Source of the DNA: Psammoneis japonica
Taxonomy: Eukaryota
DNA: 64,000 bases
Assembly: GCA_008632985.1 (NCBI GenBank)
Contig: QPGO01000162.1
Span: 62,001 to 126,000, forward strand
Direction of reading: 5' to 3'
Positions 1 to 64,000 of this stretch are shown here, piece after piece. Numbering within the stretch: the stretch's first letter is position 1; each line of letters opens with the position of its first letter. The translations under genes were made by a program, and so were the position numbers. The notes under the pieces are model-generated. The model was not told where the DNA came from. It saw only the letters and a program-made list of their open reading frames with translations, and made no database searches.

Positions 1-86
1 CATTTTGCAACAATCCAAAAAACCTGTCTGAAAACCACCATGGCGGACCTCGGTTCTTTCCGTTCGCCACAACGCCAAGTCTAGTC

Positions 87-141
87 GTGGGACTACGGAA
101 GTCCTGTGGGACTAAGGAAGTCCTGTGGGAAGTCCTATGGG
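87..141. repeat. Short tandem repeat, ~19-bp unit GTGGGACTA(C/A)GGAAGTCCT, 2 full copies plus truncated copies
   Basis: Read directly from the sequence at 87-141. Confidence 0.8.
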
Positions 142-249
142 AGAATACAAAATTCTGAAAATGCAGCTAGAGTGTGTGCGCCCAAAGCGTGATTTTTGTC
201 ATATAATCAAGGATACGTCATCAAAACATAAATTCAGGGCATTCTAAAA

Positions 250-2900
250 AATGGAGCAGACGAAGCATCTCAAACATCAAAATGAAAAGCGATGTGCAGA
301 GAAACCGAGCACCATGATGTCGTCCTCTACCGGTGCTCCTTCCTCAACTACTCCAGACCACAGGACATCGTCAATCATAAGCAATGGTACAGCCCCAGAA
401 AGCCTTCTTCTTGCGTCTTTACAAATAATGGACGTGGGGCTAGTCGACTCGCATCTTGAATCTGCTTAAGTTGCTGTTGCCTCGGTTTATTGGCATGTTG
501 CTTGGAAGAAGTCTTTCTGTATTTGATAACTCTGTGGCTTCCATGTGCACAGACGCCAGTGACAAAAGCACTGGGAATGCGTGTGCAAGACCGCGGCTCA
601 TCTCAACAAAAAACATTGACAGCTGCAGCTGGCATTTCGCATTCCACAGTCTGGAGACTTGTGCTGTTGTCTGTGGTGTTGCCGACCCTGTATCAGAAAT
701 TAGTTTCGTGGTAGGAAAGTTCTTTATCCAACACAACGAATCAAACGAGAATTGATCACTTGGCCATGGAGAGAAAAAGAAAACTGATTCAAGGCGTACT
801 GACTGTAATTCAACGGACGGTTCCCATTATGAGGTTGACAACTCTTCTAGGTTGCTGGTGCGGTCGTTCCAATTCACCAAGCTTGGCCATGTGCCTTGTT
901 GGATTGAATTACCGTCAAGAAGACCAGATTCCTCCGCTCAATGAACGTATGCGCATCGATGGTGGCTCTATGAGGAGCTTTTGCGCACGTTGCAAGATGT
1001 ATCTCCTTATTCACGAACTTGCTCCTTTCGCTCGTTGAACTCGTGGTGAGTGTTTGCCAGACGTGCTTTGGCCAGAATGCTTTGTATGTTCTCTTATGCC
1101 TTTTTCCCATTGTTATATCTACTCTCAATTACACTATCTTACTAGGGTGACGGATTACGGATTACGTACCATCGTTTCTGAAAAGACGCAGCAAGACCAC
1201 TAACTGTCCTCGGTAGGAACTTTTTTTTTTGTGGATAGATGCAACCTCTACTAGAGAGACCAACCCTCTTACCTCTTCTTTGTCCTTTTATGCTTTGCGT
1301 TCCGCAGCTGCGCACTATGCGAGACGACTCCAATATCCATACCATGCATTACAAATTGTGGGCACTTGTATTGCTACACGTGCTTATGGAATGCCGTCTT
1401 GGATAATCCGCGTTTCAAATACGCACACCTTCTGTAAAGGAAAAGGGCCGTGATCAATAGAACGGAAAAGATACACACGTCGAGACAATTCTTATGTTGA
1501 ACGTGGCTCAGCTCTGTCGGCTGTATCACACGATATCTATTTACGCTATCCCACAGCGTGAGATGTCTACAGTACCAACAGTAATGCATAAGTATGCGAT
1601 ATGAAAGGATAAAACAGTGTCTCCGACCCGCGAGTTTCCGCAACCCCTTCACGGCTTTGGAGTGCTCTTGACATTTGGACAGTTTTTGCCGTTTGCGTTC
1701 CCAAGATACTCACTAGTGCCTCTACCGTTTCTATCTCGAGACCCGCCTTTTGGAATAATTGTCATGGACAACAAACTACCACCCTTGACAGCGCTGCCGT
1801 TTCCTTGTGCTGCTTTGCTGCCGGTATCTCCGTCTTCATTCAGCACTTTGCCAAACAAGTAGCCCGATTTGTCGCAACCATATGGCTAGGACCGCCCAGA
1901 GAAGCTGTGAGAATAGACGCAGGCACCCACAGGCTATGGATCGTTCGAGATGGATGTTTTGTCCTTGCCCCACTGAAGTCGTAAGCCCTTCGTGTGCAAT
2001 AAGTGCCTCCGGTGTATTGAACCAGAGTTGGATGATGGATTGCGTGCAGCGTTTTTTGATACTTGGAAAGCCTATCTAGCTGGAGATCGGATTGTTCAAG
2101 CTCGGCTCAGATGGGAAGTCTAGGTAGCTGGGTGCTCTGGTCGCTAGCTAGAGAGAGGGTAGCCCACGTCTCGGCGAGAACTGCTACGAGTAGTAGGCTG
2201 GTTGAAAGAGCTGTACGTATGAAGGCCTGGAGAAGATTCAAATATATGCCCTCACTCGTCATTAGACTTCATGGCAACCTTTGCCTATTCGGCAGCTTAT
2301 TTCATCTTTCTGAAGAAAGGCAAGAGCGTTGGAGTTGTCTGCCAGATACCAGTTGGTAAGATCTATCTCATAGAAGCCGTCATCGTCGCGGAATTTTCGA
2401 ACGACGCCATCCCATAGAGTGTTGTGACAGCATCACCTGCTGAAAAGAATTGCTCGAATTGCGGCGAAGTTTGCTGCACTTCACGCTTGCTTGTCTCCGG
2501 ACGAAGTCGTCGAAATCCGAATGGCTCCCTCTAGTTGGCAATATGGGGGCTTTGAAAGTTCTTCAGCCTTGGTTGTCTATCCACCCATAAGCGCTGACTA
2601 GAACTATTACCGAAAAAGCTATTTAGCTATGGTGTTTCTGGCGCACTGGCCTCCGTTGTGCCAAATAAAGGTGAGGCTGTAAATTGATTCGGAGAGACTT
2701 GTACTACCCGCATTGTTGCTCAACTTACCTGCTTTCTGTAACCAAAAGGGATTCATATTGTCACTGTGCCTTCTGCTGGCATGATCTGCTACCTTCAGCC
2801 ACAAGATTTTATTTCGTCCACTCAAGGCGGCCACAGGAGAAGACGTGTTGACGGCTTACGGTGAAGGACTCTAGAAGTAGTCTAACAAACGGACGTCTAA
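250..2900 (-). pseudogene. Possible frameshifted coding region of unknown function (pseudogene, or a gene broken by assembly indels); boundaries uncertain
   Basis: Minus strand near 2300-2460 reads FSAGDAVTTLYG and, after a 1-nt shift in a G run, DGVVRKFRDDDGFYEIDLTNWYLADNSNALAFLQ, which looks protein-like. TA and CG content is normal, but there is no long ORF. Confidence 0.3.
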
Positions 2901-3220
2901 TATATTATCATCGTTTACCGCTAATCCAGACAACTGGTTCATCTCGATGAGAATCATTGTCCAGCTAGCTCCATCCAAAAGAGTGAATCGTACGATGGGT
3001 TTCCTCTAGAGACAACCTTCAAGCACATGCACGGGACGGTACCTCTCGCATCACTCACTCGATACGTATAACTCCAACGAATAATAATCACGTTGTTGCA
3101 AGCGTACCGTAACCGTGTAGGATAGGAACAGCTCGCCCATTCCGTACTGTGGGCGAACAGCGCCGAAAGTGGTCCAGCGCGTTTCGACCCCAAGAGACCC
3201 AGATGAATCGACGCATGGTC

Positions 3221-5026
3221 TCAACCAAAGTGCCGATTGAAACTTGATGAAACATCCTTGCGGTTTTCACTCTGGACTAACGAGTAAACATAAAACCTGA
3301 GATTGACCCAGGCATTCCAAGGTATGGCTAGAACTGGTCCGAGAGCAAAAGATGCAAGAATTACTCTCGACGGACCAACGCGGTCGGCGAATTGAGCGAT
3401 TTTGCTAACCAACTCGGCGACGTGATTCATTGTAGGATTAATAAGAAGCTGAAGCGCAACACCAGGGACAAGCCACCTTTTGAAGAACGGTTTTGGAACC
3501 AATGTCCAATTACTATCAAGTTCGCCGGTGAAAAAGGTAATAAAGACGTCAAGAAAGCAGATTGCTTGAACCAAAATAACAAAGAGGGCAACGAGAAAGC
3601 GTACGAGTTCGCTCCAGATTCTGAACAATGAACCCGATTTCAATTCAGTTTCAGCCAGATTTGGACTCAAAAGTGATAACATCATGTCGCTCAATTTCAT
3701 CTGCTCCATCTTGCCTGATATGTAGGGTGCAAAAATTGACTGTGCAATCTCTAACAACACGCACGCGATCTTTATCATCTTCCATCGGACGGAAAACTGG
3801 GTGTTAGGCTTCAGAAGAAGAGTCCAATTTTCACGCTCTCTTCTTCGAATTTCTTGCCTGACTTCGTTTGCTTCTCTTCTCATTGAAGATGAGATTACAT
3901 TATTCCTTCCCGCTCTCCTTTTGCACCTCCTAGGACGCGGGCGTTCAGTGCTCTCCGCGTTCTCCAATGGGCGTTCATCCCACTTCACCTGGCATTCCCT
4001 GTCCTCCCTAAACTTTTCTTGAATTCGAAGGATTGCATTGACTTGCCGGTTTTGGTCTACAATTTTGTGTATAACAGCACTCCAGGCTCTACTTGCCCTT
4101 CGTTTTCTTCTTCGCAGAATCCACTTTCTCGCCAAATCTTGTAAGTCGTCTCTCAGCTTGTCAAGCGTACCAAGTAGTGGTGCTAAGAACTTGACCCATC
4201 TGATCGTTAAAAAGATTTGAGAGAGACAGAGTCGAAGCCGCCATGGCCGAGTAAAAGCAACCTTTGCTATTCGTCTTGCAACAATTACTTTCAGCTCGTG
4301 AACTACTTGCGCGGCCAAGGATTTCATTCGTTGAAGAAGTCTTATCAGTACAACGTCAATGAAGCTCGTCACTCTTGAAGTATCTGGGTAGCACTCAAGC
4401 CGTGAGTTTCCGGTCGGAGAATTTCTAGATCGATTGTAGTTGAACGAAAGCTTCCACCGTCGCTTTTTGCGTCCTTGTACAAGGTTTGTTGAGTATGGGA
4501 AGTCCGGATATGTGGGAATCCAACGCCGCCAGGGCTTGACTCGCTGCTTGTCGACTGCAAGGCGACTCCAGTCACTCGACGCGAGAGGAAGGCACAGGAG
4601 CCGAACAGCTAATATGCTTATGAATAACAGGAGCAAGATTAGGTTGTGCAGGCATCGAGTTTCCGTACTTTCTCTATCATTTTTCTGGATGTTCGTTCCT
4701 CTGTGCGTCTCTTGATAATATCTGTGCAAATATGAAAATGCGCCATTCCAAGAGTCAACAATCGCGTCGACAAATAGCACAATCAAAAAGACTCTGTTGA
4801 ATGCTACTCTCCAGTCTGTTTCATACTGGCAGTCTCTGCCGCTGCACCTTTGATTTTGAGCAAAACCATTCGTACTCTTTTGCAGCTCATCATCATCGCT
4901 CGCTCGTATGCAGTTCTCGAGCCCATTCTTATTCCAATAAAAGCACGTACAAAGTTCTAGAAACGCCAAAGTTGCAACCACATATTTCCACACCTTTAAC
5001 AACGGCAAAGAATTGTTCCATGTCAT
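3221..5026 (-). CDS. Hypothetical multi-pass membrane protein (601 aa); C-terminal part loosely resembles the first TM helices of ion-transport proteins
   Basis: Uninterrupted 601-aa ORF with several hydrophobic helices, an IQ-like stretch (AILRIQEKFRE) and the segment LLKPNTQFSVRWK...LDVFITFFTGELD. Confidence 0.65.
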   Translation of the reverse strand: MTWNNSLPLLKVWKYVVATLAFLELCTCFYWNKNGLENCIRASDDDELQKSTNGFAQNQRCSGRDCQYETDWRVAFNRVFLIVLFVDAIVDSWNGAFSYLHRYYQETHRGTNIQKNDRESTETRCLHNLILLLLFISILAVRLLCLPLASSDWSRLAVDKQRVKPWRRWIPTYPDFPYSTNLVQGRKKRRWKLSFNYNRSRNSPTGNSRLECYPDTSRVTSFIDVVLIRLLQRMKSLAAQVVHELKVIVARRIAKVAFTRPWRLRLCLSQIFLTIRWVKFLAPLLGTLDKLRDDLQDLARKWILRRRKRRASRAWSAVIHKIVDQNRQVNAILRIQEKFREDRECQVKWDERPLENAESTERPRPRRCKRRAGRNNVISSSMRREANEVRQEIRRRERENWTLLLKPNTQFSVRWKMIKIACVLLEIAQSIFAPYISGKMEQMKLSDMMLSLLSPNLAETELKSGSLFRIWSELVRFLVALFVILVQAICFLDVFITFFTGELDSNWTLVPKPFFKRWLVPGVALQLLINPTMNHVAELVSKIAQFADRVGPSRVILASFALGPVLAIPWNAWVNLRFYVYSLVQSENRKDVSSSFNRHFG

Positions 5027-5760
5027 TCTTTCAAATCTAGCTCAAGCCTCAAGCTCATACTCGAGACGTAGTGGACTTGGTCAAGACGGTCTAACCTTGC
5101 GAGAGGCGTCGCCTTGAGAGAGTGAGTGAGAGAGAGAAAGTCTGTTCGTTCGTTCTCTGAGAGAGATAGGGGGAGAAGAAAATTGAGCATCTCCCGGTAA
5201 TGCACCACCGACCACCGCCAAAAGCGAGAAAAGTGTGATAAAAGTGACACCGAACCGTGAGTAAGTGAGCCTGTGGAATGGCAACCATGACACCCGACAC
5301 CCGCACCAGTGATGCGATGTCAGTGAGGTTGAAGGTGTGCAGTGATGGCCCAATACTGTAGACCTCTAGTCTAGTAGCTAGAGTAGGAGTATTTCATGAG
5401 CCGGCGCAAGCAAGGCAAGAGACTGGACAAAGAGACGTCGTGCGCGCACAGACAACGGCAGAGTTGAAGTTACAAAATAGTGGAGGGAATTTCTTCTCTG
5501 TCAGACACACAAGCTATCTGACAGGGATCGTGAAAGTTCAACTTGGCCGCGTGCGTAGAGTTTATACTGGAGATGTACATACGATGAAAGATACTGCGCG
5601 CATTCGTCACGCAAGCGACTTCAACTCGTTGATTTCTTCCCCGCTCTCACGAAATTTGCGGTCAGGAGGAACCTGCGTTGACGTTGAGACCATCGTGCCG
5701 TCAAGTTCTGGTATTTCTTGGGCCATGGGGGAAGCACGACCATATAATGTTCAATCGAAG

Positions 5761-8465
5761 ATGATTTTCATATTCATTTCGGCCATCTGCTCTTTGTCGG
5801 CTGTAAGTTTTTGTGTCTGGAAACATTTTCACACACTTGCTTTTGCTTGTGTGCTTCTGGGTTCCACGTGTGATGCTCAACCATGGATAAGGAATAGCAA
5901 TATGTGACGTCTTTGAAAATTTGCGTTTTGATCCTCTTTACGCTCAATATTTTTTATTGAATGATGTTAAAACACAGGTGCACTCGACTCTTGCGTTCAC
6001 GTTTGTTCATCCCAGTCAAGCGGGAATTCGGTATAGACGAAATGTCGCGAACACTTTTATGAGCGCCGTCTCTGATGAAACGGCAGAAGATCGCGCCAGA
6101 GCCGCAATGGAAGCCGAAGAAGCTTTGGAATCCATACATGGATCTGAAGCTATCGGTATCAAAGATAATAAGCAGATGGACCTGGGTGGACGCCCGTACC
6201 CACTGTCCATGGTTGTTGGGCAGGACGAGATTAAGCAAGCTTTGCTTCTGTCAGCTGTAAACCACCGCATGGGTGGCGTGGTTATTTCGGGCGGAAAAGG
6301 AACAGCAAAATCTGTTATGGCCCGTGCTGTTCATCAGCTTCTCCCGCCAATAGAGGTTATCAAGGGATCCGCCTTCAACATTGATCCCGCCGGTGAGTAT
6401 GGGCTTGACGATTTTCTCAAAACTGATTTGTCCAATGGTGGAAAGCCTCTCGAAGAGAGAGAAACCGAAATTATCAATCCTCCGTTTGTTCAGGTTCCGT
6501 TGAATGTAATGGAAGACCGTCTTATTGGAAGTGCTGATTTGGAGGAGAGTGTGAAAACCGGAAAGACTGTTTTCTCGCCTGGACTACTTGCCAAGGCACA
6601 CCGTGGGGTACTTTACGTTGACGACATCAATCTTCTCGACGAAGAGACAGCCAACATTCTTTTGAATGTGGTCACGGAAGGATATGTCACAGTCGAGCGT
6701 GAAGGACTTTCCCTCCGTTACCCCTGCCGCCCGCTCTTGATAGCCACTTTTAATCCTGACGAGGGTGAGCTGCGTGACCACCTATTGGACCGGATCGCCG
6801 TCGCGCTTTCTGCGGATGCCAAACCGCTTGACCTTGGGCAGCGTGTTGAAGCGGTCGAAAGTGTGCTTGATTTCAGCGCCTCTGGTCCTCAGAAATCGGA
6901 AAAGGCGGAGACTGCACTTAGACAGGCCATCGAAAATGAGGACGACCTCAAGACGGCTATTGTTTTCGCTCGAGAATACATTCGCGATGTCAAAATCGCA
7001 CCATCTCAACTTCAGTATCTTTGTGAAGAAGCCATTCGCTCTGGTTGTCAAGGTCACCGAGCAGAGATCTTTGCCGCCGAGGTTGCCCGCGCCAGCGCTG
7101 CGCTCGAAGGCCGTCAGATCACCAGTGACGATCTGAAGCTCGCCGTTAAGCTTGCCATCGCTCCCCGAGGAACGTTTGTTAACACTCCTATGGACGATCA
7201 AGATGATATGATTCCTCCACCACCTCCACCACCACCACCGCCGCCGCAGATGGACGAGCAGAACCAAGATCAAGACGACCAAGACGAGGAGCAGGAAGAA
7301 CAGGAAGAACCTGATGAAGATGACGACAGGGAAGACCAGGCTCCTGATGTCCCCGATGTTCCGCAGGAGTTTATGTTCGACGTTGATTCAACCCCTATGG
7401 ATCCAGACCTTATTGATTTTGCTAACAGACAAAGAAATGGAAAAGGCGGTGGCCGTGGTTTGGTTTTCTCGCAGGATCGTGGTCGCTACATTAAGCCGAT
7501 GCTTCCCAAGGGCAAGGTGACAAGGCTGGCAGGTACGTCCATTCATGTCGTATTGGGAGTATGGTTTATGCCTTCGTTGTATATCTCATTTTGTGATCTT
7601 GTGCCGCTTCTATTTCAGTTGATGCGACACTGCGAGCTTCTGCGCCATACCAAAAATCACGTCGCGCCAGAGCCGTGGGAACGAAGTACGAAGATCGAGG
7701 TGTGCACATTGAGCAGTCGGATGTGAGAATCAAAAAGATGGCACGGAAAGCCGGATCTCTGATCATTTTCGTAGTGGATGCGTCAGGATCCATGGCCCTC
7801 AATAGAATGAACGCAGCGAAGGGCGCCGCAATGAGTCTATTGACTGAAGCGTACCAAAGTCGAGACAAGATCTGCCTCATCCCGTTCCAGGGTGAGATGG
7901 CTGACGTGCTTCTCCCTCCGACTAAATCGATTGCAATGGCGAAGAAGAGGCTGGAACAGATGCCATGTGGTGGAGGATCGCCACTTGCGCATGCGCTTCA
8001 GGTTAGTCGCGAATTTCCGTATCGAGCCCATAAATTACTAGTCCACTCATTCGCGCGTTTCCGTTTTTGCGTTTGCAGACGGCTTTGCTGACAGGTATCA
8101 ACGAGCAAAAGAGCGGTGATGTCGGAAAGGTTGTCACAGTTTTAATTTCGGATGGTCGAGCGAATGTGCCTCTCTGTACATCAATGGGCGAGGAGTTCGA
8201 CCCCGAAGCCGACGAGGATAGCAAGGACGGTAAGCCCAGTAGGAGCTATCTCAAGGAGGAAGTCCTTGCGTGCGCAAAACAGCTCGGAGCGACTCCCGAT
8301 TTTAATTTACTTTGTATCGATACCGAGAACAAATTTATTTCCACTGGCCTTGCCAAGGAAATTGCAGATGCTGCAGTTGGACGTTACCATCAAATTTCAA
8401 AGGCTGATGGCAACGCTATTGCAAGCGTGACAAATAATGCGTTGAATGAAATAAAAGCTGGATGA
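5761..8465 (+). CDS. chlD: Magnesium chelatase subunit D, plastid-targeted; exons 5761-5802, 5978-7532, 7619-8001, 8079-8465
   Basis: AAA+ domain ([34 protein letters not shown]), Pro-rich/acidic linker and vWA MIDAS motif (FVVDASGSM). Three GT-AG introns join in frame. The signal peptide [21 protein letters not shown] spans intron 1. Confidence 0.95.
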
Positions 8466-8525
8466 GAGTCAAACCTAATCTACAAAATATCATCCACGGG
8501 ATTTATAATGGTCTCTTATTTGTGA

Positions 8526-8795
8526 CATTTTTGCAACATAATACTGTGTTCCGCCAGCCGTATTATTTCCATTCGATCCTTTACATTCATAAAGGGACCT
8601 ACGGCTGTGGCACGAATTGTACAAGCAGCCGTCGAAAAGCAAGCGCTCGTGGTGTTTACCTTGGTGGATCCAACGTTGCGCAATTATGTGGTGGAAACAT
8701 GTGAATCCAGCAATGTGCCCGTCATTGACTTGTTGGGACCCATCTTGATGGCTCTGTCCAATTGTTTGCAAGCGACTCCTGTTGGAATACCACGG
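8526..8795 (+). pseudogene. Internal fragment of PPDK/PEP-synthase regulatory protein (DUF299 kinase-pyrophosphorylase)
   Basis: VVFTLVDPTLRNYVVETCESSNVPVIDLLGPILMALSNCLQATPVGIPR matches the middle of DUF299 proteins. There is an upstream in-frame stop, no start codon, and no N- or C-terminal motifs. Confidence 0.7.
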
Positions 8796-8880
8796 TTAGA
8801 GAACATGATTATTGGTGCAGGTGCCTGTAGAAACTTTTGTGTAGTAATGTGTCTCCTCTTTACAACAAGTCACGCTATTC

Positions 8881-8905
8881 CACACACACACACACACACA
8901 CACAC
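8881..8905. repeat. (CA)n microsatellite
   Basis: About 12 CA units. Confidence 0.95.
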
Positions 8906-11255
8906 TACCCACTGTACACCTGCCGTGCGCTATGTCCTCATCACTACGACAAAAATTTAATGTCGGGTCTCTTATTCCGCAACACAGTCAGGTTTTCAGC
9001 CGACAGCAGATCAGTTCTAAGTCAACTAAGATTGCATCGGCTTTGAACAAGATTGACAATGAACTGTTGAGGCAATGGTCCTGCAACACCTTGTTGCAGG
9101 TGTTTGAGTCGAACAGCTTGAAAAAAGATGGACACCAACAAAGACCCAGAAGAGTTCAACAACATGGATCTGCATGCATTGGCAAACAGAAGAAAGCTGA
9201 GCATGACTGTGACAATCTTTCAGGCGTTTGCCAACATGACACCAGTGATGCCCAATCATGTGCACCTTGGTCACCTCATTCAAGCTACGACCACAGATCA
9301 ACTGATGGTGTGCACCAAAGATGCCAACACGACAGCACTCATTGACCAATGTGGGTGGGTGATTGCAATGACAGAAAATGGTTCTTTCAAACATGAGTTG
9401 AAAAAACATTCCCCATGCACACTGCAATGCCAGCTCTGGAGAAGTCTTGGCAAAAGAAAGAATGGTCATTGTGAAGTTGAGTGGGATTGCTCTCACACAT
9501 TTCTTTCTTTTTTCTAAATTGTCGGACAGAGTGGAATTCTTTCCTTGATCACCACTTCCCAACAACAGTGCAAATTGCACATTGAACTCTGTCATTTGGT
9601 GAGTTGGTCATGACCAACCGATTCTTTTTAGTTGCTTCACCAAAATGGATCATGGCATCAGAGATGATGCCTCTTTTAACACACAATTCTTCCGAAGATT
9701 TGTCAGTTGCCCCACAAATCAATGAACCAGAAACTCCATTCAATCCCATCACAAGTTGCGATCCTTCTCTCAAGATCTTCTCTTGAAAGTGCAACAATGC
9801 CACAACACAAGTGTGGGCTCTGCCACACAGGAAGAATGTTGGCCAACCCCTGTTTGTCCCTGCAATTGGATTTTGACTTGAGATGATGAGCCTGGACCCT
9901 TTCCGTGTGCTTGATGGCTTGCATGTCTTGATGCATGTGGGGCCAGAATTAGAACATCTTTGACCAGTCAGTGTTTGACAACAATCATGTGCTCTCAACA
10001 AGTGCTCCCACAGCATCATTGTCAAAGGGTCTTTGACAACAATCAAGCCAACATTCCAAATGTGAGCAACAGTGCACTTGAGGAAATTTTGTCTTGCAGT
10101 GCATGTGATCTTGACACAATTAATTTTGTGTGTGTTGACAAGCTGCTGACAATTTGATTTGTTGCACATGCTGCAATTGGGGCTGCCCTGCATGTTCCTC
10201 TCACTCTCTGCTGCCCACTCTCTTCTCTTTGCATTGTCACCTCTTTTTGTTCTGCCTTGGTCTTTTTCCATCTTCACTGCACCTTGTTTTTGTTTTTGGC
10301 TGTTCTGGCATCATGTCATGCTCCAGCCAGTGTCCATGCTCCACTCAGTGCTCTGACCCCATCGTTCATTGTTTGACAAGAGCCAGACCCCACTGTGCAT
10401 GTCATTTCATTGTTTGAGCAGGGGCCTGCCAGAAGAAAAGGGCACCTGGGAGTTGTGTGCATTGTGTGTTTTTGGGTGTGAAACAGCTTCACAATGTTGC
10501 TGCTTGTGCTCACCTTTCTTGTGCAATGATGTAGCATCGATTTTCTTTCAGGCTCAGTGTGCATGTCAACTTGGCTGGCTGTCAAGGATAGGCTGCAAAA
10601 GCATTGATTTTTCCTGCTGCTGTGAAAACTGCTTGCACTCATGGCACCACACTTCCTGCCTCTTGGTGCCTTTTCACCTTCCTTGCTTGTCTTTTTTTGG
10701 CTGTGCACAGTCATTGGCTCTGCTGTTGCCTTTCTCTGATGCCTGCATTGCACAGGATGCTGGGGTGCTTCCTGTGTTTTGCAAGCTGTGTGTGGCAACA
10801 ATGGCGTGTTTTTTTGTCATGATGCCAAGCCAGTCAGTCTGGCAATCACAGTCTGTGTCATTTTGCAAGTGGCAGTCATTTTTGGAAAGCCAATTGTGTG
10901 CATTTTCCAAGGCTTGAACAGCTTGAAACAGCTTCAATAAATTGCACAATTGGCCCTCATTGTCAAGGCATCCTGCTCATGAATTGTTGCTCATTTGGAA
11001 GCTGGGTGCACAGCATTGTTTAAATCACATGCAGCACATCTGTGTTTGAAGAAGCTTTCTTGTGTCTCAGTTTTTGCAATCTTGACCAGTTCTTGTCAAG
11101 ATTGAAATTTTTGCTGCATTCTTTGTGCTGGTCCAGCATGTGCCACTCAGCTGCTTTCATGGCTGATCTTTGCAGCCAACCCACATGTGCACAGTGGTGC
11201 CCACAAACCCAACAGCTGCAAGCTGAGGTTGCCAGAAGCATGTGGCAGGCAATGC

Positions 11256-11856
11256 TTCAAGAGCTGTTGTTGGGGTGGCTGTAAATTTGATCTTGTTGTG
11301 TTGTGGCCCATGTCACCTTGTGTTCCCAACAGCAGCAGAGACTTGAATTTCTGAACTCCAGATTGAGAACAAGGGGTCCCACAGCAACTCCAACCAACCC
11401 AACAACTGCACCAGCAGAGGGCACTGGCAGCATCTGATAGACCCAGAACAAGCCTTCAAGAACTGTTGTTGGGCTTTGCCAGGTTGATCTTGTGGCGTTG
11501 TGTCATGCTGTCCCCAACAGCAGCACACTTGACTTGGCCAAATCCAAAGTGCAAGGATCCCATCATGGTGCTAACCAAAATCTGACAACTGCCAGGATCA
11601 GAGGGTGTTGGCAGTTTTTGATGAGCCTCAGGTGAGATTTTAAGAGCTGTTGCTGGGCATTGCAAGGTTGATCTTGTGGCATTGTGTCCCCAGATCATGT
11701 TGTCCCCAACAGCAGCATGCTTGACTTGGCCAAATCCAAGGTGCAAGGATCCCATCATGGTGCCAACCAAAATCTGACAAGAGCTGCCAGCAGAGGGCAT
11801 TGGTGGTTGTTGGTCAACCCCAGACAGCACTTTAAGAGCTGTGGCTGGGCAATGCA
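11256..11856. repeat. Degenerate tandem repeat, ~185-200-bp unit, ~3.2 copies
   Basis: AAGAGCTGTTG..GGG...GTTGATCTTGT...CCCAACAGCAGCA recurs at ~11259, 11458, 11642 and 11834. Confidence 0.8.
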
Positions 11857-13405
11857 AGTGCATCATGTGGTCATTTCTGTGTTGTGCAGTTCCATCCCAA
11901 TGATCTCGTGCATCAACTTTTGGGTGATGCCACCTCTAATGCCGCATGTGCCCATGCTGCTGAATGTGGCCACCTGTGCAAATGCCATCAATTCCAGTGC
12001 CAAAAGCAGCATGCTCCAACATGCCACTGGAGCTGATGACACAACAAGCATCAACTGTGGAGTCACAGCAGCTCTGCTTTGCCCAGTTGACAAAAATGAC
12101 AATTAACAAAAAGCACTCAATGGCCTTAAGTTCAACATCTGGCAGGAAAGAATCATTTGCCATTGTTTGACAGCACTCTTTGTGTGATCCCCAAACACAA
12201 ACTGTTGTCACATGTGTGAATGAACACAATGAAAATTGAGAATTAAACAGCTGAACAAGCGTGAAAAAACTGTTTGCAAAAATTTCCATTGCATTGCAAT
12301 GCTTTCAACACATTGAAAATGGAAACTCATGAGAAATGAGTGGTTTGGGTGCACTGTGGCAGGTCTTGTTAGTGTGCCAAAACATGCGCAAATGAGAGAA
12401 ACATTGCTCTGGCTCCAGCTTTGATTTGATGGCATTTGGAGCTCTTGCTCCATGCAGCCAGTGAATTTGCTGCTGTTTTGTTGTGACAGAGATGTGGCAA
12501 CACAGTCTGAGACAGTGGTGTGGCAACCCCAAAGATCATGAATTTTGTCAGAGAGGTGCATTTTGAGAATTTGATGTCAGTGCTCACCAGCTCTGTCATG
12601 CTGAGAGCAACACAGCTCCCACAGCACATGCAAGTGCTCTTGAGCTTCTTCTTAGAATCTGCCACTTGCTGAGTCATGGCTGTGCAGGAGGGGGGCAATC
12701 TCCTCTCATCTGCTGCTTTTCAGTCCACGGCTTTCCACATTTGGAAGTTCAAGTTCACTCCAGCTGTCACAACAAAACAGCAGCAAATTCACTGGCTGCT
12801 TGGAGCAAGAGCTCCAAATGCCATCAAATCAAAGCTGGAGCCAGAACAATGTCTCTCTCATTTGCGCATGTTTTCTTGGCACACTAACGAGACCTGCCGC
12901 AGTGCACCCAAACCACTCATTTCTCATGATTTTCCATTTTCAATGTGCCAAAAGCATTGCAATGCAATTGAAATTTTTGCAAGCAGTTTTTTCACACTTG
13001 TTCAGCTGTTTGATTCTCAATTTTCATTGTGTTCATTCACACATGTGACAACAGTTTGTGTTTGGGGATCACACAAAGAGTGCTGTCAAACAATGACAAA
13101 TGATTCTTTCCCACCAGACATTGAACTTAAAGCCATTGAGTTCATTTGTTAATTGTCATTTTTGTCAACTGGGCAAAGCAGAGCTGCTGTGACTCCACAG
13201 TTGATGCTTGTTGCTTGTTGTGTCATCAGCTCCAGCGGCATGTTGGAGCATGCTGCTTTTGGCACTGGAGTTGATGGCATGTGCACAGGTGGCCACATTC
13301 AGCAGCATGGGCACATGCAGCATTAAAGATGGCATCACCCAAAAGTTGATGCACAAGATCATTGGAACGGATCTGCACAACACAGAAGTGACCACATGAT
13401 GCACT
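11857..13405. repeat. Long inverted repeat: arms 11857-12489 and 12764-13405 (~630 bp), spacer ~275 bp
   Basis: The right arm is the reverse complement of the left. The ORF track gives near-identical peptides on opposite strands (e.g. MEQELQMPSNQSWSQ). Confidence 0.92.
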
Positions 13406-14369
13406 GGTCAAACATTCAAGGCTGCCAGAGAAATGATTTAAGAAACTTCTCTTTGGTCACACCCTTGGAGGCCAATGAACTCTCAAACACAGAGTGTGGT
13501 TGAAGCAAAAGGCAATTGTGTTTGGTTGAGCAGTGTGCCAAAAGAGTGTGGTTGCTGTGGTGCCACTAAATTCTGGTTCAGTTGCATTTGGGCCAATCTG
13601 AACAAATGAAGAAACGGCAAATGGGTTGTTCCAACAAGTTGACTTGTTGCTGTTGTTGTTGGGATCTGAAGCAGAAATTGCCAACTTTTGAACTTGTGGC
13701 AGGTGTCCAAAATCATGATCACCAACGCAAGATTTTTTTCACTCCATTGATTGCAAGAGCGGCAAAGTTTTCTCCAAAAGCATCATTCTCAGCTTCTGTT
13801 TTCCTGACAGCATTGTGGAATGAGTTTGAAGTGCTGTTGTTGGTGAGAACATGGCAGCGATTCATTCTTGATTGAGTGATCCATTGTTGTGCACTTCATT
13901 GCACCCCCTGCTGCAAATGTCCACTGCAAGATTGGCGAACATCTTTGCCTTGCAGTCCGTTGGAAGCCTGTCGCATGCAGCAAGACAAAAGCGGTGTCTT
14001 CGGTTTCGCCATCATCAAAACTGTGGCTCTTGTTGCACTGGGTTTCAGCCGAATCATCCAACGGCAACTTGCGAGTCGTCATCAAGAGACTTTCTTAGCA
14101 CTGTGTCAATCGAAATAAAGGGTAAACAACGCAGCTTTTTGGGGCGGAGCATCATCGCAGTTGCCGCTGGCACGATGATTCATCCGGGTTTTTTTAGCAT
14201 GGTCACGTATCACGTACTGTGGGTGGCAGGGTAGGGCCCTCTACTACTAGATTTCCAAGATGAGCATGAGCGCGGCTGCTGTCGTTTCATTGCAGTTTCA
14301 AGTTTCATTTACCCTCTCCAGTACCAACAAAAGAACGTATGTATCGCAGTGATAGTTAGAGGATCAGTC

Positions 14370-16675
14370 ATGGACAGCGATAGCGATGAAACTTGGTTGC
14401 AATCTCCCAAGAAACAAAACCTACCTGGTCGAGAACGAAGTCGTTCATTCGCCCCGCCGCTTCGTCTCGCTTGGCCTGGCGGTGGCGCAGGTGTCGGAGG
14501 TGTAGGCCAGCCGGCAGCTCTGTGTACTTCTCAAAGTCAGAAGTCTAATGATGTATCTCCTTCTACAGCTCCGACGTATGGTGTTGCGTTAACGTCACGG
14601 GTGGCATCTCGCGACAATAAGAGGAGCCACAAAAGAAAACGCACTTTGCAAGACACTGATACGAGGAGAAACGAACAAAGTTCCACATTGTGGGTTGAGA
14701 AATATGCTCCTCGTGATTCCAAACGCTTGTGTGTGGCTCCCAAGAAAGTAAAGCAAGTTCGTTCTTGGATAGAGGAATCGCTGCAGCAACATGATGATGA
14801 CAGCCATTCAACTGCGATGGTTCTAGTGGGAAGCCCGGGTGTGGGCAAATCGACAATGATTCGCGTCCTTGCAAATGAAATGAACCTTAGGCTACAGGAA
14901 TGGAACGACCCTTCCTTTTTTTCTCATCGCAGCATCATGCAGGACGGCATGCTTTCAGTGAACCACTCAAGCGCGTTGTCTAGCTTTCAACAATTCTTGC
15001 GTACGGCGGGCCTCGGATATCAAACTGTGTGTTCATCTTCAATAGCAGAATCCCTCCCTAAAAAGCAAAACCGAAAAGGAACAGGGAATGATGCAACCTT
15101 TGAGGGAAAGTCGATCATACTTTTAGAAGAGGTACGGTACTCAACCGTTGCTCCTCTCGTTGCCGTACCGTGAGGGTCACATTTCTCACCTGTGTTTTTC
15201 TCGTTGCTAAAACTTGACATGCATGCAGCTGCCAAATCTGTTCAATTCAGACGCAGAGGAAACATTTAGGTAAATCTGTTTTCTGTTCACTGCCTATACA
15301 CGTTCACGGGTGCAGTAGAGCCGACAGTTTAAAACTCACAATTTCCTTGTGATTCAATAAATTCGCTCAGAAACATCATGAGCGAACACATTGTGCAGTC
15401 ACAGGTTCCCACAGTTCTGATCTTTAGTGACGTTTGTGAAGGCAAGCATAGACCTGCTGATCTTGAGCGATTGATACCACCAAAGCATCTGTACTCTTCC
15501 TCTGTTGAAATTGTGCAATGCCATGCGGCAACGAAGGCACGGATAAAGTCAAGCTTGGATGAAGTTGCCAAGGGAGAAGGTATGCCTCCGCTATTGGCAA
15601 CTGAAGTAGAAGAAATACATCTGTCAAGTGGAGGAGATATTCGCCATGCCCTCATGTCACTTCAGTTTCGATTGGGCGGCTCTCGATCTCGGCGTACACA
15701 ACCGTCAAATCATGTCTCTCTGCGCGAATGGAAAGGACACGATAGAGACACGAGGCTATCGACTTTTCACGCTCTTGGAAAACTCCTGTATGCGAAACGA
15801 GAGCTCCCGCCGACAACTTGTGAGACTGTCTCACGTAGTAAAGCAAGCATGCTATTGGAGGAACGCCCTCCGCTGAAATTTGATCCAGAGTCCGTAATGG
15901 ACGAAAGCACAATCAGTCACAGTGGTGCCCTTACATTCGTACAGCATCATTGTCCGGAGTTCTTTACGGATATTTCTGAATTGAGCCTGGCTTTTGGTCA
16001 TTTTTCTGACGCGGCCATGTTTTTGGACAGGTCCATGGATGTGAGTGGTTTTGTTTGTATGCGAATAAAGCGCTTCTCTGATATTCTCATGATTTCGGGT
16101 AATTGCATTTATGTGTGCGTGTTTAGACGCAACGAGATCACGGCGACACCATTTATCCTCTGGGTTATGTTTCGTCCTTGGCCGGTCGTGCCGTTGCAAA
16201 TGCAAATCGAAATCCCGCACCTAACAAATTTCGGTCCTTCACCGCCCCCAAAGTGTTTGAAGTAATAAAAAAGGGCCGAGGTAACCGGCTTTCAATGCAA
16301 CAGCTTTGTCAGCGTCTGTCTGTAGGAACTAATATACTGCCTCTGGACGCCAGTTTGGGATCCTCGAGGCCTTTTGTAGTTGACTGTCTGCCTTTCATGA
16401 GATCCATAGTCCCCCACGGTGAGTGACGGACTTGCGCATGAATGATCCAACGCTTTATTCCTCGTGCTTACGTTGTCGCTTTTGAATTGTTCTGGGATCC
16501 CCTTGTCCGTACAGAAGTAGATACTTCCGTGAACAATTTATTCTCATTCGTGAGTCGAAAAGAGACCGACCGCGATTCGAAAAACGTTGATGAAGCGTTA
16601 CAGAATGCAATTCTTGAACAAAACAGAATTCTTGCAGCCGATGACATTGTCGACGACGACGACGGCTCTTTTTGA
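14370..16675 (+). CDS. RAD17: Checkpoint clamp loader RAD17; exons ~14370-15131, 15229-15269, 15371-16040, 16127-16418, 16515-16675
   Basis: LWVEKYAP...LCVAPKKVKQVRSWI, Walker A GSPGVGKS, ILLEELPNL, GDIRHAL and FHALGKLLYAKR. Canonical introns restore the frame. Confidence 0.9.
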
Positions 16676-16782
16676 TGGATGATATCTTTGTGGAACAAAC
16701 TCTAGAGCTTCCATCACAATGGCGAGATTCAACGAGAGAAGTAAGGGACACGCATTCCTGTATAAAGACGGAGCAGCACGCT

Positions 16783-16819
16783 TTCTCTAGTTCTCTCTCT
16801 CTCTCTCTCTCTCTCTCTA
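16783..16819. repeat. (CT)n microsatellite
   Basis: Run of CT dinucleotides. Confidence 0.9.
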
Positions 16820-17317
16820 GTTGATGTGTTCGATTCGCAAGAAAAATACAGAGAGCCCAGACTCGGACTAGCAAGCTCGTCCTTGTGTTCTATGACATTG
16901 CCATCTCCAAAGGACAAGTCACAATCCCTTTTGTCGCGTAAGTCGCATGATGGCTCGACGGCGGTACGCGGTACTGGCGAGCCGTAGAAGTTGAAGCATT
17001 TAGTCACAAACTTCCGTTGTTTATGCAGCTAGCTACTCCCCCTTTTTCAATATTCGCCAAAGCAACAACCTTACTACCTACAAAAAGAATGAGTAATGAA
17101 TGCCTATAGTGTTATTTGTCGACAAAAGCACAGTTGGTATCTTCCGCAAAAGAGAGCGGCGTGGTGGTACTTTATTGTTTGAATAAGGAAGAGATACTCA
17201 AGACTAAAGCACCAAAGAAAGACAAAGATACTCAACGATTCGAGTAACCATTGTGATCAGTCACCTCTTCAGCTGTTTTGGATTGTTGATTCATTCAATT
17301 AGAGCGATTTCGCCTTC

Positions 17318-17710
17318 TTAGTAATCGAGAAACACAAACTTGAATACGAAAAAAGTTACAGCAACAGAAAGGATGGTTGCAGCCACATACGGAGCAAGGT
17401 ATCCAGAAAAACCCTTGCCATCGAATCCGGGTGTCGTTTTAATGTCATTCGAGCTCTCGGTGAACATTGACAGATCTTCTTCATCAGAGTTGCTGCCCTT
17501 CTTGGAAAAGAGTCGACTTTCACCATGCATTCGGTGTTTCATCCCTTTCTTACGATCTCGTCCAATGGCCACTGAAATGCTTCGAGACATTACCAGTACC
17601 GACACCTCCCGAGGAGGCGGAGCTACACAGAAACCAGTAGCTGGTGCACCGCTGATAAGAGCAAACGCAACGACCAGTAGGAATGCTAGACGGGCAGACG
17701 ACAAATCCAT
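17318..17710 (-). CDS. Small hypothetical protein with signal/transit peptide and C-terminal TM helix (probably plastid)
   Basis: MDLSSARLAFLLVVAFALISGAPATGF leader and C-terminal GYLAPYVAATILSVAVTFFVFKFVFLDY. Confidence 0.6.
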   Translation of the reverse strand: MDLSSARLAFLLVVAFALISGAPATGFCVAPPPREVSVLVMSRSISVAIGRDRKKGMKHRMHGESRLFSKKGSNSDEEDLSMFTESSNDIKTTPGFDGKGFSGYLAPYVAATILSVAVTFFVFKFVFLDY

Positions 17711-18154
17711 GGTGATGCGGTTGGCGATGCACGATGATTGCCTCTGGTCAAACAAGACAACAAGATCGCCACTCAAACAACGAGTACAGTAAGGACTGCA
17801 CTACAGCGACCTCTCATTTGTTGGAGCGGGGAGCTGGATACGGATGCAACTTCAAACTTGGAACGAACAGCATTCCAGCATGCGCTTCATGGGCAAGGCG
17901 CGGGACTAATCTGAATCGATGGCGAAACACGACTAAAATGTTCTGTTTCAGTCGAATGAGTCTGCTTGTGCCACTTCCATTCATTTTTTATTATTTTTTT
18001 ATTTGCCTTCTTCCAGCTTCAGCCGATGAGCTCTTGCAAGTCCATCTAACGACGACGACAAACAGAATCATTCGTTAGTGGATCACACTCGTTCGGTGAT
18101 TACTCTCACAACGCACAGGATCTAGGGTTGTACTCTAAGAGTTTCTGTTTGAAA

Positions 18155-19345
18155 ATGTCCCAACGAATTACTCAGCCGGTTCAATCAGTCAAGCTCACCA
18201 ATGTTGCAGTCGTGCGGATGAACAAGGGAGGAAAGAGGTTCGAGATTGCGTGTTACCGAAACAAGGTGATGAACTATCGACAGGGCTTGGAAACAGATCT
18301 ATCCGAAGTGCTACAGACAGATCGTATCTTTACAAATGTTTCCAAGGGACAGTTTGCCAACTCAGCGCAATTGCAAAAGGCTTTTGGGACGACGAATCAA
18401 GAAGAGATTGCCGTTCTGATTTTGCAGAAGGGTGTTTTGCAAGTGTCAGACAAGGAGCGACAAAACTTGCACGAGTCAACTGCCAAGGAAATCGCAAATT
18501 GGATTGCGGCTAATTGCGTCAATCCGGCTTCGGGGAGGCCGTACACACAGCTACAGATTCGGGATGCTATGAAGCAAGTCGAGTTCAAGGTGCATCCGAC
18601 AAAGAGCGTCAAGGCACAATACTTGGAATGCGTCAAACTGTTGCAAAAATCGTCAGTGTTGAGAATTGAGCGAGCGAAAATGGAATTGTGTTTGGATTGC
18701 ACGAATCATCTAGACGAACATGCTGTAATTCTAGAGGAACTGAGAAAGCTGGACAATGTCAACATAACATCTTCGGACGCAGACATCGTGTTATTGGTGG
18801 ATCCTAGTCTCTACCGCGACTTGTCTACAATATCGAAAAACTACAATGTACCTTTGGAGATTAAGCGGCAAGTGGTGACCCAAGAGGGTGATGCCAATTT
18901 GGATGTGGAGTTGCAACGAAAGAAGGAACAGCTCGAGTTGACACAAGACATGGAAAAGCTGTCTGTAGTGGATGATTTGCAGCAACAAGACGAGTATTCT
19001 CACTCTAGTAACGCACGAAAGAATCAAAAGAAGCAACAACAAAAGAGCAAAAAGGCAAGGCGACGGGAACAAGCCGCACTTGAAAAACAAAGGCAAGAAG
19101 AAGATGAGGAAAAGAGCTCGAACATCGCTCTGTCACAAAAACGAATCCCTACTGCCGACGCTTCCACCAAGTCTTGCAATACATGTGGTGGTAGCTTTGA
19201 TTCTGCAACACAATACCGAGCGCATTTCCGGACGGATTGGCATCGGTACAATGTCAAACTCAAAATGAAGGGCATGGCGGCCATTTCCGAGCAAGAGTTC
19301 AAACTCTGTGACGCGGATGCCTTCTTTTCGGAGGAGACTGTATGA
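18155..19345 (+). CDS. SBDS: Ribosome maturation factor SBDS/Sdo1 with C-terminal C2H2 zinc finger
   Basis: VKLTNVAVVRMNKGGKRFEIACYRNKV, IFTNVSKGQ, CVNPASGRPYT, and terminal CNTC...HFRTDWHRYNVK. Confidence 0.95.
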   Translation: MSQRITQPVQSVKLTNVAVVRMNKGGKRFEIACYRNKVMNYRQGLETDLSEVLQTDRIFTNVSKGQFANSAQLQKAFGTTNQEEIAVLILQKGVLQVSDKERQNLHESTAKEIANWIAANCVNPASGRPYTQLQIRDAMKQVEFKVHPTKSVKAQYLECVKLLQKSSVLRIERAKMELCLDCTNHLDEHAVILEELRKLDNVNITSSDADIVLLVDPSLYRDLSTISKNYNVPLEIKRQVVTQEGDANLDVELQRKKEQLELTQDMEKLSVVDDLQQQDEYSHSSNARKNQKKQQQKSKKARRREQAALEKQRQEEDEEKSSNIALSQKRIPTADASTKSCNTCGGSFDSATQYRAHFRTDWHRYNVKLKMKGMAAISEQEFKLCDADAFFSEETV

Positions 19346-19689
19346 TGAGATGTATTAGACGTTTGCAATAATCAAAGATCAGTCAAGTAGATGGGGTGGT
19401 ACGAAGCGTGTGGCTGTTCTCAGTTTTCGCATGTTACGCCCTAAATGAAATGAACCAGGCACTTCGAGTGGTAGGCTCTAACATAGAACATACTCTAGAG
19501 AGACGAAGTATTCACCTTGCATGCAGCACCAAGGATCTCGGCGAGTTAGCACTTTCTACTAGCTCCTACTTTACCGTTGCTAGCAGGCGCTCTTTGCTAC
19601 AAGTGTCTCTCTACTACTCGTAGTACCGGCAGCTAGGTTTATGTACAGGTTACCCACCATTATTATATAGAGCTACACTGTTAGGCCCT

Positions 19690-22620
19690 CTCTATTAGCT
19701 CTAGAGTTAGTAGAGTAGAGAGTAGAAAGGGCATCCCTTCCCGCGTCAAATCCCCTCTAGAGGAGCAGTGTGCAGGACAGATGGAGAGTGGCTGGTGAAA
19801 GTGGCAAGTTTGGGAGCCGGGCTTGTGGGTGCAGTGGGAGAGCCAACCAGCAAGGGCTTCGGTGATGGCAAAGCTGACACCTTGCAGGTCCCATTGAGAG
19901 GGTGCGGTTGGCATGACACAGGCAGCACCAAAAAGTAGGAGGAGAAGACTCCAGTGTCCATGTGTGGAGGCAGGTGGTGGTGGTGGTGGTGGGGTTGACA
20001 GTGCCTGAGGTGAAGGGCAAAGAGCAAGAGGCAAAAGCTCTGGAGGGTGCTGGAAGGAAGATTCAATTGTCCAAGGGGGTGCAGGCAGGAGGCAAGGGTG
20101 GGGGATGCTGCCACCAGAGGTGCTAAAAAAGAAAGCATCAGTGAGCAAAATGGCTGAGAGGACACCAGCACAGAAGGTGGTTGACTTTGAGCAGAAGAGC
20201 ACAGATGCCAGCATGGTTGAGGTGGTCAGCAGTGTTGCGTCTTTTGGCTCCCATGAAACTTTCTCTTTGCACTCTTGCTTGTGGTGTGCTGTGGTCAATG
20301 GGTTGCTGGCAGAGAGGGTGGGGGCAAGCTGGGAGTGGAAAAAGGAGGGGCAGTGACATGGATGGCAAAGCAGGTGTGTGAAGTGGGAGAGTCCCCAGAT
20401 GCTGTTGGAGTGAGCTGCACCACAACTTCAGCAGGGCACCTGAAGGGCGAATTGGGGAGGAGGTTGGTTGGCTCATGATCTCATGGATGTTGATGGAGAG
20501 TGCAGAGTTGTGCCCAAGGAGGGAGCACCAGCAGAGGAAGGCACAGTTGTCATGTGGGCCAGCTCATCCCTTGTAAGAAGGATGCTGGATTGAGGTGAGT
20601 CAGCAGGGAGAAATTGGGGCACAGCTTGCATTGCAAGATGGGTCAGAATGGGCCAGAGAGGAGTCTTTGTTCATTTGACAGAGCAGGCAAGAGAGCAGTG
20701 GAGGATTTGCAAACAGAGAAAGCAGGGACAGGGGGGCTTTCATTGCGCAATGTGTGGGGCCACTTTGCTGCAGAATGTTGAGTTGGCAGTGGAAAAGCAA
20801 GTGTGTGGTGCAGCTGGTGGGTGACATTTTCAAGAGCACAGATGTGCTCTTGGCAAAGAAGTGCTGCAGCAAAGATGATGTGCTGAACTCCAGGAACAGG
20901 AGTGGAGAAATGGCACAGGGCCATTGGAAGAGGCAACGGGGGTGCAGAAAGTGCCAGAAGCCTGACCAAGTGCCAAGGCAGCACACACAGAAGGGTGGAG
21001 GCAGGGATGGGACAGAGGGGATGCAAGCAGGGAATAAAGAAAGCAGGAAAGTTGAGATGTGCAGCCAACACTTCTCCCACCAAGGCCAGAACACCTCTCC
21101 CGCCAAGGCCAGAACATGGGAGAGGAGCAGTTCACAGGAAGGCAGAGCCCACGAGGCACCGCTGACAAAAAGCACGGCCATGCTGCTGGACTTGGTTTTG
21201 CTGGAAGGGTCAGGGCCAGTTGGAGGGTGCCGCTGGCCTGAACTTGGCACCAGCACCCACTGGTGGCAGAGCTGGCTTTGCCTGAGCCTGCCTTGGCCAG
21301 ATGGCAGCCAACTTCTGTGCCAACCTTGAATGACTGGTGGTGCCTTGCAACCTGCTTCCATGACACCCAGGCCAATCAAGAGCTCTCCTGCTGCCTCACC
21401 TCTGTGCTGCCCTCCCTTCTCACATTTGCTCGCACACTTGTCTGCTCTGTGATTTTGTCCAAGCCTGCCTTGGCCAGATGGCAGCCAACTTCTGTGCCAA
21501 CCTTGAATCACTGGTGGTGCCTTGCAACCTGCTTCCATGACACCCATGCCAAGAGCTCTCCTTTTGTCTCACCTCTGTGCTGCCCTCCCTTTCACATCTG
21601 CTCGCACATGTCTGGTCTGTGATTTTGATCTTGGTGCCCACAAACACACATGGGTTCAGGGTTGCCAGCAGGATTGAGAGAATGAGAGAGGCAGTTTTGC
21701 AGGCCCTCAGCACCAGGGGTGGCAGGCAACAGGTGAAAGACTGGGGTGGAGCTTGAGAGACAGAGAGGGCTGCAGCAGAGCTCAGTGCATGGAAGCCAGA
21801 TGCTGGCATCACCAAAAAGAGAGGTGCAAGAGTGAGGTGGCACTGGACAGAGGGAGACATTTGCAGAGCTTGGAGACAAGCGGCTTATGAAAATGATGCT
21901 GGCACTGGCTTGGAGAAAGAAGAGGACCAAAGAGGGCAACCTTGGGCAACAAAGTTTTGTGCTGCAAGAGCAAGAAGCACTGGGGGCCAGAGGGGTTGCA
22001 GCATCACCAGCGCAATTGTGGTTAGAGCAAGGAGGGTGGAAGATGGGCAGAAGTTAGAGCAGAGGGATGGGAGGTCACCATGCATGTTGAGAGTGTGGTG
22101 GTGACAAATGTGTTTCTTGAGCACTTGTTGAAAAAGTCAGTGAGGTCAAGGAGCAAGAGAGAGCATGAGAAGCTGGGGGAGGTCACTCAACATTTTGCAT
22201 GGGTGACATGTGCAAGAGCAAGCAGATGGGGAAGAGGTGCTCTGCGAGGGCAGATGAAGTGTGCGAGGTCAGCGTGCGACAAGGCTGCCAGCAATCCGCT
22301 GAAGGGCAGTGCACCAGCTGCATCCAACGGGGAGGGTGGAGTTTCATGAGGACAGAAAGGTCCTTGTGCAGAGCTCCAAAGCAGCCAGCGGAGACTGTGA
22401 AATGAGGGTTGGACTGCAGTGAAATGAGGGTTGGACTGCAGCAGGTGGGGGGCGCCGGTGTGTGGAAGAGCAGGCCAACTTGTGCACGTGCCCCAGCACA
22501 CAAGGCTCTGCTCTCCTCTCTCTCTCTCTCCTCTCTATGGCACTCTCTACTCTACCAGCAGCAGCAGCCACTCTACTCTCTAGTAGCCACTAGAGTAGAG
22601 CTCTGGCTCTAGAGCAGTAG
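19690..22620. mobile_element. Decayed repeat/TE block, family unassigned, purine-rich plus strand, depleted in TpA and CpG
   Basis: Almost no TA between ~19760 and 22530. Contains an internal tandem duplication and has composition similar to 42400-44000. Confidence 0.65.
21285..21628. repeat. Tandem duplication, ~175-bp unit x2
   Basis: AGCCTGCCTTGGCCAGATGGCAGCCAACTTCTGTGCC starts at 21285 and 21462. Confidence 0.9.
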
Positions 22621-23142
22621 ACGAGCAGACCACCCCCCACCGGCACTGTGTGGCAGAGAGAACACAGCAGAGAGAAACGCGTTTCTCGCCTGCAGTGTCG
22701 CAGTCACTTCGCAAAAGAGGGCATAACAATCAATTCTTCTTTCTGAATGACTTTGATTGTGTGGAAAACTCTTTTTTATTCACGCACTATATTTTTTATG
22801 TTTTTAAAATGCAATGTCAATGACTTTGAACCTAAGAATTGTGACAAAAGAAGCTCAGGCAAACTCACCTCAATGACTACTTGGTACTATGTACCATATA
22901 CGGTACTGTATTTCTCGTAGCCATATTCTATTTTGTCGAGGTCATGATATTTTAATTGGTGGGGTCATCATTTCCCTAATGTGTGTGTGTGGAGTCATCA
23001 ACCGAACCCCTCGCTGATCATGACTTTCTCGCGAAAAGGAAAGGAACACGATTACTCGTTGTGCAAGGCAAAACGCATCAAGTGCTCACAAAAACTCATT
23101 CTTGTTGCACGCGGTAGAACTCCAAGTCATTTTATAACAGAG

Positions 23143-23859
23143 ATGATGCACCGATATCTTGATCGAAACTCTAAAGAGACAACCAAATATGACGAAGGCA
23201 TTCCGATGGTTGTGCTTGTTCATTCTACGAGGCAAAGCGAGAGCGGCACGAGGGGGAGGGATAACAGCAGCTTCCGTGAATGGAAATCAAGAAATAGTGA
23301 CATGAAGATTCGACGACGTATGGTTATTTTCATTTTCAATCTTCTGAAGAAAATGAAGAGAAACCAGAGTGATTTCAACTGTGACATAAACCTCACGCTG
23401 GTCGCAAGAAAGATGGAGCGGTATCTCTACTACTGCGCCACCTCCAAGGACGACTATCTCGATAGAACTACCCTGAAGAAGAGACTCGAGACATTTGCCA
23501 TTGGAATGCAAATCTTTCTGTCTCAAGCGAATGAATCGAAAGAGGAGGTACCCGCTTCATATCATTGCGCCAAAACTTCATTCACCGCTAACTTAGCATG
23601 TGACGATTTGTGGCAGACAGCTTTGGACGAGGGCGATCGTCGTCGTTTTTGCAAAGATATCGAGGAAACCTTGGCTAAGATAACACCCATGGAACAGCAT
23701 GAGAATGCTGGGCGGGTGAAGAGGATGTCTATGAAGCTAGAAGAGTACCTTTATCAGTCTGCATTGACGAAGAAGGAATATCTTGACAAATCCACCTTGA
23801 AAAAACGGATCCAGATGGTTTCACGGGGTCTCAGGATCCACCAGGCTCGCCGTTCGTAA
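23143..23859 (+). CDS. Protein with two tandem KIX-like (Med15/CBP-type) domains; start codon uncertain
   Basis: Repeated motif W...D...RR......(K/R)(M/L)E.YLY..A..K..YLD..TLKKR. Confidence 0.75.
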   Translation: MMHRYLDRNSKETTKYDEGIPMVVLVHSTRQSESGTRGRDNSSFREWKSRNSDMKIRRRMVIFIFNLLKKMKRNQSDFNCDINLTLVARKMERYLYYCATSKDDYLDRTTLKKRLETFAIGMQIFLSQANESKEEVPASYHCAKTSFTANLACDDLWQTALDEGDRRRFCKDIEETLAKITPMEQHENAGRVKRMSMKLEEYLYQSALTKKEYLDKSTLKKRIQMVSRGLRIHQARRS

Positions 23860-24050
23860 CTGTGAGAAAATTGCATTGTAGTGTTGCATATCTTAATCTT
23901 AGATCATATTCTTGGACAGCTTTCGTTGCTTGTTGCCTTGTCATTTTCAACCCTTGACTCACTGGGAAAGTAAACGTGGACAGAATCGTTTCGGGGATTA
24001 ATAAAGGCAACTTGTGTAGTCTATAAATTACAATGTGTCGAAAATGATTG

Positions 24051-27000
24051 CTAACCTGATTTCTTCCCCTTCTTCTTCCGGGCTTTCTTCGACGGAGGAG
24101 GAGCACCAACCTCGTCATCGCCAGCGGCCGATTCGGCTGCCTTCGCTTTGAGATTCTTAAGCGATAGCTTGATTCGGAGAGGCTTCTTCTTTGGCTTTTG
24201 TGCAAATCCGTTCTTCTTCATTAGCCGCTCCAACTCTTTTTCCAAAGCTGCTGCATCCACAACAACCCAAGATCCCTCGCCGTTGTATGTTTTTGCGTTA
24301 CCAAACAGCAGCTTCCAATCCCCTCGATACTCTTCGAGGTCCCCATACAGTTTTCCGCGGCACTTACGAAGAATGTCATTGATAGCGATTGGGTTTTCAA
24401 TTGTTTCATAATAATCAGGATAAGCAGCGCGGTCCGGCTTTTCGAGAAAGATTTCGGAAAGTCGGCGCTTAGTGGACGGGTCCTTGAGAGCTATAACCGC
24501 CTTGGTGATTGTGATGAGCTTGCGGAAAGCCCACTCCGTGAGACCACCTCCTGGGTTACTCACAGCTTCATCTTCTTGGTTCCCACCTCTAGACAAGCTC
24601 GGCTTAGCAGGCTTTGGTGACCGAGACCTCTTCCGAGAGCGTTGGCCATCTTCCGCCGCAGCCTGCTTTTCCATTAAACGCAGAAATTGTTTCTCTGTCA
24701 GCCCATCGTCGTACGCCACCGCCTTGCGCTTTCGAGAGCCATCACTAACAGCGTGGATGCTCTTATCCACGGCATCCTTTCCACTCGGATACTTGATCCA
24801 ATCTGGAATCGTCTCCGGGGTTGTAAACAAACCTGTTTCAAAAGCGGACTTTTCCTCTTCACGGTCGTTATCCATGGCGGTGTAAAACTGATAATCCGCT
24901 TCGTTGCTTCCTAGCAACTCGTTGAAATCTTCTTCACTAGCGTCGCTAACGGCATCATCCCCAGTGCCGCTTCCTTCCTCTTCCGACGTACCGGCAGGTT
25001 CAGTGCTGGTGCCCTTGTACTGCGCAGTTGTGTCGAAATCCGTCAGCAGAACTTCCATCATTTTCTTGCGCTCCACGCTATTATCTTTCTCAACACTGCT
25101 TCTGTCGAATTTGCCAGCTTCTACCACCAACTCGCTCATATTTAGTTTTTCTGTTGCCCGATTAAGAATCTTCTCCTCTACTGGAGAGTAGGTAATTAGC
25201 CGAAACACGCTCACGTCGGATCGTTGCCCAATACGATGTGCCTACGGGTCGAAGCGAGAGGCCGAACGCAAATGAGCTTATAAAGTCGCGAGACAAGTCA
25301 AAAATTGAGAAGAGAAAGAAACTTACTCTATCCTGCGCTTGCAGGTCCATCATTGGATTCCAATCACTATAAAGGAACGGAAAGAGTGTTGAGAAAAAGC
25401 AAGGTTCAGTCATCTATCAATGGAGCACAATCTCATCATACCTATCGAAAATAATGACGGTATCAGCGCTGGCCAAGTTGAGCCCGAGTCCTCCCGCACG
25501 CGTGGATAACAAAAAGATAAAGTAGGGCGAGTCGGGGGCATTGAACTTGTACATCCTTTTTTCTCGTTCTTCGGCGGGTGTCGAACCATCAAGACGCAAC
25601 GATGCATACCCGCGGTAGGCAAAGTAGTCTTCTAGAATCGTCATGACAGCCGTCATTTGCGTAAAAAGCAACACACGGTGCCCAGCTGCCTTGAGCTTGG
25701 GCAGCATTCGATCCAAGAGTTCCACTTTGCCGGACGATCGAATAAGATTCTCGTTGATGTGATAGCCCTCTGGCGAAAACAAGTAGGGATGATTGCACAC
25801 CTTCCTTAATTGCATGACAACATTGTTAAGACCGCGCGAGGGAGCAGGTCCAGTCGGATTACCCAACAGGGTCTTATCTTCCGTTGCCTTGGCACTGATT
25901 TGCTTGTACAACTCCTTCTGCCATGAGGACAACTCGCAGCGAAGAACCTTTTCCACCTTTTCCGGCAGTTGGTCCAAAACTTCGCTCTTGACGCGACGAA
26001 GCATAAAGGGTCGAAGCAATTCGTGCAGTCGATGGATGATCAGCATACGCTCCTCGTTTGAGAGCATATTATCATTGTCGTCGTCGGTCCCTCCACTGGA
26101 ACTTCCAAACTGCGCAAAGGGGCGATTGAACCATTGATCAAAGGATTCCACAGAATTGAAGATGGTGGGTAACAAAAAGTTCAAGAGCGCCCATAATTCT
26201 GGCAAGGAATTTTGCAGTGGCGTCCCCGTAAGTAAAACACGATTTTTGGTGTCGTAGTGCGTTCCGAGCGTCACGGCAAACTTGGATTGCGCATTTTTCA
26301 TTCGATGACCCTCGTCTACAATTGCGTATTTCCAACTAATCTTTTTCAAATAGCCCTTGTCCTTGATAATGTACTCGTATGTTGTGAGGAGCACATTGAA
26401 TTGTCCCAGGCGCACCTGATTCTTGAATAACTCCTTTCGTTGAGCCGGGGTTCCCTTGTAAATGATGCATCGGGCGGAAGGACACCACTTGGCAAACTCG
26501 TTGACCCAGTTCGATAGAGTGGAAGAGGAACAATAACAAGATACGGTCCGAGATTTTCCTTGAACTCCATAAGGTAGGCTATGAGCGAGATGGTCTGGAT
26601 CGTTTTCCCAAGTCCCTACGATAGAACGAAAAAAAACGATTGTGAGTCACGCGATGAAGAGGATCAAGAAAAGTCAAGGGCAAGAAAAAATGGAAACGCA
26701 AAAAGACGATAAACTCTAGTTGCATTACCATTTCGTCCGCCAAGATACCGTTGAGCTTGTTGTTGTAGAGCGACACGAGCCACTGCAAGCCAGCCAATTG
26801 GTACTCCTTCAATTCTCCTCCGACCAAAATCCCCGGCTGTCGGACTTCTTCCTCTTTCAAATGTGCCGACGAATAATATGATCCCGTCTTTGCCGCCGAG
26901 GCATTGGCGAACTCTGCGTCATTTTCTTCTTTTGCAGATCTCTCCTGAAGCAGCGACGAAATTTGCGAAATGCACTCGTCTGTCTTGCCCAGTAGAAACT

Positions 27001-28226
27001 TGAGTCGATCGTTCTTGGTATCTTCCAGTAGTTTGCTATAAGCTGCCATATCATTAGCTCTGAGCGCCGCCAAACGGGCGCGCTCCGCCATGTCAGCGTC
27101 CTTTTCTTTGCGTTTATCCTTCTTGTCCAAAAAGTCTCTAACCGACTTTGCGAGTCGAAAGGCTTCAGCACGCCGCAGGCGGTGGTACTTAGAGAATTCC
27201 AATTGGTGGGCCACGATGGCTTTTGATATTTCCTTGTTTTGTTTAAGCAATCCTTCGACTGTGGCAGAGCGAGCCTTGCGCATCATACGGTCCATAGCCT
27301 TGGCTTCTCGCTTGGGTTGAATCTTGAGTCGCTTGTGTCGCTCTGGGTCCAACAAGATGGACTCGCTCTTGGCAGTTGTAGACTGTGGTTGTTTCTTGGC
27401 AAGGACGAGCTGTCGTTGCAAAATAGAGGCCCGAGAAAGGAGCAATTGCCGTTCTTGTGATACGGGTTGCTTCTTGACCGTAGCTTGACATCGCAGCGCC
27501 GCTCCGACGCTGTTGGAGAGAGCCGAGAATTTCCCCTTCTGGACTAAAAGACACCTGAATGGATGCGATTCCACTTTGTTCGTTCTTGTACCTTTGCTGT
27601 TGCTAATAAGGTAGCAGCTTTCGTTTGTTGTTGCTGCTGTATTGACGCAGCCGACTGCGGTTTGGGCCGAGGAGCTGCTGCTGGAGGAGGAGCCATTCGC
27701 TGCTGCTGTTGCTGATGTGAGTGCATTGTGCTGCTCTTGTTACTACTTCTCATGAAAGCAGAAGAACTGTGCAAGGACGGAGCAGATTGCTGTTGCTGCT
27801 GACGAGACTGATTCAAAAGCATACTGGCACTGCTACTGTTGGTGTTGGACGATGTTGTAGGTCGGTGAGAGGAGGAAGCAGCTGCAGCCGCCATGGCTGC
27901 TTGTTGACGGCGCTTCAAGATGTCCCGTTCTCGTCCCACACGCGCGGCATTCAGCACTGCGTTCCTCGGAAGCCCCACCTCCAACGCTTTCTGCATAGCG
28001 CAGGAGCAATCGTTCCGTCAGGTGACTTGATGGCACTCCAAATCGCATTCGTGAGAGCTTGTTTCGCTTCTGGGGTCAACTGAATACGTTTCTTCCGAGG
28101 CTGCTGCTGAGCCTGCTGCTGCTGCTGTTGTTGTTGCTGCTGTCTCGGTATGTGGTTGAAGCTCGATACTGGAGCACGAGCAGCAAGTGCTTGTTGGTGA
28201 AGCTGCTGTCGAATGGAAGAAGCGAG

Positions 28227-28262
<36 letters not shown>

Positions 28263-28601
28263 TTGCTGTTGCCGAGAGAGAGGAGCTGGGGCAGCACTCA
28301 TCAGAGGGTTCGGAACAGCCCACGAAGCCGACACCGCTGCTGCCTGTTGCTGCTGTGTAGCTTGCGTCAGGTTACCGCTGCTTCCGCCAGTATTACTGTA
28401 CATCTGAACTCCTCCTGTGTGACCCAGCGAAGATTGCGTCGGCGGCTGATTTTGACCGGGGGCGCCGGTCTGAGATGACGATAAATTCCCAGAATTGAAC
28501 ATGGCGGCGTGACCCGACGCCTGGCCGGGCATGACTGGGACTCGACCGGATGAACGACCATTGTTAGAACCGTCTGGCAATTGATGAGGACGACGGTCCA
28601 T
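24051..28601 (-). CDS. SNF2: SWI/SNF ATPase, Snf2/Brahma subfamily (Gln-rich N-terminus, HSA-like region, SNF2_N, HelicaseC, bromodomain); introns ~26616-26728, 25367-25441, 25242-25326; three 1-nt frameshifts
   Basis: [77 protein letters not shown] and bromodomain [12 protein letters not shown]...NAKTYN. Confidence 0.93.
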
Positions 28602-29192
28602 GTCGTTTGATCGAAAAGGGAGGGAAAAGGGAGAGGGAAGCCGACAGGGATTGGCTCGACAACGGGGTGAACGGAGACTTCGTGCATTGCCTTCCCACCA
28701 AGCGACACACAAGCGAGCTGCAGCGAACTGCGTGGAATCTACGTATCTCTCGTACAAAATACTGACATACCAAACATACCGTTCGTGTGACAAGTCTCAG
28801 AACCTGTTATAAGCCAATCAAAACGGCCGGTGGTCTTGAATCTTTCTGCTGACGTGCGTTGGTCTAAAAAAGGAATCTTCCGAAAAATGAATGTGAAATG
28901 TTTGCAATAAACGTCATCAAGTAGAAACAACATTGACCAACATTCCAGGTTCCTTTTTGACAGTCGACGTCATGGACAAAAATTTCGAAAACTCAAAACT
29001 GCCGCCAACAAAACGACCACCACATCAACACCAACGCACGAATCTACTATCAGAGCGATCGTTGCACTCCCATGTACAATTGGCCGTTGATCGAATTATT
29101 CTGTTGTGGTTACAATAGTACAGTCAATCCACACTTCTTTCACTCAAATGTTCTTAGTCAGTTGCGACTTTCTGATACTTGTTGTCCTCGTA

Positions 29193-29691
29193 ATGTTTTC
29201 TTCTGCGGTTCGAGCCTTTAGCGGCGTTCAATCATCCGTAGCCTTTCGACGAGCGTTGGTGCAGCCGCGTGCTCTTGCTATGCGACACATGTCGACTGGA
29301 CAAGAACCCGATACCACCATTGTCGACACGTGTCAGCAAAAGATTCAGAAAGCTTTGGAAACGGACAATGTAAAAGTCACTGGTGAGTCATGCGGCATGC
29401 AGCAGGTGGGGAGCCTCTGTTGCCACGAAGCGAAAGCTTCTGAAACCAATGAAGTGTGGCTTGTTGTGATATCTCACGCTTTTCTTCTTCTACTTCTGTC
29501 ACTGCTTACTTGTAGGAGCGTATGATGATCCCAACGGATCGCACATTTCAATCCAAGTCGTTTCGCCACTCTTTCAAGGAAAAAGACCTGTCCAAAGACA
29601 ACAACTGGTTTACAAGGCCATTTGGGAGGAGCTTCAAGGGCCGGTTCATGCTGTGGATGAGATGATTTGCAAAACTCCAGAAGAGGCATAG
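29193..29691 (+). CDS. bolA: BolA-like protein with organellar presequence; intron 29383-29515
   Basis: Spliced product reads [51 protein letters not shown]. Confidence 0.9.
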
Positions 29692-30296
29692 GTATAGGAC
29701 CACAAAATACTGAGCTTGCTTTGTTGTTCGGAGAATGGCGGAGAAAGCTGGCTTCTTCGGACTTTTGCCGTTGACTGTCACGAATGGCCGTCTGAAATAG
29801 AAGTAGAGGAATCATCGACAACGTAATCGTAGTCAAAAACAAAATACTTTTGACATTTCGCGTATTTGCAGTTGCTGGTTTCTTCTAATGATGGAGTGGG
29901 TAGCAATGCAGGAGAATAGTTTGATGAGCTTTTGACGAAAGAAATGTCGCGTACAATCGCCACGTCGTAAGCGACTGCGTGGGAAATTGCCAGTTGTTTG
30001 TGGGTTCGTGCTCTTGGTTCTTTGAAGTGTCAGTAGCTACGAAGATTGGCGAAAAATTCAAAAAGAGCAACGATCAGACAAACGAGATCGACTCGGCGAA
30101 ATTCTCGATAGCACTTTAAGGCCACAAAAGCAGCAACGACTTGGTGTCGAAGTTCGACGTAGCGTATACACGGGGCTCGCGATTGGAGATAGAGCTACTT
30201 TCACCTATAGCAGTACCTATTACAGTGAGGGAGGGTGATTTTCATTCTCTAAAAAGGTATTGTCAAAACTGTATGGTACATCGTGAAGCGACAAAG

Positions 30297-31191
30297 TCAG
30301 ACTTTCTTCTTTTTCTGCTTGTTGGATTCCATTTCCTGAGCAAATTTCGCAGTATTGGCATGGTACACCCAATACTGAACAAACATGATTGAATTCAATG
30401 TCACGCTGACGAAAAAGCCGTTGAGGATATTCATATCCCATCCCACCTCTTTGATTGTTGTTAGGATCCGTACGAGACCGCCGGCAACATTCATTGTGAG
30501 AGTAAGAATCGACTGTGCGCCAGTATGCTTCACTTGAGATGTCTTTAGTATTTGAGTTCCACGGGAAAAGAGGAGCACAGGAAGGATACTCGCCATTAGG
30601 ATGTAGCTGCAGAAACAACATAATGTGAAACATCATCAGAAAACACGGATTTTGTTTGGAGAGAAATGAAAAAGAAGTGCATACCACTCACTAATAGTCG
30701 GACGGTAGCCACACCAACACCACGTATACATAGATCACCAAAACGGCACAAGCCAAGAGTTGTTCTTGGATCGTGACTGCCGGATCTTGTTGCAAATTCC
30801 ATGTCATAAGTATCAAGATGACTGACTGAATACTTAGCGCAACATTCTCCCCAAACGCCGAGATTGGGTATTCGAGCAAGAAACCGTAGAACGCTGCGTT
30901 TGAATAAATTAGAAACTCGCCATAGAAACTCATCAAAGACATACCCGCGCATGATTGAGACTTCCACATGTTGACCATGATTGGCGCCTTGTTCAGACAA
31001 GATCCCAATATTATGGCCAGCCCTAAACCCTTTATCACTAGCCTTGAAAAACACGCGGACGTCAACCATGGCAGACTGTCAAGGCAAATCTCAGAAGAAT
31101 AATCGACTTCGTGTGAACCGTTTTCATTGTCGCCTACGCCCCAGACCCACTCAGCGAGGGGTACAACCAAAGGCAATTCAGTCACATGCAT
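30297..31191 (-). CDS. MPDU1: Mannose-P-dolichol utilization defect 1 (PQ-loop protein); intron 30607-30691
   Basis: KGLGLAIILGSCLNKAP, YPISAFGEN, QVKHTGAQS, RILTTIKEVG and a C-terminal KKKV ER-retention-like motif. Confidence 0.85.
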
Positions 31192-31439
31192 TTTATCCTG
31201 CCTAATCCACAAAAAACTTTGTTGACGACGCACGACCGAGAAGATTAGCCTGCGGTTGCGATACGGCAGCCGAAGAACGCCCAAAACACAAAATAGAGCG
31301 AAACTGCCACAGGCTCAGATATACACAGGTACCGGTAAGGATTAAAATGCTGACTTCGCACTTCACACTTTCTTCTCGTTTCTCCTTGTTGGTTTGCGGT
31401 TTGCTCGTTGCAAGTTCCGATGTCGCTAAGATTCCTTTT

Positions 31440-31545
31440 CCTTTTTCGGGTTCAAACTTTCAATTTTAACCAACTTGGGTTCTAAATTTGGATTTTGAAC
31501 CCAATTGGGTCCAAAATTGCAATTTTTGACCCGCCCCGAAAAAGG
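31440..31545. repeat. Small fold-back/MITE-like sequence with 11-bp terminal inverted repeats and an internal hairpin
   Basis: CCTTTTTCGGG ... CCCGAAAAAGG ends, with internal TTGGGTTC ... GAACCCAA. Confidence 0.45.
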
Positions 31546-31797
31546 GAGGCACGCGCTTCTCACGAGGCATCAACGCGTCGCGATCGACCGCGAGGTCTGA
31601 GGTCAAGATAAATAATAACAGAAAGATTTTTGTTCTCGCAACAACTTGGATATAGGTACGGTAAAATCATCATTCATCTTCATCACCAATAAGTTTGTCC
31701 TGGTCGCTGGAGAGGAAGACTGCTTGCTATTACCGTATTACTCTAGTCCGCTGAGTATTGTCAAGTTCATATTTCGTAGCGTTGAAGGAACCTCGAG

Positions 31798-32897
31798 ATG
31801 TCTGCCGAAAACGCAGAAGAACCAGTGCCAAGGAGGCTGCGATCATCAGAGCCAGATCTGTCGATCACGGTTGGCATTGGTGACAATAGCAAGGAATATT
31901 GCTATCATTCGCAAGTTATGGCAACTCATTCCACTTATATTGACACTATGCTTGCCACTCCCATGAAGGAAAGTCAGTCACGCCAGCTGACCTTTCCGGA
32001 TCTGACTCCCGAAATTTGGGAACTCATGATGAAAGCGCTCGATCCAGCTGAAGCTCGACAGCTTTCGATTGAAAACGCTGTGAAACCAGCGCCAGTCTAC
32101 GACAAGTACAGTTTTGAGCGCGGTCTCAAGATGTGTGATCAAGTGATTACGGAGCTGTTTGAGCAAAATTATGAAAACGCAGAGGACGGAATAAAGCCAA
32201 GTCATGACTTGTACTTACTGATCGATGCGTTTCTTGTGGCTAGTGGCGCCAATCTCAGCAGCAGCGTCGCAGGGTATAATTTCTTCCGTTCCGTTCTGAA
32301 CCACGGTCGTCGTTATGGAAGATTGATGTTCTCGGCAGACCACATCAAGAAGCTAGTGCCGCTTATTGTGGAAAAGCGTCTCCTTGCGGGATCGGTTGGC
32401 AAAGATTGGTCCACTGAAGAGATTCTGAATCCTAGTATGTACTTTGTGCTTGCATTTACGAGGTGTTATTGTTGTTACCTAAACTATTTTCTGCTTCTTT
32501 TCATTTTCTGGCAGTGTTTCCAGAATACTTTGTCTTCTACTACAGAGATTATCAACAACAAAAATGTGCTGTTGAATTAAGTCTCTCTGGCTCTGGATGC
32601 GAAGCAGACGGTGTGTTCACGAGATACGCGGGTGGATGGTTTGAATCTGGAAGAAGTATCTTGGATGGTGATGTTAGCCGTAACATCGTCATTGGCAAGA
32701 TGCAGCTAGATGGCGACTGGGTAATTTCTGGAAAGACCGAACCGGAAAATGACGAGGGCGGTGAACCCGAGTACAAGATTCTGTGGGAAAATCCATTTAG
32801 TGGCAACATGACGCTCCCACCGACGCATGGATGGGAACCTGTTGATGAACTCGTGCATGGATCACCAAGGATTGATCACATTTCCTTTTGCGCTTGA
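31798..32897 (+). CDS. BTB/POZ-domain protein; intron 32435-32514
   Basis: EPDLSITVG...YHSQVMATHSTYIDTMLATPMKESQSRQLTFPDLTPEIWE. The GT-AG intron joins the two ORFs in frame. Confidence 0.8.
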
Positions 32898-35085
32898 AGA
32901 GTACTAGAAATTTCGTTCTTTCCCCTCTTTCCTACCGTTGTGCTATTGTGATTCAATTTATCTTGAGGCAAGACAACGGTGTTAGTTCTAGCTACAGCAA
33001 AGGAAAGCGACGGCGAGTGGGCATTTCCGTAGGTCCACAGAGATATCACAACGACGCGTCGAGATCCTAGGACGGTGGTCTCTTCTCACGCGAAAGATGT
33101 GTTGGACGAGGAACTAGAGCATGATTTTTTAAGAGATCTTCTTATTGACTAGGGAATGGTCAGGCGCATTTTTTATGTTACAATCGACAGGAGGAAATCT
33201 GATGATGCCACTGCTGTCACTTCAATCCGTCTTCTTTCAAGTCATAAAAAGCCAAAGCTTTCCCTCTAGAATGGATGTGCTGGGCGCACACCCAGTGTGG
33301 TAGCGGTATGTATGTGCGTGACTACACAGACATTATCACACGACGTAGACAGCGGTTGGATCTCTCTCCGAGTTCCTCTGTTCACTTTTCCTTTTTCACC
33401 AGTGCCGTGCTCATTGCTGCTGTCCTGGTGTCTTGTTGGATTAGCATCAGACATCATTGTCTGACAGGTTGTGGCTGCGGCATCATTCTTCTGTCACAAG
33501 AACAACTGAATCTGTTGCATTTGGGCCGACGGCATCCTAACCCCGTTCTGCTTTTGCCTGCATTTGGACCATTGGCTTTGCAAATTTTCAATCTGTGATC
33601 CCAAACAAACTTTGCAGATGACATGCTGGAGCCGATGTGCAAAATTGTTTGCACCTCCAGTGTGACCAACCCCCAACAAAGATGGTGATCTGGCCAAGAT
33701 CAAGGCCGCTTCAGTCGACTTCAACCTTCACCACCTTGACACCAGCAATGTCCGTGTCATCCTCAACCAACTTTGTGCTGAGGATCTCCTTGATCCTAGA
33801 GAGATTCTGGATGGTTTCACTTGTCATGGATTGTGTGATGATGCCATGTGGACATTTTGTCATGAGATCCTCTGTGAAAGTTGATCACACCTCTCAAGCC
33901 TGGCACACGAAGTTCCAAGGACACCAGCATGGTTGGCCCTGTCTTTGACAAAGTTCCTCTGTTTGTCAGCACCTCAAATGCACCTCAGAAATGCCTCGAC
34001 TTGTCCTCTTTATGGAAGGCAATGCTCCAAGCAGTTTCTGATGAAGAGAAGATGCTGTCAACATTCACACTGGCTCGTTGCCTCATCCATTCTTTCATTC
34101 CTGGCTGGTGCGTTGTTTCATGTGCTGATTGGAGCAGCAACACATCCACCATTTCTTTTGTCAAGGCATCTTCTCCTGATCCTGCTGACCCCAAGATAAC
34201 AGCCTCTTCAAGTGCTGATCCTGGTCAATGTGCTTCTGCTCCAGCTGGTGCCTTCCTGGCCCAAAGCAACATGTGAAGACACCACGACGAAAGCACTTGC
34301 CTCTGTTCTGCCCTTGAAGTGCACTGCTCCTCCCCCTGTGCAAGTGTTCTCTTCTGTTTTGCGCACATTCAATCCAAAGAAACTGGCCTCCAATGCATTG
34401 GTGTGCTTTGAATGCAAGCACAAGGGTCATGTCATCCTGCATGATTCTTGTTTGAAACCCCACTCTAACGGGAATCTACACTGTGAAGATGGTGTTGAAC
34501 GTGTCATTCTTTGTGACAGTTCTCTGTGCATTGCAAGACAGGAATGGAGCTCAAAAGCTTTCCCACATGACCTGCTCACTTGTTGTGACATTCTGCTGCA
34601 AGGCATCTGTGTGTGGTGCAACACTTTTGCCCAACAAGCTGTGGCATGTGGCACTTCCTTCACACTGGAGGAGATCACCTTCACAATCTTCCCATGCCTT
34701 CAGCACCCCAGAAGCCTGGTCTTTTCCCAGCTGACTTCAAGTTCCCAGATGTTGTCAAGCAGTGCTGTGGTGACAAATGTGCTGCACTCATGATGATCCC
34801 ATTTGATTGCTTGCCAGTGTGGTGCAAGCACCCCTGCAATTTGATTCGCAACTGTCCTTGCCAGAATGACCTGACTCTTCTGAGCTGTCTTGCTTTCTTC
34901 AAGGACTGCCCTCACATTCATGCTGTTGTCACTGACGTTGACTCATCATTGCATGAGCCAGGTGAGCTTAATGTCTTTGTCAGTGTGATGCAAAGCATTC
35001 TAACTTCCTCCATTGCAAGACCTCCAAGGCTCAGGAAGACAAGCAGAGGGCTCACAAATTTGCAGCAAAGAAGATTGTTGAGACT

Positions 35086-36600
35086 TTGACGGCTCTGTTG
35101 AATGAAGCTAACAATCCTGCTCAGCATCCTGATGCCCCCAAAGCTGTCCAAACCATTGCATTTCTAACAGGAACAATCAACCTCCATAAAATCCATGCAG
35201 TGGGTTTGCTGGCCCAAGTTCTTGTGAATGAACCATTTGTGTTTGATTCTCCATCTCCAGAAAAAGATGATGCTCCTCCTTCTGTTGAGTCAGCTGACAA
35301 ACTTGTTGATGTCTTGGTCAACAAATTGGCTGCCAGGGAAATCCCCAATGACAATGCTTCACATGCTGTCTATGGTCTTTGTGCTGCAGGAGCACACCAG
35401 ATCAAGTGGAATCCTGTGGAAGCTGAGTGTCAGCTGTGTTTGGTCTGTGATGGTGAACATCAATTGGCAGATTTTCTCATCTTGAACAATGCTGCTTTCC
35501 TTCATTCACATGTGATCCGACTCTGCCAATTCTGTCCAACATGAGTGGTGCCCTCAGGATGGTGCTGTTGCATTGCAAATGAACAACCAATCAGATTTTC
35601 CTCCAGGCCATTGCAGACTTCAGACATGCAATGGGCGCCACTTGACTCTTCCCAACCCAAAACCACCAAATGATTGAGGGGTGACTGCAAAAGAGGGTCA
35701 ACTTGATTCATCACCACCCACTGATGCTCCTCCTTCTCGTCTTTCTTTTGCTGATGATGAGATCCTTCAGGGCACCTCTGGCACTCCTGATGTGAACACC
35801 CTTGCTGTTGATGATCCTTCTCTTCCAGATGAGGGCAGGGCACAAGATGGCACAGAAGAGCTGATGAGAACTGCTCCACCTGCTTTGCCTGAAGACATTG
35901 GACAACTTGATTTTGAACATCTTGATGCAGATGACTTGCTGCATCTTCAGCCACTGAATTCCATCCACATTTCACCCACACTCCTGCCATCAGTGTCTCT
36001 TGCTCCTTTTGATTCTTTGGACACTCTGACTGCACTGATCAACCACACATTGAGCAATGCATCTGTGTCTGCCTTGCTCTCAGATTGACACAGGAGCTTG
36101 GGTCTGTTGTGCTGGCCAGTTGAATCTCATCCACAGCTGTCAACCTTTTGATGATGAACATCCATGCCCTGTCAAGATGTCACCTGCAAAACAAAAAGAT
36201 CAGATGTGACTCCACATGGTTGCAGATTTGCACAAGTTCCAGCTGACAATGATCTTGGGTGCACATGGGTCTCAGCATTCTGCCATCCAATGCTTTGTCA
36301 TGCTGCCTTGATCAGCAATGAATGGAGTGTGGGAAGACCTTGGTGATGTTGCTTGTGATCTTCTCACATGTGCACACTGGGAAGTTCCCCACAAATGGTG
36401 TGGGCAGTGAGACAACTGGTGATGTTGTGGCAGAGACTTTGAGTCACTCGCTGAGAAGGAGAGGAGGAGCAGTTGTTGGAATTTCACAGCTTGCCATGAC
36501 TGGCACACTCCCACCAACCCCAAACTCACTGTGTGGCCCACAAACACACCACCCCCAATGCCAGCCCATCAACTGCTGTTCATGCCATGTTGACTGGGTG
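35086..36600 (+). mobile_element. Copia (CoDi-like) LTR retrotransposon relic: gag zinc knuckle and aspartic protease
   Basis: Degenerate knuckle CLVCDGEHQLADF...FLHSHVIRLCQF, followed by protease QIDTGAW at 36081-36101 and HSCQPFDDEHPCPVKM. Confidence 0.7.
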
Positions 36601-36764
36601 CAGAGGCTAAAAGGTGAGCACAAGACCCTCAACTCAGAGCTGTGAATGCAAATTTGCCATGTTGTCAACAATCATCAGTGTGTCTTGCACTGCAACATTG
36701 TCTGTCCTGCAAAAACTGCTTCGAACCCTGGTGCACCAACACACTCCTTTCCATGAGCCATCAA

Positions 36765-37800
36765 TTAATTGGCCTCATGCGTGTCAAGCACAGGAGGACA
36801 ACACTTGGAAACCTTGCCATCCAACACCACTTCAACTGCTCTGCTGATCCCTGCAGCCCCCACATCATCATCCAACTCCGTTGTTGAATGACCACTGTCA
36901 GGGCAATCCTTTTTCACATGCCCAACCTTGTTGCATTTCCAGCATTTGATCTGCTTCTTCTTGTTCTGTGTGAAGCTTGTGCCCTCAGGCTTCTTTTTGG
37001 CTCCATGCATGTCCAACACCTGCAGTGGTGCCTCCTCAGCCAAATTGGGGCAATTGTCAACCCCCAGTGCAAACTGCCAATGCAGGTCTTTCAAGACACA
37101 CCACTGTTCTTTGGTGCCCTCCATTGGCATTGCCACCAACAACTTGTTTCTTTCTTTGTTCTGGGTGTCATCAGCACCCTTGCTAAATCCATCTTCTTTC
37201 TTGGTGATTGCTTCTGAAATGATCCTGCCATGGGTCATTTCTGCTGTCTCCACAATGCTCATGAACCACTGCAGCAATCTTGAAGTGCCTCTCCTTTGTC
37301 TTGATGTGTGAGTGCCAAATGCTTCCATGCCTTGACTGCCTGGACATGCAAGCATGTCTTCTCATTTGCATTGAACAAGATTGACTTGAGAACTTCCAGC
37401 AGCACTGCCACATCCCACTCCTGTGTGATTCTCACAAACTCTGTCACTCCTTCAACCTTGTGATGGATGACCTTTTCACACTGTCCCATTGTCATGTTAA
37501 ACACCTTTGCCTTCTGCATCTTGTGGATCATCTTTTTTGGCTTGCTCTCCCACCTCAGAGGCACCAGCACCTGCATCTCTGGCCTGAACATTCTTCTGAC
37601 ATGCTCGCTGATCTTTTTTGTGGTCTCAGTGCAACCACCTGCCTGTTGTCCCAACCCGGCAGTGGCGCCACACACCCACTCCTTTAACTTCTTTGTGCTT
37701 CCACACTCAGCTGTGTCCTGTGCACATTTTCTGGAGTGATGTGGGAGCATCATGGCTCGCCAAAACAACAGCTGTGCATTTGGTCTTACCAACCCTGACA
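36765..37800 (-). mobile_element. Second Copia-like gag relic, opposite orientation
   Basis: CCHC knuckle CWKCNKVGHVKKDC, plus QFALGVDNCP and GQCEKVIHHKVE...DVAVLLEVLKSI. Confidence 0.75.
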
Positions 37801-40747
37801 CAACCTTGCTGCAGCCTCTTTCAGCAGACCCTCAACAGCTTCTTGGCAGCAAGGTCCTCCAGAGATCATTTCTTTGCTGTTGTCCACCCAGCTTGTTTGC
37901 CGCAATCCATGGGGACATGAGATGTGCCTTTGGATTCCTGATGACTTCTCAGCCTGCATTCTTGGATTCCTGATGACTTCTCAGCTTTTTCCTTTGAACA
38001 ACACTGCTCCTTTGAGAGTGTTGTGTCATGATTTTTTAGCTTCTGTGTTGGAGTTTCATGGCTTGCTGGTCAGAGCACATTTGGTCTCACCAACCCCAAA
38101 CTTGCCATGTGGCTCACAATCTCAGCCCACACCCCCAAAGCCATTGACCACTGTTGCTGCATCAGCTGGGTGCACAAGCAAAGGCTTTTTTTTGCCTGGT
38201 GTGGGCAGCAGGTTTTGATTGACTCAACTCAAGCAAAGCAAGAGTCAGCACATGAAAGCAACCCCTGCACTCAAAGACAAGGAACAACATGTGAGACAAA
38301 GTGCAACATGCAGACAAAGAGCTTGTGCAGAAACAGAGTGTCCAGCCAGCCACAGTGCCAGTGGCTGCACATGCAGGAAGCAGAGCAAGAAGCCGGGGGG
38401 GGGGGGGGGGGGCATTGTGCGCAAGAGCCCACACAAAGAGGAGGGTGGCACACACTGTGCCTTGAAGAACCAGGTGGAAGGGGTCAACAAAATGCTAAAA
38501 AGGGAAAATTGTGAGACTGTTTTTTGCACCAAAAGCAATGAGAGATGCTCTGCAGCACAACCCAGCAAGAGAGAGCTCTTTCCCCTCCTCCCGGCCTGGC
38601 CAGCCAAGAACCTCCTGGGTCATCTGTGGCCAAGCAGCACCCCCCAAAGTGTTTTCAGCACTCCTTTGGGGTGTGCACCAGTTGCTTCTGAGAGCTGCCT
38701 AACAAAGAAACTGTTTCAACACTTGTGGTCACAATGTCTCCAAACACACAAAATGTTCACAGGGCAGCATCTGAGGTGGCCAGAAATGATCTCCAGCAAG
38801 CACCACCAGGCCCCAAGAAGGTGGGCAGCAGCAGAAGCAGGGCAAGAAAACAAAAGCTTGCTTTTGTGAAGATGGCATTGGCAAAGTCAAGAAGCCACTC
38901 AGAGAGAAGCAAGTCAACTTTGTGCAACCTTGGTGCTTGGTGCCAGGTGGTGGCTCAAGAGTGCACATCATCATGCACAGCCCCTTCTTGCCAGGCACCA
39001 AGAGCAGCAGAGCCACAAGAGCTCAGCCTCTTGCACTGCCAACTCAGAGCACTTTGTGGCAGAGTTGAAAAGCAAAATGCTTTGATCAAAGTGTGTGCAG
39101 AATGTCTGCAGGAACGATGTGGGTGAGACAAGCTTGAAGCAGGCAAGACAACCTTGCTGTGAGAGACACAATGAGGTGGGGGGGGGGGGGGTGATTAAAA
39201 TGACAAAAGGGCAATGTGTGATGACTCTAAAATTGCTCCATTCATGGACAAGCAACAAATTTGCCTTTGACCTTGTTGTGTCCTCCGCCTCATGTGTGCA
39301 GTGTGAAAGTTGTGCCGCACATGAGGTGCAAGGAATTGCTTGAAGGACAACCTTCCACATCAGTGCTGTCATTGTGTGTGGTGTGCCATGCTGTTTGATG
39401 ACCTGCCAAAGCAAAAAATGCAAAGTTGTCATGTTGTTCACAATGGACCTTTTTCATTTCAAGATTTTTGCCTGGGTGCAAACAGGCTGCAAGTGTCAAG
39501 TGGAAATTGCTTGTTTGGGCGGGCAGAATTTTTGAAACACACACATGCATCACAACGACAAGACTGGAAGCAGCCATGCCATGAAGACCAACCACCACCC
39601 TTCCTGCAAAATGTGTTGCATGTGACGCATCTTTGCATTTTACAAAAGAGCACGTGTTGTGGATTTCAGCTTTGTTGTGTCTCATGCAGTCAAAACTGGC
39701 AACAACTCTTGGCATCACTGATGGTGCATTGGACTTGGCATCATTCAGCAAGTCTGCACAAGAGGTGACAGTGATTTCATTGACCCAGGAGTCTGTCAAA
39801 ATCAGGAACACTGTGCCGTTCATGGCTGCTCTTGGTCGTGTCCTCATTTGACAGACAGAAAGAAAAGGGGCAATGCAGCCATGTGATTCTTGGATCTTGG
39901 ACCCAAGTTCCAAGTTTGTGCCATGATGCAATGAAGGCAAACTGTGCCTGCTGCTTGCTGCTGTGAGAATCCAATCAGTGAGGGCATTGGGTGCTCTCAT
40001 TTTGGCTTGTTTTGTCTTCCTCTTGGATGAATCTAGCTGGATGCACTGCAATGTGTCCCTTGGCACCTGCACCGTCACTGCCGGCATTGTGGCAAAGATG
40101 GAAGATTCAGGATTGCAAAGAGTGTTTGGCAGATGGAGAGAAATTTGTGCATCCATTTCTGCCTCCAAAGTGCAATTGGCAAGAGTGCATCAACAAAGTG
40201 AGGAACTTTTTTGCATCTTACAAAAGAATGAGTGCTGTCAATTTCAGCTCCATTGGGTCTAGCGCAGAACTGGCAGAAGCTCTTGGTGTCATGGGATGAG
40301 ATGGCACATCCTTGCATGAGAAAAGAACAAATGGGCAATCAGCACCTGATCAAGAATCCTGTTTTGTGAAGTGCCAGTTGCGCTGTTCACATCACTGCCA
40401 TGGTCTCTTCTCAGGATTGTGGCAATCATGTCATGCATGTTCTCAACAAGGTTCTTGCGTCAACTTTGAAGTTGCAACATCTGTTCATGTCCACAACAAT
40501 TCACAATGCTGATGACAGCAAAACAGTCACGTGGCACTGGCAGTGACCATCGACACACAACAAACTCATCCCCACAATCCACAGATCAAACAACTGATTT
40601 CAGACATCCAGCTTTTCCACCCAGCCTTGACTGGACCCACAGTCAACCTTGTGAGCTTCACACAGACAAGCCTTCTTGCCATGCATTGCCAATGTCTTGG
40701 CACAAAAACACCTGAAGGATCATGCTTGGCAGACAACATTGTTTGTG

Positions 40748-40912
40748 ACTCAAGACAGTCCTCAAGGGTTGTGCCAACTTTTGTCACCACAAAACAGCAA
40801 TTTGCAACTCAAGACAGTCCCCAAGAGTTGCACCCACTTCTGTCACCACAAAACAGTGATTTACAACTCAAGAAAGTCCCCAAGAGTTGTGCCAACTTTT
40901 GTCACTGCAAAA
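40748..40912. repeat. 59-bp tandem repeat, ~2.8 copies
   Basis: ACTCAAGA(C/A)AGTCC starts at 40748, 40807 and 40866. Confidence 0.9.
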
Positions 40913-43900
40913 TGGTGCTCATCATCGGTGTCTTTGTTGTGTGAATGAGTCAACGCAACAAGAGCTTGTCACCAATCTGTGGCTGCTCCAAGCAAGTGTC
41001 AATCATGATTTTTTACCATGAGCCCACACCCTCCATCTTAAACACCTTGCAGTCTACAAAATGACCACATGGAGAATCTCCAGCACATGACAAGTCACAC
41101 CATCATTGCAGAGAAGCCAGAGCACCACACTTGACATTGTCATCCACCAACCCACCAAACAACAGCATGTTTGACTCTTTGGCTTAAACAAATTGAACTC
41201 CACCATTCTTTGGTGGCAAAGCACCATGGGCTGCACAATGTCTTTGTTGTTGTCAGAAAGAGTCAATTCTGAATCCAACAAAATCTCCATTTCTTTTGCC
41301 ATCAGCATTTCTTTGGATGAATGCAAGAGAGACAGATCCATCCAAGGATCTTGTTCCAATCCTTGAAAGCTTCCAATTCAGTCTTGTGATTGATTGGCAC
41401 ATGTGCTTCAATCCAACTTGGACATGGACTGCTGCAAGTCTGCAGCGTTGACACATCCCCCCACAGATGGCCCTCCTTGCATTGGATGTGGCAACCAAGT
41501 CACAGACTCTTCAACCATTGCTGGCAGGTGCGTGCAGAGCCCACACATGCAAAACGCAAGCCATCAGTGTGTGCTGCAGCATTTGATGCATTCCATCCAA
41601 CACACCACACTCCAGAGGCAAGCTCACATCTGCCAAAAATGGCTTCAGCAAAATGCCGCTGTGATGCATGGCTGCTTTGGCAATCTGTCTTCTCTTTGCT
41701 TTTTTTTGATGATGCATTTCTGCATTCTGAAGATGAAATCAACCTTTTGTTGAAGTCAGAATGCTCCCTTTCCTGAATCTTTTAGAAGCCAGATTCATGA
41801 CAAGCTCAAAGCAAGCCATGACACATGCTGGATTGTCTCTGCCCCCAAAGCAAAGGCATCTGTGCTGTGCTTCTTGCACATGCTCCACTCCCCCCCTGTC
41901 TTTCTCAGAGGAACCCCACAAAAAACCAGCTTGATGTCCCACTTGAGAATCAAACACAAAAATGCCACAGACTCACAAAACTTCTGTGCTGAAGGAGCAA
42001 ATTCCCAGTGCAGAATTGCTCACGGTGCCTTGCGGTGCCGAACATTTGAACACATGCCGGGTTTGCAGGCTTTGGAGTTTTTTTTGTGTCTCATCCTCCA
42101 AGGAGCTGCTTCAGCCAGTGAGCAGCCCTTTGATTCCCATTGTGAGCAATGGTGCCTGCCTGTGTGACAGTGTGTTGCATGGCATGAAAAAAACCATGGG
42201 CTGAATGATGCTGTTGCTCTGATCTCTGATGATGGCACAGCAAAAAAAATTGAGATGAAACTCAGCCCAAATTCTGCTTGACACACAGTCTGTCTGTTGA
42301 ACTTAAAATGATGAAGAAAGGTCAATTGTCAGCACATCTAACACTGCAACATTGTCTGTCTGTCCTGCAAAAACTGCCTCCAACCCCAATGTTCTAACAG
42401 TGCCAAAGCAATCACTGTGGTGAGTTGATTCCAAGCAAAGTTGGCAGAGGACAGAAGGCAGGGTGGCAAAGCAAGGGGGTGGGTTGAAGCTTGGGTTGGG
42501 AGCAGAAAGCAAGAAAGGAAGAGCTGAAGAGGAAGTGGTGGAAAAAGAAACCAAGACCACCCAAGTGGCCATTTGTCAGTGAAAGAAGAGAGCACCCACC
42601 ATCATCAAGGGACTGGATGACATGGGAGCCATTGGCAACAGAGGCAGAGGGGCCAAGAAACTTTGATCTCATGCTCAAGTGGTGTGCCTCTGCCAACACT
42701 GGAGCACCAGAGAGGGCAGGCAGAGACCAGGAGGAGGGCAAGCAGGAGCTTTTGGTGCAGTGACATCAAAGGCAATGCAAAAACCAAAGGAGGGGGCAGA
42801 GAGGGAAGCAGGGGGGGGCAATGCTGACACCAGCAGGATGGCAAAAGGGGGAGTGGTTCAGCAGCAGATTTGTGGATTCAAGAAGGTGGACATCGTGGGG
42901 CAAATGGCGCAGCTTGGCAACCCCCCCCCCCCCCCCCCAGGAGAGTTGTGTGTGTGGTGACCAAGATGGCATCACAAGCACTGCTGGAAAGTTCAGCCTT
43001 GTGACTGTGTTGGCAAGCAAAGGCATGATCAACACAGGCATCAAGGGTGACATGGCCACAGGGGCACAGAGCACCAATGAGCAGGTGCGGAGGAAGGGTG
43101 GGGAGGCAGAGCTTGTGCTGAGCAGCGGCAGCACATGCGTTGGAGGCAAGAAGGTGGGGGATGACAGAGAAGCTTCAAGAAAGAAAGTGGAGTGGGATGC
43201 TGGCAAGAGGAGAGAGGCAGGAGCAGCTTGGACATCAGAAGGTGTGTCAGCAAGCGTGGAGGTGGCAATGCACTGCAGATGGGCATGGCAGAGGCAGTGT
43301 GCCAAGCCAGGAATTGCTTCTCGATTTAGAAAAGAGCAGCCAGAGAAGAGAAGCAGGTGAAGAATTGGAGGCAAGAGCAGCTGCCAAGCAACAAAAGAGG
43401 GTGTGCAAGTGAAGACAAGAGCAAGGGTTGTTCCAGGAAGAAAGAGAATGCCAAGAACAGCACGGGAGATCAGCGGAGGCACCAGACGGCAGCTGAACTC
43501 AGCGCGCAGCTCAAAAAGGAAGGAGCAGAGCAAAGCTGCAAGGAAGAAAGGGATGGCAGTGGTGGCAGGATCTCTGAGGCCAATTCTGCCAGGAGAAAGG
43601 CAATGGTGAGGGAGCAGGCAGGGAGGGGGTCAACATGAGTGGTGGTGTGGCAAAGGAGCAGGAGGGGAGAGAGCAGTGGCAAGAAAGTGCAGAGGAAGGG
43701 GGGTAGTCTGCTGTGTGGTGGTGGCATGGTGAAGGAAGCAGTGGATGAAAGCAACAAGGAAGTCTGTAAAGGAGGATCCAAAGGAAGGGGTTGGGTGGGT
43801 TGTCAGGATCGAATTTGCTGCAGCAGAAGTTAGCACCAAGGAGCAGCAGAGTGCTTGAAAAGTTGGGCCTTTGTCTGCTTTTCGTGCAGGTGGGCAAGGA

Positions 43901-44333
43901 GCTTGTCCACTTCAGAGGAGGATGTGGTGGAGAGAAAGGAGTTGGCAAAGGCACAAGAGCCTGAGGTCAGGCCAAGGAAGCAAACACCAGAGAGTTTTCG
44001 TTGCTTCGAATGATGTTCAAAACGCGACTTTCGAGGTCTGAGGTCCAGAAGATAAAAACCGCCGGAGGTCTAACACTTGTTTGAGAAAATCAGCTACAAG
44101 CAGAAATGTGATAGTGGGGCCACCTAGTAGAGCAATTTTGACTTGTGCCGTCGGGCACTTTCAATGTCGAGCAGCAGATATAATTCGCCACGTGAAATTG
44201 GTAAGTTTTAGGAAAATGGTGCTACGCTCAACAATGCTGTAGCTTCCCACAGACCGCCGGGAATGGCAGCTTCCTTTCTCTACTAGCTAGAGCATTGATT
44301 TGACCCGTGGATTCACAATGACTTGCTACCGAG

Positions 44334-46076
44334 TTAAAACAAGCTGTCGGCATGCTCCATCAAAAACTCTCGTAGTCTGGCCAATGCTCGTCCACGATGA
44401 CTAATGGCGTTCTTTTCATCCTTGGTCATTTCTGCGTACGTCTTCTTGTTGCCTTTTGCATCAGCTGCGCTCTCATTGGGTTCAAAGATGGGATCCCATC
44501 CAAAGTCGAGTGAACCACGTGGTCGGACAATGGAGCCTTGGGTTCGTCCCTCAAAGACGTGAATGTTGGTCCCGTCGATGCACAGAGCCATGACGGTTTG
44601 AGCGTATGCTGTTTTATCCTCAAAGCCCACCAGCATGTCATTGAGTCCGTCATGACCGCATTTTTCAAGAAACCATTTAATGTAGATACCGGGCATTCCA
44701 TTCAAGGCGTGAAAACAGAGGGACGTATCTTCAATCAGCACGGCACTCCCAACCTTTTGAAATGCCAATTGGCATTTAGCCTTGGCAACCTCTATAGGAT
44801 CGTGTCCTTGTAGTTCAGGCAAATCAATCTTTTGATTGACAAGATGAAATGGCAATTTGTTGCTACCGTGTGATAGTAGCTTTTGAACTTCTTGTAGCTT
44901 CTTGACATTACCAGTAACAAAGGTAATGGTGTGACTTGGTCTACGCGACGTGGTATCAACAGTGTTGAAAGAGGAGACTACTACTTTGAGCGTGTCGGGT
45001 AACTCTTGTGCGGTAGGATAGGAGGATTGTGCTCCATGTTTTCGTACCGACATGGACGCAACGCCACAAGCCTTGGATGCCGCGTCTGGTAGTGACAGTC
45101 CAGCAGACAAGTAGGTTGCCAAGGATCCGCAAAAGGCGTCCCCGGCACCAACGGTATCCACAACCGGAGTGTCCCGGCACGGCAAATCTGCTGGAGCATC
45201 AACATAAGTTGTTGTGGTTGTACTGGGTGGTGTTGGTGCTGCGTCGGTATCGTTAGAGTTGGTGGTAGCATCACTGTCGGTTTTGGATACAATCATGGCT
45301 CCTCGGGCTCCCAAGGTGACAACGACTGCTTTCTGAATGCCCCGATCCAAGAGTGATTTAGACATGGCTTCTTCATTAGCCCCATCATTATGATCCCCAT
45401 ACAATATCTTCAATTCCGTTTCGTTTGGAACAAGAATATCAACAAGCGGATACAGCTCGCGCTGTAATGTTTGGAGTAGCTTTTCGTCTTGTGGTGCCGG
45501 TGCTGGATTCAAAATGGTAATGGCATTTAGTTGCTTGCCAACTCTGAGTGATTCCAGTGCTGTTTCATAAAGAATTTCCAATTGAACAAGAACGACACGC
45601 GGTTTCAATAGTGGTAGTTTTGATTGCACGTCGTGAGGAGAAAGAGCGTGATTTGCCCCGGGAATCACAATAATCATATTGTCTCCACTTGATTTATCCA
45701 CAACAATCGGTGCCACTCCAGTTGTATAAAGTTCTCTTGACAGTAATGTGGTATCATTATCGTGTTGCGGTGGTGACATGATTGCGTCTTGTCCGTCGTG
45801 GTTTACTCGAGCCATGTCAAAATTGTCTAGAATCGCTCGTCCAAAGCCATCGTTTCCGACTCTGCAAATCATGCTGGTCGGAGAAATGTTCAAATTGGCA
45901 GCCGCAATCGCTTGGTTGGCTCCCTTGCCTCCACAGGATGTTTCGAATCCTTGTCCCAATACTGTTTGTCCCATTATTACCGGTAATGTCGACGTGTAGG
46001 CTACTAAATCCTGATTGGCCGAGCCCACCACGACGACTCCATGCTGCTTCTTCACGTTGTCGTCCGTGGCGGTCAT
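44334..46076 (-). CDS. Ribokinase (PfkB) fused to inosine triphosphate pyrophosphatase (Ham1/ITPA); an upstream in-frame extension is possible
   Basis: Single intronless ORF with GGKGANQA, PNETE and VDTVGAGDAF, then FVTGNVKK, EDTSL, PGIYIKWF, FGWDPIF and SHRGRA. Confidence 0.92.
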   Translation of the reverse strand: MTATDDNVKKQHGVVVVGSANQDLVAYTSTLPVIMGQTVLGQGFETSCGGKGANQAIAAANLNISPTSMICRVGNDGFGRAILDNFDMARVNHDGQDAIMSPPQHDNDTTLLSRELYTTGVAPIVVDKSSGDNMIIVIPGANHALSPHDVQSKLPLLKPRVVLVQLEILYETALESLRVGKQLNAITILNPAPAPQDEKLLQTLQRELYPLVDILVPNETELKILYGDHNDGANEEAMSKSLLDRGIQKAVVVTLGARGAMIVSKTDSDATTNSNDTDAAPTPPSTTTTTYVDAPADLPCRDTPVVDTVGAGDAFCGSLATYLSAGLSLPDAASKACGVASMSVRKHGAQSSYPTAQELPDTLKVVVSSFNTVDTTSRRPSHTITFVTGNVKKLQEVQKLLSHGSNKLPFHLVNQKIDLPELQGHDPIEVAKAKCQLAFQKVGSAVLIEDTSLCFHALNGMPGIYIKWFLEKCGHDGLNDMLVGFEDKTAYAQTVMALCIDGTNIHVFEGRTQGSIVRPRGSLDFGWDPIFEPNESAADAKGNKKTYAEMTKDEKNAISHRGRALARLREFLMEHADSLF

Positions 46077-46682
46077 GGCGTTTGGTTGAAACAGGAAAAT
46101 TCGACAACGTTTTTGGAGAAAAGGGGAGAGTAAAAAAGTGCTTGAAACAATCGTGTGAAGGGATAGAATAAGGAAGCAGAACCACTCGAGCAATAACATG
46201 AATGGGCGGGTGACGGGTGACGGGTGACGATATGATGGGTTGATGGGTGATGGGTTGGATGAGCGTTCCACACATGTTCAAAATGTTGTTTTTGATTCTT
46301 TTTATGATGATGTGTCTGTATGATAGTAGATCTTTCGTTTTGTCTGTGTGGCTGTCTCGAAAGGTGTGTGTTCTCTTTGGATACTTCGACGTCATCACGG
46401 CTTAAGGTCAGAATCTTTGTGTTGGCGCATCATCTCGGATTGACCAATCAGAATTGTTCCTTTGTCGCATTGGATTCCGATGCGATCCTGATCGGAAGAA
46501 ACAACCTGCTGCTTGTGATGTTTGATGTTGTTCCATGTTGATGCTTTATGCCGGAAGACACATCATAACACAACAAAACAAGAACAAAACAACAACAACA
46601 ACAACAACATCACAGCTGTCAAAACATCTGCAGCGTAACGTAATGCAATAATATACTAAAAAGACAAAAGACGACAACAACA

Positions 46683-47408
46683 ATGATTGCAATAATTTGG
46701 GTAATGATTCTCTTCTCCATCGCCGAGACGACTCGTGCTTTCTCGCTGGTACGGCCCGTGACGACGAGAACGCCGGTATGTTTGTGTTCTTCTTCTTCTT
46801 CTTCGAGTGACGCTTCGTTTGACAAGGACGCCGCCGCCTGTTTGCAACAACGCCTCGACAAGATGCGTCTCGAAATTGCCGAAGAGGAATTACGTCTTCC
46901 ACCCAATGCCAAGCTAAGTCCGTGTAATGTGGTGGCAAAACTCATGGAGGGACTTCGCAACTGCGACGATCCTTTACCCGATGCAGGATATAGACGTTTG
47001 TTACGGTCATCGACACGCACTTGGCGAACACGTTGCTATCGAGCCGTCGGGGCTCCTCTGAGTGCTCCCATGGATCTCGTAGCGTCGGCCCTCGGTGATG
47101 CCATGACGAGGCCGTTGAATCATTTTGGAATTCTAGTCAATGACGAGAGTCGAGACTATACCATGGATATTGTGCCTCAAAACTTTATTGTCGACAACAG
47201 CAGGGATAAATCTTGTTGGGTCGAGTGTCAGTTGAAGCGAAACGACGAGTTGTTGGTTACCATTGGAGTGCAACTGTCGAAACGAAACATAGATGGAGCT
47301 TGGTTGATTCATAATGTAGATTGGCAGGATTTCCGGGATGGATACAGACCTGGTATTGGACGAGAAGATTGGATGAGAGACACCATGAAGAGACTCGGAT
47401 GTTTGTAG
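46683..47408 (+). CDS. Hypothetical protein with bipartite plastid-type leader (241 aa)
   Basis: Signal peptide ending TTRA-F, Ser-rich transit region, and C-terminal VDWQDFRDGYRPGIGREDW. Confidence 0.75.
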   Translation: MIAIIWVMILFSIAETTRAFSLVRPVTTRTPVCLCSSSSSSSDASFDKDAAACLQQRLDKMRLEIAEEELRLPPNAKLSPCNVVAKLMEGLRNCDDPLPDAGYRRLLRSSTRTWRTRCYRAVGAPLSAPMDLVASALGDAMTRPLNHFGILVNDESRDYTMDIVPQNFIVDNSRDKSCWVECQLKRNDELLVTIGVQLSKRNIDGAWLIHNVDWQDFRDGYRPGIGREDWMRDTMKRLGCL

Positions 47409-48278
47409 TTGAGAGAGAAATAGTCTAGTTTTAATAAAACTAGACGACAAGTGACGTTTGATTGCTCTATCCAATTCTTTATACAGTACTGTAGGGTGCA
47501 TGGACCTTAGATGCCATGTGTGTAAAGTGCTGATTGGACTAGAGAATGTGAAAGAGAATTCAAATAGAGTGGGTAGTGCAACCGAATCGACATCATAAAA
47601 TATATGAAGCAGAAAACATCGTTCGAGTCACTCTAGTTCGAGTCACGAGTCGAAATGTTCGAACTTATAATATTGACGCGTTGTTGAGTGGGATGGGTGG
47701 ATAAATGCAACGGTACCTACCGTGCAGACGGGACAAGCTGCTTTCTTACTAATGTTGCCACATCTTCTATTGAGACTATGGTTGGTGATTCTTTGGCTGC
47801 AGGTGTGGATCCCCGGCGAAACTCTTTTGGGATATTCACAGCAAATTTGGTTACATCCAAGACTTCTTGTACATTTTCATTGGTGCTTCAAGCTTAGAAC
47901 TGCTCTCTTTGAGGGTCTTCAGAAGATGTAGGACACACACCTCAGAGGCTCCTACAGTACGTAGAGTTGGGAAGGTTACCGGTAGGCCCTAGCTAGCTAG
48001 TATGTACAAGGTTAGCGTGGAGAGCTTTCTGTTCCAGATAGATCGCCGTGTTCGATTCTTTCGACTGCTTACTTCTCTGTCTGACTCAGTTGTCGGTCGT
48101 CGCAAGCTGGAAGCTATCGACAAACGAAACGACACGAACAGAACAAAAAACTGCAAGAGACAAGACTGCTGTACAGTATAACAACAACAAGTACACACTG
48201 CAACGAAACTACCATACTTGCCATACTCACTGTGAGGTAATTGAAGCGCGTGGTTTGGCTGTACTTCATTAGTCGCCA

Positions 48279-49077
48279 ATGGTATCATCGAGCTGTACTC
48301 GAAAGGTGGCTACAAGTGCAATTATGGCCGCGTCTGTGGTAACTGCTGGCGCTGGCCTTTCGACATCTGTTTCGGAACGAATGCTATTGTCACAATCCAT
48401 GAAGGACGCTTCTCTTGGTCCATCCAAGGTGAGTTGTCGACTTAACTGGCCTTGTTCTCTTCTGATCCTCCTCTTCTCAAACCTATCCTTTATTCGCTTT
48501 GTTGCAAAAGCTCATTTCATTATCTTTCTCGGACGACAAGGTGGAGGAAATTGATTTGTTCACCGCTTCCGAGGTATTGTCCAAGCATGCTGGGAAGTAT
48601 GGGACTGTCTGTTTTGTAGTGCGTCGCCCAGGATGATGGTTGTGCCGCGAGGACGGGTTGGATTTGAGCAACCTCGCGGCAGAGAAAGACAGTCCTCTTG
48701 AGGGCTTTGGCATGTTTGGTGTCGTAAAGGAAACGGGAGTTGACGATGAAGGATTGGCTACCTTTCACTCAAAATACTTTAACTTCCCTCTCTATCGCGA
48801 CGAGGACAAGACATTCTATGATGCCCTTGGTGGTCGCAAAGTCGGTATCGCTTCATGGAACCCAATTTCTTGGTTCCGATCCATGAAGAAGATGAGCAAG
48901 AGATTCAAGACCAAAGGTATCGATGGAAACATGAAGGGAGATGGCCTTGTACAAGGAGGTGTCGTCATCTTTGGCAAGGACGGAAATCCCAAATTTGCTT
49001 ATGAAGAGAAGACAGGAACCGAATTGCCTGTTGATGACATTGTTGCTGCAGTCAACGCAGTCCGTGAAACAAAATAG
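48279..49077 (+). CDS. SELENOU: Selenoprotein U (PRXL2A/FAM213A, AhpC/TSA-like) with Sec at TGA 48634-48636; intron 48429-48510
   Basis: Spliced frame reads CFVVRRPG-TGA-WLCRE, a UxxC at the family CxxC site, followed by GDGLVQGGVVIF. A SECIS lies downstream. Confidence 0.88.
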
Positions 49078-49145
49078 ATCGGTACATAGTGTTGAACATA
49101 TCGTGGTGTGAATTGGCAAGAACGCCTGCACAGATGTCCAAAGGT

Positions 49146-49223
49146 GAAAGGCAGTGAGCCTGAATGACAGCGACTAGCACGACCAATTTGTACTAGTCGC
49201 TTGACAGTGGCATCATGCCTTTC
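49146..49223 (+). promoter_or_regulatory. Eukaryotic SECIS element in the 3' UTR of SelU
   Basis: Helix I GAAAGGCA/TGCCTTTC, core ATGAC (49164) opposite TGAC (49202), 12-bp helix II AGCGACTAGCAC/GTACTAGTCGCT with one mismatch, loop GACCAATTT. Confidence 0.85.
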
Positions 49224-49546
49224 TCAAGTGATGATTCTGCCTGAGGCTGAGGCTCCTTCGACCATGCGTAGAAATAATTTGCATAGATTTTAATGCGTTC
49301 TTCACCTACCACCTCATCGTTGGGATCACGTCTGCTGTCTACTACATGGGCTCTGCGCCGATTCTTCCATCCGCCGGTACAATATAATAAGTAGCTACAG
49401 GCGTCGTCTTCCCGGTAACACGGAAGACAACGACCTTCACAATAGATTCAAATACACAACATCTGTTTTGTAAACGACGACAGCTGACTTATGTACCGTA
49501 GTAAATATCTGCTGCTACCTTTTTTCCATAATATTTTTAGCCTAGT

Positions 49547-51371
49547 CTAGTCCTTGTCCAATATGTCCATGTGCTCCTTGGAGAAGACCCCAAACTTCAC
49601 AAGTCCATAGCGAAGAGGAGCCAACATGGCAATCACAACAGGGAACAGCACCCCAAAACGACTTTCCTTGACATACAGCATGGCACAGAGACACGCAATT
49701 TGGATCAGCGTATACGACTTTGTGACATTCTTGGGAACAGAATCAGTCCACCGTTGCTTTGGTTTGATCGCTGACTCCTTAAACATGTCAACAATACGTT
49801 CCCACATTTCGATACCAGGAAGAGCGGACGTTCCTAGAAACATAAAGAGCCCCATAAGGGCCGGAAGTGGAAGATGTGAAAGCAGCTCGCGGGGCTTGGC
49901 AAAGAGAACACAACACCCAATCAATGAATGAATGGCGATACCCGTCACGCGTTGCTCGATAGTCCCATTGGTGCTTCCGTCTGGTTCGTACTTTGCAAGA
50001 GCGCGAACGTGTGAGATACTACGGACCGTGGCCGCCACTAGCCATGGGAGACCCACCACAGAAGTAGCTGCGGTCAATGCTGCAATCACAAATAGATCCA
50101 AGTTCATTCCGTCGAGAACATTTCCCTTCTCTCTTCCCTTTTCCATCTTGTAATCTGGATTGTTGACGACACGGACCGTGATGTTTTGATCCAAAAACAA
50201 CAATACGGTTGCCATTATGGCAGGCAAAATAGCTCCCCATCTCGCCCAAACAGGTAGTTCCATTAGCGGAACCAACCAAGGTCGTCCGGATGTGGTTGCA
50301 AAGGTAGATGGCATGGCCAGTGATGGAAGACCAGCGACCGCAGCTCCTTGAGACAAAAGAGAGTATCTAGCAATAAGCGCCCCCGTAACGACCCCAATGG
50401 TTGGTCCAAAGTTGGAAACATTATTACGAATCTTCTTGTTGAAAAAGACAGTCTGGCGGAGTCCTCGCAGAGTACTGGAAACCATGTATGTGACAGCAGC
50501 CACGACCAAGGTAAGCAAGCCCTTGGTAAAGGTAGACGTTTTGGAGATAAAGGCCATTCGTACATCGGACATGGCCTCAATAAGAAATATAGTGCTAATG
50601 AGGACGGAAAAGATCTCGTCTGTAAACCTCGTCAAGTATTTGACTAGATTTGACGCACTGGTTAAAGATCCCGCAAGCAAGATGCCTGCCGTCCAAAGCC
50701 CTGTCCAAGTGTAGAGTGGGAGGAAAGGAAGTGACATGGATTCTGCTACCTGTGACAAACATGCCACAAAGGCCAGAACTGGACCGGTAGACCCGATAAT
50801 GGTTAGTGGCTGTGCAGACGTCATGGCGTAAATCAAACCACATGCTGCCGTGGACGACATCATCTCAATTGTCCCCATGGCACCATCGGTAGCGGTGGCA
50901 AAGAGTGAACCAAAGCCAACTGCGGGAGCCAAGCATGCAAAGAATAGAAATAGCGTAGCTGCGAGGCACTGAGAAAGCAAGTAACGAAGAACAGAAAATA
51001 TTGTAAGAAAAATGAAGCACGTGCCCTGTGCAGCACATTCGATAACCAACAACAGCAGCACCATATCCCTGCAATACCTGATTGTTCAGACCGTCGGTAA
51101 TATCTGATTTGTAGAAAGGAATCCGTTGCTTATAATCTCTCTTGATTCCGACGCCCAAGCCTTCAAAGAGCTTATCCGCCTCGGGAACAACATCCTCAGA
51201 TGTGCTACTGGACACGAGCGGCGAAAGGCGTCGTCTGTGGCTTGGGACTACGGCTACGCGGTACGGAGAGGTAAACGCATGAATCGACCATGATTGTATC
51301 AAGAGAACTGAACAAGCCAAGAGAGGGGCAAGAGTACGTGCACGACGGTACGATGTGTTCGTCATCGCCAT
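49547..51371 (-). CDS. SLC4: SLC4-family bicarbonate transporter with bipartite leader; intron 50969-51077
   Basis: FYKSDITDGLNNQ|CLAATLFLFFACLAPAVGFG, AQPLTIIGSTGP, TRFTDEIF, LFLDQNIT, AATVRSISHV and EQRVTG. Leader ends IHA-F. Confidence 0.92.
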
Positions 51372-51522
51372 GGTTGGTTGATGTTTGACGTCGGATGATC
51401 GGCGCTTGTCTGTACCTATTCATACATAGGGGATTCCCAGCCATCTCTGAAGTGATTATGACGTCAGGCGTAGAATCACGTAGGCTCTGGTATAAAATAG
51501 ATTGATGATCACTCGACCCAAT

Positions 51523-52980
51523 TCTCCTTTTATCATGCCAGGCATTTCTACAGAATTATCATCCACTGGATTTCCGCTACGCGATTTTTCTACGTGGCTT
51601 GGTACAAGTGGGTTGAGCGGACAGCTGGCACCGCACAATCAACCGTTACGATAAGAAAACAGCCGTTACGTAACGGATGTCTCTTCCATAAGTGCAACAT
51701 TTTTTCGTTGCGAGGTCGTTTATCAAAAATCACTTGACACATTTCTCCTCACAAAAAGTTAACGAAATTTGGTTCTCATCACAACCGTTCATGAAAATTC
51801 ACACAAAGTGTCTAGATGATGTAGACGATTACACATGTAAAGCAATTCTTCTTGGTCTTCGTTGTCAGAATCACTGTCAGCCGAAGAGTTGTGAAGCTTT
51901 GATTTGAGGTCATCGAGATCACGCCTTTTCTGAACGCAAATAGAGTCGAGACATTCTTTTGTAACGTTCCGCTCTTTAAGCTCCTTCTTCTTTGCTTCAA
52001 TGCTCTTCCCCAACAAACCGGCGTTTGGACAAACCAGCCGAATCAAGATCTTCAGCTCATCTCCCTTCAACGTCTCGCACTCACCATGCTGAGGCGCACT
52101 GGAGCGAAAAGTGCATCAAACTCGTCGAGTGTCATGGCACATGTGCTTGCATGTCACCAGTGTGAATGACGGTTGGATGTGCAGCCGCCCTTTTGTGCAC
52201 ATGTGACAGGTTGTGAGCATCGACTCGCTTGCCTCTGAGGTGCAGCCCAGAGTCTCCTTTTGTCATGCCAGGCATTTCTACAGAATTGTCATCCACTGGA
52301 TTTCCGCTGCGCGATTTTTCTACGTGGCTTGGTGCAAGTGGGTTGAGCGGACAGCTGGCACCGCACAATCAACCGTTGCGACAAGAAAACAGCCGTCACG
52401 TGACGGATGTGTCTTCCACAAGTGCAACATTTTTTCGTTGCGAGGTCGTTTGTCAAAAATCACTTGACACATTTCTCCTCACAAAAAGTCAACGAAATTT
52501 GGTTCTCATCACAACCGTTCATGAAAGTTCGCACAAAGTGTCTGGATGATGTGGACGATTGTACATGCAAAGCAACTCTTCTTGGTCTTCGTTGTCAGAA
52601 TCACTGTCAGCCGAAGAGTTGTGAAGCTTTGATTTGAGGTCATCAAGATCGCGCCTTTTCTGAACGCAAATAGAGTCGAGACACTCTTTTGCAACGTTCC
52701 CCTCTTTAAGCTCCTTCTTCTTTGCTTCAATGCTCTTCCCCAACAAACCGGCGTTTGGACAAACCAGCCAAATCAAGATCTTCAGCTCATCTCCCTTCAA
52801 CATCTCGCACTCACCGCACTGAGGCGCACTGGAGCGAAGTGCATCAAACTCATCGAGTGTCATGGTGTGTGCACTTGCATGTCACCAGTGTGAACAACGG
52901 TTGGATGTGCAGTCGCCCTTTTGTGTGCACATGACAGGTTGTGAGCATCGATTCGCTTGCCTCTGAGGTGCAGCCCAGAG
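51523..52980. repeat. Tandem duplication of a ~730-bp 3' segment of the pogo-like element (51523-52252, 52253-52980); a partial third copy lies at ~53410-53485
   Basis: Direct alignment of the copies; duplicated peptides in the ORF track (KGDELKILI.LVCPNAGLLGKS). Confidence 0.95.
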
Positions 52981-53429
52981 CCCAGAGAACAGTGGTCGCA
53001 GGTTCGACACCTCGAATTCATGCAGAAAAGTTCAGGGCAACGCAGGGGGCAAATGCCTGTAAAACAGCCAAACTAACATGCAGAAAATGTCTGCGCAAGA
53101 GGAGCGCACATGCAAAACATGCCTTCCAACCAGGGTGCGAGAAGCCAACAGGGTATGAGTCACCTGAAGAGTGGCCTTCACAACAACACAAACAACAAAA
53201 CACACACAACTAAAGTGCAAACACAATGTGGAAGCATTCCGACAGGCATGGGAGACACCTCTCCGGCGATTGCACTGACAGAGTTGCAACACACAATGAA
53301 AACATACAAACATGCACACCAGAAACTGACAACCAGAAAACATCTGCCTCTGAATGTACAAACCAATGCACTCCGTGAACATCCGAACATTAGTTTGAAG
53401 GGGGGTGTTGTGGCATGTGCACTTGCATG

Positions 53430-56400
53430 TCACCAGTGTGAACAACGGTTGGATGTGCAGTCGCCCTTTTGTGTGCACATGACATCGAGCGCTTTCGATT
53501 GCTTGGCGATGTCAGCCTTCAGTTTCGTTTGCTCTGCCTCGCCCACCTCGATCATCCTTGTCTTGGTGCGGCGCATGGCAACAATTGCATTCTCACCTCG
53601 TGCTGTCGTGACAATGGCTCCACGTCTCTTCTTTTTGGGCGGTTGCTCGGAAGCACCCGCTGCGCCGGCAACCGCATCCTTTCGCTTGAAACCGGCAAGC
53701 ACGCTCGACATCGTTGCATGCATTGCGACGCTGATGGCGTTCACACCACTGCTGTTCACCTCTGCTTCGAAGCCATCAATCATGGCGACATGTGGTTTCT
53801 CAATCATCTCTTTCAACTGCAAAAAATCCTGAAAAGAAAAGCTCTCACCAACTGTTTTCCCTTGTTGTTGTTGATGCCAGACTTCAAACATTTTGTCACG
53901 CTGTTCCGAAGCTTTCCGTTTTGCAGCCTCGATTGATGCTGTCTGCTCTCTCTGTCTCTGCTGCCTTTTGTGGAGATGCTCTCTTCTGGTTGCAGCAGGA
54001 TCTTTCAGAAATTTTTTGGGGTCGACGCGGCCGCTCTGGGTCACAATGCGCTCAGTCCCATCTTCCAGCACCAGCTTCCAATTCGGACTGGTTTGGAGCA
54101 TGACAACTCCATCAAAGGTTGCACCAGTGGGATCAAAAAATTGCACCTCAACAGCATCAATGAAAGGTCGCACCGAACGCAGCACCGTTGCAGTCCAATC
54201 TCTCGCGTGCTCCTCTTTCGTCTTTTCCGCCGCACAAGGCAGTGACGCCGCATCAGGCAAGCAATGTTGTGCAAGTTGCATGGCCAGCTCTTCTTGTTCA
54301 CTTGTTGGCTCTGGTTTCTCACTCTTGCACTCTGTGCCCTCTCTCCATTTTGCCAACATTGATTTTGCCACTGGCATCGCAACATCCAAGTCGTGAAGCA
54401 GCAGGTCGTCATCGTCGTCGTCGTCGCAGCCCTTGCAGAGAATGTTTCTTGATCTCTCAACAATGGCAACTCGTTTGTCAGGTGGGAGAGGCTCAATTTC
54501 CCACTCTTGTTTTTGTTGCTCTTGTGCTTGTTCCTCCTTTTCTCTTTGTGATTCCAGGGCGAGGTCGTGTGCGGTCCCCATTGTCTCTGGCACTTCCGTC
54601 CACGCCACGCAATCGGGGTTGATTGGCTCAAGTCCGGTTTCCTTCCAGGCACTTGTGCAGACATTGCTTCCTTTGGACAACAGCTCAGCCTTCTCGGCTT
54701 CAAGGTGAGCCTTCCAAGCAGCGAGAAAAACCCAGTTTGTCAACCGCACTCCTTTTGCAAGACCGCTCTCGTGCCTGGCCCTCTTTGCCTCTTCCTCGAT
54801 CTTGACATGCAGGCGTTTGTTGACACCTCGATCATTTGGTTGTGTCCAGATGGATGTGTGAGATGGCAGAAAAAAACAACAGATGTTGTGATCCCAGAAA
54901 TGCTTGAGAGCGGCGTGGCACCAATGCGAGGCATGTCCATCGAGCAGCAGCATCGTGGCGTTCCTCATTCGTTCCTCGTCTGTCGCGCAACTTGTTTTTC
55001 CTTGACCCTTGGGAAGGTTCTTGCAGTGATGAATGGCGAAGTCGAGCATTGCATCTTTTTCCATGCTTCCATTTGTGGTTGTCCGGACATCAAAGCCGCG
55101 CGGGTTGTCGCTGAACTTGGCGTTGGGGTTGGGATTTGCTGGGGTGAGGCCGTCAAGATGCATTTCACCAACAAGCAGTCTCGTCTTCTGGAGCATCAAT
55201 GCGGTTGGAATCATTGGTCTTCTTCTTGGATTTGGAGGCATGCACAAGGAACGGCAGCGGGGCACCTTCAATTTCTTGGCACGGAATTGCGTTGACGCCT
55301 GCGGAGGCGGACGGGGCACAAGGCAAGTGCGTTCAACAATTGTCCAGAGCAAGGCAGTGACAACAAATAAAGTGGCACCCCTTTGCTTGCCATCTGCTCT
55401 AGAAGTGACACACACAGCAAGATGATGCTCATCTTGCCGTCGCCCTCGGGAGTCCTCTGAAAAATGCACAACTTCTTCATGACCTCCTTGAAGACCAGCA
55501 CTTTCTTGCGGCGTTTTGCAGTGTCCATTGCAACTTCATCCATGTTGCATTTTCTAAAAGCCTCAAGCTTCTCAATGCAATCAACATCAATTTTACCTGT
55601 GGCATGGAGATGCTTCACAAAAGACTGCAACTTTGCAAAACATGCATCCCGAACCTCTTTCGTCCCCTGCTCAGCATGAATTGGGTCCAAACTTGAAGCT
55701 GAAGCTGGTTTTGCTGGCTTTGGATGGCGTTGGAGCATGGGGTGTAGACAGGTTCCAGTCCCAGGTGGGACTTTTTGTGACATTTGCCCCGCAGAATTCT
55801 GCGCGCGAGCTCTGCAGTTCGCACTCTGGTCAATGGATGTGTTTGTCTTCGACATGAAAAAAACGGCCAAGTTTGCAGCACATCTGTCCCTGTTGGTGCT
55901 CAAAGTTTTGGACAATGCGCCTGCCCTGCGCCATTCTTAAGACACTCGAGAATGGCACAGAAGAAAAAAACATTAAAAGTTGTTCAATGGACAGCCTGAC
56001 AAATGCACTGTAAAATCACACAAAATTTCGCCAAAATCACGTAGAAATGCACGTGCATGACATACGACGCGATTCAAAAAACTGTCGATGTCACAGTTCA
56101 GTGGTGCGAGGTCCCACCTAGACCTGGAACGCGTCTGCACAAAACAATCAGACACAGATGGTTTTTCACGCTCATCAATGTGCTCATCAGCCAAGTCATT
56201 CACAATGTCAAGAATGGTGTCCTTTGACACTCCACATCCCATCTGACCCAGCCAGCAGCAAACTTCAACAACATGCTGCTCTTCGTCGTCAGCAAGAGCT
56301 CCACTCCCCTTGTGCAAGGCAGTGATTGCCTCCTTTGCCTTCTTGTCTTTTGCTCCAAAATGGTTGCAAGTGGCTTCTTGTGCTTTCTCCACTGAAGCAC

Positions 56401-56700
56401 TTTCTTGATGAAGACGACGAAGTCCACTTTGTCCCCATGCCCGATTCAGGGTGTTGCAACGGGTGCTGTGCTCAGGGTGGACATTCTTGCAGTGATGGCT
56501 CAAAGAAACTCCATTGCCATTTGCATGGAAGTCCACAAGAATGTGAAACTTCAAAGACTTCTCCACACGTGGGCATTTCGTTCCCTTTGCTCTGCCTTTC
56601 GCCTTGGCTTTTTCCAAAGGTTTGAATGCATCCGCCGGTGAAGGAGCAGTGACAGCATCAACACACTGAGGATGAATGCACATGGCGGCAAACACAGATT
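53430..56700 (-). mobile_element. Decayed pogo/Fot1-like DD35D transposase (CENP-B HTH + DDE_1), frameshifted and interrupted by a MITE
   Basis: LADDEEQHVVEVCCWLGQMGCGVSKDTI (HTH), NMDE, and LLLDGHASH...LPSHTSIWTQPND with 35 residues between the last two Asp. Confidence 0.85.
55746..56136. mobile_element. ~390-bp MITE, copy A, inserted in the pogo-like transposase
   Basis: Imperfect TIRs AGACAGGTTCCAGTCCCAGGTGGGAC / GTCCCACCTAGACCTGGAACGCGTCT; homologous to copies B and C. Confidence 0.85.
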
Positions 56701-58615
56701 GCTGTTGTAAGACAAGTCTGCTTTATGTTGTGGGTGTTTTTGAAATTTATGTCGAGCTGATTGTTGCACACGGATCATCACAAAATTCAAACCTCATGTA
56801 AAATCACTGCTGGGATGTGCGTCGACAATGACAGAAAAAAATGGCGCGACAATGCATTGCGCACATGCTGCACATGGTCTCTTGTCATGTCGACTCTTGT
56901 GAATCGAATGGTGCATCAACAGCTCAACAGTGTTGACGATGGGTTTGGAACTAGAGCGCCATGGTCGACGAGACGGGATGACGGTTTTTGCATTTTTTTT
57001 TTCTCGGCGAGAAGTTGAGTGGAGGAGAGATGAGAGATGAGATGGAGGGAAAGATTTTTCTCTCATCTGGAACTCGATGGCAAACTTTACTGTGGCGATT
57101 TGTGCGCAAATGATTGCACACACTAACATGTCACAACATAAGTTGGTGGTGTTCTGATCAGAATTTCAGCACCAGAAAAAATGCGTGCAATTCCACATGA
57201 TCACTTCACACCAAATTGTCACTTCACAGATGGGAATCCCCTGTGGTTGAAGATTGGGTGAGCTTGGATTTTGACAAAATTGGCTTTTCATTGTTTTCTT
57301 TGGAGCCTGCAATTGTTTTTTTTGCGAGGTCCAATGTTTTTTTCAAAAAAGCATTAGATGGTTTTTCTGGAACTCAGACCTCGTGGACCCCTTTTGTTTT
57401 TTCGCGAGGTCCACAAGCAAAAAACCGGTCTGTCCTCTTCTTTTTGGTGTCTTTGTAAAAGTCGATTTTGTTTCCAAAATCGATGGGGTTTTCACTGTGC
57501 AATGCTTCTTGCGTCTTCTGCCATTGTCAATTGACATGTTCTCATGCCTGTGTTCACCAGAGTCACGGTTCTGAACGCCACAACTGGTGTCGCAAGAGGG
57601 GGCTTTTTTTGCTCCAAGAGGACAGACCGGTTGTCAGTGGAATTCTACGTGGAAATGTGCCGAGAAATTTGTGAAGTTTTTTTGCTTGCTTGTGGCCATC
57701 GTCTCTTGCAACGGCAGCATGGCAAGTCCACAACACACACTCGCATCGAATTACATGGGCCCACAAGCTGTGATTGATTGCTGTTTTGCTTTGTTGCTCG
57801 CACTGTGTGTGCAGGTGTTTGTCACTGGTCATCATTCATCATGACACATGGTGCAACTTCTTGTTGTCGTCGAAAACTCAACAAAACGCAGCGCGATGCA
57901 GTGTCAAAAAATGCAAAATGATGAAGATAATTGAGGGTGGGAAATCCCTTGTTTTCGGGGGCATTTTGGAAATTTCACTGGAAAAACGGATAAAATGAGA
58001 CAGCATTTTTTGCGAATGCGTGCGATTCATGGAAAAACGCTCAAACGGCTTGAGTGCAAATTCTGAGCTCACCGTGCAAATTCTGAGCTCACCGTGCAAA
58101 CAACACAACAACAGCTGAAATGCCGTTCGTTGAATGCAATGGAGGTGGGGAGGCCTCCAACTTTCTTCACAAGTTTGTCACCCATGTCAAATGCGATGCA
58201 CCCTGAAAAAAGTTGGAGGCTGCCCCGCCAAGTTTTCGAACGGCATTTCGGCCATTGTCGTGTTGTTTGCACGGTGAGCGCCGAACGCGTTGGGATGTTT
58301 TCTCCACAATTGCATCACAAATGATTAAAAGATTGGTTGTTTTTGATGCTTTTTACAAATGTGTGTCGAAAACACAAGGGGGTTCCCAGCCTTGATGAAC
58401 GAAAATCTCTGTAAAATTTCAGACGGTGCATTTTTTTTAGAAAATGGCAATGTGCCATTTTTGGCCCCCGATTGCGCTGTGATGCAACATTCTTTTGTCC
58501 CGCTGTTTTCACCATGATCTCTGTTGACATTCTAGCTGAAGTTTGCAGGTTGGGTTTGGATGGCAAACAATGGGAAGTTGCTCATGGAGTTGCTTTACAA
58601 AGTTTGCTCTTCCAA

Positions 58616-59020
58616 GAGGACAGACCGGTCGGAAGAGGACAGACCGGTCGGAAGAGGACAGACCGGTTTTTTGCTTGCAATGGTTTTTTTCAAAAAAGCA
58701 TTGGATGTTTTTTATGGAGCTCAGACCTCGTGGACCCCTTTTGTTTTTTCGTGAGGTTTTGTGTTTTTTCAAAAAAGCATTGGATGGTTTTTGTAGACCT
58801 CAGACCTCGTGGACCCCTTTTGTTTTTTCGCGAGGTCTGATGTTTTTTTCAAAAAAGCACGAGATGGTTTTTCTGGACCTCAGACCTCTTGGACCCCTTT
58901 TGTTTTTTTCGAGAGGTCTGATGTTTTTTTTCAAAAAAGCGTTGGATGTTTTTTCTGGACCTCAGACCTCGTGGACCCCTTTTGTTTTTTTGCGAGGTCC
59001 ACACAATGTTTTTTTCAAAA
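58616..59020. repeat. 19-bp repeat x3 (GAGGACAGACCGGTCGGAA) followed by ~78-bp hairpin-containing tandem repeat x4; related unit at 57330-57440
   Basis: Unit reads CAAAAAAGCATTGGATGGTTTTTCTGGACCTCAGACCTCGTGGACCCCTTTTGTTTTTTCGCGAGGTC. Confidence 0.88.
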
Positions 59021-59028
59021 AAACATTG

Positions 59029-59420
59029 GGGCGCGTTCCAGGTCTGGGTGGGACCTCACACTGCTGAACTGTGACATCGACAGTTTTTTGAATCACGTCG
59101 TATGTCGTGCACGTAGATTTCCACATGATTTTTTCGACATTTTGTGTCATTTTATGGCACACTTGTTGAGCGATCCGTCCAACAACTTTTGACATTTTTT
59201 GTTGCAGTGCGATTCTTCAATGTCTTAAGAATCACGCAGGGCAGGCGCATTTGCAAAAACGTCGGGTGGCAAGAGGCACAATTGCACCACAAACTTGGCC
59301 GTTTGTTTGATGTTGAAGACAAATGTGTCCGTCAATTAAATTCTTGTGCTGCAGAGCTTGCACACAGAATTCTGCGGGCCCAATGTCACACGGAGTCCCG
59401 CCCAGGGCTGGAACGCGTCT
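59029..59420. mobile_element. MITE copy B, inverted relative to A and C, inserted in the 78-bp repeat array
   Basis: Ends GCGCGTTCCAGGTCTGGGTGGGAC ... GTCCCGCCCAGGGCTGGAACGCGTC; the host repeat unit resumes at 59421. Confidence 0.85.
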
Positions 59421-59862
59421 TGGATGGTTTTTCTGGACCTCAGACCTCGCCATCCCCTGTCCACCACCTTTGTGCGTTGGGACCCAAGCCTCGTGACTCC
59501 TCCTCGTGAGCAACATCAGAGTGTTCTCGCCCACCCTCGAGGGCTCATCTTTTCTGGGTTTCTTAAACTGGGATGTCACCGTGCGTCACCGTGCAAATGT
59601 CTTGGTGCCACCTGACATCACCCGACCTGTGAGGAGCCATGCGAACCCTCAGAAAACACTCCCTCTTGCAGGTTCAGGGGTGAATCATAACCCGTTGCAC
59701 CTGCATGAGGGTTCATTCCCTCTGGCGCAAATTCTGCACATTTTTGATGCAGCAAAATGCTTTCAGGCAGAATGAGAACTCCACAACAAAAGAGCGAAAT
59801 GCGCAGCTGTCGCAACAACAAACACATCAACTGATCGTCACGACGAGCATCACAGTCAAGCC

Positions 59863-60915
59863 ATGGCATCCATGCAGCACATCATCATGTCTTCTGAACA
59901 CCCACAGCATCGTGAGTTTGCATGGGCATTGGAAGAGTTGAAGAAAGCTTCCAGATCTGGTGGTTCTGGCACAAATGATGGAGCAGGACAGTCGACCCCC
60001 GGTGCCAGCATTGTTTCTGCATCCGGGCCAGCCCCTTCTGCGACTTTGGATGGGGAAGAAGCAGCTCTTTTGGAAATCATGAATCTCTTGATTGATCTCA
60101 CAGAGGATGCAACAGTTGACTTGATCAATGAGGAGAAGGGAGTGACCAAAAAGCCAAAGCTTCCAAAGTTGCTGCAACCCGAGAACGAGAGCTTGTTTCA
60201 TGAATTGCTCTTTGTCATGCAAGCAAAGAAAGCACATCTGCACATCAAGCACATTTCGAAAGATGCGACCACCAAGTCAGTCTGGCAGCCAGTTCTAGAC
60301 GAGTTCTATGATGGACCTGATGGCCCTGCTTGCGGCTGTTTCAAGCCAACTGGTGAGTTTGTGCATCGCACTTTCCAACAAAAATGCTGGGGCATTGTGG
60401 ACACGTTGGCTGGGCACGCTTTAAACAAGGAAGAAGGGCATCACACCCCTTGTGAGATCTCTGCATTGGCCACGTGGAAGGAGCAGAAAGATTTGATGGA
60501 AAAGGACAAAGAATCCAGGTTGGAAGCAATGGCAAGGAAGGAGAAAGTGGCTGCTGCGAATGCTTCAAGCGAAGCCAAACTCAAACTCACACCTCCAAAA
60601 CCATTCAGTGAGAAGTGTCCAGTCCCAAGCATTGCTGTCACTCCCTCTGAGAGACCTGATGGAAAAGACCGTGTGCTGGAATTGGAAAAAACCCAAGAGA
60701 AGGCAGACGAAGTCTTGAGTGACATCAAGGCTTTCCTCCCATCCAGGGAGGAGATTGGAGAACTCAACAAGTGCAAGAAGAGGAAGCTTCAGTTGGACAC
60801 AATGGCGTCTGCAGCAACAATGATCTCGCAGGGCAGGGATGCAAGTCTCGACGTCTCAAGGTTTCAAGAGCATTGCAAGCAGCTGCAAGACGAGCACTTT
60901 AAAGATCAGGCCTGA
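59863..60915 (+). mobile_element. 350-aa TE-associated ORF, possibly the Myb/SANT-like companion gene of a PIF/Harbinger element
   Basis: Long ORF inside the TpA-depleted block with a single Tyr and a coiled-coil C-terminus, convergent with a Harbinger-like fragment. Confidence 0.4.
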
Positions 60916-60966
60916 AAAAGATCAGGCTGTGCTTGGCACAAATCAGGACGCATGTTTCATGTTGCC

Positions 60967-62000
60967 GAGTGCTTTCCAATGGCAGCATTTTTGTTTCCAT
61001 GCCTTGAGCAGATCAGAATTCTCTTTTGCACATCCAAACGCCGCCGCAAAATTGCACGCCAAAAATTCCCAGTGTGTTCTCATGAACTGCCGGCAGGCGT
61101 CACTCCAGAAGCAATGGGAGTTTTGCAACAACAAACAGTGTCAATGCCATCTGCAGAACGAGTGCTTTCCAATGGCAGTGTTTTTGTTTCTATGCCTTGA
61201 GCAGATCAGAATTCTCTTTCATGTGTCCAAACGACACCGCAGTTGCGCACCAAAAATTCCTGGTCCGTTTTCATGAACTGCCGGCAGGCATCACTCCAGA
61301 AGCAATGGGAGTTTTACAACAACAAACAGCGTTAATGACATCTGCAGAACGAGCACTTTCTAATGGCAGCATTTTTGTTTCCATGCCTTGAGCAGATCAG
61401 AATGGTCTTTTGCATGTCCAAACGACACCGCAATTGCGCGCCAAATTCCTGGTGCATTTTCATCAACTGGGCATCACTCCAGAATTGATGGGAGTTTTGC
61501 AACAATGAACAGCGTCAATGACATCTGTGGAACAAGTGCTTTTTAATGGCAGCATTTTTGTCTCCACACCTTGAGCAGATCAGAATGGTCTTTTGCATGT
61601 CCAAACGACACCGCAATTGCGCGCCAAGTCACTGGTGCGTTTTCATCAACTAACTGGGCATCACTCCAGAATCAATGGGAGCTTTGCAATGATGAACAGT
61701 GTCAATGACATCTGCAGAACGAGTGCTTTTTAATGGTGGCATTTTGGTTTCCACACCTTGAGCAGATCAGAATGGTCTTTTGTGTGTCCAAACAACACCG
61801 CAATTGCGCGCCAAATTGCTGGTGCATTTTCATGAACTGGGCGTCACTCCAGAAGCAATGGGAGTTTTGCAACAACAAACAGTGTGAATGCCATCTGCAG
61901 CATGAGTGCTTTCTAATGGTGGCATTTTTGTTTCCATGCCTTGAGCAGATCAGAATTCTCTTTTGCACATCCAAACGAACGCAGTTGCGCGCCAAGTTGC
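60967..62000. repeat. Tandem repeat, ~183-193-bp unit, ~5.5 copies
   Basis: Units start at ~60967, 61160, 61351, 61534, 61721 and 61904, each containing CCTTGAGCAGATCAGAAT. Confidence 0.93.
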
Positions 62001-62012
62001 TAGAGTGCGTTT

Positions 62013-62540
62013 TCAGGCAATGGAAGTGCCAGGAGATCCATGACACAAAGACACAAGAAGATGCATTCTGTGCCAAGCACATGGCACAAGAACCATGTCG
62101 GGCAGCTCAAACAAATCATGCAACACTTGCAGCTCCTCCACATTGAATCGAGTCGTCCATTCGGCACAGTTGTCAGAGTGATCATTGATTTGTCGGTGAT
62201 GTGTGGGAGAAAAGTCAATGAGACGATGCTCCTCCTCATGTGTCATGTCACCAACAGATGAATTTGCATCTGCCCAAATCTGAGCCACATTGTGACATGC
62301 AAAAATGCCACCCAATGCATGCGCAAGAGCAACGCCAAAGGGGTCGTCCGCATTGCTGACTTGCTCTGGATCCAACAAACACCCATTTTCCTGATTGCCA
62401 ACATCATTTGACAATCGACAGATGAACTGCAACATAACTGATGATAAATGGTCCAGAATTCTTTCCTCAGTGCAGATGCTCCTCGTGCCCAATGGCGCCA
62501 GACAGTTGCACAACAGTGTTGTTAATTTGACTGTTGCCAA
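62013..62540 (-). mobile_element. N-terminal fragment of a Harbinger/DDE_Tnp_4-like transposase
   Basis: TRFNVEELQVLHDLFELPD resembles the RF..L..L...L.LP motif. The catalytic region is absent. Confidence 0.45.
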
Positions 62541-62609
62541 TGTTGTGAGAAGAACTGGACAAGAATTGGCTGTTCTGAAAGCTCACAGAAAAGATGCTGA
62601 GAAACCATG

Positions 62610-64000
62610 TAGAAATTGACAGAAAGTGGAATTCGGAAGTCGTCTAGAAGACTCTGGAGATGCAGAGATCTTTCCAGAAAGTGTCATCTTTGACACACTT
62701 GACATCTCGTTGACACTCCTTGACATCCACGAATGAACACACAAATGAAGCATGGATGACCGTGACACTCGGCGCTCGCTTCCCCAATTGAGGCGTTGGA
62801 AAACAGGGTGAAGACGATGGACATTAATCCGCTCAGTGACACCGGGTGAGTGCTGGATGGCAACGGTTCCATTGGCATGAACATGGACAATGCGGAAGGG
62901 ACCATCTTTGGTGTTGAGTTTGCATTGGATGTCTTTGGTCATGGCAAAGACTTGATCGCTGATGTTGCAGTCACAAGTGAGACGTTTTGCATTCTCACGG
63001 AGATTGTTGCGCAAGACAATTCACTTGCAACAGGCATCAATCATTTTCCAACCAGCGAGACAAGCAGCAGAAATGACCATGTCTTGACCAAAAACGACTT
63101 GTCTGGGAGATGACATGAGGGCAGTGTGACAAGCACTGCGCAAGGCCCACACAGCAGATTGCAAAACGTTGTGGATCATGTCCTTGCCACAATCACGTGA
63201 CGGGAGATCCATTGCACGGAGAGAACTGGCAACAACTTGATGGATGCGCTCAACAAAAGCGCTGGCTTGAGGATTCTTGATCGTGGCAGGCTTCAGCTTG
63301 ACTCCACAACTGCAGAGAAGATCTGCAAACTCGGAAGTAAATTCTGGACCATTGTTGTGAACGACAAATTCTGGTCGCAGATGGCGACAGAACCATTCAC
63401 GATCGACAATGAATGAAATGTCGTCGGACGTTTTGGATGCATGAGATGCTCGACACGTTCCAGCCCTGGCCAGGTGGGACTCCGTGTGACATTGGGCCTG
63501 CAGAATTCCACGTGCGAGCTCCACAGTGCAAGAATTTAATTGATGTGTGTGTTTGTCTTAAACATCAAATAAACGGCCAAGTTTGTGGTGCAATTGTGCC
63601 TCTTGCCACTCGACGTTTTTGCAAAAGCACCTGCCCTGCGCAATTCTTAAGACATTGTAGAATCGCGCTGTGACAAAAAATGTCAAAAGTTGTTGGACGG
63701 ATCGCTCAATGAGTGCACCGTAAAATGACACAAAACTTCGCAAAAATCACGTGGAAATCTGTGTGCGCGAACATGCAACGCGATTCAAAAAACCATCGAT
63801 GTCACAGTTCAGCAGCACGAGGTCCCACCTGGACCTGGAACACGTCGCGAGTTCGATCCAGCGGGTGGCAATGTCAATCACAGAAACGGCCTTGATTTTG
63901 CAATCTACGCCATTTTTGTTGGTGCGCGTCCACGGACCGGAAAGATTGACTTGCACTGCTTGCCAAGGTTGGCAAATGGTGTCAGGAAGAGGCAACTTGC
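62610..64000 (-). mobile_element. Ty3/Gypsy retrotransposon relic: integrase, polypurine tract and start of the 3' LTR (TG at 62767); runs off the window end
   Basis: PWQAVQVNLSGPW, IDIATRWIEL, HNNGPEFTSEF, KNPQASAFVERIHQVV and GPFRIVHVHANGTV...ERINVHRLHP, followed by GGGGAAGCGAG and TGTCACGG. Confidence 0.88.
63451..63847. mobile_element. MITE copy C, inserted in the Gypsy integrase
   Basis: Ends CGACACGTTCCAG ... CTGGAACACGTCG. Removing it plus 2 bp restores WIELASHASKTSDD. Confidence 0.88.

Follow-up and report, generated by a model that had tools for sequence, protein, structure and literature searches.

Loss of TA dinucleotides from transposons in a diatom depends on chromosomal position and fades in beside genes

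Hypermutation at TpA has been described in Bigelowiella natans, where it affects integrated DNA of NCLDVs and virophages (10.64898/2026.01.13.699255). According to the main text of that preprint, TpA is converted to TpG or CpA on both strands, in foreign or mobile DNA only and at two to three orders of magnitude over background; TA-poor coding sequences are enriched in DDE and reverse-transcriptase domains, the hypermutation switches on in only some lines, and an ADAT2-like deaminase is proposed but unproven (10.64898/2026.01.13.699255). The main text makes no mention of boundaries, edges, gradients, flanks or diatoms (10.64898/2026.01.13.699255). The literature searched, outside which lay most subscription journals and preprint supplements, contained neither an account of diatom TpA hypermutation nor one of the edges of such mutation. 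The DIM-5/HP1/DIM-2 pathway for Neurospora's repeat-induced point mutation (RIP) is described, in the accessible part of the source, as heterochromatin-related and homology-triggered, and it reaches adjoining single-copy DNA (10.1101/115501). In diatoms, DNMT5-dependent CG methylation is placed on isolated transposon islands in a genome that is otherwise unmarked, and on these islands it occurs together with H3K9 and H3K27 marks (PMC9998398, accessible part).

Here we describe a window, the whole stretch of 64,000 nucleotides analysed from contig QPGO01000162.1 of Psammoneis japonica, in which blocks at 9.0–14.1, 19.8–22.5 and 33.35–44.05 kb are devoid of TA and CG, and a further block, starting at 52.0 kb, is devoid of TA and keeps most of its CG. 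TA loss falls mostly in transposons and spares genes; it also occurs in a host-type duplicate at 13.6–14.1 kb, and transposon ends are spared. The main site lies at the start of an SLC4 gene and comprises the following features (strand given where assigned).

49547–51371, minus strand: gene of the SLC4 (HCO3- transporter) family, from ORFs and Pfam PF00955 (E 1e-120)
51427–51428: left TA target-site duplication, still TA, from junction sequences
51429–57241, minus strand: pogo-like DDE_1 DNA transposon, from genome copies, PF03184 (E 1.8e-6) and young-copy ORFs
51429–51880: sheltered zone, element bases 1–450, 2/25 ancestral TA lost in the window copy
51459–51466: 88 bp upstream of the SLC4 start, a TGACGTCA palindrome within the transposon end
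51523–52252, plus strand: tandem duplicate w1, gene-side, 2/22 TA sites lost since duplication
51881–52129: ramp, element bases 451–700, 8/11 ancestral TA lost in the window copy
52253–52980, plus strand: tandem duplicate w2, inner, 17/22 TA sites lost since duplication
52857–53484: small element lying in the transposase gene as an insertion, its two ends bearing 80-bp direct repeats
55746–56137: MITE-like insert of 392 bp with many genome copies

The SLC4 gene starts at 51371, contains a single 109-bp intron (50969–51077) and has diatom proteins as its named homologues (Seminavis, Cyclotella and Thalassiosira; 69%). A public contig of one read run (X2) skips 50969–51077, leaving out the intron with its CT..AC ends, which hints that SLC4 is transcribed, the run carrying no RNA label on record. 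The left end of the transposon lies 57 bp upstream of the SLC4 start, with the transposase oriented towards SLC4. The element has a DDE_1 transposase (PF03184 above the cut-off), terminal inverted repeats that start GGGGATTCCCA and a TA target-site duplication, and we take it to be pogo-like from its Pfam family, PF03184. Uninterrupted copies are approximately 4.08 kb long, and the window copy carries inserts; the first 124 bp of the small direct-repeat element are also present in w1 (52129–52252). Target-site flanks of the element copies read TA, CA or TG, and at the window copy the right duplication (57242–57243) is now TG and the left one is still TA. TA loss deletes stop codons, so that dead elements show long false ORFs; an ORF in the window at 53430–55535 extends past the exon limits of young copies.

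The original prediction held that, within one repeat copy, TA survives in the approximately 450 bp nearest the SLC4 start and disappears further in, and this was borne out: up to 51838, the DNA beyond the SLC4 start is as dense in TA steps as normal, further ones lie at 51941, 51962 and 51977, and the next is met only at 52279. The aligned part of w1 contains 20 TA steps, 16 of which are CA or TG in w2, and because the young unmutated copies L038, L039 and L040 carry TA at these sites, TA is the ancestral state. Losses since the duplication number 2/22 in w1 and 17/22 in w2 (Fisher p 9e-6), and so the proposal that a duplicated sequence is protected by its position holds for two copies of like sequence and equal age, 730 bp apart: with a duplicate spared at one place and stripped at the other, sequence and pairing are insufficient as determinants. 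Beyond element base 450, the losses are mostly common to w1 and w2 and have identical outcomes, which dates the edge before the duplication. Part of the visible ramp reflects ancestral composition, as the 450-bp non-coding end had 26 TA sites and bases 801–1200 had 11.

In the TA-rich tract, w1 and w2 have in common a 7-bp deletion and four substitutions that are absent in seven other copies, and non-TA divergence in the spared sequence is normal, both in w1 (7/348 vs 22/1686 inside) and in another copy, L034 (12/347 in the sheltered zone vs 17/1000 inside). These common private markers and the normal divergence exclude both a recent conversion from a young copy, which had been raised as an alternative source of the tract, and site-by-site selection. 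Among the public contigs of two of three read runs, compared with 50900–52320, no piece spans the stretch; cover is absent at 51270–51440 (run X1) and at 52244–52320 (both runs), so that the SLC4–element and w1–w2 junctions are unspanned, which proves nothing either way. The inference of position dependence does not rest on w2 alone.

The family set comprises 14 other loci beside the window copy. Ancestral states were read from the three short, nearly identical unmutated derivatives named above, giving 168 scored TA sites, of which 19 were deduced from columns with CA and TG and without CG. In four copies that lie beside TA-normal DNA (L042, L031, L034 and that of the window), TA losses came to 5/103 sites in bases 1–450, 14/32 in bases 451–600, 18/20 in bases 601–800 and 43/44 in bases 801–1200, and different outcomes at identical sites among them show that the losses were independent. 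The pattern of the main site recurs on four other contigs. By comparison, L033, which has a similar non-TA divergence (1.2%) and is embedded in TA-poor DNA, lost 18/26 TA sites in bases 1–450, and w2 lost 17/19 in the same bases. The youngest mutated copy, L032 (0.2%), lost none of 34 TA sites in bases 1–600 beside a DapB gene and 42/80 in its interior (bases 801–3100); at its other, broken end, which consists of transposase coding sequence 282 bp from the start of a TPI gene, 1/12 sites were lost, compared with 42/46 there in four other copies.

Within approximately 60–500 bp of each spared left end lies an ORF directed away from it. Three of these five neighbouring ORFs have a Pfam match, which is lacking in the other two, and the three Pfam-supported genes are housekeeping or transporter genes. 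Seven loci of the family (L031, L032, L034, L038, L041, L042 and L044) lie upstream of genes directed away from them, in two cases between a divergent pair, a placement suggestive of insertion into promoters or of retention there. The spared natural ends are all left ends, and among the mutated copies found no right end lies beside a gene. Two counter-cases, L041 and L044, have TA-normal flanks, yet 21/24 and 18/20 TA sites were lost in bases 1–450; they are older (4% and 16%) and more distant from a start codon, the nearest predicted one being approximately 730 and 420 bp away, and they fit a shelter only if it narrows with time. Four further copies (L035, L036, L037 and L043) say little because they are older and have TA-poor flanks. 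The MITE family gives no test of shelter, since all 30 of the 46 matches that were examined have TA-poor immediate flanks; 28 of them are mutated and two are not (0/25 and 1/26). Unmutated insertions (the right flank of L039; L117 and L118, which differ at 17/387 bases) adjoin or sit within TA-poor DNA, and either they are very young or the mutator is not always and everywhere active.

Sequence context affects the record of the edge. TA followed by A, or within CTAG, is a slow context (27–50% kept vs 0–8%), and in the interior of the DDE element (four copies, read on the A) TAC and TAT mutate fastest, TAG less and TAA least. Because the final three TA steps of w1 fall in slow contexts, w1 alone cannot demonstrate a ramp. 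Five copies were fitted on a grid by a model that gave each copy its own exposure and midpoint and allowed for two context classes and a leak; a logistic scale of 75–100 bp gave the best fit (lnL -131.4, vs -134.3 for a step and -138.4 for 200 bp), and in 636 data sets simulated from the fitted leaky step the observed gain was never attained. Compared with a single step, the edge is graded, albeit narrowly, with approximately 330–440 bp between 10% and 90% of the rate, and in L032 and L042 it is fitted near base 790, well within the coding region. The shelter is leaky and seems to diminish in width with age.

CG decay was compared with TA loss at 53 edges in 464 kb from four contigs, of which 235 kb (about half) are TA-poor; 45 edges had long enough sides, and 33 of these showed an evident step in CG. 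At 24/33 edges the step in CG was situated further inside than that in TA, with a median offset of +82 bp, compared with a largest median of +33 bp in simulations of coincident steps (n=300). Offsets were negative at 9/33 edges, including the one at 9030 in the window (-107 bp), where the others were +151 (14089), +4 (19762), +168 (22522), +125 (33348) and +61 bp (44049). Over the first four 100-bp bins, the CG share of pyrimidine–purine steps fell from 0.20 to 0.13, 0.085 and 0.048, and within the single copy L034 the CG edge is likewise nested inside the TA edge. L031 changed at 79/95 TA sites, at 7 of approximately 91 CG sites and at 3/939 other A/T bases, so that CG decay is much slower than TA loss. 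CG methylation like that of diatom transposon islands is a likely source of this decay. The inward position of the CG edge would follow from a common rate gradient or from a narrower methylated domain, and the data fit both.

Five further edges in the window bear on the prediction that similar ramps recur.

8553–9086: left edge of the 9.0–14.1 kb block with partial TA loss, made up of a Kinase-PPPase gene fragment and the other part of the multi-copy segment
13563–14135: piece of the multi-copy host-type segment, right edge of the same block, from alignment to the unmutated locus L046
22200–22535: right edge of the 19.8–22.5 kb block, CG present and TA absent, from composition
33270–33750: left edge of the 33.35–44.05 kb block, approximately 450 bp from the stop of a BTB gene, from composition
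43990–44055: right edge of the same block, near an element end, step-like

Of these, only the ramp proposed at 13850–14240 is confirmed by homology. Relative to L046 (74%), 17 TA were lost and none kept at 13574–14104, the next being kept at 14116 and 14123; CG was kept at 0/11 sites up to 13816 and at 9/19 from 13858 to 14130, in agreement with the prediction that CG has returned at 13860–14090 with TA still absent. The alignment shows that the domain extends approximately 550 bp past the insertion and ends approximately 280 bp before Rad17. At the proposed ramp of 8940–9060, 7/15 scorable TA of 8828–9018 were lost relative to L046, modestly more than in a control paralogue pair (about a quarter), and the CG edge, 107 bp further out than that of TA, goes against the general pattern; the ramp there is weakly supported. 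For 22200–22500, where CG was likewise said to have returned ahead of TA, composition agrees (10 CG and no TA in 300 bp) in DNA for which no homologue was found, as it does for a ramp at 33200–33550 (CG edge +125 bp), where homologues of the element part are all mutated. The ramp proposed at 43990–44130 did not hold as far as it was tested: TA loss stops, step-like, within approximately 60 bp of the element end at 43993. Homologue searches with 21900–22900, 32900–34300 and 43300–44330 found no unmutated copy of the element parts.

Several features of these surroundings were recorded. The truncated Kinase-PPPase (PPDK regulatory protein family) duplicate at 8553–8794 lies directly behind a magnesium chelatase D-like gene and is 83% identical to an intact copy in L062. 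The first TA-poor block contains a long inverted repeat (11857–13405) with arms 93–100% complementary. TA-rich short repeats of the CTCTAGAG type at 19500–19760 and 22535–22620 mark the ends of the 19.8–22.5 kb block and are possibly spared element ends. The BTB gene with its downstream DNA (31694–33272) is a 77% duplicate of L068, with TA kept in both. A single ORF at 44334–46277 combines PfkB kinase and Ham1 (ITPase) domains; Ham1 enzymes clear deaminated purine nucleotides.

With ORFs of at least 200 aa as gene proxies and a distance limit of 1.5 kb, 39/45 edges of the sample had an ORF in reach, at a median distance of 381 bp to the start (22 promoter-side edges) or 416 bp to the stop (17 terminator-side edges); the similarity of the two medians leaves a promoter-only shelter unsupported. 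Distances of 200–600 bp were found for 26/39 edges compared with 39% of random points in 50 native gaps, a weak test because selection against gene-near insertions would be similar in shape and because genes are represented only by ORF proxies.

Taken together, TA is converted to CA or TG after insertion, independently in each copy, on both strands and at a few hundred times the rate of other A/T sites; over several hundred bases alongside a gene the rate is near zero, and it then rises across approximately 300–450 bp; a slower CG decay affects the same domains, with its edge further in; and the edges do not track element ends, lying within transposons and in duplicated host-type DNA. A process that leaves a gene's nearest few hundred bases alone and then sets in gradually over a few hundred more goes by position and not by sequence or copy number, and dependence of TA loss on chromosomal position is shown with high confidence. 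The original prediction that targeting follows a chromatin domain rather than homology alone stands as regards position, and its chromatin part is the interpretation that we favour, at a probability of roughly 0.6: a TpA-specific A:T-to-G:C mutator would work on silent chromatin that is nucleated by transposons and held back by active genes. The domain would be diatom-type heterochromatin, in which transposon islands carry CG methylation along with methylated H3K9 and H3K27; the mutator, which may be a DNA adenine deaminase, would be recruited to it, and the border would be set by the open chromatin that flanks genes. A single rate gradient would shift the CG edge inwards and would also make the TA edge drift towards genes with age, and the TA edge lies approximately 0.6–0.9 kb from the start codon in young copies and approximately 0.4 kb in the genome sample.

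A fuller version of the chromatin reading, which we hold with about even odds, is that diatoms possess a heterochromatin-guided adenine (TpA) mutator kept two to five nucleosomes off active genes on both promoter and terminator sides, that TA and CG form a permanent record, at approximately 100-bp resolution, of the extent and duration of silent chromatin, and that transposon ends landed in promoters escape and can serve as regulatory DNA. The bZIP-type palindrome TGACGTCA upstream of SLC4 might be such putative regulatory DNA; the motif occurs at 0.67 per kb in the window, and TGACGT/C on both strands is given as the CO2/cAMP-responsive element of Phaeodactylum in the accessible part of PMC11142338. 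Searches of the 91-Mb assembly returned nine PF00383 (deaminase) matches, in a class of genes that is universal, and 27 PF00145 (methylase) matches, with no candidate named in either case. Several PF00145 matches (C297, C301 and C10) are multi-copy or contain stops and are possibly borne by mobile elements.

Among the alternatives, the best placed, though unlikely, is that transcripts or small RNAs of the element guide the mutator to transposase coding sequence first and to the 3′ end by later spreading, with factors bound to the left end, at its bZIP-type palindromes, adding shelter. It is kept viable by the transposase stop, which at element bases 413–415 lies beside the edge in w1, L031 and L034, and it gains from the restriction of spared natural ends to left ends and from the occurrence of TGACGTCA and three further ACGT cores in the spared part. 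However, the identical end is stripped in w2 and L033, the edges near base 790 in L032 and L042 lie far into the coding region, the broken end of L032 is coding sequence that is nevertheless spared beside TPI, and non-transposon duplicate DNA is mutated at 13.6–14.1 kb.

Only slightly less probable is an edge formed by repair, in which lesions arise across the whole element and are better removed (by inosine or mismatch repair) in gene-adjacent open chromatin. Repair is more efficient in active chromatin, and an edge that is a repair border would show the same position dependence, leakiness and ramp. Ordinary substitutions, though, are no rarer in the sheltered zones of w1 and L034 than inside (counts above), so that general repair is no better there, and such a model requires a separate marking of transposons.

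Selection or survivorship, by which copies whose mutation or silencing reached a promoter were purged, is improbable. Spared ends do lie upstream of ORFs pointing away, three of them Pfam-confirmed, and the SLC4 promoter may be in the element end; but selection on single sites cannot keep 98/103 TA sites with other bases changing at the normal rate, and selection on the reach of silencing, which could spare TA, amounts to the chromatin-domain model. Still less credible is a RIP-like pairing of homologous copies that chooses targets: these are mostly repeats, and, because the Neurospora pathway also mutates adjoining single-copy DNA, homology could still be the trigger (10.1101/115501, accessible part), but linked copies that received 3163 vs 3153 mutations in Neurospora (10.1101/115501) correspond here to 2/22 vs 17/22, no part of the element is more repeated than the spared end, and pairing as the sole determinant is already contradicted. 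Recent gene conversion or chimeric assembly as the origin of the TA-rich tract has hardly any probability left, for although identical unmutated donors exist (L038, L039 and L040) and the two junctions have no public contig cover, five markers are common to w1 and w2 in the tract and absent in seven other copies, w1 is unlike the young copies at 22/692 bases, one public contig agrees with w2 at two sites, and four further contigs show the pattern again.

The sole published case of TpA hypermutation that we found, in Bigelowiella, leaves target choice open in the main text of the preprint. The present locus provides the width of the shelter, the order of the edges (TA outside CG) and exact loci at which the guide can be traced, and it contributes replication across copies, a duplication that times the losses, shelter at an internal break and a formal test of the ramp. 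It is relevant to the dating of diatom transposons, to transgene design near repeats and to the survival of transposon ends as promoter DNA.

The mutation spectrum matches that of Bigelowiella natans, and two tests that define fungal RIP failed: at TpA, T to C or A to G predominates in place of C to T, and linked duplicates were not mutated alike (2/22 vs 17/22). As in the main text of the Bigelowiella preprint, the change is A:T to G:C at TpA on both strands (in L031, 79/95 vs 3/939, with 44 CA and 42 TG outcomes), and the local rate is approximately 280-fold in L031, a ratio obtained from divergence, whereas the Bigelowiella rate was measured. The host here differs in being a diatom, with 235/464 kb affected, near-saturated loss and domains in common with CG decay. 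Diatom DNMT5 methylation, as described in the accessible part of PMC9998398, accounts for CG to TG or CA only and not for TA loss. The Neurospora DIM-2 pathway (10.1101/115501, accessible part) resembles the process proposed here as a heterochromatin-tied mutator that reaches past repeats, and would be a functional analogue; Neurospora RIP itself is C-to-T, homology-triggered and premeiotic and mutates linked copies alike, whereas the change in this diatom is A:T to G:C at TpA (10.1101/115501).

Follow-up and report, generated by a model that had tools for sequence, protein, structure and literature searches.

Probable TpA-directed A:T to G:C conversion in transposon-derived blocks of the diatom Psammoneis japonica

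In the 64,000-nt stretch of Psammoneis japonica DNA analysed here (the window), a mutational process has probably acted in place on transposon-derived, presumably silenced DNA, converting 5'-TA-3' to TG or CA, with a slower decay of CpG alongside. The first-pass annotation of this DNA had drawn attention to a tandem duplication in which TA in one copy faced TG or CA in the other, and had read this as hypermutation targeted to repeats. The pattern in the duplication is far beyond chance. It is not peculiar to the duplication, which is the edge of a wider block that continues to the end of the window (block 4 in Table 1). The TpA signature is not categorically new: a 2026 preprint reports the same one from Bigelowiella natans, a chlorarachniophyte.

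Results

TA depletion in four blocks of the window

The observed/expected ratio (o/e) of TA was bimodal in the 64 one-kb windows: 29 showed values of 0.00-0.13, 35 showed values of 0.30-0.83, and none lay between. The 29 depleted one-kb windows fell in four contiguous blocks, with a TG+CA o/e of 1.29-1.97, and the positions of single TAs placed the block limits within tens of nt. The depleted blocks held 154 TA in 30.6 kb (o/e TA 0.08, TG 1.66, CA 1.74), compared with 1389 TA in the 33.4 kb of remaining gene-bearing DNA (o/e TA 0.59, TG 1.18, CA 1.13); about 92% of the expected TAs were gone from the blocks. TG and CA counts were within 13% of each other in each of the four blocks, showing no strand bias at the block scale.

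We searched 143 open frames of the blocks against Pfam. The only clear matches were DDE_1 and zf-CCHC, both of mobile-element type, and no recognisable host gene was found among these frames in the four blocks. Weak matches to ELAPOR1_C, FAKV_Clamp, GBP_PSP and NDUF_B7 lay below the curated cut-offs, and a match to Diedel at 33457-33699 (21.4 bits against a cut-off of 21.3) was taken as an effect of Cys-rich composition. Outside the blocks, 12 of 30 frames matched host families. No deaminase domain was found by Pfam among the 179 window frames, a set in which two frames were entered twice in slightly different form. The 379-aa frame at 59776-60912 returned no relatives in the protein search. 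Block 1 contained a 633/642-nt inverted repeat and a 192-nt tandem repeat, and the tandem arrays in the blocks had unit lengths of 59, 79, 183, and 192 nt.

Table 1. Features of the window discussed in the text, with TA and CG o/e ranges given per kb.
Feature	Position	Strand	Remarks
TA-depleted block 1	9030..14095		TA o/e 0.06-0.11, CG o/e 0.05-0.23
TA-depleted block 2	19760..22535		TA o/e 0.04, CG o/e 0.06-0.10
TA-depleted block 3	33350..44050		TA o/e 0.03-0.09, CG o/e 0.04-0.21
Open frame with zf-CCHC zinc knuckle, gag-like, retroelement remnant	36768..37361	-	Inside block 3
SLC4-type bicarbonate transporter, host gene	49547..51371	-	Two exons, ATG ~51371
Tandem duplication, copy 1	51523..52252 (730 nt)		First 455 nt with 20 TAs, last 275 nt with 0
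TA-depleted block 4 ("young" block)	51980..64000		TA o/e 0.00-0.13, CG o/e 0.39-0.89; reaches the window end
Tandem duplication, copy 2	52253..52980 (728 nt)		TA total 5
Third partial copy, distal part of the unit	53405..53484 (80 nt)		Overlaps the 3' end of the transposase frame
Open frame, 701 codons, DDE_1 (pogo/Tigger-type) transposase domain	53433..55535	-	
Tandem array, 5.6 units of ~183 nt	60966..62015	+	

Differences between the copies of the tandem duplication

The two copies were 93.56% identical over 730 alignment columns. The 47 differing columns comprised 45 substitutions and one 2-nt gap, and 43 of the 45 substitutions were transitions, with only 2 transversions (from copy 1 to copy 2: A>G 17, T>C 12, G>A 8, C>T 6, C>G 1, and G>C 1). 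The earlier hand count of 16 changes at about 20 TAs was exact: copy 1 had 20 TAs, of which 16 were TG (10) or CA (6) in copy 2 and 4 were kept. The reverse case, CA in copy 1 and TA in copy 2, was found at a single site, and the 16:1 split of TA direction gave a binomial p = 2.7e-4. Within the first 455 columns there were 25 differences, 17 of them at TA sites; the 8 others agree with the previous estimate of about nine. CpG steps were mostly unchanged between the copies, as had also been reported, with 33 conserved and 7 differing.

The distal half had been described as lacking TA, with reciprocal CA and TG. We found one TA per copy in the distal 280 nt. Over their whole length the copies differed by 7 CA/TG doublets, including the examples quoted in that description. 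The 80-nt partial copy was 95% identical to copy 2, from which it differed only by two CA/TG doublets, and 84-86% identical to copy 1.

No further full copy of the 730-nt unit was found in the window or in the searched collections, and a search in purine/pyrimidine space for a terminal inverted repeat partner of the left end of the unit gave nothing convincing (best 33/40). The 114-aa frame inside the unit had no relatives among 1.84 billion representatives, and its Pfam match to CTNNB1_binding was below threshold (16.8 bits, cut-off 22.4), and it therefore gave no polarity at the protein level.

Direction of the change

Polarity at the 16 sites was inferred from indirect lines of evidence. 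The first was a mass balance of dinucleotides per kb, which takes the gene compartment as a proxy for the ancestral composition of the transposons. For all blocks compared with the normal compartment, TA changed by -36.5 and CG by -33.5, with TG+CA at +68.5. For the 52-64 kb block the values were -34.9, -14.1, and +50.9, respectively.

The second was the CA/TG doublets between the copies, which are predicted by a near-saturated, independent conversion of ancestral TA. Seven were seen. CpG decay, with a rate estimated from 40 CpGs of which 7 showed a single loss, predicts 0.18 (P = 1.2e-9). The ~183-nt array had 12 columns with a mixture of TG and CA only, 5 that still held TA, and 8 that still held CG.

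The third was the loss of tyrosine. The 58 open frames of at least 130 aa in the blocks showed 0.08% Tyr, 5.9% Cys, and 4.7% His, compared with 2.28%, 2.4%, and 2.3% in 41 frames outside the blocks. The DDE_1 frame had no Tyr at all, and its DNA contained 2 TA and 111 CG; the probability of a random open frame of 701 codons in the block was about 3e-7. Its relatives in the BLASTP search were only seven and distant (27-39% identity), with Tyr at 1.2-3.4%. At the 18 columns with Tyr in at least two of these homologues, which are 24-34% identical, the window frame had Cys or His in 4 (p = 0.03), so a change from Tyr to Cys/His at conserved transposase positions is weakly shown. All 55 of the 55 metagenome loci encoding transposase relatives had an ordinary TA o/e (0.34-1.11).

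The chemistry is thus supported as TpA to TpG/CpA, i.e., A:T to G:C, which would have occurred on either strand and independently in each copy after the duplication. The first-pass annotation had proposed the same, and its proposal was supported by the mass balance, the doublets, the Tyr loss, the TA content of the outgroup loci and the B. natans precedent.

Position and homology

The proximal 455 nt of copy 1 kept their 20 TAs despite an adjoining partner of 93% identity. The first 450 nt of copy 1 showed a TA o/e of 0.5, like unique DNA, and a CG o/e of 1.27. This escaped part lies 152-606 nt upstream of the start codon of the SLC4 gene. Since the promoter-side part of copy 1 was spared, conversion follows not homology but location within a sharply bounded transposon or silenced block. 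The term "repeat-targeted", in the sense in which it is used for RIP, was therefore not upheld. The limits of the two kinds of depletion did not coincide everywhere: at some edges the zone of CpG decay ended up to ~290 nt inside the TA-free zone, and the last ~290 nt of block 2 had a normal CpG density and no TA.

Sequence context of the conversion

The rate of conversion depended on which base followed the adenine: it was highest for T, lower for C and lower again for G, and TAA was immune. An additive model with one hazard per 3' base described the survival of the ten NTAN classes well (r = 0.988), the hazards being 0.06 for A, 0.92 for G, 1.72 for C, and 2.35 for T, and the model fitted the old and young blocks separately with r = 0.97 each. 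TTAA was undepleted, with 37 in the blocks and 43 outside. Within the duplication, the converted adenine had no 3' A at 9 of 11 informative sites (p = 0.033); however, the remaining 2 sites and one converted TTAA went against the rule. Error-prone repair of the Pol eta type, with its WA motif, had been put forward as a candidate cause. It was rejected, as AA was not depleted (o/e 1.23 in the blocks and 1.15 outside) and TAA was the immune context.

Alternative explanations

The alternative that survives best, although we consider it unlikely, places the change on the thymine. The T of 5'-VTA-3' would be modified in silenced DNA (e.g., to a 5-hydroxymethyluracil-like base) and would mispair with G or be misrepaired, so that T became C. 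As TA reads identically on the two strands, a thymine target with the 5' base preference A > G > C >> T fits all the data equally, and TG and CA were equally frequent in every block. From the sequence alone, thymine-centred mutation and adenine deamination are indistinguishable. Thymine modification at TpA is known in dinoflagellates. However, oxidised thymine normally still pairs with A, and no such modification was found reported for diatoms in the literature examined.

An artefact, a possibility that the first reading of the sequence had itself raised, is still less probable. In this case the true sequence would be TA, and modified TpA in transposon DNA would have been miscalled by the sequencer or polisher, with G for A and C for T. 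Systematic transition miscalls at methylated motifs are known in nanopore consensus sequences. However, if miscalls were strand-specific, some of the palindromic TA sites should read CG or have stayed TA in the consensus, whereas none of the 20 TA sites of copy 1 was CG in copy 2 and CG was nearly absent from three blocks. The same sequence context was TG in one copy and CA in the other. The states were also shared in a tree-like manner: copy 2 and the 80-nt copy agreed against copy 1 at 5 of 7 variable steps, and the units of the ~183-nt array shared TG/CA states together with other substitutions. Moreover, Illumina data gave the same signature de novo in B. natans (bioRxiv 10.64898/2026.01.13.699255).

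Very little weight is given to a classical RIP-like process, in which C to T changes at CpA/TpG on copy 1 would have made its TAs and copy 2 would be ancestral. Two copies alone do leave the 16 sites symmetric, and CpA to TpA is the favoured context of RIP in Neurospora. Diatom DNMT4 enzymes are also related to fungal RID (PMC9998398). However, this process has no way of making CA/TG doublets, and 7 of them were seen between the copies and 12 as array columns. It gives no account of a TA o/e of 0.08 over 30.6 kb, nor of the missing tyrosine codons. The classical RIP indices were inverted in the blocks, with TpA/ApT at 0.09 and (CpA+TpG)/(ApC+GpT) at 1.90, compared with 0.66 and 1.22 outside, and the TA-rich part of copy 1, which lies on a gene promoter, had the TA and CG content of ordinary unique DNA. 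A gain of TA by copy 1 as in classical RIP had been named as the outcome that would overturn the A to G direction; it failed on five independent lines.

Methyl-CpG decay as the sole cause is about equally hard to credit. It would explain each doublet by an ancestral CpG that was deaminated on one strand in the first copy and on the other strand in the second. CpG decay does occur, with a CG o/e of 0.04-0.23 in three blocks, and a triple difference of CATG against CGCA at columns 563-565 may be read as the decay of two adjacent CpGs. However, the expected number of discordant double losses is far below the 7 seen, CpG decay has no means of removing TA, and block 4 lost its TA while it still holds much of its CG (Table 1). 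CpG loss was also independent of context, with survival of the ten NCGN classes at 0.10-0.28 and little flank dependence, as in methyl-CpG decay, in contrast to the context-dependent loss of TA. CpG decay is thus contradicted as the only cause but remains as a second, co-occurring process.

It is just as implausible that the blocks never had TA, as foreign DNA of unusual composition or through selection against UpA/TpA. Most genomes do have a mild shortage of TpA. Some RNAs are under selection against UpA (PMC3829696). However, the pattern was common to several unrelated elements (the DDE transposon, the gag remnant and all four array types), and relatives of the transposase elsewhere have normal TA. 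The complete lack of tyrosine in a transposase is not a product of selection, and the duplicated segment differed between its two copies by position.

Two further candidates were rejected. ADAR-type editing of dsRNA followed by reverse transcription predicts one strand per event and retro-copied elements only, while the changes here are found in a DNA transposon, in local tandem arrays and in neighbouring copies of DNA, and hit both strands equally (the duplication showed 10 TG against 6 CA, and each block had similar numbers of TG and CA). GC-biased gene conversion was rejected because GC content barely differed (48.7% against 47.1%) and TA alone was affected.

Discussion

A proposed mechanism

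Under the adenine-directed reading, which we prefer, the process probably acts in place on transposon-derived and presumably silenced DNA and converts 5'-TA-3' to TG or CA, the adenine of either strand undergoing an A:T to G:C transition. Conversion is near-complete within blocks and stops sharply at their edges. On this reading the duplication is a direct record of the process. Once the unit had been duplicated, copy 2 lay inside a converted block together with the distal part of its partner, and both lost their TAs independently, so that about half of the sites came to read TG in one and CA in the other. The promoter-side part of copy 1, next to an active gene, stayed outside the block and kept its TAs. 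A second process, slower and independent of context, turns CpG into TpG/CpA in the same blocks, as in ordinary 5-methylcytosine decay. The TA conversion itself may be an enzymatic deamination of adenine in DNA to inosine, which is read as G. It may be guided by marks that chromatin or small RNAs place on silenced or foreign DNA, and its role could be genome defence, with transposons inactivated by missense changes.

More tentatively, at a little under an even chance, we propose a chromatin-guided enzyme system of diatoms that would deaminate adenine in chromosomal dsDNA at 5'-TAB-3' (B = C, G, T). In every transposon block such a system would remove about nine-tenths of TpA, at 10-40 times the pace of methyl-CpG decay. 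It would stop within tens of bases at active promoters and would kill elements by missense without stop codons. Together with that of Bigelowiella, it would represent "reverse RIP" as an old genome defence throughout the SAR supergroup, from which a natural DNA adenine deaminase could be obtained.

Comparison with known systems

The closest likeness is to B. natans. In the mutation-accumulation lines of that species, two viral insertions acquired 231 de novo mutations, 230 of which were A>G or T>C, all at TpA, and the de novo rate was raised about 1000-fold in the hypermutated region (bioRxiv 10.64898/2026.01.13.699255). DDE (endonuclease) and reverse-transcriptase domains were over-represented among the TpA-poor coding sequences (Mettrop et al., bioRxiv 10.64898/2026.01.13.699255, 2026), and an ADAT2-like protein is the candidate DNA-editing adenosine deaminase (bioRxiv 10.64898/2026.01.13.699255). 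As far as that preprint describes them, the two systems share changes of A>G and T>C only, at TpA and to TpG or CpA on either strand; confinement to foreign-derived or mobile DNA, with host genes spared here; and long-term depletion of TpA with enrichment of CpA+TpG, clustered in 1-kb windows. The hypermutated viral region of B. natans is reported as single-copy, and the process there is therefore not triggered by homology. With the cut-offs of the preprint, all 29 of our depleted one-kb windows pass for TpA (0.43) and 25 of the 29 pass for CpA+TpG (1.52), the other four having values of 1.29-1.51.

The two cases also differ. The host there is a chlorarachniophyte (rhizarian) and here a diatom (stramenopile), and the targets here are transposons and satellite-like arrays. 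In the preprint the giant-virus region has a Rho of 0.45 and the virophage region is undepleted, whereas the blocks here are near-saturated at an o/e of 0.08. We define a 3'-base rule with TAA immune, while no trinucleotide context was found in the main text of the preprint, and CpG decay co-occurs here, while the term "CpG" has no occurrence in the preprint text.

The first-pass annotation knew of no such process in diatoms, and our full-text literature search likewise found no description from a diatom. The mutation-accumulation paper on P. tricornutum (PMC6604790) describes a GC>AT bias, with no TpA hotspot reported in the text consulted.

Fungal RIP resembles the present case in its transitions at one dinucleotide on both strands, in riddling transposon DNA and inactivating the elements, and in its sharp compartment limits with possible short leakage into flanks. 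However, RIP is C:G>T:A and creates TpA, whereas the change here is A:T>G:C and destroys it. RIP depends on an enzyme of the RID/DNMT4 type and takes place before meiosis. No new stop codons arise here; TAG and most TA-containing codons are removed and long open frames are left. Homology was also insufficient here, as the proximal part of copy 1 was spared.

Methylation of transposons is known in diatoms, and DNMT4 is present in many of them (PMC9998398). Methyl-CpG decay is similar to the TA conversion in its blocks, in its TG/CA products and in its strand symmetry at the block scale. It differs in affecting CG and not TA, and in being about 10-40 fold slower per site than TA loss in the duplication, where copy 2 lost 4 of 37 CpGs (1 of 26 in the proximal part) compared with 16 of 20 TAs.

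The reaction of ADAR, ADAT and TadA-derived editors, A to I read as G, is the one proposed here; however, the substrate of these enzymes is RNA or, once they have been evolved in the laboratory, single-stranded DNA. Here the affected DNA transposon, the tandem arrays and the position-dependent differences between neighbouring DNA copies show a change made in place on chromosomal DNA, with both strands hit equally. The 3' order T > C > G >> A matches neither ADAR, which prefers a 3' G, nor the tRNA anticodon contexts of ADAT2/3. On the 5' side, these enzymes prefer U/T before the edited A (as cited in bioRxiv 10.64898/2026.01.13.699255), which is the base preceding the adenine of TA.

Implications

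If real, these observations extend TpA-specific A:T>G:C hypermutation from one chlorarachniophyte to the diatoms, a major and partly tractable group, and it would then be a main fate of diatom transposons, beyond the curiosity of two viral insertions. The motif, with TAT and TAC fastest, TAG slower and TAA immune, allows candidate enzymes to be tested biochemically, and the abrupt boundary at the promoter allows a genomic test of the targeting mark. Adenine base editors were evolved from TadA since, to our knowledge, no natural DNA adenine deaminase was known; if one exists here, its importance would reach beyond phycology.

There are also consequences for annotation. Homology searches for converted elements fail, with a clear Pfam match in 2 of 143 frames, while converted DNA holds long, tyrosine-free, Cys/His-rich open frames that gene finders will call. 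RIP indices have an inverted reading in such DNA, and transposon ages estimated from divergence are expected to be overestimates.

Compartments of the window

We profiled the dinucleotides of the whole window in one-kb windows and placed block limits, to tens of bases, from TA positions. The one-kb windows fell into two classes with none intermediate, 29 with a TA observed/expected ratio (o/e) of 0.00-0.13 and 35 with 0.30-0.83. The depleted blocks covered 30.6 kb with 154 TA (o/e: TA 0.08, CG 0.35, TG 1.66, CA 1.74) and the remaining 33.4 kb held 1389 TA (TA 0.59, CG 0.97, TG 1.18, CA 1.13). The block sequence was complex, without low-complexity character.

Outside the blocks, 12 of 30 long open frames matched host families (Mg-chelatase/VWA, Rad17, SBDS, KIX, SNF2 with bromodomain, BTB, a PfkB-Ham1 fusion and AhpC-TSA_2). 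An SLC4 bicarbonate transporter likewise lay outside; its closest named relatives were from diatoms (Seminavis, Cyclotella and Thalassiosira, 69-70% identity), with other relatives at up to 74%. The host is accordingly a diatom or near kin of diatoms. Inside the blocks 2 of 143 open frames had clear matches, both of mobile-element type. Further block content comprised tandem arrays, a long inverted repeat and dispersed repeats.

Differences between the inverted repeat arms (93% identical) include 3 CA/TG doublets but also several indels and 7 transversions; this spectrum is closer to ordinary decay than that of the tandem duplication described below. Two segments within blocks showed a strong plus-strand purine skew, which TA conversion, being strand-symmetric, does not explain. 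The PfkB-Ham1 gene, one 647-aa frame combining a PfkB-family sugar/nucleoside kinase (residues 80-422) with a Ham1/ITPase (451-638), directly adjoins a converted block. ITPase clears inosine nucleotides from the pool, and this neighbourhood is probably a coincidence.

Features of the window (window coordinates)
Feature	Position	Strand	Remarks
Depleted block 1 (old)	9030-14095		
Depleted block 2 (old)	19760-22535		
Depleted block 3 (old)	33350-44050		
Depleted block 4 (young, 52-64 kb)	51980 to window end		right limit beyond window
Edges with normal CpG, no TA	13936-14095, 22245-22535, 43999-44052		
Copy 1 of head-to-tail duplication	51523-52252		
Copy 2 of head-to-tail duplication	52253-52980		
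80-nt piece	52129-52208, 52857-52936, 53405-53484		ends TGTCATG...CATGACA
Spacer, copy 2 to transposase frame	52981-53404		424 nt
SLC4 exon 1	50868-51371	-	
DDE_1 transposase frame	53433-55535	-	in depleted block
Gag-like zf-CCHC frame	36768-37361	-	in depleted block
PfkB-Ham1 frame	44337-46277	-	
'Diedel' frame	33457-33699		
Satellite-like array	60966-62015		unit 183 nt (also 370)
Satellite-like array	58683-59029		unit 79 nt (also 162); 79-nt unit again at 57313-57415
Satellite-like array	40748-40912		unit 59 nt
Satellite-like array	11442-11858		unit 192 nt
Inverted repeat arms, block 1	11857-12489, 12764-13405		633 and 642 nt
Purine skew	20001-22000	+	GC skew 0.22, AT skew 0.13
Purine skew	42001-44000	+	GC skew 0.29, AT skew 0.26

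The tandem duplication

The two copies were 93.56% identical over 730 alignment columns, with 45 substituted positions (43 transitions, 2 transversions) and one 2-nt gap. All 20 TA steps of copy 1 lay in its first 455 nt; 16 were TG (10) or CA (6) in copy 2 and 4 were retained, while a single site changed in the opposite direction (16:1 split, p = 2.7e-4). Between the copies 33 CpGs were conserved and 7 differed. There were seven doublets (CA in one copy opposite TG in the other), almost all of them in the distal 280 nt, a stretch with one TA per copy. These results confirm the change from TA to TG or CA that the first-pass annotation had described here, and all of its counts, such as the 16 of 20, were correct. 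The last dense TA in copy 1 is at 51977, so the block limit passes through copy 1; the duplication is the edge of a larger depleted pattern.

A piece of the unit's distal part, 80 nt long, occurs again beyond copy 2. By direct count on the sequences, this third occurrence and copy 2 had 5 of 7 variable steps in common against copy 1, and two doublets were the only difference between them. Conversion therefore continued through successive duplications and its states were inherited. Differences between tandem copies and between array units must post-date the local duplications.

The 80-nt piece has an imperfect inverted repeat at its ends, and its third occurrence overlaps the stop codon of the transposase frame together with the 18 codons before it. 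As a recombination or sub-terminal motif, the piece may have seeded the duplication. The copies had 7 single CpG differences, every one of them CG versus CA on the plus strand (3 one way, 4 the other) and none CG versus TG (two-sided sign test, ~0.016), which hints at a strand bias of CpG decay, on the transposon's sense strand. The spacer was more mildly depleted (7 TAs, o/e 0.30; by reading, 4 of 7 in TAA-type contexts) and strongly CA-rich on the plus strand (62 CA versus 29 TG).

Position rather than homology

The first-pass annotation had proposed that conversion is induced by repeats. This is unsupported, since copy 1 has a 93% identical neighbour along its proximal 455 nt and is nevertheless ordinary in composition there (in the first 450 nt, TA o/e is 0.5 and CG o/e is 1.27). 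Given the location of SLC4 exon 1, the spared segment lies 152-606 nt upstream of the SLC4 start codon. Either a silenced domain ends within copy 1, or the block received a copy of host promoter DNA, represented by the proximal part. On both readings the ancestral state is TA, and a position rather than a repeat is targeted. The change occurred in place and was governed by position, and homology was not the determinant.

Context rule for TA conversion

The surviving TAs were non-random with respect to their flanking bases.

Surviving TAs by NTAN class
Class	Blocks	Outside
TTAA	37	43
CTAA	39	118
GTAA	22	167
CTAG	10	88
ATAA	18	222
CTAC	16	216
ATAG	6	152
ATAC	4	194
GTAC	2	106
ATAT	0	83

Survival in the ten classes was reproduced (r = 0.988) by an additive model in which both adenines of TA contribute a hazard set by their own 3' base; the hazards were 0.06 for A, 0.92 for G, 1.72 for C and 2.35 for T. 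Fitted apart, old and young blocks each gave r = 0.97. In the duplication, 9 of 11 sites with a single A-followed adenine had converted the other adenine (p = 0.033); the exceptions to the rule there were two sites and one TTAA. As TA is palindromic, the rule can equally be stated with T as the target and a 5' base order of A > G > C >> T, and the data fit a chemistry centred on thymine just as well. TG and CA frequencies were equal in every block, so there was no transcription- or replication-strand bias at block scale.

A second process removes CpG

TA loss was equal in all four blocks, unlike CpG loss: CpG was near-absent in three (o/e 0.04-0.23) and mildly reduced in the 52-64 kb block (0.39-0.89). 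CpG loss was independent of flanking bases, with survival of 0.10-0.28 across ten NCGN classes. At some edges normal CpG density extended 50-290 nt into the TA-free zone, which is thus up to ~290 nt wider than the CpG-poor zone; TA conversion could spread into the flanks, or methylation could be weaker at element ends. Over the same time copy 2 lost 16 of 20 TAs and 4 of 37 CpGs (1 of 26 in the proximal part), making TA loss per site roughly 10-40 times faster. TA conversion is thus faster than CpG decay and separable from it. We identify this CpG loss as the ordinary decay of methyl-CpG in silenced transposons; diatoms are known to methylate transposons (PMC9998398).

A precedent in Bigelowiella natans

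A full-text literature search found the signature described once, in a preprint on B. natans (Mettrop et al., bioRxiv 10.64898/2026.01.13.699255), and found no report from a diatom. Mutation-accumulation lines of B. natans had 302 nuclear mutations, of which 231 were located in two insertions, one from a giant virus and one from a virophage. All but one of the 231 (230) were TpA changes of the A>G or T>C type, at ~6e-7 per site per generation and in some lines only. The same preprint lists 324 TpA-poor coding sequences, enriched in DDE endonuclease and reverse-transcriptase domains, and 124 clusters of TpA-poor, CpA+TpG-rich windows, and proposes an ADAT2-like protein as the enzyme. The phenomenon in the window is of this kind, which entered the literature in 2026 from another lineage; a diatom host, saturation and a defined motif are added here. 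The preprint's main text makes no mention of diatoms, CpG or trinucleotide context, whereas a 3'-base rule and CpG decay are described here. For Phaeodactylum tricornutum, passages of a mutation-accumulation study describe a bias towards GC>AT and report no hotspot of this type (PMC6604790).

Direction of the change

A sequencing or assembly artefact producing TG/CA calls is argued against by the lack of TA>CG outcomes (0 of 20), the inheritance of TG/CA states between copies, the near absence of CG from three blocks, and the Illumina basis of the B. natans precedent (10.64898/2026.01.13.699255).

Taken by themselves, copies 1 and 2 fit TA>TG/CA and its reverse, classical RIP, in which CA/TG>TA made the TAs of copy 1, equally. 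Five lines of evidence supported TA>TG/CA, the chemistry and direction given in the first-pass annotation. First, relative to the gene compartment, the blocks changed per kb by -36.5 TA, -33.5 CG and +68.5 TG+CA (52-64 kb block: -34.9, -14.1 and +50.9).

Second, a doublet requires two substitutions, one per copy if the ancestor was TA or CG, and RIP polarity is unable to produce it. At the rate of CpG decay given by 7 single losses in 40 CpGs, 0.18 discordant double losses are expected and 7 were observed (P = 1.2e-9); about six are expected if about a dozen ancestral distal TAs converted independently to saturation. In the 183-nt array, 12 columns mixed TG and CA only, 5 retained TA in some unit and 8 retained CG.

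Third, the transposase frame runs for 701 codons without a stop (~3e-7 by chance in the block) and contains no Tyr, against 1.2-3.4% in seven homologues. The 58 long frames inside blocks had 0.08% Tyr, with Cys and His doubled, and outside frames had 2.28%. Cys or His stood in the window at 4 of 18 columns with Tyr in at least two homologues (p = 0.03), a weak result because the homologues are distant.

Fourth, the transposase has relatives encoded at 55 metagenome loci, whose TA o/e was 0.34-1.11 and in no case near 0.1; some of these loci were CpG-poor. Two of them, L030 and L054, had CpG o/e of 0.10 and 0.03 with normal TA (0.61 and 0.73); CpG decay without TA loss thus exists in other organisms. 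The direct observation of the same change in B. natans is the fifth line, and classical RIP is rejected on these five.

Mechanism and consequences

The window thus carries a TA-specific A:T>G:C change on both strands, confined to transposon blocks with sharp limits. An enzyme may deaminate adenine in DNA, possibly directed by a mark on silenced or foreign DNA, and conversion would act as a defence. The 3'-base rule appears unlike that of ADAR and unlike the tRNA contexts of ADAT2/3.

In contrast to RIP, TA conversion here creates no stop codons. It removes Tyr and alters other TA-containing codons, so that elements die by missense and long open frames remain. With TAG largely lost and TAA reduced in the blocks, TGA is the chief remaining stop. 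Tyr-free, Cys/His-rich spurious frames in converted DNA are a trap for gene prediction. Open frames of at least 130 aa numbered 58 in the 30.6 kb of blocks versus 41 in the 33.4 kb of gene-dense DNA, and one frame from converted DNA gave a borderline Pfam match to 'Diedel'.

Follow-up and report, generated by a model that had tools for sequence, protein, structure and literature searches.

The open reading frame (ORF) at 53430..55469 on the minus strand of the window (the whole 64,000-nucleotide stretch of Psammoneis japonica DNA that was analysed) begins with a GTG, encodes 679 amino acids and belongs to a pogo-like DDE_1 transposase pseudogene, of which it covers the C-terminal two thirds. 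It lies in the last of four blocks depleted of the dinucleotide TA, next to a tandem duplicate and among repeated segments and arrays:

9030..14095, no strand: block A, TA o/e 0.07, CG 0.14, CA 1.95, TG 1.85, without recognisable protein domain
19760..22535, no strand: block B, TA o/e 0.05, CG 0.13
33450..44050, no strand: block C, TA o/e 0.06, CG 0.13, a multi-copy repeat relic
36768..37361, minus strand: Gag-type zinc knuckle (zf-CCHC), E 7e-6, 26.3 bits, cut-off 20.8
51523..52252, plus strand: tandem duplicate copy 1 (728/730 bp), left 455 bp TA-normal, right part TA-free
51980..64000, no strand: block D, TA o/e 0.10, CG 0.69, CA 1.62, TG 1.51
52253..52980, plus strand: tandem duplicate copy 2 (728/730 bp), 16 of the 20 copy-1 TA read as TG (10) or CA (6)
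53430..55469, minus strand: the transposase ORF, 679 codons, no Tyr, two TA
53448..56581, minus strand: whole extent of the transposase homology (tblastn of P0001-P0009), at least four frame pieces
55730..56135, plus strand: segment of ~400 bp, one of three copies in block D (others 59032-59420, inverted, and 63433-63846)
57313..59029, no strand: tandem array of ~80-bp period in block D
60966..62023, no strand: non-coding, TA-free tandem array of ~190-bp period in block D

The translated frame holds no tyrosine, 19 cysteines (2.8%) and 25 histidines (3.7%), whereas the 5449 residues of 14 host ORFs in this window include 131 tyrosines (2.40%), with 1.73% cysteine and 1.93% histidine. At the host rate 16.3 tyrosines would be expected in 679 codons, and the probability of finding none is 6.7e-8. 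Relative to host composition there are 7 more cysteines and 12 more histidines, a sum close to the number of missing tyrosines. These counts bear out an earlier note on this DNA, which had described a tyrosine-free frame rich in cysteine and histidine beside neighbours with ordinary tyrosine content. The 2040 nt of the frame contain two TA, none within Tyr or stop codons, and a single NTA codon where host usage predicts ~22. The homologues are not equally tyrosine-free: nine of them carry 12-32 tyrosines each (2.0-3.2%), and the median across 150 representatives of the homologue library is 2.3%. Tyrosine-poor homologues also exist (P0214, P0265 and P0205); P0214 is a long ORF in which Tyr falls below 0.3% and Cys plus His are elevated. 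The stop density of block D on the ORF strand is ~0.027 per codon, at which the chance of 701 open codons is, by our own arithmetic, ~5e-9; the open frame is not due to chance.

The identity as a transposase, which had been proposed from the sequence, is upheld by a Pfam DDE_1 match at residues 120-221 (28.2 bits, cut-off 22), a partial match covering profile positions 37-127 of 177. Between 64 and 82% of the translated frame can be aligned with DDE_1 proteins of 600-1200 aa. It resembles pogo/Tigger/Fot1 transposases in this DDE_1 match above the cut-off, and the window copy differs from them in being frame-broken and Tyr-free and in its identity of 22-38% to any relative found. The full-length transposase comprises ~1000 aa, distributed over frame pieces at 56581-56099, 55861-55406, 55320-55180 and 55208-53448 (minus strand). 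Since the N-terminal parts lie in frames other than that of the 679-codon ORF and other genomic copies show 1-base indels relative to the window at 55173, 55313 and 55426, the window copy is also broken by frameshifts. The possibility that an intron separates the ORF from the upstream piece was considered and rejected, because no acceptor-like AG is present in 55312-55345 on the gene strand, and the break is treated as a frameshift. Catalytic motifs two and three (LLLDGH and QPND) lie within the ORF and are invariant across the alignment, whereas the first (NMDE) lies upstream in a different frame, so that the three acidic residues do not share one intact frame; this first catalytic-Asp motif reads C-N-M-D-E in the window and Y-N-M/A-D-E in the homologues. 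Pfam detected no HTH domain in the upstream pieces, and no inverted repeats were found in 50500-53500.

The loss of TA extends well beyond the transposase. About 90% of TA is lost from the four sharply bounded blocks, which together make up 48% of the window, and the host genes between them are spared and of normal composition. The 30464 bp of the blocks contain 153 TA, or 5.0 per kb, whereas the 33536 bp of host DNA contain 1390, or 41.4 per kb. In the blocks CA and TG are raised to o/e 1.5-1.95, AA, AT and TT are unchanged (0.66-1.33), and the GC content is 0.46-0.55 in the blocks and 0.47 in host DNA. Density changes 10-20-fold at the change-points 9030, 14095, 19760, 22535, 33350 and 44050; the left edge of block D falls between 51977 and 52086, and the block extends over at least 12 kb and continues past the end of the window. 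The loss affects every frame, both strands, the non-coding tandem arrays and the flanking duplicate, and the strands are balanced, with 186 CA and 188 TG in the ORF and 1190 CA and 1153 TG in block D. Stop density drops to 0.025-0.027 per codon, compared with 0.036-0.039 in host DNA. A preprint on Bigelowiella natans defines clusters as runs of three or more successive 1-kb windows in which TpA o/e is 0.43 or less and CpA+TpG o/e is 1.52 or more (bioRxiv 10.64898/2026.01.13.699255). On this scale, TA o/e is 0.13 or less in all 12 of the 1-kb windows of 52001-64000, the mean CA/TG o/e is at least 1.52 in 9 of these 12, and blocks A-C reach 1.70-2.03.

A second, slower process converting CG to TG or CA has gone to saturation in blocks A-C and is just beginning in block D, where the depletion is of TA only. 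Because block D has lost TA almost without losing CG, the two processes are separable, and the loss of CG may have a separate cause, for instance the usual decay of 5-methylcytosine. The edges of TA and CG depletion lie 10-290 bp apart in inconsistent directions; a CG-depleted zone nested inside the TA-depleted zone was considered and rejected, as the edges differ both ways.

As to what the blocks contain, the zinc knuckle of block C, which hints at a retroelement relic, is the sole mobile-element-type Pfam match among 145 ORFs scanned in blocks A-C. A Diedel match in the same blocks was disregarded as borderline (21.4 bits, cut-off 21.3). Among 92 six-frame ORFs of block D, DDE_1 alone scored above its cut-off. 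The ~400-bp segment is very abundant in the genome, with a summed contig depth of 21488 in the bin 55344-56000.

The direction of the change from TA to TG or CA follows from the tandem duplicate. Copy 1 keeps 20 TA between 51531 and 51977; between the two copies 16 of these 20 are changed, compared with 6 of 370 non-YR sites and 5 of 38 CG. In the part of the duplicate that is depleted in both copies, 7 of the 13 differences are adjacent doubles in which one copy reads CA and the other TG. In other paralogue pairs such doubles make up 12 of 40 differences and, in the ~190-bp array at 60966..62023, 25 of 87, and the ~400-bp segment shows 12-13 per pair. Doubles of this kind between paralogues point to loss of TA independently and in place, the copies having been changed after duplication. 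The 16 polarised changes fall into 8 runs against ~8.5 expected (hand count), with no sign in these runs of a processive single-strand event.

Other genomic copies, seen by laying reads on the window, agree with this polarity. Among 565 places where copies differ, 81% are transitions. Of the 40 difference rows listed, 25 fall in block D: in 8 of these the other copies have TA and in 10 they have CG where the window has CA or TG; the remaining rows comprise 2 of CG to CA/TG, 2 other transitions and 3 transversions. Run X2, labelled 'DNA?', is probably cDNA, a reading based solely on two of its contigs, from which 82 and 109 nt of a host gene are missing. One X2 contig retains 6 of 8 block D TA, including the Tyr codon 104, with 3 more in a loose end, and one TA-bearing copy of the transposase is thus apparently transcribed. 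Run X1 yields contigs of up to 315 kb at a 31-mer depth of ~60. Contigs at depth 64-71 (host single-copy ~58) match 36001-36929, 39197-41950 and 42922-44511 with 0-1 differences, and one exact-match contig spans a block edge; the exact-match contigs listed are from block C, block D being covered by depths and difference rows. X1 is possibly the window's own assembly data, so that it excludes assembly or polishing error and is not fully independent. Taken together with the duplicate and the paralogue doubles, these copies confirm that the change is polarised as loss of TA, as had been supposed.

The earlier note had further proposed that TAY codons became TGY or CAY, and that the missing tyrosines are now cysteine and histidine. 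When homologues are aligned and the residues at their Tyr positions tabulated, the 945 pairs with the window, which are not independent of one another, give 16.0% His, 6.8% Cys and 0% Tyr, whereas 14108 similarly non-independent pairs with 24 ordinary relatives give 23.6% Tyr, 5.0% His and 2.2% Cys. Histidine and cysteine are thus over-represented at these positions, and the codon change stands, although it is not specific to Tyr codons. Codon 104 provides an example, reading CAT (His) in the window and TAT (Tyr) in other genomic copies, in a column with Tyr in 4 of 8 homologues. In the upstream pieces, Cys stands at the homologue Tyr of the YN(M/A)DE and MGYG motifs. However, the origin of the surplus residues from tyrosine holds only in part: inside the 679-aa ORF alone Cys is found at 0 of 117 homologue-Tyr pairs, with His present in those columns, and some of the His/Cys excess stems from loss of CpG in Arg codons (CGY to CAY or TGY), as at codon 182. 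The suggestion that the element was inactivated by missense changes rather than stops is likewise partly sustained. Enumeration of codons, by our own reasoning, indicates that TA to TG or CA makes no stop from any sense codon, but the copy is frame-broken as well.

Four weak lines suggest that the target may be T-A-Y, A being the base changed, with C favoured over T after the A. The flank statistics presume ancestral repeats with host-like tetranucleotide content. Residual TA of the blocks occurs as TTAA in 37 of 153 cases, and host TA in 43 of 1390 (odds ratio 10, p 3e-18), as YTAR in 85 of 153 and 250 of 1390, and as RTAY in 6 of 153 (0 in blocks A-C) and 383 of 1390. Hand classification of the polarised duplicate shows that the A before a pyrimidine was changed in 10 of 13 mixed contexts (p ~0.05 one-sided by our own arithmetic, in a small sample). 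The base before the codon is a purine for 16 of 25 His and a pyrimidine for 14 of 19 Cys (Fisher p 0.017), and the gain of TG in block D per kb is largest for TGC (12.9), followed by TGT (6.2), TGG (3.5) and TGA (2.8). In these tests, all four indirect and all equally compatible with change on the thymine side, the 5' T of the target is absolute, and on the 3' side pyrimidines, above all C, are preferred. TTAA is not immune, since one TTAA site was mutated in copy 2. Against the rule, which predicts that Tyr would become Cys at least as often as His, stands the absence of Cys from the 117 pairs inside the ORF. Because every flank test fits R-T-A with a changed T on the opposite strand, the tests do not separate adenine-side from thymine-side chemistry.

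Hypermutation directed at TpA and acting in place is very probably the cause of this pattern, and the most satisfactory overall account, which we hold to be probable, is that of a pogo-like DDE_1 relic in a repeat-rich domain subjected to such hypermutation at the DNA level. Each TA would be altered by one transition, giving TG by A to G on one strand or CA by A to G on the other. The chemistry may be deamination of adenine to inosine, read as G, in T-A-Y flanks that would resemble the U33-A34-C35 anticodon loop recognised by TadA/ADAT2-type enzymes; a putative TadA/ADAT2-like deaminase is a tentative candidate for the activity, somewhat less likely than all other sources combined. Targeting would be by chromatin or a silencing domain and not by duplication itself, as one tandem copy is spared on the side that adjoins a transcribed host gene. 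However, domain targeting rests on the single edge at 51977-52086, which could also have arisen by a younger insertion or by gene conversion that restored copy 1. The function would be the inactivation of transposons and repeats. As the process ignores the coding frame, Tyr (TAY) becomes Cys or His, NTA becomes NTG or NCA, and TAA and TAG stops vanish, whereas the long open frame survives because no sense codon can turn into a stop.

The alternative that fares best, though unlikely, places the change on the thymine. An enzyme, for example a TET/JBP-type dioxygenase that oxidises thymine to 5-hydroxymethyl- or 5-formyl-uracil, would modify the T of TpA within silenced domains, and mispairing with G or faulty repair would then yield C. 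5-Formyluracil mispairs with G, and in dinoflagellates 5-hydroxymethyluracil is concentrated at TpA. If enzymes of this class also acted on 5-methylcytosine, they could link the losses of TA and CG, which occur jointly in three blocks with edges within 10-290 bp; the sharp, domain-like block borders are those expected of an epigenetic mark, the outcome is strand-symmetric, and R-T-A on the opposite strand accounts for each flank preference equally. However, block D shows TA loss nearly without CG loss (33 of 38 CG kept, CG o/e 0.69), thymine modification in diatoms is without support in this analysis, and the preference for C after A fits the TadA site U-A-C-G without an extra assumption.

Two further alternatives are very improbable. 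The repeat families might have been poor in TA and CG before they multiplied, perhaps to escape a nuclease, methylation or insertion of TA-targeting Tc1/mariner/pogo elements, and the stretches shown of other block C family copies are indeed nearly free of TA and CG. This inherited composition is already largely refuted by the adjacent CA/TG doubles between neighbouring paralogues, by the 20 TA of one tandem copy set against their loss from the other, by the TA and Tyr kept in other transposon copies including the transcribed one, by the like effect on coding DNA and non-coding arrays, and by the normal TA of relatives elsewhere (24 from metagenomes, o/e 0.45-0.82). Modified heterochromatin bases might also have been systematically miscalled in sequencing or assembly, TG and CA being reported for true TA and CG; depletion is indeed restricted to repeat blocks, where bases are probably heavily modified, and the DNA run is from a single sample and possibly the assembly's own data. 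Such an artefact is difficult to reconcile with 315-kb X1 contigs at depth ~60, which require accurate sequencing-by-synthesis reads that report pairing identity, with the match of X1 to depleted DNA with 0-1 differences over pieces of 0.6-1.6 kb including a block edge, or with changed sites that vary between copies.

Still less probable is hyper-editing of repeat transcripts by an ADAR-like A-to-I activity followed by reverse transcription and re-insertion. A U-A preference resembles the 5' neighbour preference of ADAR, according to the accessible discussion of the B. natans preprint (bioRxiv 10.64898/2026.01.13.699255), and block C has its Gag zinc knuckle, but the tyrosine-free ORF derives from a DNA transposon, neighbouring tandem copies were changed in place and independently, the strands are equally affected, one domain spans different elements, arrays and a duplicate with a sharp edge inside a repeat unit, and near saturation is seen at TA alone with AA untouched. 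GC-biased gene conversion or a general AT to GC bias in recombining repeats, the least probable of all, agrees with the direction of the changes but is refuted by their dinucleotide specificity, as TA alone is affected (AA, AT and TT keep o/e 0.66-1.33), 16 of 20 TA against 6 of 370 non-YR sites were changed, and block GC (0.46-0.55) stays near the 0.47 of the host.

A defence that erases TpA has so far been reported once, in the unrelated alga B. natans. There, according to the part of the preprint available, de novo mutation of TpA to TpG or CpA occurs at ~1000x background in integrated viral DNA, DDE endonuclease and reverse transcriptase are over-represented among TpA-depleted coding sequences, and an ADAT2-like deaminase is proposed (Mettrop et al., bioRxiv 10.64898/2026.01.13.699255). 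As far as that text goes, the likeness to the window comprises the TpA target with TpG and CpA products on both strands, the clustering of TpA depletion and CpA+TpG gain over several kb, DDE or selfish victims (here DDE_1, a Gag zinc knuckle and multi-copy depth) and an adenine deaminase of the ADAT2 type, which here would be a candidate. In contrast, B. natans is a rhizarian and the present organism a diatom (Stramenopila), and the available preprint text mentions neither diatoms nor stramenopiles. The targets in B. natans are giant-virus and virophage inserts, and here transposon relics, tandem arrays and a flanking duplicate; TA o/e is 0.05-0.10 here and 0.45 in the B. natans NCLDV region; CpG is lost in three of four blocks here, whereas 'CpG' has no occurrence in the same portion of the preprint; and the flank preference (RTAY lost, TTAA kept) goes unreported in that text. 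The rate in B. natans was measured de novo, whereas the process here is known from its footprint in the sequence. The literature searched, whose coverage leaves out most subscription journals, yielded no paper on TpA loss in diatoms.

Fungal RIP converts CpA to TpA, makes stop codons and mutates both copies of a duplication. It offers a functional analogy, in that context-specific transitions arise in place in repeats, genes are spared and blocks are sharp. However, RIP makes TpA and stops where the present process destroys TpA and lowers stop density; it mutates both copies whereas in the window copy 1 is unaffected over its left 455 bp and the matching part of the duplicate lost 80% of its TA; and it attacks C whereas here the target is A (or T). 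TadA edits a U-A-C-G core and recodes Tyr to Cys in bacteria, as described in the accessible part of the source, so that the likeness of TadA/ADAT2 lies in an edited A after U or T with C then preferred and TAC to TGC as the typical change (PMC11472039). The parallel in the window is that the gain of TGC is largest and that Cys replaces Tyr in two conserved motifs. However, TadA and ADAT2 act on single RNA-loop sites, whereas the change here affects chromosomal DNA at nearly every TA on both strands. Ordinary CpG decay by deamination of 5-methylcytosine resembles the change of CG to TG or CA in repeats of blocks A-C and partly of D, but explains no TA loss, and for such decay the loss of CG is unusually complete, at o/e 0.13-0.14 while other divergence is slight.

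A diatom defence like RIP but of opposite chemistry, in which a DNA adenine deaminase derived from TadA/ADAT2 and guided by a silencing or chromatin domain instead of homology would convert nearly every T-A-Y of transposons and satellites to T-G-Y, damaging proteins by missense changes (Tyr to Cys or His) and creating no stop codon, with escape of TTAA-type sites, as part of an ancient SAR-wide immunity shared with Bigelowiella, is a speculative extension, a shade less likely than adenine deamination itself. If the reading of TpA-directed hypermutation holds, the process would not be confined to one chlorarachniophyte and would shape about half of a 64-kb stretch of chromosome in a diatom, a member of a major phytoplankton group. 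The window offers a flank preference, evidence of change in place, a sharp edge beside a transcribed gene and a slower CpG process, clues that would narrow the search for the enzyme and its guidance. Since TGA codons are the sole stops left, long spurious ORFs arise, and at near-normal GC these lead gene finders to call phantom proteins free of Tyr and rich in Cys and His. Elements with TA erased would escape repeat maskers, whereas a simple scan of TA o/e would detect them.

The open reading frame (ORF) flagged in the earlier note, a pogo-like (DDE_1) transposase frame, does lack Tyr altogether, its translation containing 0 Tyr, 19 Cys (2.8%) and 25 His (3.7%). Neighbouring host genes contain Tyr normally, with 131 Tyr in 5449 residues (2.40%; Cys 1.73%, His 1.93%) across 14 ORFs of the same window, a rate at which 16.3 Tyr would be expected in the transposase ORF (P(0 Tyr) = 6.7e-8). 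Residues 120-221 match Pfam DDE_1 at 28.2 bits (cut-off 22). Since the length of the frame is far beyond chance (about 5e-9, by our own arithmetic from the stop density of block D) and DDE_1 proteins align with most of it, the frame is the true ancestral one. The refutation set out in the earlier note does not materialise: homologues carry 12-32 Tyr each, median Tyr content among 150 representatives is 2.3%, and the observed/expected ratio (o/e) of TA at 24 related loci is 0.45-0.82.

Transposase, depleted blocks and tandem duplicate
53430..55469, minus strand: Tyr-free transposase ORF, 679 codons, GTG start
56581 to 53448, minus strand: transposase homology in at least four frame pieces, matching relatives of roughly 1000 aa
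9030-14095: block A, TA o/e 0.07, CG o/e 0.14
19760-22535: block B, TA o/e 0.05, CG o/e 0.13
33450-44050: block C, TA o/e 0.06, CG o/e 0.13
51980 to window end: block D, TA o/e 0.10, CG 0.69, CA 1.62, TG 1.51
51523-52252 and 52253-52980: tandem duplicate (copies 1 and 2), 728/730 bp, spanning the left edge of block D

The loss of Tyr is caused by loss of the dinucleotide TA, not of a codon. The 2040 nt of the ORF contain 2 TA, with none in the kilobase 54001-55000, and the four blocks, which combine to 30464 of the 64000 bases, hold 153 TA (5.0 per kb) vs 1390 (41.4 per kb) in the remaining window. CA and TG o/e are 1.65-1.95 in blocks A-C. Density jumps 10-20-fold at the block change-points, where CG and TA edges lie within 10-290 bp of each other. 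As AA, AT and TT are unchanged and GC content is close to that of the host, the blocks are invisible in a GC profile. TAA and TAG are almost absent from block D, where stops number 0.025-0.027 per codon vs 0.036-0.039 in host DNA, and this scarcity accounts for many long overlapping ORFs in other frames. Two kilobases are strongly purine-skewed, 20001-21000 (block B) and 43001-44000 (block C), with GC skew of 0.37 and 0.41 and AT skew of 0.16 and 0.35, respectively.

The tandem duplicate bears out the proposed polarity, a loss of TA: 16 of the 20 TA of copy 1 read TG (10) or CA (6) in copy 2 and 4 remain TA, with CG kept at 33 of 38 positions and only 6 of 370 non-YR sites differing. Further right, neither copy retains TA, and of the 13 differences there 7 are CA<->TG double transitions at adjacent bases, which would be the expected outcome of one ancestral TA resolved independently in each copy. 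Derivation of these doubles from an ancestral CG is much less likely, since CG is mostly retained between the tandem copies. Doubles of the kind expected from TA recur in other block D paralogue pairs, a non-coding 190-bp array included, where they represent 12 of 40 and 25 of 87 differences. The change therefore arose in place, once the copies had formed, and was blind to coding status. An inverted repeat in block A (11857-12489 and 12764-13405, about 640 bp, 93% identical) has arms differing at 3 CA<->TG doubles and 7 CG<->CA/TG changes. The 728-bp tandem unit contains a 114-aa ORF (52519-52863, minus strand; duplicate near 51789-52133) and, with a depth of about 1000 in bin 51342-52008, is a multi-copy genomic sequence in its own right.

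Replacement of Tyr specifically by Cys or His, as had been claimed, holds in part. At codon 104 the window reads CAT (His) where TAT (Tyr) stands in other copies, a contig from the X2 read run among them, and the column is Tyr in 4 of 8 homologues; likewise, the NTG codons L91, M92, L98, M173 and L201 are NTA in other copies. In the upstream frame pieces, the Tyr positions of the Y-N-M/A-D-E motif and of the M-G-Y-G motif are both occupied by Cys, and another Tyr column by His. Across alignment pairs in which the homologue has Tyr (n=945), the window residue is His in 16.0%, Cys in 6.8% and Tyr in 0%, vs 23.6% Tyr, 5.0% His and 2.2% Cys for 24 ordinary relatives (n=14108), the pairs being non-independent. 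Against the claim, Cys occurs in 0 of 117 such pairs inside the ORF alone, and several of the extra His and Cys fall on Arg columns (e.g. codon 182), where they would reflect CpG loss. Among library homologues, the pogo-like representative P0214 (583 aa) contains a single Tyr, with Cys at 5.7% and His at 3.9%, and at homologue-Tyr positions carries His in 20.7% and Cys in 17.2% (38% together), including Cys in the Y-N-M-D-E motif. P0214 thus shows Tyr erasure in at least one more copy and is a second public example of a Tyr-erased transposase.

The suggestion that the gene was inactivated by missense changes rather than new stops is likewise half right. By our own enumeration of codons, TA->TG/CA never turns sense into stop, and only TAA->TGA retains a stop, while CpG loss is able to create one (CGA->TGA). 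The copy is also frame-shifted: homology is split into at least four pieces, no intron acceptor-like site was found between 55406 and 55311, and other copies have 1-base indels relative to the window at 55173, 55313 and 55426, identifying the 679-codon ORF as the C-terminal two thirds of a frame-shifted pseudogene.

Read evidence comes from one study. Contigs of its X1 run reach 315 kb at 31-mer depth near 60, which makes X1 a set of accurate reads. Assembly or polishing error was ruled out by X1 contigs with 0-1 differences from the window (36001-36929, 39197-40604, 40576-41168, 41140-41950 and 42922-44511, the last reaching across the right-hand boundary of block C), with the reservation that the window may have been assembled from X1 itself. 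Summed contig depth over block D is 300-21000, so its elements are multi-copy, and 456 of 565 difference places between copies are transitions.

Differences between window and other copies: the 25 block D rows among 40 rows listed (540 further rows)
Window CA/TG, other copies TA: 8 rows
Window CA/TG, other copies CG: 10 rows
Window CG, other copies CA/TG: 2 rows
Other transitions: 2 rows
Transversions: 3 rows

The X2 transposon contig has 6 TA-restoring letters and, beyond 55315, 3 further TA at positions that are CA or TG in the window, so a less mutated copy exists. X2 is taken as cDNA because its contigs omit 82 and 109 nt within a bicarbonate-transporter gene, and the less mutated copy appears to be transcribed. 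The 5' part of the transposase overlaps a segment of about 400 bp that block D contains three times (55344-56000, 59032-59420 and 63433-63846). The summed X1 contig depth of this segment is 21488 vs about 58 for single-copy DNA, and it may be a very abundant short (MITE-like) derivative or satellite.

Surviving TA show a strong flank preference. TTAA makes up 37 of the 153 TA left in the blocks vs 43 of the 1390 TA of host DNA (odds ratio 10, p 3e-18) and is about as dense in blocks as in host (1.21 vs 1.28 per kb); YTAR accounts for 85 of 153 vs 250 of 1390, RTAY for 6 of 153 (none in blocks A-C) vs 383 of 1390, and ATAT for 0 of 153. Mutation of the A that precedes a pyrimidine is suggested by three more lines of indirect evidence. 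Polarised changes in mixed contexts fall at such an A in 10 of 13 cases (hand count, p about 0.05); in the ORF, a purine precedes the His codon in 16 of 25 cases and a pyrimidine precedes the Cys codon in 14 of 19 (p 0.017); and TG gain per kb in block D is 12.9 for TGC, 6.2 for TGT, 3.5 for TGG and 2.8 for TGA, assuming host-like ancestral composition. These flank tests are satisfied equally by R-T*-A on the opposite strand and do not identify the attacked base.

Taken together, the pattern is best read as DNA-level hypermutation aimed at TpA within silenced repeat domains. The left 455 bp of copy 1, no more than about 600 bp away from where a host transcript contig ends (51394), keep all TA, whereas their duplicate has lost 80%, which may point to targeting by domain, not homology, at this single edge where other explanations are possible. 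About 13% of CG vs 80% of TA was lost between the tandem copies, and CpG loss looks like a separate process that runs more slowly than TA loss and is saturated in blocks A-C. TpA hypermutation is already known from one preprint on a rhizarian host, Bigelowiella natans, in which integrated viral DNA undergoes de novo TpA->TpG/CpA change at about 1000x background, TpA-depleted coding sequences are enriched in DDE endonuclease and reverse transcriptase, and an ADAT2-like deaminase is proposed (Mettrop et al., bioRxiv 10.64898/2026.01.13.699255). A T-A*-C/T preference would also fit the U-A-C-G site of TadA-type deaminases, a candidate enzyme class whose mRNA editing in bacteria typically recodes Tyr to Cys (PMC11472039). 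The accessible text of the preprint makes no mention of diatoms, stramenopiles, CpG or flanks, and a search short of most subscription journals found no publication on TpA loss in diatoms. Beyond what is known from B. natans, the changes here are close to saturation, strike transposons and satellites, arose in place and independently in each copy, stop at sharp edges, occur together with CpG erasure and follow a flank rule.

Host genes located between the blocks encode ordinary eukaryotic proteins. For one of these, the closest named relatives come from diatoms (50-60% identity), identifying the host as a diatom.

Host genes
44334-46271, minus strand: PfkB ribokinase-like kinase and Ham1 inosine-triphosphate pyrophosphatase fusion, single 645-aa ORF
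49547-51064 plus upstream ORFs: HCO3-transporter (bicarbonate-transporter) gene

Many diatoms have the same PfkB-Ham1 fusion under the name 'Multifunctional fusion protein'; here it begins some 280 bp away from the block C edge, and no connection with inosine chemistry is proposed. At 45534-46283, X1 and X2 contigs share 10 differences from the window, probably an allelic haplotype. The segments omitted by X2 contigs within the transporter gene are exactly 48426-48507 and 50969-51077, probably two short introns, and the transporter transcript contig stops at 51394, exactly at the start of the multi-copy repeat.
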